Below are positions 1 to 49,262 of a stretch of DNA of 49,262 nt, in pieces. The position numbers and the translations under genes were made by a program. Every line of letters begins with the position of its first letter. Positions within the stretch are counted from its first letter, which is position 1. Below the pieces are notes generated by a model. It did no database searches. It was not told the DNA's origin and was given only the letters and a program-made list of their open reading frames with translations. This DNA is from an uncultured Gemmatimonadota bacterium (GTDB lineage: Bacteria; GCA-2686955), in assembly GCA_964490075.1 (NCBI GenBank), contig CAZBBK010000040.1, positions 1-49,262 of the forward strand, written 5' to 3'.

Positions 1-2
1 CC

Positions 3-1274
3 GGGGAGCTGCTCGGGGTCGGCGGGGCCTGGCTGCTCCTGGCGCGGCGTTTCAAGCGCCTCACCGATCGTTACGATTCGGTCACCGTGCCGGATTACCT
101 GGAGTCACGCTTTCGGGACTCCTCGCAACACTTGCGAATCGTCGCGGCGGCGGCCCTGGTGGTGTTCGTGACGATCTACGTCAGCGCCCAGATCGACGCC
201 ACCGGGCAGGCCTTCGAGAAGTTCCTGGGCTGGAACTACTTCGCCGGTGCCATCGCCGGCTTCGCCGTGGTGCTGCTCTACACCGCGGGCGGTGGATTCC
301 TGGCGGTGGTCTGGTCGGATGTCTTTCAGGGATTGATGATGTTCCTGGGGCTGGTGGCGCTGCCCCTGGTGGCGCTGACCGGGATCGGTGGGATCGATCC
401 CTTGCTGGCGGGTCTGCGCGCCCAGGATCCCTCCCTCCTCGGCTTCGCGCCGGCGGCCGGGGCGGTGCAGGTGGCGTCGACGATCGCGCTGCTCTGCATC
501 GGCATCGGCTTTCTCGGGTCGCCACAGATCTTCGTGCGTTTCCTGGCGTTACGCTCGGAGCGCGAGATCGGGCGCGGGGCGGCGGTGGCGCTCGTCTGGA
601 CGCTCTTGGCCGACTCGGGGGCGGTGGTGATCGGGCTGGCGGCGCGGCATCTCATGGGGGTCTCGGGCGAGGCGGCGCTGCCCGACCTGGTCGAGCATCT
701 GCTGCCGGGCTTCGCCGTCGGCCTCTACATCGCCATCGTGCTGGCGGCGATCATGTCGACCGCCGACTCGTTGCTGGTGCTGGCGACCAGCGCCCTGGTG
801 CGCGACTGGTACCAGAAAGTGTTGCATCCAGGTTTCGCCGACGCGGAGCTGGTGGCGACCAGCCGCAAGGCGACCCTGCTCCTGGCCGGCGCCGCGCTCG
901 CCTTGTCGCTGGCGGTGGCGCTGGCGACCCCCGATCGCACCATCTTCTGGTTCGTGATCTTCGGCTGGTCGGGGATCGCGGCGACCTTCTGCCCGACCAT
1001 CATCCTCTCTCTCTACTGGTCGCGCTTTACGGCGCGGGGCGCGCTGGCGGCGATGGTGACCGGTTTCGTCTGCGTGCCGCTCTTCAAGTTCGCCGCTCCG
1101 GCGTTGCCCGGCGTCGGACCGGTGTTGGGGGCGCTCGAGGAGCTGGTGCCGGCCTTCGTGCTCTCGAGCCTGGCCGGGATCGGAGTGAGCCTGGTCGATC
1201 GGCCGGGGCGGGAGGCGGTGGCGGAGGTGGCGGGGGAGATCGCGGAGGCGCGGCGGCGGGGGGGCGCGGGGTAG
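3..1274 (+). CDS. Sodium:solute symporter (PutP-like Na+/proline symporter family), 5'-truncated by the window edge
   Basis: Frame is open from position 3 (GELLGV...RFKRLTDRYDSVTVPDYLESRF). SSS motifs: 'YTAGGGFLAVVWSDVFQG', 'GFLGSPQIFVRF', 'LAAIMSTADSLL'. Many TM helices. Confidence 0.9.
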   Translation, partial: GELLGVGGAWLLLARRFKRLTDRYDSVTVPDYLESRFRDSSQHLRIVAAAALVVFVTIYVSAQIDATGQAFEKFLGWNYFAGAIAGFAVVLLYTAGGGFLAVVWSDVFQGLMMFLGLVALPLVALTGIGGIDPLLAGLRAQDPSLLGFAPAAGAVQVASTIALLCIGIGFLGSPQIFVRFLALRSEREIGRGAAVALVWTLLADSGAVVIGLAARHLMGVSGEAALPDLVEHLLPGFAVGLYIAIVLAAIMSTADSLLVLATSALVRDWYQKVLHPGFADAELVATSRKATLLLAGAALALSLAVALATPDRTIFWFVIFGWSGIAATFCPTIILSLYWSRFTARGALAAMVTGFVCVPLFKFAAPALPGVGPVLGALEELVPAFVLSSLAGIGVSLVDRPGREAVAEVAGEIAEARRRGGAG

Positions 1275-1510
1275 CGGGTCCTTTCTCGTTCGAGGGCGGC
1301 CTTCGCGCGCAAAAGGCGCCGGCCTTGGGTTAGGGTGGAGAGAGCAGCAGCGTCTTCCCGGGGGGGCACCCGCAGGACGAGCGCCGGACCGGCGGCCGCG
1401 CATGGGCGCCGGTGCGAACGATCGGCCTGGTTCCGCGGACCGGTGACCACCGAGACGGGGGGCTCCCGCAGCCTCTCCCGGGATCCACCCCCCCGTGCCG
1501 GAGGCCCCCG

Positions 1511-4500
1511 ATGCACCCGTCCGCCTGGGCTCGAATCCCGCGCCCCCTCCTCGTCGTCCTGCTGGCCGCCTGCGCGGCGGCCCCGGCCAATGCGCTCACC
1601 AGCCACGGCGGCACCATCTCGGCCGACGAGACCTGGACCGGCGCCGGCGAGGTGCACCTGATCACCTCCGACGTCACGGTCGCGAGCGGCGTCACGCTGA
1701 CCCTGGAGCCGGGGGCAATCGTCAAGTTCCAGGCGCGCTACCATCTGAGCGTGAACGGCACGCTGCTCTCCGAGGGCACCGCGCTCGACCCCATCACCTT
1801 CACCTCCTACAAGGACGACACGGTTGGCGGCGACACCAACGGCGACGCCGATGCCACCACGCCGGCGGGCGGCGACTGGTGGCGGATCAACTTCACCAAC
1901 AGCCCCGGCTCCGAGCTCAGCTACACCAACATCCGCTACGGCGGCTACCAGAGTCACTACACCAACCGCCGCGGCATGGTCTTTCTCAAATACACCACCT
2001 TCGTCGACCCGGCGCCGCTGCTTCAGAACTGCGAGATCACCGACTCTTACGACTACGGCGTCTACTGCGAAGGCGGCTCGGCCAGCGAGCCGACGATCGA
2101 CTCCTGCACCTTCGCCGATGTCCCTACATACGCGGTCTACAACTCGTCGACCAGCGTCTTGCCCTTCGTCACGCAGTGCAGCTTCGACGTGCCCTACGGG
2201 GTCTACGTGCGCTCTTCCAGCGCGGTGACCAACAACACATTCAACGACGCGACCGGGCACGCGATCTACGTCTACACCACGGGTGCGACGATCTCCGGCA
2301 ACACCACCAGCGGATCCACGAACTACGCGGTGCTCTGCGACAACGGCTCCGGTCCGCTGGCCGATCTCTCCGGCAACACCTTCGCCGGCACCGGGCCCTT
2401 CCCGCTGCGCCTGCACGCCGAGGACCTGCGCCGCATCGACGCCAACGGCTTTACCGGCTGGATCGGCGCGCGGGGCTACGAATGCCTCGGCGGCTCGATG
2501 ACGACGACGGCGACCTGGCCCGACTTCTCGGCCTTGCCGCTGGTCCTGACCTACACCACTGCCACCGTCGAGAGCGGCGCCACCCTGACCCTGCGCCCGG
2601 GCTCGATCATCAAGTTCAACGCCCAGACCCATTTCAGCGTGAACGGCACGCTGCTCTCGGAAGGCGACGCTCAGGACCACATCGTCTTCACCTCCTACGA
2701 AGACGACACGGCCGGCGGTGATACCAACGGCGACGGCGCCGCGACCTCGCCCGCGCCCGGCGACTGGTGGCGCATCAATCTCAGCAACAGCGCCGGCTCG
2801 CGCCTGATCTACACCGATGTCCGTTACGGCGGCTACCAGACCCACTACTCCAACCGCCGCGGCATGATCTACCTCAACTACGGCTCCTTCGTCGAGCCGG
2901 CGCCGCTGCTCCAGAGCTGCGCGATCAGCGACTCCTACGACTACGGCGTCTACTGCGAAGGGGCCTCGAGCACGGAGCCGACCATCGACTCCTGCAGCTT
3001 CGACGACGTTCCCGTCTACGCGGTCTACAACAGCTCCACGACGGTTCTGCCCACGGTCTCGCAGTGCAGCTTCGACGTTCCCTACGGGGTCTACGTGCGC
3101 TCTCCCAGCGCGGTGACCGACAACAGCTTCAACGACGCCACCAGCCACGCGATCTACGTCTACACCACGGGCGCGACGATCACCGGCAACACCACCACCG
3201 GCGCCACGGAGTACGCCGTGCTCTGCGACAACGGCTCCGGCCCGATGAGCGATCTCTCGGGCAACACCTTCGCCGGCACCGGACCCTTCCCGGTGCGGCT
3301 GCACACCGAGGACGTGCGGCGCATCGATGACAACAGCTTCGCCGGCTGGAGCGCTGCGCGGGGTTATGAGTGCTTCGGTGGCTCGATGACGACGACGGCG
3401 ACCTGGCCCGACTTCTCCACCTTGCCCCTGGTGCTGACCTACACCACCGCCACCGTGGAGAGCGGCGCCACCCTCACCCTGCAGCCGGGCTCGATCATCA
3501 AGTTCAACGCCCAGACCCATTTCACTGCCAACGGGACGCTGCTTTCCGAGGGGACCGGCGCCGATCATATCGTCTTCACCTCCTACGAGGACGACACGGC
3601 CGGCGGTGATACCAACGGCGACGGCGATGCGACGCTGCCGGCCGCGGGCGACTGGTGGCGCATCAATCTCACCAATAGCTCCGGCTCGCGCCTGATCTAC
3701 ACCGATGTCCGTTACGGCGGCTACCAGAATCACTACTCGAACCGCCGTGGCATGATCTACCTATACTACGGCTCCTTCGTCGAGCCGGCGCCGCTGCTCC
3801 AGAACTGCGCGATCACCGACTCCTACGACTATGGCGTCTACTGCGAGGGGAGCTCGAGCACGGAGCCGACGATCGACTCCTGCAGCTTCGACGAGGTTCC
3901 CGTCTACGCGGTCTACAACAGCTCCACGACGGTTCTGCCCACGGTCTCGCAGTGCAGCTTCGACGTTCCCTACGGGGTCTACGTGCGCTCTCCCAGCGCG
4001 GTGACCGACAACAGCTTCAACGACGCCACCAGCCACGCGATCTACGTCCACACCACGGGCGCGACGATCACCGGCAACACCACCACCGGCGCCACCAGCT
4101 ACGCCGTGCTCTGCGACAACGGCGCGGGTCCGATGAGCGATCTTTCGGGCAACACCTTCGCCGGCACCGGTCCCTTCCCGGTGCGGCTGCATGCCGAGGA
4201 CGTGCGGCGCATCGACGACAACAGTTTCGCCGGCTGGAGCGGCGCGCGGGGTTATGAGTGCTTCGGCGGCTCGATGACGACGAGCGCGACCTGGCCGGAC
4301 TTCTCCACGCTGCCGCTGGTCATGACTTACACCACCACCACGATCGACGCCGCCGCCACGCTCGCCTTGACTCCCGGGTCGATCATCAAGTTCAACGCCC
4401 AGACCCATTTCGATGTGAACGGCACCCTGCTCTCCGAAGGGACCGACGCCGACCACATCGTCTTCACCTCGTACAAGGACGACGCGGCTGGTGGTGACAC

Positions 4501-6778
4501 CAACGGCGATGGCGACGCGACCTTGCCGGCGCCCGGCAACTGGTGGCGCATCAATTTCACCAACAGCGAGGGATCACGCCTCGTCTACGCCGACATCCGC
4601 TACGGGGGCTACTATAATCACTACTCCAATCGCCGCGGCATGGTCTTTCTGAACTACAGCTCCTTTGTCGAGCCGGCGCCGGTGATCCAGAACTGTGCAA
4701 TCACCGACTCGTACGACTACGGTGTCTACTGCGAAGGGGGTTCGAGCACGGAGCCGACGATCGACTCCTGCACCTTTGCCGACGTGCCGGCCTTTGCCGT
4801 CTACAACACATCGACCGCCATCCTTCCCGGTGTGTCACAGTGCAGCTTCGACGTGCCCTACGGGGTCTACGTGCGCTCGGCCAGCAGCGTGACCGACAAC
4901 ACTTTCGCCGACGCCACGAGCTACGCGATCTACATCAACGGCAGTGGTGCCGGAGTGACCGGCAACACCACGACCGGCAGCACCGGATGGGGCCTCTACA
5001 CCGAGAGCGGATCGTTGGGGACGCTGTCCGGAAACAGCTTCTCGGGCACCGGCACCCACCCCGTGCGGATGCATCCCAACGACCTGCGCTGGCTGACCAG
5101 CAACACCTTCGACTGGCCGCTGGCCTGGACCTACCAGATCATGAGCGGTACCCTCACCGAGAACGCGACCTGGCGGGCACTGGAAGTGCCTTACGAGGTG
5201 GTCGGATCGTTCACCATCGACGGCGGCGACACCCTGACCATCGACGCCGCCACCATCGTCAAGATGAACCGCTGCTCGGTGACCATCAACGGGGGGTTCT
5301 ACTGCGAAGGCGTGGCGGGTGCGCCGGTGGTGTTCACTTCGATCAAAGACGACACCTGGGGCGGCGACAGCAACGGTGACGGAGCCGGGACCACGCCGGT
5401 GGCCGGCGACTGGTATCACATCCGCTACACCTCGTCGGCGTCGGGCGGGCAGCTCGACCACGTGGTGCTGCCCTACGGCGGCTACGGCAACGGCTATACA
5501 CTGCGCGTCGAGAGCATCAGCCCGGCGATCAACGACCTGACGATCGAGAATGGCTCGACGCACGGGCTCTACCTGAGCGGGGGCTGCGCCTCGCAGATCG
5601 CGCGCAGCACATTCAGCGGAGCCACCTACGGAGTGTTTTCCGAGCAAGGCTCCAACCCCACATTCACCGACTGCAACATCACCGGCAACTCGAGCTGGGG
5701 TATCTACAACGCCGACTCGGGCACCACCGTGAGCGCCGAGAACTGCTGGTGGGGCAGCGACACCGGGCCTTATCACGCCGGCACCAATCCGAGCGGAACG
5801 GGCGACGCGGTGACCGACTACGTCGATTTCACACCCTGGCGTGATATCGAGTACACAGCGAACGCGATCGTCGTCACCTTGACGCCTTATCAGTCGATCG
5901 TGCCGCGCGGCGGCACCGGGGACTTCAAGGAGACGCTGACCAACACCAGCGATACGTCGGAGAGCTTCACGCACCGCTTTCGAGTTCTGGACGCAGGGGG
6001 CGATCCCTACCATTCCTTTGCGCCCACTTCGGTGACTCTGGCCGCGGGAGAGACTCAAACGACGCTCTATTCGATGAAGGTCCCGGTGGGCACGCCGCTG
6101 GGCATCTATACCGTGGAGGCCAGGGCCTACGAGGGCCCGACCGTGCTCGATGTCGACAGCTTCCAGGTCGAAGTGATCGATGTTGCGGGTGCCGTGCCGG
6201 AAGGCGAGCCGGAGGGCGAGCCGGTGCTGGCCGCCGGCGGAGCGGGGGCGGCGGGCCGTGGTGGAGCGGCCGCGGGGGCGGCGCGGGCGCGCACGAGCGC
6301 GGCGGCCGAGGCCGAAGGGGCGGGGTGGATCGTGGAGATCGTGGAGCGGACGAGCTCGATCCGGGGAGCGATCGCCGTCGCGGAGGGCGAGCGACTGTTG
6401 GAGGCGGAGGCCGGCTTCGAAGCGGCAGGCGAGGCGAACGAGGGCGATCAGTCGCTCGATTCTCCGGCGGCGGATCAGGGCCGACCGCAGCTCCCGGCGC
6501 CTCGCTTCGGGCTCGGCCCGGCCGCGCCCAACCCCTTCAATCCTTCGACCCTGCTGCGTTTCGCGGTCGAGGAGGCGGGGCCGCTGTCGCTGCGCATCTA
6601 CGACAGCGCTGGTCGCCTGGTGCGTACCCTGGCCGAGGGGGAGCGCCAGGCCGGCTACTACTCGATCCGCTGGAAAGGAGACAACGAGCAGGGCCGCGGC
6701 GTACCGAGCGGGGTCTACAGCGCGGTGCTGATCGCCGGCAAGGAACGCGCTCTGCGGCGCCTGGTGCTAGTGAAGTAG
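1511..6778 (+). CDS. Large secreted right-handed beta-helix repeat protein: four 296-aa repeats, an Ig-like domain and a C-terminal FlgD-Ig domain
   Basis: GGAGG RBS before ATG 1511; signal peptide ending ...AAAPANA; repeated 'IxFTSYxDDTxGGDTNGDG...GDWWRI'; 'AENCWWG..GPYH..NPSG.GD'; C-terminus 'PNPFNPST...IYD..GRLVRTL..G....G.Y...W.G....G..VPSGVY'. Confidence 0.85.
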   Translation: MHPSAWARIPRPLLVVLLAACAAAPANALTSHGGTISADETWTGAGEVHLITSDVTVASGVTLTLEPGAIVKFQARYHLSVNGTLLSEGTALDPITFTSYKDDTVGGDTNGDADATTPAGGDWWRINFTNSPGSELSYTNIRYGGYQSHYTNRRGMVFLKYTTFVDPAPLLQNCEITDSYDYGVYCEGGSASEPTIDSCTFADVPTYAVYNSSTSVLPFVTQCSFDVPYGVYVRSSSAVTNNTFNDATGHAIYVYTTGATISGNTTSGSTNYAVLCDNGSGPLADLSGNTFAGTGPFPLRLHAEDLRRIDANGFTGWIGARGYECLGGSMTTTATWPDFSALPLVLTYTTATVESGATLTLRPGSIIKFNAQTHFSVNGTLLSEGDAQDHIVFTSYEDDTAGGDTNGDGAATSPAPGDWWRINLSNSAGSRLIYTDVRYGGYQTHYSNRRGMIYLNYGSFVEPAPLLQSCAISDSYDYGVYCEGASSTEPTIDSCSFDDVPVYAVYNSSTTVLPTVSQCSFDVPYGVYVRSPSAVTDNSFNDATSHAIYVYTTGATITGNTTTGATEYAVLCDNGSGPMSDLSGNTFAGTGPFPVRLHTEDVRRIDDNSFAGWSAARGYECFGGSMTTTATWPDFSTLPLVLTYTTATVESGATLTLQPGSIIKFNAQTHFTANGTLLSEGTGADHIVFTSYEDDTAGGDTNGDGDATLPAAGDWWRINLTNSSGSRLIYTDVRYGGYQNHYSNRRGMIYLYYGSFVEPAPLLQNCAITDSYDYGVYCEGSSSTEPTIDSCSFDEVPVYAVYNSSTTVLPTVSQCSFDVPYGVYVRSPSAVTDNSFNDATSHAIYVHTTGATITGNTTTGATSYAVLCDNGAGPMSDLSGNTFAGTGPFPVRLHAEDVRRIDDNSFAGWSGARGYECFGGSMTTSATWPDFSTLPLVMTYTTTTIDAAATLALTPGSIIKFNAQTHFDVNGTLLSEGTDADHIVFTSYKDDAAGGDTNGDGDATLPAPGNWWRINFTNSEGSRLVYADIRYGGYYNHYSNRRGMVFLNYSSFVEPAPVIQNCAITDSYDYGVYCEGGSSTEPTIDSCTFADVPAFAVYNTSTAILPGVSQCSFDVPYGVYVRSASSVTDNTFADATSYAIYINGSGAGVTGNTTTGSTGWGLYTESGSLGTLSGNSFSGTGTHPVRMHPNDLRWLTSNTFDWPLAWTYQIMSGTLTENATWRALEVPYEVVGSFTIDGGDTLTIDAATIVKMNRCSVTINGGFYCEGVAGAPVVFTSIKDDTWGGDSNGDGAGTTPVAGDWYHIRYTSSASGGQLDHVVLPYGGYGNGYTLRVESISPAINDLTIENGSTHGLYLSGGCASQIARSTFSGATYGVFSEQGSNPTFTDCNITGNSSWGIYNADSGTTVSAENCWWGSDTGPYHAGTNPSGTGDAVTDYVDFTPWRDIEYTANAIVVTLTPYQSIVPRGGTGDFKETLTNTSDTSESFTHRFRVLDAGGDPYHSFAPTSVTLAAGETQTTLYSMKVPVGTPLGIYTVEARAYEGPTVLDVDSFQVEVIDVAGAVPEGEPEGEPVLAAGGAGAAGRGGAAAGAARARTSAAAEAEGAGWIVEIVERTSSIRGAIAVAEGERLLEAEAGFEAAGEANEGDQSLDSPAADQGRPQLPAPRFGLGPAAPNPFNPSTLLRFAVEEAGPLSLRIYDSAGRLVRTLAEGERQAGYYSIRWKGDNEQGRGVPSGVYSAVLIAGKERALRRLVLVK
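1712..5250 (+). repeat. Intragenic tandem repeat, 888-bp (296-aa) unit, 4 copies with a degenerate fifth starting near 5250
   Basis: The Gly codon of G(A/S)I(V/I)KF falls at 1712, 2600, 3488 and 4376, exactly 888 bp apart. Copies 2 and 3 are nearly identical at DNA level. Confidence 0.92.
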
Positions 6779-6784
6779 AAGAAT

Positions 6785-9490
6785 GTGTCGATTGCCCCTC
6801 GTCAGAGCTCGATCGGGCGCCCTCGTCTGTGCCGCAACCCGCGGCGGCCAGGGCGGAGTCTGGTGATGCTGGCGGCTTTGAGCAGCGCACCGCTCTCCGG
6901 CGCCTTCGGCGGCGTTCCGAGCTTCGCTGGGCTCGGGGACCCTTGGCATCCGCACTCCTGGTTGGGCTATGAGACCGAGTGGAGCTCCGCCGCGTCCGAC
7001 CGGCACGCGATCTTCCAGGAGCACGGCGAATGGAGCGGTGGGCCCGGTCATGACCGTTTCTATCTCGGCTACTGGATCCCCTCGCGCGCGGGTCTCGGCA
7101 TCGGTCGCCAGCGGCCGCTCACCGAGCTGGTCCTCTTCGACACCGCGCTGCCCTTCGAAGGGGTGCAGGCCGCGGCCGGCGGCGAGAGCTGGTGGCTGGC
7201 CGGCATCGCCGGCAGGACGCAGGAGTCGGGCCTCTACGGGGCGGGCGGAGCGTTCGCCGATCCTCTGAGCGCGGCGGCCGTCGACTGGGTCTTGCCGGGA
7301 GAGCTGGAGCTGCGGGGTGCGGTCGCCGACTGGGGCGATGCTTCCACCGGTGTACATGATCCGGGCGCTCTGGTGTCGCTCAGGGCCGCGCCCGGTGGCT
7401 CCTTCGAGGCCGGCGGCGCCCTCGGCGTGTTCTGGGGCGAGGACGGAGGGGAGGCGGACCGGCGGGCCTTCGAGTGGGATTTTCTGACGCAGGGCTCTGA
7501 GCACTTCCTATCGTTGCGACACGAGCGTCGCGAAGCCGGCTATTCGCGCCTGGGGGCCCCGGTGGCGCGCGCCGGTTGGGATCGGGCGAGCCTCGGCGGT
7601 CGCTTGTCGATCGGGCGGCGCTGGGACTGGATCCACCAGTCGTGGATGCAGCGCGGCCGCTATCCGCGGGCGCAGCTGGTGTCGGGCGCGGAGCAATGGC
7701 GCTCCTTCCTGAGAGAGGAGCTGAGCTGGCGCGGCGCGGCGTCCGAACTGCAGGCGGAGCTGCTCTACCGCGACACATCCGTGCCCTCTACCCGGATCGG
7801 AGCCCGGGGACGAGCACGCGACGCTGTTGTTCCCGAGCTGGAGCTCGGTGTCTGGGGGCGGCTCGATGCCGGGCGCCCATGGCGCTGGAGCGAGCTCTTG
7901 ATCGGCACCGGTGACAGCTTCGATGGGGACCGGCGTCACTGGAGCGCCAGAGGGCGGCTGCTGGGCGGCGCGCTGGGCGGTGGCGAGCCGACACTGCTCT
8001 CGACCTCGCTCCATCTCGACCGGCAAAGCGACGACGACCGTGATTTCTGGGCCGCCGACTGGCAGCTCTCCCTCGCGCCGGGGGCGGATCCGGGCGAGCG
8101 GATGCGGAGCACCCTGAGAGTGCGCGGCTCCGGCGACCTCGGCGCACGCACCGATTTGCACTGCTCGGCCGCGCTGCGCGCCGATCAGGACGGGATCGTT
8201 TCGGCCAGCCTCGATGGAGGCGCTGCGATCACTCTGGGCCCGAGCAATCGGATCGCGGGCAGCTACACGTTGATCGTGACCAGGATGCGGCCCGCGCTGT
8301 GGGGCCGAACATCCCAGCTCGGTCTGCTCTGGCAGCAGTCTTTCGGCGGCCCGAAGGAGCGGATCTGGCGCGAGAAGCTGTTGCCGAGTCTCCGGGTCCG
8401 GGTCAGCGCCCGGCCACGGCGCGGGCCGGGAGAGGCCGAGCCGATGGCGAACGTCACGGTGCGTTTGAACGACGCGATCGGCGCCAGAACCGACGCCACC
8501 GGCTGGGCGCGTTTCGCGCGCCTCGATCCCGGCCCCTACCATGTTGCGCTCGACTCCTTCGAGCTGGGTCCCAACTACGGTCCGAGCACCCACCTGAGCC
8601 GCGATATCGTGCTGCCCAGCGCCACCGAGAAGACCCTGCGCTTCGGCCTGCGGGCGAGCTGCTCGGTGCTGGCGGTGGTGTGGAACGATATCGACGGCGA
8701 GGGGGAGCTGCCTTTTGGCTACGTTCCGATCCCAGAGGTTCCCTTGATCGTCGACGGGATCGAGACCTTCGAGACCGACTCCACCGGCTCGTTGCTGCTC
8801 CCGAACCGCTACCCCGGTGCCCATCGAATCGCGCTCGATCTGGAGCGCCTCGATCCGCGCCTGCATGCCACGACCGAGACCGAGCAAGGGCTCGAGCTGG
8901 TTCCCGGTTCGGAGCTGGTAGCGCGCTTCGGCCTGCGCGCCTTCGGGAGGCTCGGGGGCCGCCTGCTGCTGCAGGTCGGGCCGGGAGAGGCGCCCTCGCC
9001 CGGGCCGGCCGGCGTCGACATCTATGCAAACGGGCGGTGGATCGCCGAGACCGACGCCGGCGGTCGCTTCGAGACCGAGGCTCCGGTCGGCCGGCTGGCG
9101 CTGGAGGCCCGCCTGCGCGCGCTGCCCCGAGCGCCGATCGCTCCAGTGTCGGCGATCACCATGGTGCGGGTCGGCCTCGACGAGAGGGTGGAAGCAGAGC
9201 TGGTGCTGCCGCGCCACTGCCGTCTGCGGGTGCGGATCACCGACGAGCAGGGCGCCGGCTCCGCAGCCTCCGGGATTCCGGTGGAAATCGTCGGCGGTGC
9301 GTTTCAGTATGCGTCGCACCAGGGCGAGGTACTCTTCGACCGGCTGGAGCCCGGTCCGATCACGGTCCAGATGCTGCCGGACTACCTGCCCCAAACCCAC
9401 CAGCTGGTGTCGCCACCTCGCACCGAGCTGGTCCTCGAGCTCGGCGAGGAGATGGAGCTGGAGCTGCTGATTCGGAGGCGCGGGCGATGA
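6785..9490 (+). CDS. Putative outer-membrane beta-barrel (usher-like) protein with four C-terminal prealbumin/SdrB-like domains
   Basis: N-terminal hydrophobic segment, then ~500 aa of Gly/Trp-rich alternating strands. From ~8380 there are four repeats such as 'ANVTVRLND..ARTDATG.ARF..LDPGPY.VALD' and 'VVWNDIDGEG...IPEVPLIVDG...TDSTG...PGAHRIALD'. Start uncertain (GTG 6785 or ATG 6866). Confidence 0.6.
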   Translation: MSIAPRQSSIGRPRLCRNPRRPGRSLVMLAALSSAPLSGAFGGVPSFAGLGDPWHPHSWLGYETEWSSAASDRHAIFQEHGEWSGGPGHDRFYLGYWIPSRAGLGIGRQRPLTELVLFDTALPFEGVQAAAGGESWWLAGIAGRTQESGLYGAGGAFADPLSAAAVDWVLPGELELRGAVADWGDASTGVHDPGALVSLRAAPGGSFEAGGALGVFWGEDGGEADRRAFEWDFLTQGSEHFLSLRHERREAGYSRLGAPVARAGWDRASLGGRLSIGRRWDWIHQSWMQRGRYPRAQLVSGAEQWRSFLREELSWRGAASELQAELLYRDTSVPSTRIGARGRARDAVVPELELGVWGRLDAGRPWRWSELLIGTGDSFDGDRRHWSARGRLLGGALGGGEPTLLSTSLHLDRQSDDDRDFWAADWQLSLAPGADPGERMRSTLRVRGSGDLGARTDLHCSAALRADQDGIVSASLDGGAAITLGPSNRIAGSYTLIVTRMRPALWGRTSQLGLLWQQSFGGPKERIWREKLLPSLRVRVSARPRRGPGEAEPMANVTVRLNDAIGARTDATGWARFARLDPGPYHVALDSFELGPNYGPSTHLSRDIVLPSATEKTLRFGLRASCSVLAVVWNDIDGEGELPFGYVPIPEVPLIVDGIETFETDSTGSLLLPNRYPGAHRIALDLERLDPRLHATTETEQGLELVPGSELVARFGLRAFGRLGGRLLLQVGPGEAPSPGPAGVDIYANGRWIAETDAGGRFETEAPVGRLALEARLRALPRAPIAPVSAITMVRVGLDERVEAELVLPRHCRLRVRITDEQGAGSAASGIPVEIVGGAFQYASHQGEVLFDRLEPGPITVQMLPDYLPQTHQLVSPPRTELVLELGEEMELELLIRRRGR

Positions 9491-10119
9491 AGCAACGCAT
9501 CGGCGGAGTCCGATCGGTGCTGCTCTCGGCGGGCGTGACCTGCGCCCTGACGATCGCTTCGGCGGGCGCACAGGCGATCGAGCGCCCGCGGCGAGGCGGC
9601 GTCGAGCAGCGCCGCACCTACGTCGAGGTCAGCGGAGCGCTGCGCTTCCCCGCGACCACGCTGCGCGGCCGGGAGATCGTGGTCGCGGCGGTGGAGGCGC
9701 CGACGGTTCGTCTCGGAACCGACCGCGACGCCGGGTTCCACGTCACGATCCAGGCGGGCGACTTCGAGAACGAGCGTGGGGCGACGATCCCGGCGCTCGG
9801 GCTGAGGTTTCGCGCCGAGCGCGGCGTGATCGTCGCGGCCGAGCTTCCCGAAGTGTCGGCGACGCTCTTTGAAGTTGGACGGCGAGTCCTGCGCGATGGC
9901 CGGGGGGAGCCCGATGGGGGCGGCGCGGAGCTGCCGCGCGAGACTCATTCCGAGGGCAGTCTGCGGCATCCGCTCACAGTGTTGACCGGCCCGGCCTTCG
10001 CGCCGGGCGAGTTCGTCTATCGACCCGATCCCGATTCGTTTTGGCTCACGATTCCCGCCAACGTGCACGCGGGCGATTTCACCGCAACCCTCACGGTCAG
10101 TATCGTCGTTGGACCATGA
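9487..10119 (+). CDS. Secreted WxL-like protein, paralog of 13791-14363 (putative minor subunit)
   Basis: ATGA overlap with the upstream stop; signal peptide ...SAGAQA. Aligns with the WxL gene: LRFPATTLRGREIV vs LAFASQTLTGNDIV; GFHVTIQAGDF vs GWTLTLAAADY; LTIPANVHAGDFTATLTVSI vs LTIPAVTKAGSYTSDLTATV. Confidence 0.75.
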   Translation: MKQRIGGVRSVLLSAGVTCALTIASAGAQAIERPRRGGVEQRRTYVEVSGALRFPATTLRGREIVVAAVEAPTVRLGTDRDAGFHVTIQAGDFENERGATIPALGLRFRAERGVIVAAELPEVSATLFEVGRRVLRDGRGEPDGGGAELPRETHSEGSLRHPLTVLTGPAFAPGEFVYRPDPDSFWLTIPANVHAGDFTATLTVSIVVGP

Positions 10120-10141
10120 GGACGCGAACGGAGACCTCCAG

Positions 10142-13100
10142 ATGTTCCTCGCGAGAGTGATCGATATCGGCCGGACAGAGATCGATGCCACGCTGGGCGC
10201 GCGCCTTGGATGGGCGGTGCTGAGTCTGCTGGGTGGCGCTTCGGTGCATGCGGCGCTGCTTTCGGTTCCTTCGCAGTACTCCACGATCCAGGAAGCGATC
10301 GACGCCGCGGCGCCGGGCGACGAGATCGTCGTCTCGCAGGGGACCTACGGCGAGACGATCGATTTCTCCGGCAAGGGAATCACGGTACGCAGCAGCGATC
10401 CGAGCAGCCCCTCGATCGTCTCCACCACCGTGATCGACGCCGGCGCGGCGGGCAGCGCGGTGACCTTCGATGGCGGCGAAACGGCGTCGTCGGTGCTGCA
10501 GGGGATGAAGCTGACCGGCGGCAGCGGCACCGTCTACGCCACCGGCCCGGGCAGCGGCGAGAGTGTGGCGGGCGGAGGGGTATTCTGCCGCGACGCGTCG
10601 CCCACCATCCTCGACTGCATGATCCAGAGCAACGATGTCACGGCCGCGCCGAGCACCGCCGGCGGAGGGGTGTTCGTGCAGGGCGGAGCGCCGACTCTGG
10701 AGCGCTGCACGATCAGCGGCAACGCGACCGGTGGAGACGGTGGCGGCATCTTCACGGAAGGCGGCGCGTCGCTCACCCTGGTGGACTGTAGCTTCAGCGC
10801 CAACACGGCCGGGCGCAACGGCGGCGCCCTCGCCCTGGCCGACACCTGCGATCTCACCCAGTCGGGCGGCGAGATGAGCTCGAACAGTGCGCTGCGATCC
10901 GGCGGGGCGCTCTTCGGCACCCGCGAGTCCGGCATCCTGCTCTCCGATTGTGTCGTCACCAGCAACAGCGCGACGGGCGACGGCGGTGCGGTGGCGCTGG
11001 AGGACGCGGCGGCATCGAGCTTCACCGGCTGCAGCATCGACGACAACGGCGCGGGCGACTCTGGCGGCGCCTTCGCGGCCCTGCGCTCGGCCACGACGAT
11101 CCGCTCGTGCACCATGAGCGGCAACGATGCCCTCAACTTCGGCGGGGCGATCTTCGGCTTCGCGCAGTCCGCGTCGATCATCGACGAATGCAGCATCGGC
11201 ACCAGCTCGGCCTGGCAGGGCGGCGGGATCTGGCTGAACGGTCCGGCGGTCTTCACCAACACCGATGTGAGCAACAACGATGCCAGCTGGGGCGCGGGGC
11301 TCTACCTGGAGAACTGCTCGCCGAGCTTCAGCGGCTGCACCATCGAGCGCAACGATGCCCAGGCCTCCGGCGGCGGCCTGCTCTGCTTCGACGAGGCCTC
11401 GCCCAGCTTCGACGCCTGCACCATCTCGCTCAACAGCGCGCAGGGCGCATCCGGCGGTCTGGCCTGCTGGGCCGGATCGAGCCCCGAGCTCGTGAACTGC
11501 GTCATCGACCGCAACCAGGCCGACGGCACCGCCGGCGGAATGCGCTGCGTCGACGAGTCGTCTCCCTATCTCATGAACTGCACGATCGCCGGCAACAGTG
11601 CGGGCGCGACCGGGGGACCGATGAGCTGCTCAGGCGACTCTCGGCCGGTCATCGTCAACACGATCATCTGGGGCAACTCGCCGGCAGCGATCTACTCCCC
11701 ATACTCGACCCCGAAGATCACCTACAGCGACGTGCAGGGGGGCTGGTACGACGAAGGCAATCTGAACTCCGATCCGCTCTTTCTGAACGAGGCCAGCGGC
11801 GACTACCGCTTGATGCAGGATTCCCCCTGCATCGACTCCGGCACACCCTTCCGGGCGCCCGACGTCGACAACGAGGGACACACCCGGCCCACCGACGATG
11901 GCTACGAGATGGGGTCCGATGAGTTCATCGGCATCATCTGCGATCTCGGCATCGACATCCTCGACTTCACGCCGACACTGGCGGTGGGAGAGGTGCTGGA
12001 GATCGACGCGGAGATCTCGAATCCCTGTCCCTTCTCACTCGACTTCAACTCGGTGAACCTGCGGGCCGAGGGACCCGCGAGCGCGGAGTTCCGCCTGATC
12101 AACAACGTCGAGGTGACGATGCGTCCGGGAGAGACGCGTTCGCGGATGCTGCGCAAGATGGTGCCTTTCGATGCTCCGGCCGGATCGTACTCGATGACGC
12201 TCGAAGTGCTGCGCGGGCAGAGTGTGGTCGCCAGCGAGGTGTTCGCGATCGCGGTGACGCTTTCGGGCGATATTCTGGAGGTGCCGGCGACTTATCCCAC
12301 CATCCAGGCGGCAGTCAACGCGGCTGCCGACGGCGACGAGGTGGTCGTCTCGCCCGGGACCTACGGCGAGTGGAACATCCGTCTTCTGGGCAAGGCGATC
12401 ACGGTGCGCGGCACCGATCCTTCCGACTCCGCGACCGTGGCCGCCACGATCGTCGACGGCGGCGGCAACGACCGGGTCTTCTTCATCGCCGACGGGGAGC
12501 ATCACGATACCGTGGTCTCGGGTCTCACCATCCGCGGCGGCTACGCCCGCGAAGGTGGCGGCATCGCCTGCTGGGAGACGGCGCCGACCATCTCGAACTG
12601 CGTCATCACCGGATGCCAGGCCCATGCGCCCGGGCTGGGAGGCGGCGCGATCTGGGGCAAGGACTCCGACCTGGTGCTCGAGGGCTGCACGCTGACCGGC
12701 AACAGCGCCGTCAGCTACGGGGGGGCGGTCTCGCTGGCGACCGCGTCGTCGGCGCTCGGCGGCATCCTGGCCCTCTCCGCGACGCCCGAGCTGCTCGACT
12801 GCCGCATCGAAGGCAACAGTGCGGCCAACGGCGCCGGGGTCTTCTTCTCCAACGTGCGGCCGATGATCGCCGGCTGTCTGGTCCTGGGCAACACGGCCAC
12901 CGGCTACGGCGGCGGGATCTTCGGCACCAACAGCGCTTCCGCCACCATCGACAGCTGCACCGTCGGCAACAACAGTGCCGCCTACGGAGGCGGCCTGAGC
13001 CTGCAACGGACCGCGACCACGATCCAGGGAGGCGCCATTCGCGACAACCAGGCGACTGCGGCCATCTTCGGCGGGGGTGGCGCCTTCATCGACCGCTCCG

Positions 13101-13648
13101 CGGTGACCCTGAGCGGCACGAACCTGGACGCCAATACATGCGCGGCGGACGGCGGTGCGTTGCACCTGGTCGGCGGCAGCACAACCATCCGCAACAGCCT
13201 GCTGACCAACTCGACCTCCAGCGGCCAGGGCGGCGCGATCTACACCACCGCGAACCCGGTCACGATTCAGAACTGCACCCTGGCGGGCAACAGCGCCGCG
13301 GAGGGCGACGCCATCTACGCGCAGTCGGGCGGTGCCACGACCGGTGTGAACAACATTGTCACCAATGGAGGCAGCGACGAGCTGACGCCGACCCATCGCG
13401 TCACGATGAGCTACTCGATCGTCGAGGGCGGCTGGAGCGGCGCGGGCAACCTCGACGTAGATCCACTGTACCGTGATCTTGGAGCGAAGGACTACCACCT
13501 GCAGGCGACCGCCTGCGGCGATGCGGCCGACTCCCCGGCGATCGACGCCGGAGATCCCGCGACCACCGACACCGCCCTCGATTGCGAGACCGGCCTGGGC
13601 ACCAGCGCCGCCGATATGGGCGCCTACGGAGGACCGGGAAACGGCTGA
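10142..13648 (+). CDS. Secreted beta-helix protein (beta-helix / Ig-like / beta-helix), adhesin-like paralog 1
   Basis: GGAG then ATG 10142; 'VPSQYSTIQEAIDAA.PGD.I.V..GTY'; many 'GGG/GGA...C.I.GN.A' repeats; 'DPLF...DY.L...SPCID.G' and 'DMGAYGG' caps. Confidence 0.85.
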   Translation: MFLARVIDIGRTEIDATLGARLGWAVLSLLGGASVHAALLSVPSQYSTIQEAIDAAAPGDEIVVSQGTYGETIDFSGKGITVRSSDPSSPSIVSTTVIDAGAAGSAVTFDGGETASSVLQGMKLTGGSGTVYATGPGSGESVAGGGVFCRDASPTILDCMIQSNDVTAAPSTAGGGVFVQGGAPTLERCTISGNATGGDGGGIFTEGGASLTLVDCSFSANTAGRNGGALALADTCDLTQSGGEMSSNSALRSGGALFGTRESGILLSDCVVTSNSATGDGGAVALEDAAASSFTGCSIDDNGAGDSGGAFAALRSATTIRSCTMSGNDALNFGGAIFGFAQSASIIDECSIGTSSAWQGGGIWLNGPAVFTNTDVSNNDASWGAGLYLENCSPSFSGCTIERNDAQASGGGLLCFDEASPSFDACTISLNSAQGASGGLACWAGSSPELVNCVIDRNQADGTAGGMRCVDESSPYLMNCTIAGNSAGATGGPMSCSGDSRPVIVNTIIWGNSPAAIYSPYSTPKITYSDVQGGWYDEGNLNSDPLFLNEASGDYRLMQDSPCIDSGTPFRAPDVDNEGHTRPTDDGYEMGSDEFIGIICDLGIDILDFTPTLAVGEVLEIDAEISNPCPFSLDFNSVNLRAEGPASAEFRLINNVEVTMRPGETRSRMLRKMVPFDAPAGSYSMTLEVLRGQSVVASEVFAIAVTLSGDILEVPATYPTIQAAVNAAADGDEVVVSPGTYGEWNIRLLGKAITVRGTDPSDSATVAATIVDGGGNDRVFFIADGEHHDTVVSGLTIRGGYAREGGGIACWETAPTISNCVITGCQAHAPGLGGGAIWGKDSDLVLEGCTLTGNSAVSYGGAVSLATASSALGGILALSATPELLDCRIEGNSAANGAGVFFSNVRPMIAGCLVLGNTATGYGGGIFGTNSASATIDSCTVGNNSAAYGGGLSLQRTATTIQGGAIRDNQATAAIFGGGGAFIDRSAVTLSGTNLDANTCAADGGALHLVGGSTTIRNSLLTNSTSSGQGGAIYTTANPVTIQNCTLAGNSAAEGDAIYAQSGGATTGVNNIVTNGGSDELTPTHRVTMSYSIVEGGWSGAGNLDVDPLYRDLGAKDYHLQATACGDAADSPAIDAGDPATTDTALDCETGLGTSAADMGAYGGPGNG

Positions 13649-13657
13649 GTTCCTGGC

Positions 13658-13687
13658 GGCGCCACGAACTCGTTTTTTGGCGCCTTT
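13658..13687 (+). terminator. Possible intrinsic terminator after paralog 1
   Basis: Inverted repeat GGCGCCA...TGGCGCC followed by TTT, starting 10 nt after the stop codon. Confidence 0.4.
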
Positions 13688-13703
13688 GGACCGCGCCCAG
13701 GGC

Positions 13704-13732
13704 TTGACACCCGGGGGGGCGGATGTAAGACT
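13704..13732 (+). promoter_or_regulatory. Sigma70-type promoter for the WxL gene
   Basis: Perfect TTGACA (13704-13709), 17-bp spacer, extended -10 TG-t-AAGACT; GGAGGA RBS downstream at 13780. Confidence 0.6.
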
Positions 13733-13790
13733 CAGAAGACACACAACGGTTCTGGGGGGGCGCTTTGGGGACCCTCATTGGAGGAACGAA

Positions 13791-14363
13791 ATGCGCAGGA
13801 TGAGCTTTCTGGCGGCGGCCGGGATGGTTGTCGCCGGCGGATCAGCGTTGGCCTTGACCGCCACCGACACCGGCAACGACGCGACCATCACGCTCAACGC
13901 CGGCACCGTGACGGTCAATGTCACGACCGACCTGGCCTTCGCAAGCCAGACGCTGACCGGTAACGACATCGTCTTGACGTCCGCCGCCAGCGTTCCGGAC
14001 ATCACGGTGAACGACTCTCGGGGAACCGGTCAAGGCTGGACGCTGACGCTGGCCGCGGCCGACTACACCGATGGGGGCACCGAGACCATCGATGCCGCGA
14101 ACTTCACCTATATCAACCCGAGCTCCGGCACGCTGGGCTCGGTGAACTGGCCGAGCGCCGATCCGGACATCGACAACCACGACACCGCCCAACCGCTGAG
14201 CTCGGCGGTCGGTCTGTTGACCGCGGGCACCGACGAGGGCATGGGGGACGGCACCTTCAGCCTCGACGTGGCGATGTTCGGTCTGACCATTCCCGCGGTG
14301 ACCAAGGCTGGCAGCTACACCTCGGATCTGACCGCGACGGTGACCTACGATCCCGTTCCCTAG
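13791..14363 (+). CDS. WxL-domain surface protein (putative major subunit)
   Basis: Strong RBS; signal peptide MRRMSFLAAAGMVVAGGSALA; WxL-family motifs 'V.DSRGTGQGWTL', 'LLTA....GMG', 'LTIPA...AGSY.S.LT.T'. Confidence 0.85.
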   Translation: MRRMSFLAAAGMVVAGGSALALTATDTGNDATITLNAGTVTVNVTTDLAFASQTLTGNDIVLTSAASVPDITVNDSRGTGQGWTLTLAAADYTDGGTETIDAANFTYINPSSGTLGSVNWPSADPDIDNHDTAQPLSSAVGLLTAGTDEGMGDGTFSLDVAMFGLTIPAVTKAGSYTSDLTATVTYDPVP

Positions 14364-14384
14364 CCGTTCTTTGCGCGTCAAGTT

Positions 14385-14432
14385 CGGGCAAGCCTCGTCT
14401 CGCGGGTCGCTCCGGGAGGTGAGGCTTGTTCG
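14385..14432 (+). terminator. Long stem-loop between the WxL and DUF916-like genes (mRNA stabiliser or attenuator)
   Basis: CGGGCAAGCCTC (14385-14396) pairs with GAGGCTTGTTCG (14421-14432), and the inner GTCTC.CGGG / TCCG.GAGGT extends the stem. No U-tract follows. Confidence 0.6.
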
Positions 14433-14457
14433 TGTCGGATGAAGATCGCGGAGGTTT

Positions 14458-15330
14458 GTGGTGCGTGGAGCGAAGTTCGCGGCGATTTTGTATTGCGTGT
14501 TGCTGGCGGCGGGGCTGACCGATGAGGCGCGCGCGGCGGGCAGCTTCTCGGTCGAGCTGATCGATCCCGCGGAGGAAGGCTACTACTTCCGCCACCGGCT
14601 CGATCCCGGTGGAAGCGTCACCCGCAGCATCGTAGTAGCCAATCCGACCGCCGAGACGATCGAGGTGGCTCTCTATCCGGCCGATGCCTACTGTACCGCG
14701 GCCGGAGGCCTGAACGGCGGTCTGCGCGGTACGGCGGTGGAGCGGGAAGGTCGGTGGCTGAATCCTGAGCGCCGATCGTTGACGCTGGCGGCGGAGGCCA
14801 GCGAGTCGGTCGCGATCGAGATGCGAGTCCCAGCCAATGCCGAGCCCGGTGACCACTTCGCCTTCGTCTTCGTGGAGCTGGGCGAGACCAGAGCCGAAGG
14901 GGCGAGCGATGGAGCCGCCGACACCTCATCCGTCGCCTTGCAGGTCGCGGTCACTCCGCGTTTCGGGGTTCTGTTCTGGGAAACGGTACCCGGTCCCGAG
15001 GTGCTGGAGATCGATGTCGCGAAGGTGGGCAAACGGATCGAAAAGGGAGCCTTGCTGCTCGATGTGGAGCTGCGCAACAGCGGCAGTCTCTTCGCCAAAC
15101 CGAAGCTCGACTGGGCGCTGCTGCATCCGGGCGGCCGCCGGGTGGCGGGGCAGCGCGAGTTGGGAGGTCAGATTCTCCTGCCCGGGACGAGCTACTTGCT
15201 GAGCTTGCCGATCACCACCGATCGCCCCCTGATTCGCGGTGACTACTCGCTGGAGACCACACTTCGCTACTACCGAACCGGAATGGAAGAGGTTGCCAAG
15301 GAGAAGCGCTTCCCGATTCTGCTGCCTTGA
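14458..15330 (+). CDS. DUF916-like (WxL-interacting) secreted protein with two Ig-like domains and no C-terminal TM anchor; chaperone-like
   Basis: GGAGG RBS; signal peptide ...DEARA; 'YYF...LDPG.S....IVVAN.T.....VALYPADA..T..GG', 'W....LTLAA......V...M.VPANAEPGDH', second domain 'ELRNSG...PG'. Confidence 0.8.
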   Translation: MVRGAKFAAILYCVLLAAGLTDEARAAGSFSVELIDPAEEGYYFRHRLDPGGSVTRSIVVANPTAETIEVALYPADAYCTAAGGLNGGLRGTAVEREGRWLNPERRSLTLAAEASESVAIEMRVPANAEPGDHFAFVFVELGETRAEGASDGAADTSSVALQVAVTPRFGVLFWETVPGPEVLEIDVAKVGKRIEKGALLLDVELRNSGSLFAKPKLDWALLHPGGRRVAGQRELGGQILLPGTSYLLSLPITTDRPLIRGDYSLETTLRYYRTGMEEVAKEKRFPILLP

Positions 15331-15427
15331 TGGCGTCCCCGGCGGCCGGAAGCGCGCCGTGCCGGACGGGAGCGCTCGGCCCGGACGCCGCTCAATCTCC
15401 GGCCACCGAAGTGCCGATCAACAGAGC

Positions 15428-15976
15428 ATGTGCGCTTCTTTCGCCCGAATCGTCCGCCGGCAACCGATCCGCCACGCCGCATCGAGACTGCTGCTCTCGC
15501 TGGCCCTGGGCGCCGGCGCGGCCACGGCGGAGCAGGTCTCGGCCCTGGCCAGGGCATCGATCGTTCTGACCGCCGGAAGAGTGCTGATCGGGACCGAGTT
15601 CGTGGAATATCCCGCGCCCGGGGCGGGCGGCGTGGTGCTCGAGGGGGAGTGGTTCCCGCGCGCGCGCACCGAGATCACCGCGCGCGGCGGCGGCGCCAGC
15701 GCGGGACGGCTGGGGATCAGGGCGCAGGCCCTCGATTCGGAGCGCCGCGGCGTGGCGATCCTGGCGGCTGGCTTCGATGGTGGCGGTGGATTGGCGCTGG
15801 CACCGGTGGAGGGCGCGCGTCGCGGCAGCGTCCGTCTCCTGGCGCGTGGGCTGCACTGGCTGGAAGACGTCGAGCAGAAGTCGATCGAGGCCAGGCGCCC
15901 CGTCGCGAGCGATGCCGAGACGAGCATGGCCGGAGTGGTCGCGACAGTCGTTCCAAGTCTGGCTGATCCTCGCTAG
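15428..15976 (+). CDS. Small secreted protein, possible divergent subunit
   Basis: Signal-like segment RLLLSLALGAGAATA; mature N-terminus 'ASIVLTAGRVLI' resembles 'ATITLNAGTVTV' of the WxL protein. Start uncertain. Confidence 0.5.
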   Translation: MCASFARIVRRQPIRHAASRLLLSLALGAGAATAEQVSALARASIVLTAGRVLIGTEFVEYPAPGAGGVVLEGEWFPRARTEITARGGGASAGRLGIRAQALDSERRGVAILAAGFDGGGGLALAPVEGARRGSVRLLARGLHWLEDVEQKSIEARRPVASDAETSMAGVVATVVPSLADPR

Positions 15977-16057
15977 CAACGCCCGCACAGCGCGTCGGGT
16001 CCCGCGTGGCCCGATCGGCGAAGTGGCGATGAGTTGGGGGAACGGCGCGACCCAGGC

Positions 16058-16086
16058 GTGACACGTTCCTCCCTCCGGGGTACAAT
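16058..16086 (+). promoter_or_regulatory. Sigma70-type promoter for paralog 2
   Basis: GTGACA - 17 bp - TACAAT, 55 nt upstream of ATG 16142. Confidence 0.6.
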
Positions 16087-16141
16087 TCTGATGCTCGTGC
16101 GAGAACCGCCCGCGCCATGCGTCAAGAACCCAGGGGGTATC

Positions 16142-19100
16142 ATGCGCCACATCGCCCGCAGCGCCGCAGCCGTCGTCCTGGCCTGCGCGACCGTCGCCAC
16201 CGCCGCCACCATCCACGTGCCTGCCGACCAGCCGACCATCCAGGACGGCATCAACGCCGCCGTGAACGGCGACGAGGTGGTGGTTGCGCCGGGGAGCTAC
16301 CACGAGGCGAGCGTCAGCTTCGGCGGCCGGGCGATCACGGTGCGTGGCAGCGATCCGAACGACTGGGCCGTCGTGGAAGCGACCGTCGTGGACGCCGACG
16401 CCGCCGGACCGGTGTTCAACTTCGGCAACGGGGAGGACTCCACCAGCGTTCTCTCGGGCCTCACCGTGACGGACGGCATCGGCATCTGGGGCATCGGCGG
16501 CGGAATCTACGTCTCCAACTGCTCGCCAAAGATCGAGCGCTGTCTGATCACCGGGAACTCGGCCTCCGCCCGCGGCGGCGGCTTGGGCTACTACGACGCC
16601 CCCAATCCGATCGCCGTCGAATGCAGGATCGAGGGCAACACCACCAATGGCCAGGGCGGCGGCGTCTCTTCCTACTACGGGGGGACGTTCCGCGATTGTC
16701 TTTTCATCGACAACACGGCCTCCTCCGGCGGCGCTGCCTACTCCTACACGGACGGGTTGACGTTCATCAATTGTGTGCTCGCCAACAACACCGCGACAGG
16801 TAGCGGCGGCGCGATTCACGCATGTTGGGCGGATGGCGTGGTCGTGACCAACTGCACGATCTACGGCAACTCCGCGACCGGCTCTGGGGGGACGCTCCAC
16901 GTCTCTTGCCCATCCACGGTTGCCTTCAAGAACTCCATCCTGTGGAACGCTCTTCAGGGCGGGCAGAACGAGATCGATTCCGGCGGCTACCCGGGAGTTT
17001 CGGCCACCTACTGCGACATCCAGGGGGGCTGGGGCGGCGCCGGCAACATCGCGAGCGACCCATCGCTGCTCGATCCCGCGGCCGGCGACTACCATCTTGC
17101 GATCGGCTCTCCCTGCATCGATGCGGGCACCGCGAGCGGCGCGCCGGCAGTCGACTATGAGGGCGACGCACGTCCCTTCGACGGCCTCTTCGACATCGGC
17201 GCCGATGAGTTCACGGGGCCGCCCTGTCTGCTCGATCTGTCGGTGATCAGCTTCACTCCCACCCTCGCTGTGGGCGAGGTGCTGGAGATCGAGGCCGAGG
17301 TGTCGAACTCCTGCGATATTTCACAGGACTTCAACTCCGTGAAGGTCAGTGCCCAGGGCCCCGCCTCCGCCGAGTTCTACCTGATCAACAACGTCACCGT
17401 CTCGCTGCGACCGGGAGAGACACGCGCGCGCTCGCTGCGCAAGATGATCCCCTTCAACGCCCCGCCCGGCGATTACGATCTGACGCTGGAAGTGCTTCTC
17501 GACGACTTCGTTCTCGCGAGCGAGGCGTTCACGATTACGGTCACTGCCTCTGGCGACATCATCACGGTGCCGGGCGACTTCGCCCGCATCCAGGACGCGA
17601 TCATGGTGGCGGCCGACGGCGACCAGGTGGTGGTCTCACCGGGCACCTACGCGGAATGGGACATCCGTCTGCTGGGCAAGGCGATCACGGTGCGCGGCAC
17701 TGACCCGGCCGACTCGGCGACGGTGGCCGGCACGGTGGTCGATGCCGGCGGCAACGGCCGCGGCTTCTACGTGGCGGACGGCGAGGGCCACGATACGGTG
17801 ATCTCGGGGCTCACGATCGCCAACGGCTATGCCCGAGAGGGGGGAGGAATCGGCTGCTGGGAGTCGGCGCCGACCATTTCGCGCTGCGTGATTCGCGACT
17901 GCGACGCCCACGCCGCCGGCATGGGCGGGGGTGCGATCTGGGGCAAGGACTCCGACCTGGTGCTCGACGACTGTACGCTGAGCGGCAACAGCGCCGTGAG
18001 CTACGGTGGCGCGATCTCGCTCTCCACCGCCTCCTCGGCGATGGGGGGAATTCTGTCGCTGCCGGCGACGCCGGAGATCACGGATTGCCGCATCGAGGGC
18101 AACAGCGCCGGGAGTGGCGCGGGGCTCTTCTTCTCCAACGTGCGGCCGGCGATCCAGGGCTGCGTGCTGCTCGCCAACAGCGCCACCGTGCAGGGCGGAG
18201 GCATCTTCGGGGTCACCAGCGCCGCGGCCACCATCGAGGACTGTACCTTCGAGGGAAACGTCGCCGGCTTCGGCGGCGGCATCAGCCTGCAGCGTTGCCA
18301 GGCGACGATCGAGGGCGGGAGCTGGCTCGAGAACGAGGCGTTGGAAGCGTTCTTCGGCGGCGGCGGGATCTTCGCCGACCGTACGACGCTGACTCTGAGC
18401 GGCGCCAGCTTCACCTTGAACAGCTCCGGGAACGACGGCGGCGGGCTCTACCTCAATGCCGGCAGCGCCACGATCGAGCGCACGCTGATCGCTGAGTCCT
18501 TCGCTGGCGCCAGGGGCGGCGGCATCTGCGTGGCCTCGAATCCTCTGACGCTCACCAACTGCACCGTCGTCGACAACGACGCGCTCGAGGGCGCCGGCAT
18601 CTACGCCTACTCCGGCGGCACCACCACCGGCCTCAACAACATCGTCACCGGCGCCGCCACCGCGCTCCATCCCGACTACCGGATCGCGATGAGCTACTCG
18701 CTGGTCGAGGGCGGCTGGAGCGGCGAGGGCAACCTCGACGTCGATCCGCTCTACCGCGATCCGGGATCGCTGGACTTCCATCTTCAATCGATCGCCTGCG
18801 GCGACGCTGCCGACTCGCCGGCGATCGACGCCGGGGATCCGGCGACCGCCGACAGTCTGCTCGGCTGCGACGATGGGCTGGGGAGCGGCGCGGCTGACAT
18901 GGGGGCTTATGGCGGGGGTGCGGCGGCCGGCGCCAGCCAAACGGTGTTGTTGCTGCACGGTGATGGCGATCAGTCGGCCTCCCAGCACCGCCTGGGTGCG
19001 CATGGTGCTCCCCGGCTCGACGCTGGCGTCGCCAAATTTGGAGCGGGCAGCTGCTACTTCGGCGGCGCCGACTTTTTCACTGTCTCCGATCACCCCGACT

Positions 19101-20173
19101 GGGACCTGGGATCCGACGACTTCACGATCGACTTCTGGATGCGCCCGGCTTCATCCGGCGACACGCGGGGTCTCTTCGCGCTGGGCAAGAACTCGAATCC
19201 GGACTGGCGGCAGTTCAACATCGAGCAGAGAACGGACGGACGCATCCGCTGGAACATCCAGCAGAGCTCCTCTTTCGTCTTCGACATCACCGCCCCATCC
19301 GCGCCCCCGCTCGATCAGTGGTCGCACATCGCGGCGGTTCGCGATGGGGACGACTTCAGGCTCTTTGTCAACGGTACGCAGATGGCCTCGGCCAGCAGAT
19401 CGGTCACTCTCGATGACTACGATGACGCCCTGGTCATCGGGCGCCGGCCGGAGCTCGGGCAGTACAACGGCCATATCGACGAGCTACGCGTTTCCACAGG
19501 TATCGCCCGGTGGACCGGCGACTTCACGCCCCCCAGCGCCCCTCACGGCGACGATATCTACACCAAGCTGCTTTTCCCCATGGATGGTGATGAGTCCGAC
19601 TCCGGCCACGCGGTGAGCTTGGTTGGCGACGGAGACGTCAAGCTCGCCGCCGACATCGGCAAGTGGAACGGCAGTTTTGCCTTCGCCGGCAGTCCCGGAC
19701 ATCTCTCGATTCCCGATCACGACGACTGGTACTTCGACTCCGACGATTTCACCATCGACCTGTGGGTGCGCTTCGACACCGTTGCGAACTCGGGATTCGT
19801 CTCGCAATGGGACGATGGTACCAATCTCTGGCGCTTCTACTTCTATAGTTCGCAGCTGCGCTTCGATAGCTACGCTTTCGCCCATGCCGGCGGCTCATTC
19901 GGCATCTACCGAAGCTGGGTCCCGGCCACGGACACCTGGTACCATCTCGCCCTCACGCGCTCGGGAGGCGACTGGCGCCTCTTCGTCGACGGCAGCCAGC
20001 TCGGCGCAACCGAGACCGATAGCTTCACTCTGCCCGATCTCGGTAGCCCCGCCAACGTCGGCTGGGACCCTGACGCCGGCCTCTACTTGGACGGGCAGAT
20101 CGACGAGCTGCGGATCGCGGCCGGCGTTGCTCACTGGGCATCGAACTTCACGCCGCCCGTGGCTCCCTACTAG
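16142..20173 (+). CDS. Secreted beta-helix / Ig-like / beta-helix protein with two C-terminal LamG (concanavalin A-like) domains, paralog 2
   Basis: Signal peptide ...CATVATA|ATIHVP; same middle modules as 10142. Two copies of 'LL..DG...KF/WxG...DFTID.W...W.H.A..R.G....LFV.G...G.IDELR...G.A.W...FTPP.AP'. Confidence 0.85.
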   Translation: MRHIARSAAAVVLACATVATAATIHVPADQPTIQDGINAAVNGDEVVVAPGSYHEASVSFGGRAITVRGSDPNDWAVVEATVVDADAAGPVFNFGNGEDSTSVLSGLTVTDGIGIWGIGGGIYVSNCSPKIERCLITGNSASARGGGLGYYDAPNPIAVECRIEGNTTNGQGGGVSSYYGGTFRDCLFIDNTASSGGAAYSYTDGLTFINCVLANNTATGSGGAIHACWADGVVVTNCTIYGNSATGSGGTLHVSCPSTVAFKNSILWNALQGGQNEIDSGGYPGVSATYCDIQGGWGGAGNIASDPSLLDPAAGDYHLAIGSPCIDAGTASGAPAVDYEGDARPFDGLFDIGADEFTGPPCLLDLSVISFTPTLAVGEVLEIEAEVSNSCDISQDFNSVKVSAQGPASAEFYLINNVTVSLRPGETRARSLRKMIPFNAPPGDYDLTLEVLLDDFVLASEAFTITVTASGDIITVPGDFARIQDAIMVAADGDQVVVSPGTYAEWDIRLLGKAITVRGTDPADSATVAGTVVDAGGNGRGFYVADGEGHDTVISGLTIANGYAREGGGIGCWESAPTISRCVIRDCDAHAAGMGGGAIWGKDSDLVLDDCTLSGNSAVSYGGAISLSTASSAMGGILSLPATPEITDCRIEGNSAGSGAGLFFSNVRPAIQGCVLLANSATVQGGGIFGVTSAAATIEDCTFEGNVAGFGGGISLQRCQATIEGGSWLENEALEAFFGGGGIFADRTTLTLSGASFTLNSSGNDGGGLYLNAGSATIERTLIAESFAGARGGGICVASNPLTLTNCTVVDNDALEGAGIYAYSGGTTTGLNNIVTGAATALHPDYRIAMSYSLVEGGWSGEGNLDVDPLYRDPGSLDFHLQSIACGDAADSPAIDAGDPATADSLLGCDDGLGSGAADMGAYGGGAAAGASQTVLLLHGDGDQSASQHRLGAHGAPRLDAGVAKFGAGSCYFGGADFFTVSDHPDWDLGSDDFTIDFWMRPASSGDTRGLFALGKNSNPDWRQFNIEQRTDGRIRWNIQQSSSFVFDITAPSAPPLDQWSHIAAVRDGDDFRLFVNGTQMASASRSVTLDDYDDALVIGRRPELGQYNGHIDELRVSTGIARWTGDFTPPSAPHGDDIYTKLLFPMDGDESDSGHAVSLVGDGDVKLAADIGKWNGSFAFAGSPGHLSIPDHDDWYFDSDDFTIDLWVRFDTVANSGFVSQWDDGTNLWRFYFYSSQLRFDSYAFAHAGGSFGIYRSWVPATDTWYHLALTRSGGDWRLFVDGSQLGATETDSFTLPDLGSPANVGWDPDAGLYLDGQIDELRIAAGVAHWASNFTPPVAPY

Positions 20174-20186
20174 GAGCTCGTTGCGC

Positions 20187-22474
20187 ATGAAACAGTCTTT
20201 ATCGATTTCCATCTCAGCGTCGCTGCTCGCGGCGACCGTCGCCACCGCCGCCACCATCCACGTCCCCGCTGATCAGCCAACCATTCAGAGCGGGATCAAC
20301 GCCTCGGCGGACGGCGATGAAGTGATCGTTGCGCCCGGGGTCTATCACGAGACCGCGATCGACTTCGGCGGGCGTGCGATCACCGTTCGCGGCAGCGATC
20401 CAGACGACTGGGCGGTGGTCGAGGCTACGGTGGTGGACGCGGATGGCGCCTCGGCGGTTGTGTATTTTCGAACCGGAGAGGATTCTAGCAGCGTGCTTGC
20501 CGGACTCACGCTCACCGATGGCGACGCCCACTCTGGTGGAGGTATTTATGTTCAGGGCGCTTCCTGCCGAGTCGAGAGATGCCTGATCAGAAACAACATT
20601 GCGAGCTCACGCGGAGGAGGGATATATGCTACCAACTGTACTGTCCCACCGACGATTGCCGACTGCCGCATCGAAAACAACTCCGCTGTTCAGGGGGGTG
20701 GGGTTGCGTGGACATTCTCGCTTGTCCTCGAGAGCTGTAGCATTACTGGCAACAGCGCGGGAACCGGCGGTGGCCTGTCGGTTCATGGCGCGCCCGCGTC
20801 CATCACCAATTGTGTGGTAGCAGACAACGAGGCATCCTCCGACGGCGGAGGCATCTACGCCGATTTTTCCAGTGGATACCCTTTCAACGTGACGAACTGC
20901 ACGATCTACGGGAACTTGGCTGGCAGCTCGGGAGTGGGGTTGTACCTCAACCGTGATTCGGCCATTCCGTTTTCCAATGCGATCCTCTGGAACGTGTTGC
21001 AGGGGGGGCAGAACGAGATCGAGAAGGGTTTCTACACCGGAGTGTCAGCTACCTACTCCGACATTCAAGGCGGCTGGGCGGGAACTGGCAATATCGACAG
21101 CAATCCGCAGCTTCTCGATCCGGCTGCAGGCGATTACCATCTGTCTGGCGGTTCTCCGTGCATCGATGTGGGGGGCCTGGTAGGCGCGCCCGCGGTCGAC
21201 TACGAGGGTGATGCGCGACCCTACGGTGGTGGAAACGACATTGGCGCGGACGAATTCACGCCACCCTGTGATCTGGACCTTTCGATCGTCAGCTTCACGC
21301 CGACTCTGGCGGTGGGTGAGGTGTTGGAGATCGCCGCAGAGGTGTCGAATCCTTGCCTGGATTCGAAGGACTTCAACTCCGTGAAGATCAGCGCCCAGGG
21401 CCCCGCCTCCGCCGAGTTCTACCTGATCAACAACGTCACCGTTTCGCTGCGGCCGGGAGAGACACGCACGCGCTCGTTGCGCAAGATGGTCCCCTTCAAC
21501 GCCCCAACCGGCGACTACGACCTGACCCTGGAAGTGCTCCTCGACGACGTCGTTCTGGCCAGTGAGGCGTTCACGATCACGGTCACTGCTTCTGGCGACA
21601 TCATTACGGTTCCGGGCGACTTCGTCCGCATCCAGGACGCGATCATGGTGGCTGCCGACGGCGACCAGGTGGTGGTCTCCCCGGGCACCTACGCGGAATG
21701 GAACATCCGACTGCTGGGCAAGGCGATCACGGTGCGCGGCACCGACCCGGCCGACTCGGCGACGGTGGCGGGCACGGTGGTCGATGCCTGCGGCGACGCG
21801 GCCGACTCGCCGGCGATCGACGCCGGGGATCCGGCCACCGCCGACAGTCTGCTCGGCTGTGACGACGGGCTGGGGAGCAGCGCGGCGGACATGGGGGCGT
21901 ATGGCGGGGGCGCGGCGGCCGCGGCCGTGCAAGCATCCCGCCTCGACTGGCTGAACGCCGGTAGCACCACCGACGGTGTGTACACCATCGACCCGGACGG
22001 CGATGGGGGCCTCGATCCCTTCGATGGTAACGCGAGATGGACGACAAAGGCGGCGGCTGGACTCTGGTCATGAGCCGCAATTTGGGCGACCCCACCGCGC
22101 ACACCTCTGATCTGTTGCTACCGGCGGACGACAATAAAGCGCTCACGAACGATCGCTGGGTCGCGCTGCGGGGAGTCTGCACGGAGTCGATGGGTTCCTT
22201 CAACGCGTATGGCATCGACTACTTGCCGGTGTCGCAGATCGCAGATCTCGAGGCAGCGAACTGTGCTGCTCTGAGAGCGGATTTGACCCAGGACACACTC
22301 GTCCACGACGAAATCAACCTCTGCGATGGCTATGGTGGCGACTACCGCGGCGGGTTCGGCATCTGTACACCATTCTGTGGTCTGAATACAGCTTTCTACG
22401 ACTTCGGTCGAGGGCTCTACGTGAACGGACCGTCCTACGCCAATCCGGATCGGGCGTTGATGTACGTTCGGTAG
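20187..22474 (+). pseudogene. Paralog 3: beta-helix / Ig-like / internally deleted second beta-helix / frameshifted fibrinogen-like C-terminal domain
   Basis: ORF 20187-22073 jumps TVVDA|CGDAADSP relative to paralog 2. 'DGVYTIDPDG.GG.DPF' continues as 'MDDKGGGWTLV' in another frame (22037-22474). Confidence 0.75.
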
Positions 22475-22514
22475 CCCCCACTCTGCACCCGGTCGACGCC
22501 ACGATCAGCTCTCG

Positions 22515-24044
22515 CTACCGGTCTTCCCATACCCAACGGAAGTTCAACGGCCCCCCGTAGGCACCCATGTCGCTGCGGGGCCCGTCCTGGTGGAAGGGGG
22601 GCCACCACGGGATGCTGTCGTAGATTCGGTCCGACCATAGGGGATTGCCGGCATCGATGCAGGGCGAGCCGGGACCGAGCACGAAATCGCGCGAGCGATA
22701 GGTGAGGAAGAGCGGATCGGCGCTGATGTTGCCCATGCCGCCGTCCCATCCTTCCTCGACGTTGCAGTAGTCCAGGCGCGGGCCACTGTAGAGGATCCGG
22801 TTGATGTCGCGCGGGCGGTTGCCCCACAGAATCGTGCTTTCGATGATCGGCGACGAGTGGTCGCGACAGCTGATGCCGCCGGCGCGATTGAAGCCGAGCG
22901 TGGTGTTGTAGGCGATGGTGCAGAACCCGATGTTCGGCGAGGACTGCCGCATCCGAATCGCGCCGCCGTCCCAGCCGCTCTCGTTGTCGGTCAGAATGCT
23001 GTTCAGAAGATACGCTCGGGACTGGTAGAAGTAGATCGCGCCCCCCTCATCAGCGTAGTTATCGCGCAGATCCAGACTCGCCATGTGGGTGCGGGCGGTG
23101 GAGCCGCAGAAGAGCCCACCGCCGTACACGGTCGCGGAATTGTCGTGAATCACGCTGTCGTAGAAGAGATCGCGCGATTCAGTCGCGAAGTGGGCGCCGC
23201 CGCCGGTGTTGCTGGCGAAGTTGCCGCTCAGCTCGCAGTCGCGGATCGTCGAGCTGGAGAACCCGAGCCAGAGCCCGCCACCGACCGCCGCCGAGTTGCC
23301 CTCGAATCGGCTGTCGGCGATGGAGGGGCTGGCGCTGTGGACATAGGCCCCCCCGCCGTCGGTGGGCGAAGTGTTGCCGCTCACGCGAGATCCGGTCAGC
23401 TCGATCGTCGACTGGCCGGTGCAGTAGAGCCCCCCCCCGACGTAGCCGCTGGCGCAGTTGGTGATCGAGCTGAGCGTGACCAGCATCGCGCCGCCATTCG
23501 CACTCAACCCGCCGCCGTAGAGCTCGGCATAGCAGCTCTGAATCGTACAGCTCTCGATCCGCGCGGCGCTCTCCCATCCGCCGATGCCACCGCCCGCGCT
23601 CTCCGAGACGCAGTCGACCACCACGCAGCGGCGAATCGTGGGGGACGCCCCCTCCCGGCAGGTGATGCCGCCGGCGCTCATGGGGTCCTGAGGCAGGCCG
23701 CCGCGGCCCCCGCGAATGGTGAGGCCCTCGAGGATGCTGCTCGAGCCTTCGCCGCTGTGGAAGGTGAGCACCGTGGCCGTCGAATCGCCGTCGATCACCG
23801 TGGTGGAGACGATCAGGGAGTCGAAGGGATCGCTGCTGCGCACCACGATGCCCTTGCCGCGAAAGTCGAGCTGGTGCTCGAAGTAGGTGCCGGGCGCGAC
23901 CTGGACCGAATCGCCCTCGCCAGCGACATCGATTCCCTGCTGAATCGTCGGCTGGTCGCCGGGAACATGCACCGTCAAGGCGCGCGCCGGCACGGCCGCC
24001 AGGAGGCAGGTCCAGCCAGTCGCCATCGCGGGAGTCGTTCGCAT
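22515..24044 (-). CDS. Secreted right-handed beta-helix protein
   Basis: Signal peptide ...VPARA|LTVHVPGDQPTIQQGID; GGG/N repeats; C-terminal 'SPCIDAGNP...RSDMGAYGGP'. Confidence 0.85.
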   Translation of the reverse strand: MRTTPAMATGWTCLLAAVPARALTVHVPGDQPTIQQGIDVAGEGDSVQVAPGTYFEHQLDFRGKGIVVRSSDPFDSLIVSTTVIDGDSTATVLTFHSGEGSSSILEGLTIRGGRGGLPQDPMSAGGITCREGASPTIRRCVVVDCVSESAGGGIGGWESAARIESCTIQSCYAELYGGGLSANGGAMLVTLSSITNCASGYVGGGLYCTGQSTIELTGSRVSGNTSPTDGGGAYVHSASPSIADSRFEGNSAAVGGGLWLGFSSSTIRDCELSGNFASNTGGGAHFATESRDLFYDSVIHDNSATVYGGGLFCGSTARTHMASLDLRDNYADEGGAIYFYQSRAYLLNSILTDNESGWDGGAIRMRQSSPNIGFCTIAYNTTLGFNRAGGISCRDHSSPIIESTILWGNRPRDINRILYSGPRLDYCNVEEGWDGGMGNISADPLFLTYRSRDFVLGPGSPCIDAGNPLWSDRIYDSIPWWPPFHQDGPRSDMGAYGGPLNFRWVWEDR

Positions 24045-24078
24045 CGCAGCTCTCCGATTCGGTCGTTGTTGCGCGTCG

Positions 24079-25545
24079 CTGCTTCAGAAGGATAAGCCTC
24101 TGCAGCTCGCGCTCGGCGCCCGAAGTCAAGAGTGCGGTGTAGACCCCGCTCGGCACCGCCAACCCCGCGGCGCTCAGGCCGTGCCACTCGAAGACGTGGC
24201 GGCCGGCGGGCAGCGACGCATCGACCAGATTCGCGACCCGACGGCCGGCGACATCGAAGATGGCCAGGTTCACGTGCTGCTCCTCCGGCAGCGTGATCGC
24301 GATGCGGGTCTTCGGGTGGAAGGGGTTGGGAGCGGCGGGCCCCAGTCCGAAGACATAGGCCGGAGCTGATGTCGAGCTCAGCTCGGGTGTCTGGTCTGGC
24401 TGGTGGTCCGCACTCTCGAGCGCCGCTTTGGCCTCCTTCGCTGCCGCCAGCGCCGCGGGGCTCACCGGCTCACCGACCAGCGACTTCGATGCGCCGGCTG
24501 CGCGGCGCGTGGTGATCGGCCGCCCGCGCACGCTGCGCTCCACCTCGATCTCGTCGATCGTCCAGTGGACGACGGGCTCCACCTCTCGCCCGATCTGGGC
24601 GGCGCTCGCCGCGCGGGTGGCTCTGGCCGTGTGCATCCTCCGCCCGGAATCGACTGAGCCGACCGCTCCGTTGCCTGCTCCGCTCGCCAGAGCGGCGAGT
24701 CCGGCCGGCGCCGTCGCGGCCGCGTCGAGGTCGCCGCCACCCGCCGGTGCGCGCGGATCGAGGCCGGCCACGATCATCTCTCCGCCCTCTTCACCGGGCG
24801 CCAGCTCGTTCACTTCGATCACCTCCGCCGAGAGCGAGTCGAGATCGAGCACCGTCGGACCCTCGTAGGCCTTCGCCTCCGGTGTGTAGATTCCGACCGG
24901 CACCGAAGCCGGAATGCGCATGCTGTAGACCGTCGAGCGGACCTCGCCGGCGGCCAATGTGACGCTGGTGGGCGGGAACTGGTAGTAGAGTCCGCCGGCC
25001 TCGTCGAAGACGCGGAAGCGGTGGCTAAAGGTCTGGCCGGTGGGATGGGTGTTGGACAGGGTCTCCTTGAAGTCGTAGGTGCCGCCCTTCGGCACGATCT
25101 CCTGATAGGCGAAGAGCTGCACCGACACCGACTCATCGGCGTAGGGCGCCCCCAGCCAGGGATCGAAGAGCCCGTTGTCGGAGACCGGCACACCCGTCCC
25201 CGAGGGGTTCGCCGAAGCGTGGTAGGGACCCGACGCGTCGCCCTTGTTGGAAGTGAAGGCGATCGGGTCGAGCGCGGTGCCTTCGGAGAGCAGCTCGCCG
25301 TAGACTTACAGCGTGTAGCGCGCCTGGAACCTGACGATCGCTCCCGGGTCGATCGTGACCCGGACTCCGTCCGAGATCGTGACATCGCCGGTCAGCAGGT
25401 GGACCTCGCCTGCTCCGGCCCAGGTCTCGTCGGAGCCGATCGTTCCGGAGTGGGTGGGCAACGACGAGGCCGGTCCGGCCGCGGCCAGCAGCAAGAGGGC
25501 GAGCCACGGGCGGCAGCGCTTCAGGACAGGGCGCAACGGAAACAT
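24079..25545 (-). pseudogene. Degenerate paralog of the 1511-6778 gene (internal stop, large in-frame deletion, lost stop codon)
   Basis: 'HSGTIGSDETWAGAGEVHLL...GAIVRFQARYTL*VYGELLSEGTALDPIAFTSNK|GDASGPYH' is collinear with the 1511 protein. TAA at 25306-25308. The FlgD-Ig end 'LILLK' is followed by CAG where the paralog has TAG. Confidence 0.85.
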
Positions 25546-25859
25546 GGACGGGTGCTCCGGGTGAGAAGGACGGAGGGAGCGGGGGGCGAGAAAGCGGACC
25601 GGAGCCGGGTTGGTGCGGGCGGCGAATGGCCCACAGCGGAAGTGCTCGACGCACCTCAACCAGCGTCCACATTCTCGGGGTCCGCGCTGCGCCTGGCGCG
25701 GTCTCTGCCGAAATCCCCCGGCGGCGGACTTCGCCGCTGCCACGCGCTGCTCGCCCCGAAACGGAACAGCTACCGCAATTGGAACACAGCCCCTGAGACG
25801 CCGCAAGGGACAGGCCGGCGGAAATCGCGCCTGGTGGCGCCGGGCAGACTCCCTCTGAC

Positions 25860-26864
25860 CTACTCCCCCACCACCGCCCCCCACCCACGCCGCAGCTCCT
25901 CATGATCCAGGTCGCGCCCGATCAGCACCAGGATCGACTCCTCCGGCGCATCGCCCATCTCGGGGCGCAGCTCCATCCACTGGTAGATGCCTTGCACCAC
26001 AACCCGCGGGCCGTGGTCGCGACAGCGTACGATCCCTTTCAGGCGCATCAGCTCCCAGGTGCGGCGCTGGCCGACGAACTGCAGCCAGATGCGCAGGCGG
26101 TGGATGTCAAGAGTGTTGCTAGTTCTGAGGGTCAACGCCGACATGCCCTCGGTGTGGTCGTGGGTGCCGCTGCAGCCCTCCTCGCCAGCGCTCGAATGGC
26201 GACAGTCTTCGGGGAGCTCCAAGCGCCAGCGAGCAGGATCGGTGGTTTCGACCTGGAACACCCTCTCCACGGCGACCTGGGCGTGCTCGGTGCGGTCGAT
26301 CGACGCCAGCGGGTTCATCGCCGAGAGTGCCGCTTCGGCGTCGTCGCACGCGGCCGCGTCGACCCGGTCGCAGTGGTTGAGCAGGATGCGATCGGCGTAA
26401 CCGATCTGCTGGCAGGCCTCGGGATGGGCCGCGAGCTGGTGGCGCACGTGCTCGGCGTGGGCCAGGGCGACCACGCCGTCGATGCGGGTGCGCTCGCTGA
26501 GCACCGGATCGGCCAGGAAGGTCTGCACCACCGGCCCCGGCGACGCGGCGCCCGACGCCTCGATGACGATGCGGTCGAAGCGCAGGCGGCGCCAGAAGCG
26601 CCGCGCCCGGCGCTCCAGCAGCGCCGCCACCGTCGCCTGCATGTCGCCGCGGATGGTGCAGCAGATGCAGCCGTTCTGCAGCTCGATCAGCTCCTCGGAG
26701 CTGCCGACCACCAGCGAGCCGTCGATCGACACGTCGCCGAACTCGTTGACCACGATGGCGATGCGCTCGGTCGATCGGCTCGCCAGCAGGCGGTTCAGCA
26801 GCGTCGTCTTGCCGCTGCCTAGGAATCCGGTCAGGAGTGTGATCGGAACGCGCTCGGCCCGCAT
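25860..26864 (-). CDS. COG0523 (CobW/YjiA family) G3E P-loop GTPase, putative metallochaperone
   Basis: GFLGSGKTT, 'VNEFG', 'NGCICCT', 'IEASG', CobW_C-like 'RLKG...VVQG...LVLIGRDLD'; GGAGG RBS. Confidence 0.92.
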   Translation of the reverse strand: MRAERVPITLLTGFLGSGKTTLLNRLLASRSTERIAIVVNEFGDVSIDGSLVVGSSEELIELQNGCICCTIRGDMQATVAALLERRARRFWRRLRFDRIVIEASGAASPGPVVQTFLADPVLSERTRIDGVVALAHAEHVRHQLAAHPEACQQIGYADRILLNHCDRVDAAACDDAEAALSAMNPLASIDRTEHAQVAVERVFQVETTDPARWRLELPEDCRHSSAGEEGCSGTHDHTEGMSALTLRTSNTLDIHRLRIWLQFVGQRRTWELMRLKGIVRCRDHGPRVVVQGIYQWMELRPEMGDAPEESILVLIGRDLDHEELRRGWGAVVGE

Positions 26865-26866
26865 CT

Positions 26867-28318
26867 TCAGCCTCCCTCGACCGGGTCCTCCAGCTCGACC
26901 TCGGTCCAATCCCCCTCGAGCGGAGCGGCGAAGGTGCCCGGATCGCCAACCACCATCACGTGCAAGGAGTCGGGCTTCAGGTGCTCGCGGGCGACTCGCG
27001 TCAGGTCGTCGAGTGTCACCGCCGCGATCCGCTCCAGGGCTCGCGCCCCGTGGTCTCGAGGCAGGCCGTAGTGCTCGTGGTGCACCGCGCGCCCGACGAT
27101 CTTGGCGGGCGAGTCGAAGCGGAACACGATGCCGTTGAGCATCATATTTCTCGCCAGCTCGAACTCATCACGCGTCACTCCGCCGGTGCGCAGTCGCTCG
27201 ATTTCCGATCCGAGCAGCCCCAGCACCTCGGCGGTCGCCGCGGCCTTGGTCATGGCGTAGGCCGCGAAGTAGCCGTGGTAGCTCAAGCCGAAGTCCATGA
27301 AGCTGCCGGTCGAGTAGGCGAGCCCGCGGTTGTTGCGGATCTCGGTCATCAGCCGCGAGACGAAGCCGCCGCCGCCGAGAACGGTGTTCAGCATCTGCAG
27401 CGCGTAGCGATCGGGGTGCGTTTCGTCGACCAGGAAATGTCCCACGATCACCGTGCTCTGGCTCACCTCCTTGGCGGCCAGCGCCTGGACCGATCGATCG
27501 ACCGCCGAGCGCCGGCGCGGCGCCGCTACCGGCTCCTCGGAGCGCCGCCAGCCGCTCAGAGCGTGCATGATCTGATCCTCGATCCGGTCGCGGTCGAAGG
27601 CCCCCGAAACCCCGATGATCGCGTGGTCGGGACGCACGTAGCGCTCGTGATAGGCGACCACGTCGGCGCGCTCGATGCGGCCGATCGTGGCGAAGCTGGG
27701 GGTGCGGGCGCTCGGATGGTCGGCGCCTTGCAGCAGCTTGAAGAACTCCCGGAAGCCGACCGAGATCGGGTAGTCGTTCTGGCGGCGGATCTCGTCCTTC
27801 TCGCGGGCCTTCGCCTCGCTCAGCCGCGCCGGGTCGAAGGCCGGCCGGGTCAGCATCTGGGCCAGAATCTCGAGCGCCGGCTCGAAGTTCTTGCGGTGGA
27901 CGTTCAACGAGCCGATGCCGGAATCCTCGTCGATGTGCAGCGAGAGGTTCGCCGCCAGGTCGTCGAGACGGTCGTCGATCTCATCGGCCGGCATCGACTC
28001 GGTGCCGCCGGTGCGCAGCAGATCTCCGGTGATCGCCGCGAGCCCGGTCAACCCCTGCGGCTCGTACTCCGCCCCGGCGCGAAAGCGCAGATCGAGATCG
28101 ATCAGGGGCAGACGGTCGGAATGGAGGAGGTGCAGCACCACGCCGTTCGGCAGCACCACCCGCTCGGTGGAAGGAGGCTCGAAATCGAGCTCGGCGAAGC
28201 GCAGCGCGGCGGGATCGGGATGGGGACGAAGAGCCGGCGTGGAGCGCCCAGAAGAGGCGCAACCGGCGATCAGAGCCGCGAAAAAGAGTGTCGTCAGTTC
28301 GCTTCGAATTGGTTTCAC
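26867..28318 (-). CDS. M16 family peptidase-like lipoprotein (non-catalytic subunit)
   Basis: Lipobox LIAGC; 'LPNGV', 'GLA..T..LL..GG', 'LGGGGFVSRL..EIR..RGLAY'; no HxxEH. Confidence 0.88.
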   Translation of the reverse strand: MKPIRSELTTLFFAALIAGCASSGRSTPALRPHPDPAALRFAELDFEPPSTERVVLPNGVVLHLLHSDRLPLIDLDLRFRAGAEYEPQGLTGLAAITGDLLRTGGTESMPADEIDDRLDDLAANLSLHIDEDSGIGSLNVHRKNFEPALEILAQMLTRPAFDPARLSEAKAREKDEIRRQNDYPISVGFREFFKLLQGADHPSARTPSFATIGRIERADVVAYHERYVRPDHAIIGVSGAFDRDRIEDQIMHALSGWRRSEEPVAAPRRRSAVDRSVQALAAKEVSQSTVIVGHFLVDETHPDRYALQMLNTVLGGGGFVSRLMTEIRNNRGLAYSTGSFMDFGLSYHGYFAAYAMTKAAATAEVLGLLGSEIERLRTGGVTRDEFELARNMMLNGIVFRFDSPAKIVGRAVHHEHYGLPRDHGARALERIAAVTLDDLTRVAREHLKPDSLHVMVVGDPGTFAAPLEGDWTEVELEDPVEGG

Positions 28319-28321
28319 GGG

Positions 28322-29821
28322 TCATTCCCCCTGCCGCGAGTCGGGTTGTTCGGGCACCAGGGTGGCGACCGTGAGGTTCTCGGGTGTGAAGGTCCGCCGC
28401 GCCAGCTCCATGATCTGCTCCGGGGTGACCGCGCGGATCTTCTCGACCCACACCAGGGCCTCTCTCCAGTCGTCCATGACCGCTTCGCTGTGGCCCAGCC
28501 TGATCGCCAACCACAGGTTGGAGCTCAGTCGACGGATGCTCGAGGTCTCTACCTTGGCCACGACCCGGTCCAGCTCTCGCCGGCTCACTGGCTCGCTCGA
28601 CAGCCGCTCCAACTCGGCGAGGATCACGGTCTCGAGAGTGTCGGTGCCGTGGGGCGCGATCGGCACCGCCGACGCCACCGCGAGTGCGGGATAGCGGCCG
28701 CCCGGGACGGCGGAAGAGAACGAGACCTCGCTGGCCAGCTCGCTGCGCACCAGGGCGCGCTGCAGGCGGCTCGAGCGCCCCCAGTCGAGCACCGCGGCGA
28801 GCACGTCCCAGGCCGGGGCCGATTCATGCCTGGACGATTCGCGGTGCCAGCCCATCATCAGCTCCGGCCCCGCGTCGAAGCGCACCGCGACCCGCCGCGT
28901 ACCGGGTTGGGGAGGCTCGACGGCATCGACCGGAGGCGGATCGGGTTGTCGCTCGAAGTGACCGAAGTACTGCTCCGCCAGGCGCAACACCTCGGCCGTG
29001 TCGACATCGCCGACGATCGAGAGCACCATGCGGTTGGGCGCGTAGTGACGGCGGAAGTAGCGCTCGGTGGCGCTGCGCGTCATCGCCTCGATGTCGCCGG
29101 GCCAGCCGATCACCGGCGTGCCGTAGGGGTGGGCGACGAAGGCGGAGGCCAGGAACTGCTCGTACAGCATCCCATGCGGCGAGTCGTCGACCCGCATGCG
29201 CCGTTCCTCCCTCACATTCTCGATCTCGGTGTAGAACTCGCGCAGCACCGGGCGCTCCAGGCGAGCCGACTCCATGAGAAACCAGAGCTCGAGCTTGTTC
29301 GCCGGGAGCGAGAGGATATAGGCGGTGATGTCGGAGGCGGTGAAGGCGTTGACGCCGCGCGCCCCCGCGTTCTTGTAGATCCGGTCGAGCTCGTTGGATA
29401 CGACGTAGCGCTTGGCCTGCTGGCGCAGCTCGAGCCACTCGGCGCGCAGGGAATCGGCGAGCTGCGCCTGGCCGCCGCCGGCATCGAGACTGCGCAGGCG
29501 CAGCGCCAGCCCCTCGATGCGCTCCAGCAGCGGCTGCTCCGCCGCCCAGTCGCTGGTGCCGATGCGGTCGGTCCCCTTGAAGAGCATGTGCTCGAGGATG
29601 TGAGTGATTCCGGTTTCGCCGGTCGCCTCGTCGACCGCGCCGACCTTGAAGACGGTGGCCAGTCCGACGGTCGGCGCGTCGTGGTTCTCGTGCACCAGGA
29701 CCTTGAGCCCGTTCGGCAGGAGATGCTCGCTGACCTCGAGGCGGACTCCCGCCACCGAGACGGTCTCGGCGCTGGCGACGAGCGCCATGAGGAAGGGGAG
29801 AAGTGGGGCGATTCTGCGCAT
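28322..29821 (-). CDS. M16 family zinc peptidase (catalytic subunit), secreted
   Basis: Signal peptide; 'LPNGL', 'GITHILEHMLFKGT' (HxxEH), 'NAFT..D.T.Y', 'HPYG.P.IGW', 'YAPNRM'. Confidence 0.92.
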   Translation of the reverse strand: MRRIAPLLPFLMALVASAETVSVAGVRLEVSEHLLPNGLKVLVHENHDAPTVGLATVFKVGAVDEATGETGITHILEHMLFKGTDRIGTSDWAAEQPLLERIEGLALRLRSLDAGGGQAQLADSLRAEWLELRQQAKRYVVSNELDRIYKNAGARGVNAFTASDITAYILSLPANKLELWFLMESARLERPVLREFYTEIENVREERRMRVDDSPHGMLYEQFLASAFVAHPYGTPVIGWPGDIEAMTRSATERYFRRHYAPNRMVLSIVGDVDTAEVLRLAEQYFGHFERQPDPPPVDAVEPPQPGTRRVAVRFDAGPELMMGWHRESSRHESAPAWDVLAAVLDWGRSSRLQRALVRSELASEVSFSSAVPGGRYPALAVASAVPIAPHGTDTLETVILAELERLSSEPVSRRELDRVVAKVETSSIRRLSSNLWLAIRLGHSEAVMDDWREALVWVEKIRAVTPEQIMELARRTFTPENLTVATLVPEQPDSRQGE

Positions 29822-29957
29822 GGGCGGGGCCTCCGGAGTCGGCGGGGAGCGGTCGAGAGCCGGGAGGATAGCGACTGAAGAGCAGAATCGCCGGGCAAAG
29901 CTGAGGTCGATGGGTCGACTGGCCCGGATGCTGGGCGCCAAGAGGCAGTCTGTGGCC

Positions 29958-31784
29958 CTAGCGGCCCCGGTCGATCCACCGCTCGGGCGGCTCCTGCGTG
30001 AACACGGTCCGCCTCGGCCGCGGCCACTCGCCCTCGGGCTCCTCCCCGACCTCGAAAACGCCGATGTCGGGGCCGCCCGGTGCATCGTCGTTGAAGCCGG
30101 GCAGCGCGACTCCGGCGTTCTCCGCGGGACCGTCGAGTCGCGTCGCGAAGTTCAGCGCGTCCACATCCACGAACTCGACGTCGGCGGGATCATCGCCCAC
30201 GTAGTCACCCTGGTCCCCGTATAGCCAGCGCTTGTCCTCGTCGTTGACCAGGAGGTTGTAGTCCGAGTCGAAGGTGCCAACGTTCTCGTCCCAGTTGTGG
30301 CTGAAGACGAAGATGTTGTTGCGGAATTGGAAGCGCTCCCTCGTCTCGTAGACGAGACCGGTCCGCGCTCCCCACATCACGTTGTGGTAGTAGAAGATCC
30401 CCGCGGTCGCGTTCGGAGCGTTGGATTTCACCAAGGTCCAGGTCTTCCAGCCGATGTCGTCGTAGCCGTAGATCACGTTGCGATACACGTACTGGGGTCC
30501 TACCAAAGTGGACTCCTGGTGGCTCACTGGCCCCGCCGGACAGCCCAGCATCAGCGAGTGGTGCAGTCGAAGCTCCTTCGACCCCCAGTCCTTCCAGACC
30601 TCCATCTCCACGTCGTTGTCGTAGTTGTGCTGATACACATTGTGGTGGGACTCCGAGCTCTCGAAGCTCCCCAGTTTCTCTCCATCGAAGGTCTCGTGAA
30701 GAAAGTTGTATCGGAACTCGCAGTCCCGCGCCGGCCGCTCCGAGGCTCCCTCCGTCGATGCCAGTCCGCCCTCGTAGCGCACGGTCTCATGGTATTCTTT
30801 CACAAGTTTGTACACGGCCATCGCATCGCCCCCGTTCCCCTCGTACAGGAGCTCTGCGAGGTCGCGAAACCCGGGATAGACGTACTCCGACCACTCCACG
30901 AGACTGTCGTCGGGGAGTCTCAGCGCGAACACACAATAGGAGAGGATCGTGTTCCGAATCGTCGGGTGATCGCTCGCCCCGTCGATCCAGACTCCGGACG
31001 TCCCGCTCCCCTCGATCCGGAGACCGTCCAGAATCACGTACGGGGACTCGGAGATCTCCACCACAGCGATGATCCAGCCCTCCTCGTCCCAGCTCGGCGG
31101 CGAGAAGAGCACGGATCGACCGTTCGGATCGGCGTCTTCGGGAAGGCGCACGTAGATGCGCTCGTCCTCCACGGCGAAACCATGTCGTGGCAGGTCCAGG
31201 TCCACGCTCTCAGCTCGCTGGTTGCGCAGGTCATCGACGGTGTTCAATCGGAACAGGAAGGTGCCTTCGAAGGAGCCGAAGAGCGCGGCACCATGCCCGG
31301 AGGAGTAGACGCCGTCTCCTTCGTCCGTCCAGGGTGCCAGCCCCAGAGCGGCCTCGCGCCACATGGCGCTGATGGTCACGGTGCCCGGAACGAGCGCCCG
31401 GATCCAGACCGGCCGTTCCCTCGATCTCCCGAGGTTCCAGAAGACCGGCTGCTCGTAGTAGGTGCCCGGCGCGATGAGCATCACGTCGCCGCCCCGCACG
31501 ATCTCGGCGCCCCGACCGATGGTGGCAACGGAGTTCTCGGGAGTGAGCCCGTCACGCCTGTCGTCACCCGCTTCCCCGTCGACATGGACGATGCGACCGT
31601 GGAGGAAAGGGTGCTTGTGGACCCCGATGCTCTCCAGTGGGATGGGTGGTGCCCCTCGGGGCGACGCAGTGGGGGCCGAGAGGGCCGTCATGGCGCCGAG
31701 CGTCAAGCTCAGCACGAACACGGTCCGGGACCGGTTGGCGAGCGTGTGGCGGAGGAGAGCTGGCGGGAGGTTGGGTCGCGGCAT
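29958..31784 (-). CDS. Secreted beta-helix (pectate-lyase-like fold) protein
   Basis: Signal-like N-terminus; 'HVDG..GDD..DG.TP.....TI', 'PGTYYE', 'YVYRNVI', 'YHN', 'RNNIF', 'SDYN', 'PDIGVFE'. Confidence 0.75.
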   Translation of the reverse strand: MPRPNLPPALLRHTLANRSRTVFVLSLTLGAMTALSAPTASPRGAPPIPLESIGVHKHPFLHGRIVHVDGEAGDDRRDGLTPENSVATIGRGAEIVRGGDVMLIAPGTYYEQPVFWNLGRSRERPVWIRALVPGTVTISAMWREAALGLAPWTDEGDGVYSSGHGAALFGSFEGTFLFRLNTVDDLRNQRAESVDLDLPRHGFAVEDERIYVRLPEDADPNGRSVLFSPPSWDEEGWIIAVVEISESPYVILDGLRIEGSGTSGVWIDGASDHPTIRNTILSYCVFALRLPDDSLVEWSEYVYPGFRDLAELLYEGNGGDAMAVYKLVKEYHETVRYEGGLASTEGASERPARDCEFRYNFLHETFDGEKLGSFESSESHHNVYQHNYDNDVEMEVWKDWGSKELRLHHSLMLGCPAGPVSHQESTLVGPQYVYRNVIYGYDDIGWKTWTLVKSNAPNATAGIFYYHNVMWGARTGLVYETRERFQFRNNIFVFSHNWDENVGTFDSDYNLLVNDEDKRWLYGDQGDYVGDDPADVEFVDVDALNFATRLDGPAENAGVALPGFNDDAPGGPDIGVFEVGEEPEGEWPRPRRTVFTQEPPERWIDRGR

Positions 31785-32007
31785 CGTCTACACTCGGAAG
31801 AGACGGTCTTATGGTGACGCCCGCCCCGCTCCACCTCTTGCCGCGGAGCTCGCGAGCGGACGAACGAGCATGGATCCGGCGTCCTTCGTTCGCGTCGGCG
31901 CGCGCGACGCCCAACATGAGCCTTCGACCGTACTTGGTGAGGATTGGGTCAGGCTCGGCTCGGGCCAGCTCCCCGTGGTTCGTTTCCTCGCGTGGACCGC
32001 TTTACTC

Positions 32008-34993
32008 TCAGTCCAGCGCCCCCAACCAAGCACCGTTCTCCGGTCCGCCGTACGCGCCCATGTCGGAGCGCGCTGCGTTGGGATACCAGTCGGGCCACGA
32101 GGGATGACTGTCGTGCAGTCCATCCTCGATCATTGGATCTCCCGCATCGATGCAGGGCGAGGCCGGACGCAGCAGGTAGTCGTGGCCGCGGAAGGAAGCG
32201 AACTCCGGATCCTGGTCGATGTTGCCCTCTCCGGGCCATCCTCCCTGGATATCGCTGTGCGCCGCATCCATCACCCCCGAGTGAACGTCGATCTGATCCG
32301 GCTCGTTGTTCCACACAATGCAGTTGTTCATGATCGGCGACGCGGAGTAGACATAGAGCCCCCCGCCGTGGTCCGCCGAGTTGTGCGCAATGGTGCAGTT
32401 GCTCAGGACCGGAGCACCTTCATTGTAGTCGACTCCGCCGCCATAGCGGGCCGTGTTGCCCACCACGATGCAGTTCTCCAGCACCAACGAAGCGCCACCG
32501 CGGCAGTAGGCTCCACCGCCGTACGACGAGGCGCTGTTGTCCACGATTCTGCAATTCCGGATCGTGGGAAGCGAGCCGTCCGTCACATAGAGACCGGCTC
32601 CCGAGCTCGCCTGGTTGCCGCTGAGGATGCAACGCGTGATGGTTGGAGAGGAGCGCGAGCAGCGGATCGCTCCCTCGTCGCACCCGGTGAGGATGCAACG
32701 GTCGATGACGGGGTGTGCCGCCTCGCAGTCGATCCCCACCCCGCCGCCGGTGATCGTGACTCCGGCGATTCCTCCGGAGCTGTCACGAAACGGCCTCGAG
32801 AACACCACCACTTCCCCACCTCCGCCACCGTCGATCACCGTCTCCGCCACCACATCGGGGTTCCCCGGGTCCCAGCCTCGCAAGTGCACTCCTCTTCCCC
32901 CGCTGTCCAGGCCGGACTCCAGGTAGGTGCCTGGGGCGATAAGAATGGTGTCTCCAGTGCACGCGGCCTCCAACGCGGCGGCCAGCGAGGGATAGTCGGT
33001 GGGCACCTGCAGCACGCCTGGCGCGGGTTCGAAAGGCGCCGGGCAACCCACGCCCAGTGCCCCCACGTCGGCGCCTTCCTTGCCGGCGCCCAGGCACGGA
33101 GAGTCGGCCGCGAGTGTGTAGTCGAAAGGGGGGGCAACTGATGTTGCAGAAGCGCGGATCGGCATCGAAGTTCCCCTCGCCGGGCCATCCCCCCTGGACG
33201 TCGCAGTACTGCAGCTCCTCGCCGCCTTCGGAGTAGATCTCGTTGCCGGCCTCGTTCCAGACGATGGTATTCAAGGCCGAACCACCACCATTGAAGTAGA
33301 TGCCGGCCCCTTCCGTGGCCTCGTTGTTGACGATGGTGCAGCTCTCGATCGACGCATCGCTTCTGGCACTGAGTCCACCGCCGTAGTAGCCACGATTGTC
33401 GGAAATCAGGCAGTCACGAATTGTACGCGCTCCGTTGACGCCTCCTCCGTCGCGGTTCTCCCGAATGGTACAGCGCTCTATCAGAGACCAGGTCGGAGAC
33501 CAGTACGGGAGCACTATGCCGAATCCATTGAGGCTGACGATGCAATCGGCGATGGTCACGCCACCGCTGGCGTAGATGCCGGTCTCCGCACCACGAACCG
33601 TCATTCCTCGAAAGCCGATGCTGTCCGCGAAGATCTGCACGGCGGTGGCATCGTCATCGCCTTGCAGAACCGTGGCCGCAACGATCGTCGGATCACTCGG
33701 ATCGACACCGGTGATGGTCAGCGCGTCGATGTCGATTCGCAGCACTCGAGCGGCATGGGTCCCGGGCGCCACGAGAATCGTGTCGCCCGAGCAGGCGGCG
33801 TCCAGGGCCCACTCGATTCTGCTGTAGTCCTCAGGAACGCGACGAGTGACGGGACGGAGCTCCAGTGGAAGCTCGCAGCCAACCCCGTGGTTGCCGATGT
33901 TCTGTCCTTCGCGCCCGGCGCCCACGCACGGGGAGTCCTCGGCCAGCATGAGGTTCATCTTGGTGCATTGGGGAAGGCAGAAGAGCGGATCGGCACTGAT
34001 GTTGCCTTCGCCCGGCCAGCCCCCGAGCACGTCGGAGTAGGTCAGATCAACGGGAGTGTCGACCGTCGAGAACTGATTCTGGACTGCGTCCCAGAAAATC
34101 GAGTTGTCGGCCCAGAGAAACGAGTCCTCCAGGTAGAACGCGCAACCGGGAGGATTGGTGACCCAGTTCTCGGCTACGGTCGTCGAGAAGATGCTCACCA
34201 CCGCATCGAGCCCGAAGAGGATTGCGGCATCGTTCGTGGCGTGGTTGCCATTGATGTCCGAGTTGCGGATCTGGACGCTGGCGCCGGAGTCCATGTATAT
34301 CGCGGCACCTACGTTGCCCGCGTGGTTGTCGTGGATCTCACAGCCGTAGATCGTAAGTGCCGCATGAGCGCTGATCGCGCCTCCCGCATAAGCTCTGTTC
34401 TCTCGGATGGTGCAGTCCCTGAGCTGGGCATCGACGGAGGATTCGTCGACATAGATGCCCCCTCCGGAGCTGCGGTAGGTGAAGTTGTTCTGAATCGTGC
34501 AGCGCGCGATGACGGTAGAGCCCTTCGACAGGTAGATGCCACCTCCCCACCACTCCGCGTAGTTGTCTTTGACGATACAATCGCGAATGATCGTGGAGCC
34601 CGAGCGAGAAACGTGGATGCCTCCACCGGCTGTGCTGCGTTGTCCTGAGCCGGTGCCGCCGCGGACCGTGAAGCCGCTCAATATCGCTGGACCGGGCTCG
34701 TCGCGGTAGAGCTTCACGGCGCTATCGTCGCCTTGGGCGTCGATGATGGTCGAGGCGACCACGTCTCGATCGCCGGGGTCGATACTGGTGACCGTGATGT
34801 CTTTGCCGATCGTGATCGCGCCCAAGTAGACTCCTGGATGAACGAGCACGGTGTCGCCGGCGGTCGCCGCCGCGATGCCGTCCTGGAGGACGGCGTGGTC
34901 ACCGGGGACCTCGATGATGGTTCCGAGTGAGATCGGAATGGCGAAGGGCAGAGCGAGGGGCAGCAGGAAGGCGGCAGGAATCGAGTTGCGCAT
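32008..34993 (-). pseudogene. Three-module secreted beta-helix protein split by a +1 frameshift near 33130
   Basis: The 34993-start frame ('...DPRFCNISCPPF') continues as 'DYTLAADSPCLGAG' in ORF 32008-33165. This matches the module-1 cap 'DPLFC...LMLAEDSPCVGAG'. The junction is a C7-T3 run. Confidence 0.85.
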
Positions 34994-35032
34994 GGAGTGT
35001 GCTCCGGGCGGAGGTGGGGCGTGCGCAATCGC

Positions 35033-35047
35033 GCAAGTCCTATGCCG
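35033..35047 (-). promoter_or_regulatory. Sigma54-type (-24/-12) promoter for the 34993 gene
   Basis: Minus strand reads CGGCATAGGACTTGC (GG-N10-GC; consensus TGGCAC-N5-TTGC), ~40 nt upstream of the ATG, with a GGAG RBS between. Confidence 0.55.
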
Positions 35048-35234
35048 TCTCTGCGAAGACCACAGGCGCTGGCGTAAGCGGCCAACGCGGGGCGCCTTGC
35101 ACGATCCGAAACGAGCCGTGCCGAGAACGGTCGGCTCGGCGATCGACCGGCCGTCGGAATTGCTTACGGGGTGCGTCAGGAGTTCTTACAGTGCGGTGAT
35201 CCGCAGGGGACCATCCTCTGCCATCCCCCGTCTG

Positions 35235-35243
35235 TGCTAAACT
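35235..35243 (+). promoter_or_regulatory. Possible extended -10 promoter for the rib operon
   Basis: TG-c-TAAACT about 70 nt upstream of the ribBA ATG; no clear -35. Confidence 0.35.
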
Positions 35244-35314
35244 CCAGGATTCTCAAGGCGCCGCCTTCCGCGACGGTCGATCGCCGTGCCCAGCCTTCCA
35301 TCCGCGAGGTCCCC

Positions 35315-36571
35315 ATGCCATCCGAACCGGTCTTCGACAGCATAGAGAACGCCATAGAGCGGATCCGCGCCGGTGAGATGCTGATCGTGGTCGACGACGA
35401 GGATCGTGAGAACGAAGGCGACTTCGTGATGGCCGCGGTCAAGGCCTCGGCCGAAGCGGTGAATTTCATGGCCAAGCACGGCCGGGGGCTGATCTGCGCG
35501 CCGCTCACCTGGGAGCGCTGCGCCGAGCTGGACTTGCCGCTGCAGGTCGATGAGTCCCGGAATTCCGCCTCGCTCGGCACCGCTTTCACCGTCTCGGTCG
35601 ACGCCCGTCGCGGGGTGACGACCGGGATCAGCGCCGCCGACCGGGCCGAGACCATCCGCCTCTTGGTCGACGCCGACACCCGGCCCGCCGATCTGGCGCG
35701 CCCGGGGCATATCCACCCCTTGCGTGCCGATCGCGGCGGGGCGTTGAAACGGGCCGGTCATACCGAGGCGGCGGTCGACCTGGCGCGCCTGGCTGGGCTG
35801 CCGCCGGCCGGCGTGATCTGCGAGATCTTGAAGGACGACGGCACCATGGCGCGTGCCGACGATCTCGCCGACGTGGCCCGCGAGCACAGTCTGGCGATGA
35901 TCACCATCCGCGACCTGATCGCCTTCCGCAAGCGCTCCGAGAAGCTGGTGCGCGAGGTGGTGGCGCCGCGCCTGCCGACCCAGTATGGCGAGTTCACGCT
36001 CAAGCTCTACGAGGCGACCTACGATCCGGGGCAGAAGCATATCGCGCTGGTGAAGGGCGACGTGCGGGGCCGTTCCGACGTGCTGGTGCGGGTGCACTCC
36101 TCGTGCATGACGGGCGACGTATTCGGCAGCCTGCGCTGCGACTGCGGTCTGCAACGCGATGCGGCGCTGGCGGCGATAGAAAAGGCCGGCAAGGGCGTGT
36201 TCTTGTACATGAACCAGGAAGGCCGTGGCATCGGCCTGGAGAACAAGCTGCGCGCCTACTGCCTGCAGGACGAGGGCTACGACACGGTCGAAGCCAATCG
36301 CAAGCTCGGCTTCAAGGCCGATCTGCGCGACTATGGAATCGGCGCCCAGATCCTCGCCGATCTCGGTCTGACGACCATCCGGCTCTTGACCAACAACCCG
36401 AAGAAAATCGTCGGCATCTCCGGCCACGGACTGAAGATCACCGATCGGGTGCCGATCGGCCCGTTGGTCACCGCCGCCAACCGACGCTACCTGCAGACCA
36501 AACGCGACAAGCTCGGCCACCTACTCGCCCTCGACGAGGGGCGCGAAGCAACGAAAGAGGAGGCTCTCTGA
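35315..36571 (+). CDS. ribBA: Bifunctional DHBP synthase / GTP cyclohydrolase II
   Basis: '[12 protein letters not shown]', 'TTGISAADR', 'RAGHTEA', '[20 protein letters not shown]', 'QEGRGIGL', 'LLTNNP'. Confidence 0.97.
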
Positions 36572-37050
36572 TGCCCCGGACTTACGAAGGGAACCTCGAC
36601 GCTACCGGACGGTCGTTCGGCATAGTGGTGGCCCGTTTCAACGAGCTGATCACGGGCAAGCTCCTGAGCGGCGCTTTGGACTGTCTCTACCGGCACGGAG
36701 CGCTCGAAGAAGAAGTCGAGGTGGCGTGGGTGCCGGGCTCCTGGGAGATCCCGTCGATGGCCCACCGGATGCAGATCTCGGGTCGCTACGACGCGGTGAT
36801 CTGTCTGGGCGCGGTGATTCGCGGCGGCACGCCGCACTTCGACTACGTGGCGGCCGAGGTGGCGAAGGGCGTGGCGGCTCTGGCCAACCCCTCTGCGCCA
36901 CCGGTCGCCTTCGGCGTGCTGACCACCGACGACATCGAGCAGGCGGTGGAGCGGGCTGGGACCAAGGCCGGCAACAAGGGCTGGGATGCCGCGCTGGCCG
37001 CTATCGAGATGGCTGATCTCGTTGCGCGCTTCGAAAACGCCGCCACCTAA
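36571..37050 (+). CDS. ribH: 6,7-dimethyl-8-ribityllumazine synthase
   Basis: 'IVVARFN', 'VPGSWEIP', '[15 protein letters not shown]', '[11 protein letters not shown]'; TGATG overlap with ribBA. Confidence 0.97.
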
Positions 37051-37066
37051 GAGTCCGCGGGACCCA

Positions 37067-37513
37067 ATGACCGATCGCAGCTCGGGCCGCTCGCGCGCGC
37101 GGGAGTTCGCCTTCTCGGTGCTCTTCGCCTCGCAGTTTCACGAGGAGGCCGGGGCCGACCAGGTCTTCGCCGACCTCGAGCGCAGCCTGACGCCGGAGCG
37201 GCCGATCGACGACCACGCGCGGCGCATCGTGGCGGCGGTGCAGGCCGAGCGCGAGGCGATCGACGCACGGATTGCGCCCTTGCTGCGCGACTGGACGGTG
37301 GAGCGCCTGGCCAATGTCGATCGCTGGGTGCTGCGCATTGGTGCCTGCGAGCTTATCTTCTTCGACGACGTTCCCGCTGGCGTGGCGATCGATGAAGCAG
37401 TCGAGCTGGCCAAGCGCTTCGGCGGTCCGAGCAGCGGCACATTCGTCAACGGCGTGCTCGATGGTCTGCTGCGCGAGCTGCCCGCTCGCCACATTCCGCG
37501 CGAAGGATGCTGA
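37067..37513 (+). CDS. nusB: Transcription antitermination factor NusB
   Basis: 'RSRARE', 'W..ERL..VDR.VLR', 'VAIDEAVELAKRFG...S..FVNGVLD'; canonical position after ribH. Confidence 0.95.
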   Translation: MTDRSSGRSRAREFAFSVLFASQFHEEAGADQVFADLERSLTPERPIDDHARRIVAAVQAEREAIDARIAPLLRDWTVERLANVDRWVLRIGACELIFFDDVPAGVAIDEAVELAKRFGGPSSGTFVNGVLDGLLRELPARHIPREGC

Positions 37514-37517
37514 GCCG

Positions 37518-38240
37518 ATGCGATACGCGATCATCTCCGACATTCACAGCAACACCGCGGCGCTGAGCGCCTGCCTGGAGGACGCGGGAGAGATCGACGC
37601 GCTGTGGTGTCTGGGAGATATCGTCGGCTACGGGCCGGAGCCGAACGAGTGCGTGCGCATGGTGCGCGAGCTCGCCGCACACACCGTGCTGGGCAACCAC
37701 GACGCCGCGGCGATCGGCAAGGAGGACCTGAGCCTGTTCAGCGCCCCGGCGCGCAAGTCGGGGCTCTGGACCCGCGGGCGGCTCGACGAAGACGTGGCCG
37801 AGTTCCTCGCCGGGCTGCCGCTGGTGGTCAGCGAGCAAGACGCGCTGCTGGTGCACGCCACGCCCGCCAACCCGGCGCGCTGGCACTATCTTTTCAGCGT
37901 CACTTTCGCCCAGTTCGAGTTCGCCGCGTTCGAAGAGGACTTGTGCTTCGTCGGCCACTCGCACGTGCCGGCGATCTACGAGAGCTGTCCGCCCTCGATC
38001 CAGGTGTTCAGCTCCAACGGACCACAGGCGATCCGCTCGGGCTGTCGCTACATCGTCAACGTGGGCAGCGTCGGCCAGCCCCGCGACGGTGACCCGCGCG
38101 CCAGCTACGCGCTCTACGACCGCGCCGCCGGCAGTGTGGAGATTCGCCGCGTCGGCTACGATATCGCGCGCACGCAGCGGATGATCCTGGACGCCGGGCT
38201 GCCGAAGATGCTCGCCGAGCGCCTGGCCTATGGCGAGTGA
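37518..38240 (+). CDS. Metallophosphoesterase family protein
   Basis: 'SDIHSN', 'LGDIVGYG', 'GNHD', 'VH', 'GHSH', 'NVGSVGQPRDGDPRA'. Confidence 0.92.
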   Translation: MRYAIISDIHSNTAALSACLEDAGEIDALWCLGDIVGYGPEPNECVRMVRELAAHTVLGNHDAAAIGKEDLSLFSAPARKSGLWTRGRLDEDVAEFLAGLPLVVSEQDALLVHATPANPARWHYLFSVTFAQFEFAAFEEDLCFVGHSHVPAIYESCPPSIQVFSSNGPQAIRSGCRYIVNVGSVGQPRDGDPRASYALYDRAAGSVEIRRVGYDIARTQRMILDAGLPKMLAERLAYGE

Positions 38241-39027
38241 GGCGCCGCCGCGGCGGGGAGCGCGGACCAGCGAGCGGCATCATTGGGAGAGCTTCTGGGG
38301 CGCGCGCCGCGACCCGGCCGAGATCTACCCGGACTCGCCGGCTTTGCTCGAGGATCTGCTCGGGCGCGAGCGGGTGCGCGGGCTCCGGGTGCTGGAGGTC
38401 GGGGCCGGCTCGGGGCGCGACGCAGTGGCCCTGGCACGGGCCGGCGCCGAGGTGGTGGTGTTGGACTATGCCGTGAACGCCCTGGCCCACGTGGCGGAGA
38501 ACGCACGCCGCGCCGGGGTCGCGGTGCGGCGGCTGCGCGCCGACGGCCGGCGCAGCCCCTTCCCCGCGGGCAGCTTCGACATCGTGTTGCACCAGGGGCT
38601 CTTGGAGCATTTCCGCGACCCCGGCGCCCTCCTGGCCGACAATCTGCGCGTGTTGCGGCCGGGCGGCCGGCTCTACTGCGCCGTCCCCCAGACCTTCCAC
38701 CTCTACACCCTGCTCAAGCAGGCACTGATGGCGGCCGACCGCTGGTTCGCCGGCTGGGAGACGCAGTTCACGCCGGCCGCGCTCGATGCCGGAGCGCGGG
38801 CCGCCGGCTTTCGGGTGGTGGGGCGCTTCGGCGGCTGGATGGTGCCGAGCCTCGGCTACCGCTGTCTGCGCAACGCGGCGGGGGTGGTCGGGCTGCGACT
38901 GCCGATGGTGCCGCGCGGGCCGCGGTTGACGCGTCGTCTGCGGCGGCGCCTGCGGGAGCGGATGGGGCGGCATGCGTTCGCCGCCTGGACCTACCTGGTG
39001 GTGGGTGTGATCGCGGAGAAGCCGTGA
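38230..39027 (+). CDS. Class I SAM-dependent methyltransferase
   Basis: 'VLEVGAGSG', 'PFPAGSFD', 'LLEHF', 'RVLRPGG'. Confidence 0.9.
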   Translation: MASEAPPRRGARTSERHHWESFWGARRDPAEIYPDSPALLEDLLGRERVRGLRVLEVGAGSGRDAVALARAGAEVVVLDYAVNALAHVAENARRAGVAVRRLRADGRRSPFPAGSFDIVLHQGLLEHFRDPGALLADNLRVLRPGGRLYCAVPQTFHLYTLLKQALMAADRWFAGWETQFTPAALDAGARAAGFRVVGRFGGWMVPSLGYRCLRNAAGVVGLRLPMVPRGPRLTRRLRRRLRERMGRHAFAAWTYLVVGVIAEKP

Positions 39028-40262
39028 GCGAGGGCGAACGCTCCGCGCGGGCGGTCCGATCTGAGGCGGCGGCCGGCGCGACGGCGGCCCTGCCCATGCG
39101 CATTCTGGTGATGAACTGGAACGACCGCTGCGATCCCCACGCCGGCGGGGCCGAGGTCCATCTGCACAGGATTTTCGGCCGCGCGGCGGCCCGCGGGCAC
39201 CAGGTGACGCTGCTCTGCAACCGCCCGCGCGGCGCGGCGCGACGCACCGAGCTGGACGGCATGCGGGTGCTGCGGGTCGGCCGTCGCAACACTTTCAACT
39301 ACCACGCCCCTTTTGCCTACTATCGGCATTTCCGGGGGCGGGTCGATGTGGTGGTCGACGCACTGAACAAGCTGCCCCTGATGGTGCCGCTCTTCGCGCG
39401 CGAGCCGGTGGTGGCCATCGTGCATCATCTTTTCGGGGCCACCGCGCTGCGCGAGATGAACTCGTTGGCCTCGGCCTACGTCGGCGCCTTCGAGTCGCTG
39501 GTGCCGCGCGTCTACCGCGACTGCCTGGTAGAGGTGATCAGCGATTCGACGCGCGACGATCTACGGCGCCGGGGACTGGATCGAGACGAGCAGATCCGTA
39601 CCGTGTTCTGCGGTCTAGACCAGGAGCTCTATCGGCCCGCCGCCGATCCGGCGGCGAGCCGCGACCGGCGGCCGATGCTGCTCTTCCTGGGGCGCATCAA
39701 GCGCTACAAATCGGTGGAGACGATCATCGAAGCTCTGCCGGAAATCCGCCGCCGGCTGCCGGAGACCCACTTGGTGATCGCGGGCGATGGCGACGATCTT
39801 CCGCGCTTGCGGGAGATTGCCCGGAGCCGTGGATTCGACGACGACGCCGTGCGTTTCACCGGGCTGGTGTCGGACCAGGAGAAAGTACGTCTCTACCGGC
39901 GCGCCTGGCTGGCCCTCATGCCTTCGCCGAAGGAGGGTTGGGGTCTGACGGTGGTCGAGGCCTCGGCCTGCGGCACGGCGGTGCTGGCCGCGGACTCGCC
40001 CGGCCTGAGGGAGTCGGTGGTCGATGGCGAAACCGGGTTTCTCTACCCCTTCGGCGATTCGGCTGCCTGCGCGCGCCACGCATTGCGGGTGCTGGACGAC
40101 GGCGCGCTGCGCGAGAAACTGGGGGCGGCCGGCCGGCGCTGGGCCGACCGCTTCACCTGGGAGGCGGCGACCGACGCCACGATCGCGCTGCTCCACGAGG
40201 CGCGGGAGCGGCACCTGCGCAGGGCGGGCGGCGCCGCGAAGCTGGTGAGTGATGCGGGCTAG
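39024..40262 (+). CDS. Glycosyltransferase family 4 (GT-B)
   Basis: 'MRILVMNW.D..P.AGGAE', 'LGRIKRYK', 'PSPKEGWGLTVVEA.ACG', 'ESVVDGETG'. Start GTG 39024 or ATG 39096. Confidence 0.92.
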   Translation: MSEGERSARAVRSEAAAGATAALPMRILVMNWNDRCDPHAGGAEVHLHRIFGRAAARGHQVTLLCNRPRGAARRTELDGMRVLRVGRRNTFNYHAPFAYYRHFRGRVDVVVDALNKLPLMVPLFAREPVVAIVHHLFGATALREMNSLASAYVGAFESLVPRVYRDCLVEVISDSTRDDLRRRGLDRDEQIRTVFCGLDQELYRPAADPAASRDRRPMLLFLGRIKRYKSVETIIEALPEIRRRLPETHLVIAGDGDDLPRLREIARSRGFDDDAVRFTGLVSDQEKVRLYRRAWLALMPSPKEGWGLTVVEASACGTAVLAADSPGLRESVVDGETGFLYPFGDSAACARHALRVLDDGALREKLGAAGRRWADRFTWEAATDATIALLHEARERHLRRAGGAAKLVSDAG

Positions 40263-41190
40263 AAAAGCGTTGCTGCTGGTGGCACGCCTGGCGGTCAGCG
40301 TGGTGTTGATCGCGACGGTGCTGGCCTGGGTCGACTGGCGCGAGGTGGCGCGCAGCTGGCTCTTCGCCGAGCCGATGTTGCTGCTGGCCTCGGCCGTGGT
40401 GCTGCTGCTCTCGAATCTACTGGGGGCGATGCAGTGGTACTGCCTGCTGCGCGCATCCTCCATCGATATCAGCCCGCTGGGGGCCTGCAAGGCCTATTTC
40501 GTAGGGCTCTTTTTCAACAACTTCCTGCCCTCGGGCATGGGCGGAGACGCGGTCAAGGTCTACGACGTGGGTTGGCGCAGCGGCCGCGCCGGCGACGTGC
40601 TGGCGGCCACCGCCGCCGACCGGCTGCTGGGCCTGGTGGTGCTCACCGCATTGGCACTGGTCGCGATGCTCGGCTCGGGACGAATGGCGGAGCTGCAGCG
40701 CAGCGCCTGGCTGGTGTGGCTCTTCTTCGGGGGTCTGGTGGGCGTGGTGGCGACCATCGCGCGGCCGGGTCTGGCGCGGCCCTTGAAGGTGCTGCTGCCG
40801 CTGGTGCCGGCAGCGATCCGGCAGCGCGGACGCGGGCTCTTCGATCGTCTGCATGCGCTGATACGCCGGCCGCGCTTGGTGCTGCCTTTGGCGCTGCTCT
40901 CCACCGCCATCCAGGCCGCGCGGGTGGCGGTGCACGCCCTGACCGGACTGGCCCTGGGGCTGAAGCTGCCGCTCTCGGTCTACGCATGCGTGGTGCCGGT
41001 GCTGGGCGTGCTGATCAACCTGCCCTCCATCAACGGCGTGGGGATTCGTGAAGGGGGCGGCGTGCTGCTCTTTGCCGAGGCTGGTGTGCGGCCCGAGATG
41101 GCGGTGTCGATGCAGCTCCTGACCTACGTGGTGATGGTCCTCCTGAGCCTGATCGGGGGCGTGCTCTTCGCACTCGGGAGGCGGCAATGA
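40249..41190 (+). CDS. Lysylphosphatidylglycerol-synthase TM / flippase-like membrane protein
   Basis: 'G.FFNNFLPS..GGD.VK', 'DRL.G', 'LPSING.G.RE'; multiple TM helices. Confidence 0.85.
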   Translation: MMRARKALLLVARLAVSVVLIATVLAWVDWREVARSWLFAEPMLLLASAVVLLLSNLLGAMQWYCLLRASSIDISPLGACKAYFVGLFFNNFLPSGMGGDAVKVYDVGWRSGRAGDVLAATAADRLLGLVVLTALALVAMLGSGRMAELQRSAWLVWLFFGGLVGVVATIARPGLARPLKVLLPLVPAAIRQRGRGLFDRLHALIRRPRLVLPLALLSTAIQAARVAVHALTGLALGLKLPLSVYACVVPVLGVLINLPSINGVGIREGGGVLLFAEAGVRPEMAVSMQLLTYVVMVLLSLIGGVLFALGRRQ

Positions 41191-43037
41191 AGGGCGAGCG
41201 AAGGCTGCGCTGGGACGCAACTACGGGGCGCGTGGCGATCGAGTTCCCCTACGACAACGCGTTGGTCGCGCTGGTGAGGGAGCTGCCGGGGCGCCGCTGG
41301 GATCCGGCGCGCAAGACCTGGTGGGCGCCGCTCGACGCGGCGAGCGAGGCGTTGCGCGTGCTGGAGCCGCGGGGCTTCGTGGTCGACCCGGAGCTCAAGC
41401 GCCGCGTGGAGGTGGGCGCGCCGCGGCGGCGCGACGACTCACTCGGGCGGGACGAAGAAATCGACTACCCGGAGATCGACGACGCGCCGCCGCTGGAGAT
41501 CCTCGACGGAAGCTGGGAGTGGGCTCCCGTCGCGTCCTCTCCTCACCCCGACCCCGAGCCCGAGCCCGAGCCCGCTCCCGCACCCCACCCCCGCCCCCCC
41601 CCCCCCACCACCCCCCCCCCCCAGACCCTCAGCGAGCTCAACCGCCGCGTCAGAGAAACCCTGCGGGCCCGCTTCCCGACATCGATCTGGGTGGTCGGGC
41701 AGGTCTCGGGCTGGGATCGCAACGCCCACAAGAACCACGTCTTCTTCGAGCTCAGCGAAAAGGACGCGGCGGACGAGCGCGACCTGGCGCGGGTCACCGC
41801 CGTGCTCTTCGGCGGCAAGCGCTCGCGCGTGGTGCGCAAGCTCGACGAGGCCCCGGAGTCGATTCGCATGCAGGACGGCGTGCAGGTGCGCCTGTTGGTG
41901 CGGGTCGACCTCTACGCCGCGAGCGGCAGCTACCAGGTGGTGGTCGAAGACGTCGATCCCGACTACACCCTGGGCGCACTGGCCTTGCAGCGCGAGCGGG
42001 TGTGGAAGGAGCTGGAGAAGCGGGGGGTGGCGTCGCGGAACCTCGATCTGCCGCACCCCCCCCTGCCCCTGCGTCTCGCCCTGATCACCAGCTGGGGCTC
42101 CGACGCCGCCAACGACGTGTTGGCGGAACTGCGCCGTTCCGGATACGCGTTTCGGGTCGACGTCCACGATTCCTACATGCAGGGCGAGAACCTGCGCAGC
42201 TCGGTCTGCGCCGCCCTGCAGCGTGTCGCCGCCGCGACGCAGCGCTACGATCTCTGCCTGATCTGCCGCGGGGGAGGCAGCCGCACCGACCTGGCGTGGT
42301 TCGACGATTTGCAGGTCGCGGAGGCGGTGGCCACGCTGCCCCTGAAGGTGGTGGTCGGGATCGGTCACCACCGCGATTGCTCGGTGCTCGACCTGATCGC
42401 CCACTCCGAGAAGACGCCGACCGCCGCCGCCGCCCACCTGGTGGCGTCGGTGGCGGCCTGCGAGGCCCGCCTGGAGGAGTCGGCGGCCGACCTGGTGCGC
42501 CACGCCGAGGCCGCTTTTCGCGGCGCACGCCTCGACTTGAGCCACGCCGGTGCTCGTTTCCGCCGCGCGGCGCGCTCCGCGACGCTGCTGGCGGGGGAGC
42601 TCCTGGAGGGTGAGGCGCGGCGCCTGCGGCGCACGGCGAGCCAGTCGCTGGCGAGGGCCCAGGCGGCTCTGGCCGAGAGCGCCGCCACCGGCTCCTTCCT
42701 GGCCCGCGCCTCGTTCGACCGGGAGCAGCGCGAGCTCGGCCGTTTGACCGAGCTGCTGGGCGCGCACACCGCCCGCGTGCTGGCGCTGGAAAGCCAGCGC
42801 CTGAGCTCCGCTGCGCGCGAGATCCAGGCCCAGGATCCGCGCCGGCTGCTGGCCCGCGGATTCGCGATTCTGCGGGCCGGCCCAGATCGAGCAGTCCTCG
42901 CGGACGCGGCCAGGGTGGAGCCCGGGAGCCGCATCGCGATCGAGATGAGAGACGGCGAGCTCGACGCGCGCGTCGAAGCCGTGCGCCGCAAACCGTCATC
43001 GGCCGACGAGGCCGAGAAGCAAGGGAACTGTCAATGA
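41187..43037 (+). CDS. xseA: Exodeoxyribonuclease VII large subunit with an N-terminal extension
   Basis: 'LSELN..V...L...F..IWV.G.VS', 'H.FF.L', 'CRGGGS..DL.WF', 'GIGH..D', 'TPTAAA', 'DP...L.RGF'; ~145 extra N-terminal residues. Confidence 0.92.
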   Translation: MKGERRLRWDATTGRVAIEFPYDNALVALVRELPGRRWDPARKTWWAPLDAASEALRVLEPRGFVVDPELKRRVEVGAPRRRDDSLGRDEEIDYPEIDDAPPLEILDGSWEWAPVASSPHPDPEPEPEPAPAPHPRPPPPTTPPPQTLSELNRRVRETLRARFPTSIWVVGQVSGWDRNAHKNHVFFELSEKDAADERDLARVTAVLFGGKRSRVVRKLDEAPESIRMQDGVQVRLLVRVDLYAASGSYQVVVEDVDPDYTLGALALQRERVWKELEKRGVASRNLDLPHPPLPLRLALITSWGSDAANDVLAELRRSGYAFRVDVHDSYMQGENLRSSVCAALQRVAAATQRYDLCLICRGGGSRTDLAWFDDLQVAEAVATLPLKVVVGIGHHRDCSVLDLIAHSEKTPTAAAAHLVASVAACEARLEESAADLVRHAEAAFRGARLDLSHAGARFRRAARSATLLAGELLEGEARRLRRTASQSLARAQAALAESAATGSFLARASFDREQRELGRLTELLGAHTARVLALESQRLSSAAREIQAQDPRRLLARGFAILRAGPDRAVLADAARVEPGSRIAIEMRDGELDARVEAVRRKPSSADEAEKQGNCQ

Positions 43038-43312
43038 GCGACCGACCTTCCCCCGACCAGCCCCAATCCGCCCAGAGCTATGCCGCCGCGAGCCGGCGCA
43101 TCGAGGAGATCCTGGCCCAGCTGGAACAGAGCGAACGGGTCGATGTCGACCACCTGGCCGAACGGGTCGCGGAGGCCTCTTCTTTGATCCGCCACTGCCG
43201 GGACCGATTGCGCGAGACCGAGATCACCATCGGCCGCATCGTCGACGAGCTGGCGGCCGATGCGCCCAAGGCAACGGAGACGCAAGGGGAACAGGGCGAT
43301 AAGGTCGGCTGA
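43034..43312 (+). CDS. xseB: Exodeoxyribonuclease VII small subunit
   Basis: 'SY.AA..RIEEI..QLE...VD.L...V.EA..LI..CR..L..TE'; ATGA overlap with xseA. Confidence 0.88.
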   Translation: MSDRPSPDQPQSAQSYAAASRRIEEILAQLEQSERVDVDHLAERVAEASSLIRHCRDRLRETEITIGRIVDELAADAPKATETQGEQGDKVG

Positions 43313-43427
43313 GCAGCACCGAGATGTGCTAGAGGTTGATGTTCGGACCCGCGCGCGAGCCGGCGCGTAACAGGCTCCTGGATTCCCGCCGCGGCGGCAG
43401 CGCGGACGGTGAACGCGAAAGGACTGG

Positions 43428-44639
43428 ATGAGATTCGAAGAGCTGGACCTCGCCGAGCCCGTGCTGCGGGCGGTGGTGGCCTGTGGCTACACCGAGCCGA
43501 CCCCGATCCAGGGGTCGACGATCCCCGAGATCCTCGACGGTCGGGACCTGCTGGGGGCCGCCCAGACCGGCACCGGCAAGACCGCGGCTTTTGCCCTGCC
43601 GATCCTGGACGACCTCGACTACGTCGGCGGGCGTGGCCACATGGTGCTGGTGCTCACCCCGACCCGCGAGCTGGCCCAACAGGTGTCGGCGTCGTTCCGC
43701 ACCTACGGCCGCTACCTCTCGGTCGACGTCGCCACGCTGGTTGGCGGCGAGGGCTTCGGCAAGCAGCTGCAGGCCATCTCGCGCGGCTCTCAGGTCGTGG
43801 TCGCCACCCCCGGGCGCCTGCTCGACCACTTGCAGCGCGGCAATGTGCGCTTCCCCGAGCTGCGCACTCTGGTGCTCGACGAGGCCGACCGGATGCTCGA
43901 CATGGGCTTCATCCACGACGTCCGACGCATCGTGCGGCGCCTGCCGCGCAAGCGCCAGGCTCTGCTCTTCTCCGCCACCCTGGGGCCCGAAGTCGAGGGC
44001 CTGGCACGCGACATCCTGCACGACCCGGTGCGGGTCGGCGTCAAGCCCGAGTACCAGACCGTGGATCAGGTCGATCAGGTCTTGCACCCGGTCGAGGCGA
44101 GCCACAAGCGGCGCCTGATGCTGCACTTGCTGTCCAGCGACGGCTGGGACCAGGTGTTGATCTTCGCCCGCACCCGGCGCGGCGCGGAGACTCTGGCGAT
44201 GGTGCTGCGCAACAGGGGCGTGAAGGTGGAGCAGATCCACGGCGATCGCAGCCAGAAGGAGCGCAACGCGGCCCTGAGCGCGTTCAAGGAGGGCCGGGTT
44301 CCGGTGCTGGTGGCGACCGACGTCGCCTCCCGCGGCCTCGACATCCGCGGCATCTCGCATGTCGTCAACTTCGACATGCCCTCCAACCCCGAAGAGTACG
44401 TGCATCGCATCGGCCGCACAGCCCGCGCCGGAGCCAGCGGGCACGCGGCGACCTTGGTCACGTTGGAGGACTGGGCGACGGTGCGCGAGATCGAGCGAGC
44501 CATCGGCCTGGAGATACCGCGCCAGGTGGTTCCGGAGTTCGAGCCTCCGTGGCGTGAACCGGTGAGCTCCGGTCCCAGAGACTGGGACGGCAAAGGGATC
44601 AAGGTGGTCTATTCGGCCTTTGGGTCGGCGAAGAAATAG
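43428..44639 (+). CDS. DEAD-box RNA helicase
   Basis: Q motif 'PTPIQ', 'AQTGTGKT', 'PTRELA', 'TPGRL', 'DEAD', 'SAT', 'RGLD', 'HRIGRTAR'. Confidence 0.95.
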   Translation: MRFEELDLAEPVLRAVVACGYTEPTPIQGSTIPEILDGRDLLGAAQTGTGKTAAFALPILDDLDYVGGRGHMVLVLTPTRELAQQVSASFRTYGRYLSVDVATLVGGEGFGKQLQAISRGSQVVVATPGRLLDHLQRGNVRFPELRTLVLDEADRMLDMGFIHDVRRIVRRLPRKRQALLFSATLGPEVEGLARDILHDPVRVGVKPEYQTVDQVDQVLHPVEASHKRRLMLHLLSSDGWDQVLIFARTRRGAETLAMVLRNRGVKVEQIHGDRSQKERNAALSAFKEGRVPVLVATDVASRGLDIRGISHVVNFDMPSNPEEYVHRIGRTARAGASGHAATLVTLEDWATVREIERAIGLEIPRQVVPEFEPPWREPVSSGPRDWDGKGIKVVYSAFGSAKK

Positions 44640-44847
44640 CTCCCGTGTTTGCATCCCATCTGCACCGTATCTCCGGCCGATCGGCGAGCTCCGAAATCCT
44701 CGAAGTAGCGCTGCTACTTCTCCGGTTTCGGAACTCACCGATCGACCGGATCTACGGCACGTCTGGGCGCAAACCCGGGAAGTTGTTTCTTCGCCGACCC
44801 TTTGGCGCGAAGGCGGGCGGCGAGCAGCGTTCCTGAAGAGAAGAAAG

Positions 44848-45507
44848 ATGGTGGACCTTCCCGAGATCGCTCCGCTGCTGCCTCTGCCCGATCATGTGTT
44901 GCTACCTTTTCTGCCGACTCCCTATCGGCTTTTCCAGCCTTCCCACCTGTCGCTGGCGCGTGCGCTCTTGGACAAGGAACGACGCAAGCGTTGGGTGGCG
45001 GTCCCCAGACTCGAGGGGGAAGCCGATGCCGAAGGTGGGGGGGACGACGCGCCCTTCTCTTCTCTGGCGGTGGCCGCGCGGGTGCACCAGCTCCTGCCCC
45101 TGGCCAGCGACCACTACTTGATGCTGGCAGAGGGCCGGGCGCGGGTGCGCCTCACCGAGGCCGAATCGGATCTCGGCTTTCGCCTCGCCTGGCTGCAGGC
45201 TCTGCCCGACGAGGTGGATGTTCTCGGCGACCCCGATCCCGACACCGTGGTGCGCCTGGCGCGGCTCTTGGCCGACCACGAGGGCGGCTCGGTGCTGTCG
45301 ATCGACAGCCTGCTCTCCGACTCGCCCGACGCCGGCGTGCTGGCCTGGAGGGTGGCCGGCGCCTATCTCCGAGATGCCGACCAGCGGCAGCAGATTCTGG
45401 GGCTGCCGAATGCTCGCGCGCGACTGCAGCGGATCGAGGAGATCCTGGAGCAGACCTTGCAGCGTAGCGCTCGTCGCAACGGTGGACCGCCGGTGGCGGA
45501 GGACTGA
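44848..45507 (+). CDS. Stand-alone Lon N-terminal substrate-binding-like domain protein
   Basis: 'PLLPLP..VLLP....PYRLFQP', 'Y.MLAEG..R', 'RQQIL......ARL'. Confidence 0.7.
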   Translation: MVDLPEIAPLLPLPDHVLLPFLPTPYRLFQPSHLSLARALLDKERRKRWVAVPRLEGEADAEGGGDDAPFSSLAVAARVHQLLPLASDHYLMLAEGRARVRLTEAESDLGFRLAWLQALPDEVDVLGDPDPDTVVRLARLLADHEGGSVLSIDSLLSDSPDAGVLAWRVAGAYLRDADQRQQILGLPNARARLQRIEEILEQTLQRSARRNGGPPVAED

Positions 45508-45516
45508 GGAAACGCT

Positions 45517-46800
45517 GTGCCGGCGGCCGCGAACAAACCCCTGTTCCTCACAATGTTGTTGCTGCTGCTGGCGGCTCTGGTGGAGGCCGGCTCGTTGGCG
45601 GCGATCGCGCTCTTGAAAAGCGCCAAGGGCATCGAATACGGGCCGCTGAGCACCACTCAGTTGCCGCCGGAGCACCGCCGGTCGCTGGAGCGCCTGGTGA
45701 GTGGAGAGGCGCCGTACTATTGCTTCAGTCCCGAGCTGGGCTGGGGCATCAAGAGCAATGGCAGGGTCTCTCTCTACCGAGCCAACTCCCAAGGAATTCG
45801 CGGCGACCGTGACTACACCCGGGCACTGCCGCAGGACTCGCTGCGGATCAGCACCTTCGGCGACTCGTTCACCCACTGCAACGATGTCGTCAACGCAGAT
45901 ACCTGGCAGAGCCAATTGCAGGAGATGCATCCTGGCCTCGAGGTGATCAACTTTGGCGTCTCCGCCTTCGGCCTCGACCAGGCGTTGCTGCGCTACCGGC
46001 ACCAGGGGCGCGAGTTCGCATCCGATATCGTCTTCATCGGTTACATGTCGGAAAACATCCAACGCCACATCAACGTCTACCGACCCTTCTACGCCGCCGC
46101 GGCATTCACCATCGAGACGCCGCTGGCCAAACCTCGTTTCGTGGCCGAAAGCGACACTTTGCGGCTGCTGCCCAATCCCATGACGGGGCTGGAGAGCTAC
46201 CGGGAGCTGTTGCGGCGACCCGCAGAGATGCTGCACGAGCTGGGCCGGAACGACTGCTACTTCCAGAACAAGTACCACCGCGGCGCCGGCGACGTTCTGG
46301 CGAGCGTGCGCTGCTTCAAGATGTTTCGATACGAGCTGGCGCTGCGCTTGGACGATTCCATCAGGCTCTATGAGCGCGGCTTCTACTACAACAGCGAATC
46401 GGAGGCCTTCGCGGTGACGGTCGGTCTCTTCGATGCCTTCGTCGCTGAGGCTCTGCGCGAGGGCGCTCTGCCCCTGATCGTGATCTTGCCCTCACGCGCG
46501 GATCTGTTGCGCTACCGCGAGCAGGGGACCGTGGTCTACGAGCCTCTGTTGCGGCACCTGGAGAGGCGCGGTCACCCTTGCGTCGATCTGATGGATGCGT
46601 TCCAGGCCTACGGCGGGGAGCACAGCATCGAGGAGCTCTTCATCTGGCACTACGCGCCGCTCGGCAACGAAATCGTGGCGCGCTTCCTGCTCGAAGAGCT
46701 TCAGCGGCGCGGGCTCCTGGAGAGGCGGGCGGTTCGCCAACGCGTGGCGACACTTACCGCGACACGCGACGCCTCTTCTTCGGCAGACCCTGGTAGCTGA
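45517..46800 (+). CDS. Membrane-anchored SGNH/GDSL hydrolase-like protein
   Basis: N-terminal TM; 'NSQGIRG', 'FGDSFT', 'VINFGVSAFG.DQ', 'HY.P.GN..VA'. Confidence 0.8.
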   Translation: MPAAANKPLFLTMLLLLLAALVEAGSLAAIALLKSAKGIEYGPLSTTQLPPEHRRSLERLVSGEAPYYCFSPELGWGIKSNGRVSLYRANSQGIRGDRDYTRALPQDSLRISTFGDSFTHCNDVVNADTWQSQLQEMHPGLEVINFGVSAFGLDQALLRYRHQGREFASDIVFIGYMSENIQRHINVYRPFYAAAAFTIETPLAKPRFVAESDTLRLLPNPMTGLESYRELLRRPAEMLHELGRNDCYFQNKYHRGAGDVLASVRCFKMFRYELALRLDDSIRLYERGFYYNSESEAFAVTVGLFDAFVAEALREGALPLIVILPSRADLLRYREQGTVVYEPLLRHLERRGHPCVDLMDAFQAYGGEHSIEELFIWHYAPLGNEIVARFLLEELQRRGLLERRAVRQRVATLTATRDASSSADPGS

Positions 46801-49174
46801 AGCGTCCGTCGGGCTCTGCTGCGTAGCCGATGGCGTTCAGCACGCCGTGAGCCTCTTGGAGATCGCAGCCCAGCCAACTCGGCAGCTCGACGGGGAATTC
46901 GAAGGCGCCCGACTTGCGCCGCTTCCGGAGCATCGAGGCGACTCGCTCGAAGATATCGGCGCGGATCCAGCGCGGACCGGTTTGCACGTAGCCCAGGGCG
47001 CGGCCCAGGGCCGGGGGCTGGAGGGCGTCGCGCGGAAGCGAAGGGCGGCCCAGCCCCGGAAGATCGTCCGGCTCGTGCTGATCCAGGCCCAGAGACCACA
47101 GCGTGGCGCGGGCTCGCATCGACGCGGGGCGCAGCAGGGAGCGCACGTAGACGGTTCGGGAACCGAGGCGGATGTCGAGCCGCGGCAGGACCTTGCGCTC
47201 CTCGTCCCCGAGCAGCTTGAGAAGGTCTCTGACATCTTTGCGGCGCACGAAGCCCCAGCCTTCGCGCAGCCGATAGCAGATCGCCCGGCCGCTGGCGCCG
47301 AGCGCCGCGGCGCAGGGGCGATCGAGGGGGGCGAAGAGCTCGGCGACGTGGTCCGCGGCCACAGCCTGCAGGCGCCGGCGCAGGCGTGCCTTCATGCCGC
47401 CGTCGAGCAGCTCGCTGTCGAGCGGCTCGGCGGAGGGCCGCAGCGCACTCTCGCCCCGCACCAGCCGTCCCACCGGCACCTGCCGCCAGCGAATCCAGCC
47501 CATGGAATCGACCACGAAGGCGTCGTGGGGCGTTTCGATCAGGTCGCGGATCCGCTGCTCCGCATGGGGTCCCAGGCCGCGTTCCACCAACGAGCGCACC
47601 AGCTGATCGAGCCCTGCCACCGCCTCGAACTCGACGCCGCGCAGCCGTCCGACCAGAATCCCCGCTGCCTCGACGCTCCCGGCCTCGTCGACCCTGAGCT
47701 CGCATTCCCGGCCGCGGGTCTGTCGCGACAGCACGACGGATGCGCGGCGGTCGACGAAGCGCTGAGTCAGGCCGAGATGCAGGGCATCGGAGAGGCGATC
47801 CTCGATCTCGCGGCTGCGCGCCTGCCAGTGCTCGGGGTCGCGCACCCAGCCAGGATGATGGGAGATATAGGTCCAGGTGCGGATGGCGGCGATGCGTCCC
47901 ATCAGGGTCTCGAAGTCGCCTTCGGGGTCGTCGATCCGCGCGATCTCGCGTGCCACCCAATCCTCTGGGATTCCTCCCTCACCGCTCTGGAGGTGCTCGA
48001 AGAGCTGCGCCAGCAGCTGCAGGTGGCCGGCCGATATCCGCCCGGCGAAGTCGGGAACGCCGCACACTTCCCAAAGCTGTCGCAGCCCCTCTTCCCGCTC
48101 CGCATGCGGCCTCAGCGTGGGGCGCTCGAGCAGCTCGTCGAAGGCGCGCTGGTCGTCGGCTCTGCGCTGCACGCGCAGGAAGGGCTCCGGAGCGGCCGCC
48201 CCCAGGGTGGCCCGCAGGTCGTTCACCGAGCTGAAGTCGAGGCGCGACTCGCGAAAGCGCAGCTCGGTGATCGGGGGAAAGGAGTGGGTCTCGACCGCTT
48301 CCACCAGAGACGGGGGCAGGGGACCGAGGGGCGCCATCGAGCCGAAGCTGCCATTGCTGCGAAAACGGCCCGCTCGCCCGGCGATCTGCGCCAGCTCGGA
48401 CGCTCGCAGGTCGCGGAACTTGGTGCCGTCGAACTTGCGCAGTGACGCGATCGCCACGTGATCGACGTCCAGGTTGAGCCCCATGCCGATGGCGTCGGTG
48501 GCGACGATATGGTGCACCTCGCCCGCTTCGTAGAGGGCGACCTGGGCGTTGCGGGCGCGCGGCGAGAGCGCCCCCAGCACCACCGCCGCGCCGCCGTGAC
48601 GGCGTCGCAGCCGCTCGGCGATCTCGTAGACGTCGGCGGCCGAGAAGGCGATCACCGCGCTGCGCGGCGGAAGCTGGTGCAGCTTGCGCGAACCGATGCA
48701 GGTCAGGGTCGACAGGCGCGGGCGGGTCTGGACCGCGACACTCGGCACCAGCCGCCGCAGCAATCCCTCGATGGGGGCGGCGCCCAGGAAGAGGGTCTCC
48801 TCGGCGCCCCTCGCGTGCAGGATCCGGTCCGTGAAGACATGTCCACGTTCGTCGTGCTCGGCGAGCTGCACCTCGTCGATCGCCAGGAAGTCGACCCGCT
48901 GATCGGTCGGCATCGCTTCCACCGTGCAGACGAAGTAACGCGGGTCGGGAGGGATTCGTTTCTCTTCGCCGGTGATCAGCGCCACCGCCTGGGCGCCGGC
49001 CAGGGCCGCGACCGAGTCGTATACCTCGCGGGCCAGAAGCCGCAGCGGCAACCCGATCATCCCCGTCGGGTGCGAGAGCATGCGCTCCACGGCGAGGTGG
49101 GTCTTGCCGGTGTTGGTGGGGCCGAGCACCGCCTCGATCCGCAACGGGAGAGACGACCGGTCCGGGGTTCTCAA
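46754..49174 (-). CDS. SUV3-like superfamily II helicase
   Basis: 'VLGPTNTGKTH', 'PLRLLARE', 'LITGEE', 'CTVEAM', 'IDEVQ', 'ATDAIGMGLNL', 'QIAGRAGR'; AGGAG RBS before TTG. Confidence 0.9.
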   Translation of the reverse strand: MRTPDRSSLPLRIEAVLGPTNTGKTHLAVERMLSHPTGMIGLPLRLLAREVYDSVAALAGAQAVALITGEEKRIPPDPRYFVCTVEAMPTDQRVDFLAIDEVQLAEHDERGHVFTDRILHARGAEETLFLGAAPIEGLLRRLVPSVAVQTRPRLSTLTCIGSRKLHQLPPRSAVIAFSAADVYEIAERLRRRHGGAAVVLGALSPRARNAQVALYEAGEVHHIVATDAIGMGLNLDVDHVAIASLRKFDGTKFRDLRASELAQIAGRAGRFRSNGSFGSMAPLGPLPPSLVEAVETHSFPPITELRFRESRLDFSSVNDLRATLGAAAPEPFLRVQRRADDQRAFDELLERPTLRPHAEREEGLRQLWEVCGVPDFAGRISAGHLQLLAQLFEHLQSGEGGIPEDWVAREIARIDDPEGDFETLMGRIAAIRTWTYISHHPGWVRDPEHWQARSREIEDRLSDALHLGLTQRFVDRRASVVLSRQTRGRECELRVDEAGSVEAAGILVGRLRGVEFEAVAGLDQLVRSLVERGLGPHAEQRIRDLIETPHDAFVVDSMGWIRWRQVPVGRLVRGESALRPSAEPLDSELLDGGMKARLRRRLQAVAADHVAELFAPLDRPCAAALGASGRAICYRLREGWGFVRRKDVRDLLKLLGDEERKVLPRLDIRLGSRTVYVRSLLRPASMRARATLWSLGLDQHEPDDLPGLGRPSLPRDALQPPALGRALGYVQTGPRWIRADIFERVASMLRKRRKSGAFEFPVELPSWLGCDLQEAHGVLNAIGYAAEPDGRFSYQGLPKKRRRVSR

Positions 49175-49262
49175 CTTCCTCTCCTGCTTGGATGCGAATC
49201 AGCGGGGGGGGGGGGGGGGGGGGGGGCCGGGGGGGTGGGGGGGGGGTAGGCCGGCCCGGGGC

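Follow-up and report, generated by a model that had tools for sequence, protein, structure and literature searches.

A WxL pilin-like gene, a WxLIP-type helper gene and an outer-membrane barrel gene linked in a Gemmatimonadota bacterium

WxL pili of Bacillota and a related locus in a diderm

In Enterococcus, WxL clusters encode pili that form by donor-strand exchange, and their DUF916/DUF3324 chaperone is anchored in the membrane (preprint, October 2026; bioRxiv 10.64898/2026.10.17.759780). The WxL domain was originally described as a peptidoglycan-binding module, according to PMC10599100 and the preprint, and the static WxL model has been revised for Enterococcus by cryo-EM and biochemistry (bioRxiv 10.64898/2026.10.17.759780). 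The same preprint reports a C-terminal membrane helix in 96.7% of WxL chaperones and finds that these and the chaperones of chaperone-usher pili are disjoint sequence families. WxL chaperone-pilin operons were found only in Bacillota in its screen of RefSeq reference proteomes, and Actinomycetota form a small satellite among the WxL chaperones. The closest known WxL systems are the E. faecalis Elr pilus and the Bacillota WxL-WxLIP (Csc) clusters (preprint; Protein Sci 2023, PMC10599100).

The DNA analysed, hereafter the window, comprises positions 1-49,262 of the forward strand of contig CAZBBK010000040.1, from assembly GCA_964490075.1 of an uncultured Gemmatimonadota bacterium (GTDB GCA-2686955). 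Six genes, B to G, lie almost contiguously on the plus strand at 6785-15976, in agreement with the co-oriented cluster of the original prediction. The locus is packed with genes for secreted beta-helix proteins, and the C-terminal domain of the adjacent protein A is of the FlgD_ig / T9SS type. The host genome contains five matches to BamA-type Omp85 proteins (best 3.8e-56) and LpxC (9e-94), which adjoins the best Omp85 match on contig C7. The host is thus a diderm, not a monoderm, and its outer membrane and LPS gene set it apart from the Bacillota that carry the described WxL clusters. As originally noted, and unlike in those clusters, there is no LPxTG anchor in the window: a regular-expression scan of its ORFs of at least 120 residues returned 0 LPxTG-type tails. 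The window also holds no sortase; a single sortase-family match lies on another contig of the host genome.

The linkage recurs in an independent assembly from a sister genus (G001), where orthologues of B, C, E, F and G are present on three short contigs arranged as B-C-beta-helix, beta-helix-WxL-WxL and F-G. The genes thus recur beyond the window, and an analogous cassette is found on Deinococcus plasmids (below).

The WxL subunits, the helper and their modelled complex

Gene E (13791..14363, +) encodes a small WxL protein of 190 residues with a signal peptide. It scores 43.3 bits against PF13731 (cut-off 25) and is the only PF13731 match in the host genome, so that its earlier designation as a canonical WxL protein holds. 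An alternative start at 13473 was rejected; the ATG at 13791 is preceded by GGAGG. After cleavage behind A21, the mature N-terminus presents N8, A10, I12 and L14, against the pilin donor-strand consensus [S/T]8-x-[G/A]10-x-[V/I]12-x-F14 (bioRxiv 10.64898/2026.10.17.759780), and the pattern A-x-[IV]-x-L is found in all five E-type sequences of our WxL alignment. E orthologues are 66-67% identical. A small WxL subunit with a donor-strand-type N-terminal strand is shared with the Elr system, and we propose that E is the major pilin.

The product of gene C (9487..10119, +), 210 residues long and secreted, is a divergent WxL-like protein that matches E over about 200 residues (BLASTP, E 1e-6) and matches nothing in Pfam. 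The presence of more than one WxL paralogue in the cluster is shared with Elr/WxL loci. The N-terminal donor-strand motif is absent from C in the WxL alignment. Its ATG overlaps the TGA of B (ATGA), which bears out the predicted translational coupling of a WxL-like gene to the barrel gene, an arrangement that differs from the Bacillota clusters; the C orthologue of the sister genus (39% identical) likewise overlaps the B orthologue. We propose that C is a tip or adaptor subunit, or a partner of the barrel.

Gene D (10109..13648, +) encodes a secreted double beta-helix protein of 1179 residues (Pfam Beta_helix, 1.7e-48; NCBIfam choice_anch_Q, 32 bits, cut-off 25). In the sister genus, a beta-helix gene follows the C orthologue, and the WxL genes are likewise preceded by a beta-helix gene. 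Large beta-helix proteins also accompany Elr/WxL clusters, but those of the present locus have no detectable WxL domain, and an HMM of the WxL alignment found none in D, which is possibly a payload or an adhesin. The last gene, G (15428..15976, +), lies in an ORF spanning 15239-15976; the start at 15428, which would yield a signal peptide and a product of about 182 residues, is the likely one. This small secreted protein is conserved downstream of F (BLASTP E 5e-5 with the corresponding ORF of the sister genus), has no match in Pfam or NCBIfam and shows no significant similarity to the WxL alignment (hhalign probability 0.3%). It is possibly a further short subunit.

Gene F (14458..15330, +) encodes a two-domain protein of 290 residues with a signal peptide, which the original prediction had called DUF916-like. 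Pfam gives PF06030 under its cut-off (E 0.0022) and does not detect PF11797, in which F departs from its Bacillota counterparts; the best PDB sequence match is EfmWxLIP1 (E 0.09). Structural and profile searches nevertheless confirm F as a WxLIP (DUF916-type) homologue. A Foldseek search of 350,542 chains, with a low-confidence AF2 model (pLDDT 50.8) as query, returned the E. faecium WxLIP chains 9i25_C, 9i1y_A and 9i1y_B as the top three (E 8e-10 to 3e-9), ahead of chaperone-usher chaperones (E 1e-5 to 1e-6). A tblastn search against plasmids matched 24 records (best E 2e-8, coverage 97%), with DUF916 annotated in 13 of the 20 matches listed, and an HMM built from the Deinococcus homologues recovered F as its sole match among 35,712 ORFs of the host genome (E 1.3e-14). 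A C-terminal hydrophobic segment was found in none of the five diderm homologues (window, sister genus and three Deinococcus; best 19-residue hydropathy at most 1.03), whereas both monoderm homologues have such a segment followed by a basic tail (Cohnella 2.47, Streptomyces 1.82). F thus lacks a C-terminal membrane helix and is a soluble protein, in keeping with the role of periplasmic chaperone that we propose for it.

The original prediction had called for modelling of a WxL-DUF916 complex, and the result suggests that E and F form a donor-strand-complemented pair. Three runs gave ipSAE values of 0.87, 0.88 and 0.88 against 0.16 for the best of three controls, although the predictor may have reproduced the already solved structure of a WxLIP-WxL complex (9i25). 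Of 157 solved complexes, 116 attain the ipSAE mark, compared with 2 of 215 mismatched pairs. In the model, the partner has a pLDDT of 84 and at least 90% of the contacts are common to the runs. The most confident pairs match F163-170 to E178-185 with both strands pointing the same way, so that a hairpin strand of F lies parallel to the subunit's C-terminal strand, as in the parallel ElrE-ElrD pairing of the Elr system (bioRxiv 10.64898/2026.10.17.759780). Residues 22-37 of E lie outside the interface, which leaves its N-terminal strand free. E is thus modelled with a chaperone interface.

The barrel protein and the Deinococcus cassettes

Gene B (6785..9490, +) encodes a secreted protein of 901 residues, which begins with a Sec signal peptide when the GTG at 6785 is taken as the start. 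Its AF2 model (family alignment of 20 rows, mean pLDDT 82.3) comprises 27 antiparallel strands by DSSP, over residues 31-493 of the 874-residue form, followed by one short helix and four beta-sandwich domains. B is, by this model, an outer-membrane barrel in fold, as originally predicted; with a count of 27 strands, the C-terminal domains could face either side of the membrane. Against SdrD-B/CnaB folds these domains align with Z 12.1 and 11.4 (rmsd 1.9), and B scores 31.2 bits against Pfam CarboxypepD_reg, slightly below the cut-off of 32.3. The B family includes about 18 more full-length clusters, and the sister-genus orthologue is 40% identical. The barrel was not found in three of the five genomes of the host phylum, two of those three being only 84% complete.

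Usher pores rank first for B in all three structure searches. VIA-align gave FimD (9fy9_D, Z 17.0; pore 3ohn_A, Z 16.6, rmsd 5.1, 342 aligned residues), the PapC pore 2vqi (Z 15.5) and an LptD model (15.2). A Foldseek-independent search of 48,161 chains placed the PapC and FimD pores on top (Z 15.3 and 15.2), followed by Tom40 (14.5). LptD, Tom40/VDAC and TonB-dependent receptors trail the ushers by no more than about 1-2 Z units, a gap that the tool rates as tied or nearly so. Like chaperone-usher pili (Fim, Pap, Caf, CFA/I and Csu, classical and archaic), the locus combines secreted subunits that carry an extended N-terminus, a helper of two Ig domains that would be soluble in the periplasm, and a large barrel of the outer membrane with beta-sandwich domains at its C-terminal end. 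It differs in that the subunits have the WxL fold, the barrel has about 27 strands instead of 24, and four C-terminal domains of prealbumin/CnaB type take the place of two. The model shows neither a plug-sized insertion nor an N-terminal chaperone-binding domain, PF00577 (Usher) has no match in B or in the rest of the host genome, the PapD_N signal (PF00345) was not found, and ushers are absent from the nine PDB sequence matches that the B-family profile gave. LptD-LptE offers another parallel: LptD is a very large barrel (26 strands) that ranks after the ushers for B, and C could sit in or on B as LptE does in LptD. However, sequence searches give no LptD signal, the signal peptide of C is of the ordinary and not the lipoprotein kind, and the neighbours are surface-protein genes, not LPS transport genes. 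We propose that B acts as an outer-membrane conduit, a fibre anchor, or both. The earlier assignment of B as an export usher agrees with the top structural matches, but their Z lead is narrow, and plug, N-terminal domain and sequence similarity to ushers are missing.

Related cassettes were inspected on three Deinococcus plasmids (NZ_CP026517.1, NZ_CP034185.1 and NZ_CP140100.1). Each carries four genes, largely annotated as hypothetical proteins, in which a soluble F-like gene comes together with a small, overlapping one and with a large one for 1013-1090 residues. The F-like proteins match F (hhalign probability 97.7%, E 1.4e-12), and the overlapping small protein is secreted. The tail of the large protein is homologous to B (probability 99.0%, E 8.5e-18) from the barrel end into the SdrD_B/CarboxypepD_reg repeats, the barrel parts lying outside that alignment; unlike B, it has additional Ig-like domains at its N-terminus. 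The cassettes also differ in yielding no Pfam-positive WxL gene and in having small proteins of insignificant WxL similarity (hhalign E 0.004-0.007, probability 6-8%). No other secretion genes are annotated beside them.

Assembly model and alternatives

We lean, with modest confidence, towards reading the locus as a WxL (Elr-type) donor-strand pilus system in a form for two membranes. Sec would export E, C and probably G. In the periplasm, soluble F would cap each WxL subunit by donor-strand complementation, its hairpin strand (residues ~155-170) inserting next to the subunit's C-terminal strand. E would then polymerise as the N-terminal strand of each subunit is donated to the next, and the fibre would cross the outer membrane through B or be held there, with the four prealbumin-like domains of B taking the role of the usher periplasmic domains. 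C, which is coupled to B and has no donor strand, may be the first (distal) subunit or a partner of the barrel.

A different reading, which we consider unlikely but well worth weighing, retains E and F as a true WxL/WxLIP pair and makes B an outer-membrane anchor or platform, not a translocation pore. Export would follow another route, and the Ig-like domains of B (periplasmic or surface), together with C, would hold a short WxL complex in place, perhaps one carrying beta-helix proteins. This agrees with the lack of plug, N-terminal domain and usher sequence signal, with the almost level Z-scores of non-usher barrels, with the coupling to B of a subunit that has no donor strand, and with the many secreted beta-helix proteins; the C-terminal domain of A hints at another export route. 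Yet a barrel of about 26-28 strands is much bigger than an anchor requires, the window shows no additional gene for an outer-membrane channel, and in Deinococcus, too, a soluble chaperone-like gene is paired with a large barrel gene, with no other secretion gene annotated alongside. We regard as improbable that the WxL/WxLIP-like proteins follow the older Csc/WxL platform model and stay in a static complex that does not polymerise. Such a complex would attach to peptidoglycan or polysaccharide, either in the periplasm or on the cell surface, and B would be an unrelated outer-membrane protein that merely lies in the same operon. The first description of WxL (PMC10599100 and bioRxiv 10.64898/2026.10.17.759780) and the insignificant WxL similarity of G and the Deinococcus small proteins fit such a complex, but the static model has been revised for Enterococcus, E retains the donor-strand pattern with its N-terminal strand free in the E-F model, and the ATGA coupling and conserved synteny speak against chance co-location. 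That a Gram-positive WxL fragment was misplaced in a diderm bin is hardly credible. The genome is a draft of 136 contigs and the RefSeq screen of the preprint found such operons in Bacillota only, but contamination is 0.53%, the orthologues stand in an independent sister-genus assembly, and E shares its 49-kb contig, of uniform GC (64-71%), with the barrel gene and with housekeeping genes for riboflavin synthesis, exonuclease VII and a DEAD-box helicase.

In Enterococcus, experiments have meanwhile demonstrated donor-strand WxL pili with a DUF916 chaperone (bioRxiv 10.64898/2026.10.17.759780), an idea of the original prediction. Its one-to-one mapping onto pilin, chaperone and usher fits the parts list, though not strictly: the subunits are of two or more types, perhaps three (C, E and G), and there is a beta-helix protein as well. 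For a WxL pilus exported through an outer membrane, the WxL/DUF916 pair in a diderm, the helper without an anchor and the linked barrel all stand, and the barrel may or may not be the conduit. The suggested evolutionary link between WxL and chaperone-usher systems would be one reading of the present data, which fit common descent and convergence alike. As the preprint confines the WxL system to Bacillota, the locus would be its diderm variant, of which we found none in the published literature. A pilin and a helper so far reported only from Gram-positive bacteria are thus present in a two-membrane bacterium, and a soluble helper together with a large outer-membrane pore protein suggests a pilus export route not described before.

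Gene layout and host

The window, whose GC content is 64-71%, has a run of secreted-protein genes in one orientation from position 1412 to about 22000. The six co-oriented genes of the original prediction, B to G, are all real. The GTG start of B, the barrel protein (6785-9490, + strand), is at 6785, 6 nt past the stop of A, a giant beta-helix protein encoded upstream. From this start, B has a basic N-region and a hydrophobic core that resemble a Sec signal peptide. The ATG start of C, a divergent WxL-like protein (9487-10119, +), overlaps the TGA of B, and the end of C overlaps by 11 nt with D (10109-13648, +), a beta-helix protein (Pfam Beta_helix, 1.7e-48). These are followed by E, a small WxL protein that starts at 13791 (+) and is preceded by GGAGG, by F, a soluble DUF916/WxLIP-like protein (14458-15330, +), and by G, a small secreted protein whose most likely start is at 15428 (+). 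Neither C nor G has a Pfam match. A promoter and terminator scan gave counts no higher than those obtained in shuffled sequence.

The cassette is flanked by further beta-helix proteins. A (1412-6778, +) is a secreted protein of 1788 aa, built from a beta-helix module of about 300 aa that occurs four times in nearly identical copies. Its final domain is FlgD_ig (44.3 bits), with a resemblance to the T9SS type A sorting domain (TIGR04183) that scores 20.3 bits, under the cut-off of 23. Other beta-helix proteins, with choice-of-anchor Q domains and in one case two LamG domains, are encoded at 16034-20173, 19623-22073 and 22515-24044. D, the 16034 protein and the 19623 ORF have long near-identical stretches in common, and the 19623 ORF reads as the 16034 protein minus its second beta-helix, which suggests recent duplication and recombination. 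Among 35,712 ORFs, no WxL-like domain fused to a beta-helix protein had an E-value of 0.01 or lower.

The host genome (5.7 Mb in 136 contigs, 95% complete, 0.53% contaminated) belongs to a GTDB phylum with five species genomes only. It contains five Omp85-family matches, the best of which (3.8e-56, in a 760-aa frame) adjoins LpxC (9e-94). Its genome carrying both BamA/Omp85 and a gene for LPS synthesis, the host is thus a diderm and not a monoderm, in agreement with the fibre exported through an outer membrane that had been proposed. Mis-binning of the contig is unlikely, since ordinary housekeeping genes are found in the window at the same GC. The locus is similar to Elr-type WxL operons in its WxL protein and differs from them in that no LPxTG-type tail was found among the window ORFs of at least 120 aa. 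The LPxTG anchor and the sortase are optional in the operon definition given in a preprint on Enterococcus Elr/WxL pili (bioRxiv 10.64898/2026.10.17.759780). A single sortase-family match (PF04203, E 1.9e-16) is located on a contig of the host genome other than that of the WxL locus (G000:C53:16628-16981, locus L021).

The chaperone-like protein F and its predicted subunits

Several independent results place F in the DUF916 family. The match to PF06030 (WxLIP_PGBD/DUF916) is weak, with 18.5 bits and an E-value of 0.0022, and does not reach the gathering cut-off of 27.3. A tblastn search of 72,556 plasmids with F returned 24 records, and among the best 20, 13 carry a DUF916 annotation; the top match, from Cohnella, covers 97% of F at an E-value of 2e-8. 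The best phmmer match of F in the PDB is EfmWxLIP1, a weak one (E 0.09). The AlphaFold2 model of F, computed from a three-row alignment, is poor (pLDDT 50.8), and the TM-scores of 0.35-0.39 are therefore of little weight, so that the hit ranking alone was used. In this ranking, the top three among 350,542 chains in a Foldseek search with the low-confidence model are the Enterococcus faecium WxLIP chains 9i25_C, 9i1y_A and 9i1y_B, with E-values of 8e-10 to 3e-9 and alignments to WxLIP of 272-280 columns. The chaperones Caf1M, CfaA, EcpB and FimC of chaperone-usher systems are found lower in the list (E 1e-5 to 1e-6), and the PapD-like chaperone family PF00345 (PapD_N) was not detected in F at E up to 0.1. 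Neighbours of F in the ESM Atlas, which serve as leads only, form clusters in Deinococcota, Acidobacteriota and Bacteroidota, including one automatically named PapD chaperone; two of the neighbour clusters carry PF06030 or PF11797 on 11-14% of their members.

WxLIP proteins comprise DUF916, DUF3324 and a membrane helix. F is similar to them in homology and fold, including a second beta-sandwich domain modelled at residues 185-289 (pLDDT about 64-81), and differs in its PF06030 score under the cut-off, in that PF11797 (DUF3324) was not detected by Pfam at E up to 0.1, and in the C-terminus. The best 19-residue hydropathy within the last 70 residues is 1.03 for F, as compared with 2.47 and 1.82 for the homologues from Cohnella and Streptomyces. 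Both of these monoderm homologues have a terminal hydrophobic helix with a basic tail, whereas a C-terminal hydrophobic segment is absent in all five diderm homologues, namely F, its orthologue in the sister genus and three Deinococcus proteins. By its sequence, F thus lacks a membrane anchor. A membrane helix is present in 96.7% of the WxL chaperones surveyed in the preprint (bioRxiv 10.64898/2026.10.17.759780).

As predicted, Pfam recognizes E as a WxL protein (PF13731, 43.3 bits, E 5.4e-11) well above the gathering cut-off of 25 bits, and E is the sole PF13731 match in a scan of the whole host genome (42.4 bits). C aligns with E over its full length (BLASTP, 1e-6) and is a paralogue. E harbors the first Trp-x-Leu motif (G-W-T-L) and a Trp-free C-terminal motif (L-T-A-T-V-T-Y), and C has neither Trp. 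In an alignment of seven sequences, all five E-type proteins carry, directly past the signal peptide, A-x-[I/V]-x-L with a Gly turn behind it. Taking cleavage after A21, mature E has N8, A10, I12 and L14; the consensus given for the donor strand in WxL pilins of Enterococcus is [S/T]8-x-[G/A]10-x-[V/I]12-x-F14 (bioRxiv 10.64898/2026.10.17.759780). The two C-type proteins in the alignment have a charged, proline-containing N-terminus, and C consequently looks like a subunit that may accept a strand and would be unable to donate one. For G, we considered a WxL subunit as well, and hhalign against the WxL alignment gave no significant score.

WxL-like genes were also seen elsewhere. In another genome of the host phylum (G003), a 267-aa ORF at L013 60-863 (- strand) has a WxL-like C-terminal part with 31% identity to E (E 3.3e-9); it sits at a contig end in an assembly that is 84% complete, and both B and F were not found in that genus. 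A metagenome scan with the E family returned a fragment of 1.2 kb and a contig whose end holds three WxL genes in tandem, neither of them reaching a chaperone or barrel gene. On the latter (L016, 64% GC), the three Pfam-positive genes at 9277-11173 lie 3' of two response-regulator genes, and the contig stops about 340 nt past the third, which places any chaperone or barrel gene beyond view.

Modelling of mature F with mature E gave ipSAE values of 0.87, 0.88 and 0.88, against 0.16 for the best of three controls, with a partner pLDDT of 84 and at least 90% of the contacts common to the runs. The complex passes a test mark attained by 116 of 157 solved complexes and by 2 of 215 mismatched pairs. 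The contacts of highest confidence pair F163-170 in parallel with E178-185, and the N-terminal residues 22-37 of E remain outside the interface. The modelled geometry is that of donor-strand complementation, as the preprint gives for ElrE-ElrD (bioRxiv 10.64898/2026.10.17.759780). The WxL subunit thus presents, in the model, the chaperone interface that was expected of it, with a strand of an F hairpin donated to E; a WxLIP-WxL complex has already been solved (9i25), so the result shows likeness and may reflect that structure being known to the predictor.

The barrel protein B and its relation to ushers

In the original prediction B was the equivalent of an usher. Word-indexed searches for relatives of B returned B itself and the sister genus only, as did those with E and F for their own relatives. 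An exhaustive HMMER search with B returned 173 proteins at E up to 1e-3, including 18 at up to 1e-30. About 19 relatives are of B-like length (854-939 aa) and align mainly via the four C-terminal domains; their N-terminal halves are unassigned by Pfam save for weak porin and CopB hints. B itself scores marginally under the Pfam cut-off for CarboxypepD_reg, and its neighbours in the ESM Atlas are clusters rich in this domain (leads only). The AlphaFold2 model of B, built from a 20-row alignment of the B-length relatives, has a mean pLDDT of 82.3 and comprises 27 antiparallel strands (residues 31-493), one short helix and four beta-sandwich domains. B is accordingly modelled as a large outer-membrane barrel.

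Several kinds of barrel were weighed against this model. The FimD and PapC ushers are on top of the Foldseek list (E 5.7e-15) with low global TM-scores of 0.21-0.26. VIA-align gave Z-scores of 17.0 for FimD, 16.6 for the FimD pore (rmsd 5.1, 342 aligned residues) and 15.5 for the PapC pore, followed among the non-ushers by an LptD model (15.2), VDAC/Tom40 (about 14.6) and TonB-dependent receptors (about 14). A search of 48,161 chains that was independent of Foldseek again put the PapC and FimD pores on top (Z 15.3 and 15.2), then Tom40 (14.5). Overall, the barrel of B superposes on the FimD and PapC pores with Z-scores of 15.2-17.0 and an rmsd of 5.1-5.5 over 333-342 residues. The ushers are thus the nearest solved shapes, but their lead is within or near the tie range of the tool, a margin too small to make the match distinctive, and we take it as a lead only.

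On sequence, membership of B in the usher family was rejected. PF00577 (Usher) was not detected in B at E up to 0.1 nor anywhere in the host genome, with a positive E. coli control, and none of the nine PDB sequence matches of the B-family profile is an usher. Ushers consist of an N-terminal domain, a 24-strand barrel with an inserted plug and two C-terminal domains. The locus differs from the chaperone-usher pathway in having neither PF00577 nor PF00345, and the model of B in its 27 strands and four C-terminal domains. Its DSSP string contains no plug-sized insertion and no N-terminal domain, the barrel beginning directly past the signal peptide. What stands of the usher equivalence is therefore the large barrel for which usher pores rank first, but not a sequence signal, a plug or an N-terminal domain. 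A role of B as an usher is a plausible proposal.

Recurrence in other diderms and implications

The cassette recurs in the sister genus, where the fragmented assembly G001 carries its pieces on three short contigs. One encodes an orthologue of B (40% identity), an orthologue of C (39%) that overlaps it, and a beta-helix protein; another, a beta-helix gene and two WxL genes, one of which is 67% identical to E; and the third, an orthologue of F (51%) followed by a G-like ORF. A two-row B-family alignment used as locus query matched the G001 contig only. The searches did not find B or F in the three remaining genomes of the phylum; of these three, two are only 84% complete and one has a WxL-like ORF. 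Upstream of the B orthologue, where the window has A, G001 encodes a DUF4900 protein of 398 aa, along with two short ORFs devoid of Pfam matches (L008 4834-7261), so that the upstream neighbourhood of the cassette is not conserved.

The three Deinococcus plasmid matches of F (NZ_CP026517.1, NZ_CP034185.1 and NZ_CP140100.1) all lie in the same four-gene cassette (L023 7935-13508, L024 7859-13605, L025 7836-13521), mostly annotated as hypothetical proteins. It encodes a protein of ~292 aa, a soluble F-like protein, a smaller overlapping one (175-190 aa) and a large one (1013-1090 aa). The match of the F-like proteins with the F family extends across both domains (probability 97.7%, E 1.4e-12), and their HMM picks F alone in the host genome (E 1.3e-14). 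The large proteins carry Ig-like domains at the N-terminus, and their tail is homologous to B; they match the B family (probability 99.0%, E 8.5e-18) from the barrel-end motif through the first tail domains, the barrel parts not being covered, and tblastn of the barrel half of B gave no match in the plasmids. The small proteins were considered as WxL proteins, with no significant similarity, and their HMM has no match in the host genome. The Deinococcus cassette seems to be a system of the same kind. That a soluble WxLIP-like gene is paired with a B-tail gene in two diderm lineages so far apart is the best evidence here that B and F work together. The predicted recurrence of the triad is thus borne out for pieces of B, C, E, F and G in the sister genus and for the F-like and B-tail genes in the three plasmids, but not for a WxL subunit in Deinococcus.

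Donor-strand pili have long been considered a Gram-negative speciality. In Gram-positive WxL clusters the same donor-strand chemistry operates in the absence of an usher, with the chaperone anchored in the membrane (bioRxiv 10.64898/2026.10.17.759780). The preprint screened one RefSeq proteome per genus in 4,698 genera and reports operons in Bacillota only, by a rule that calls for PF06030 and PF11797 to exceed their thresholds in a single protein and for a WxL protein within 10 kb (bioRxiv 10.64898/2026.10.17.759780). By this rule E would count as the WxL protein, whereas F would not pass the two-domain filter, and the screen would therefore miss the locus. Judged by titles and the openings of abstracts, none of the papers returned by full-text searches treats a WxL system with an outer-membrane component.

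There is good support for reading the locus as a diderm WxL fibre system that has a periplasmic chaperone. Together with the Deinococcus cassettes, the locus shows that WxLIP-type chaperones occur in outer-membrane bacteria too, that their membrane anchor has there been lost or was never present, and that they accompany a very large usher-shaped barrel. The whole proposed mechanism, in which F would chaperone the subunits of a WxL fibre and B would be the conduit, is somewhat favoured. A wider proposal is considerably more doubtful: barrels of the B type with a prealbumin-domain tail might be working ushers for subunits of WxL fold and, with soluble WxLIP-like chaperones, might constitute a second chaperone-usher pathway that has no sequence relationship to the classical one and is spread over distant diderm phyla, from the host's candidate phylum of five species to Deinococcota. 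In that case the WxL pili of Gram-positive bacteria, which are membrane-anchored and sortase-finished, might represent the version of this ancient machine that serves a single membrane.

Screens at Pfam cut-offs overlook this branch of WxLIP-type systems. Since the Deinococcus strains are cultured, the question of the conduit is open to bench testing. If B is the conduit, the system would represent a new route for protein export and fibre assembly at the outer membrane, and would lend itself naturally to testing how assembly under the guidance of a chaperone is adapted to one membrane or to two.
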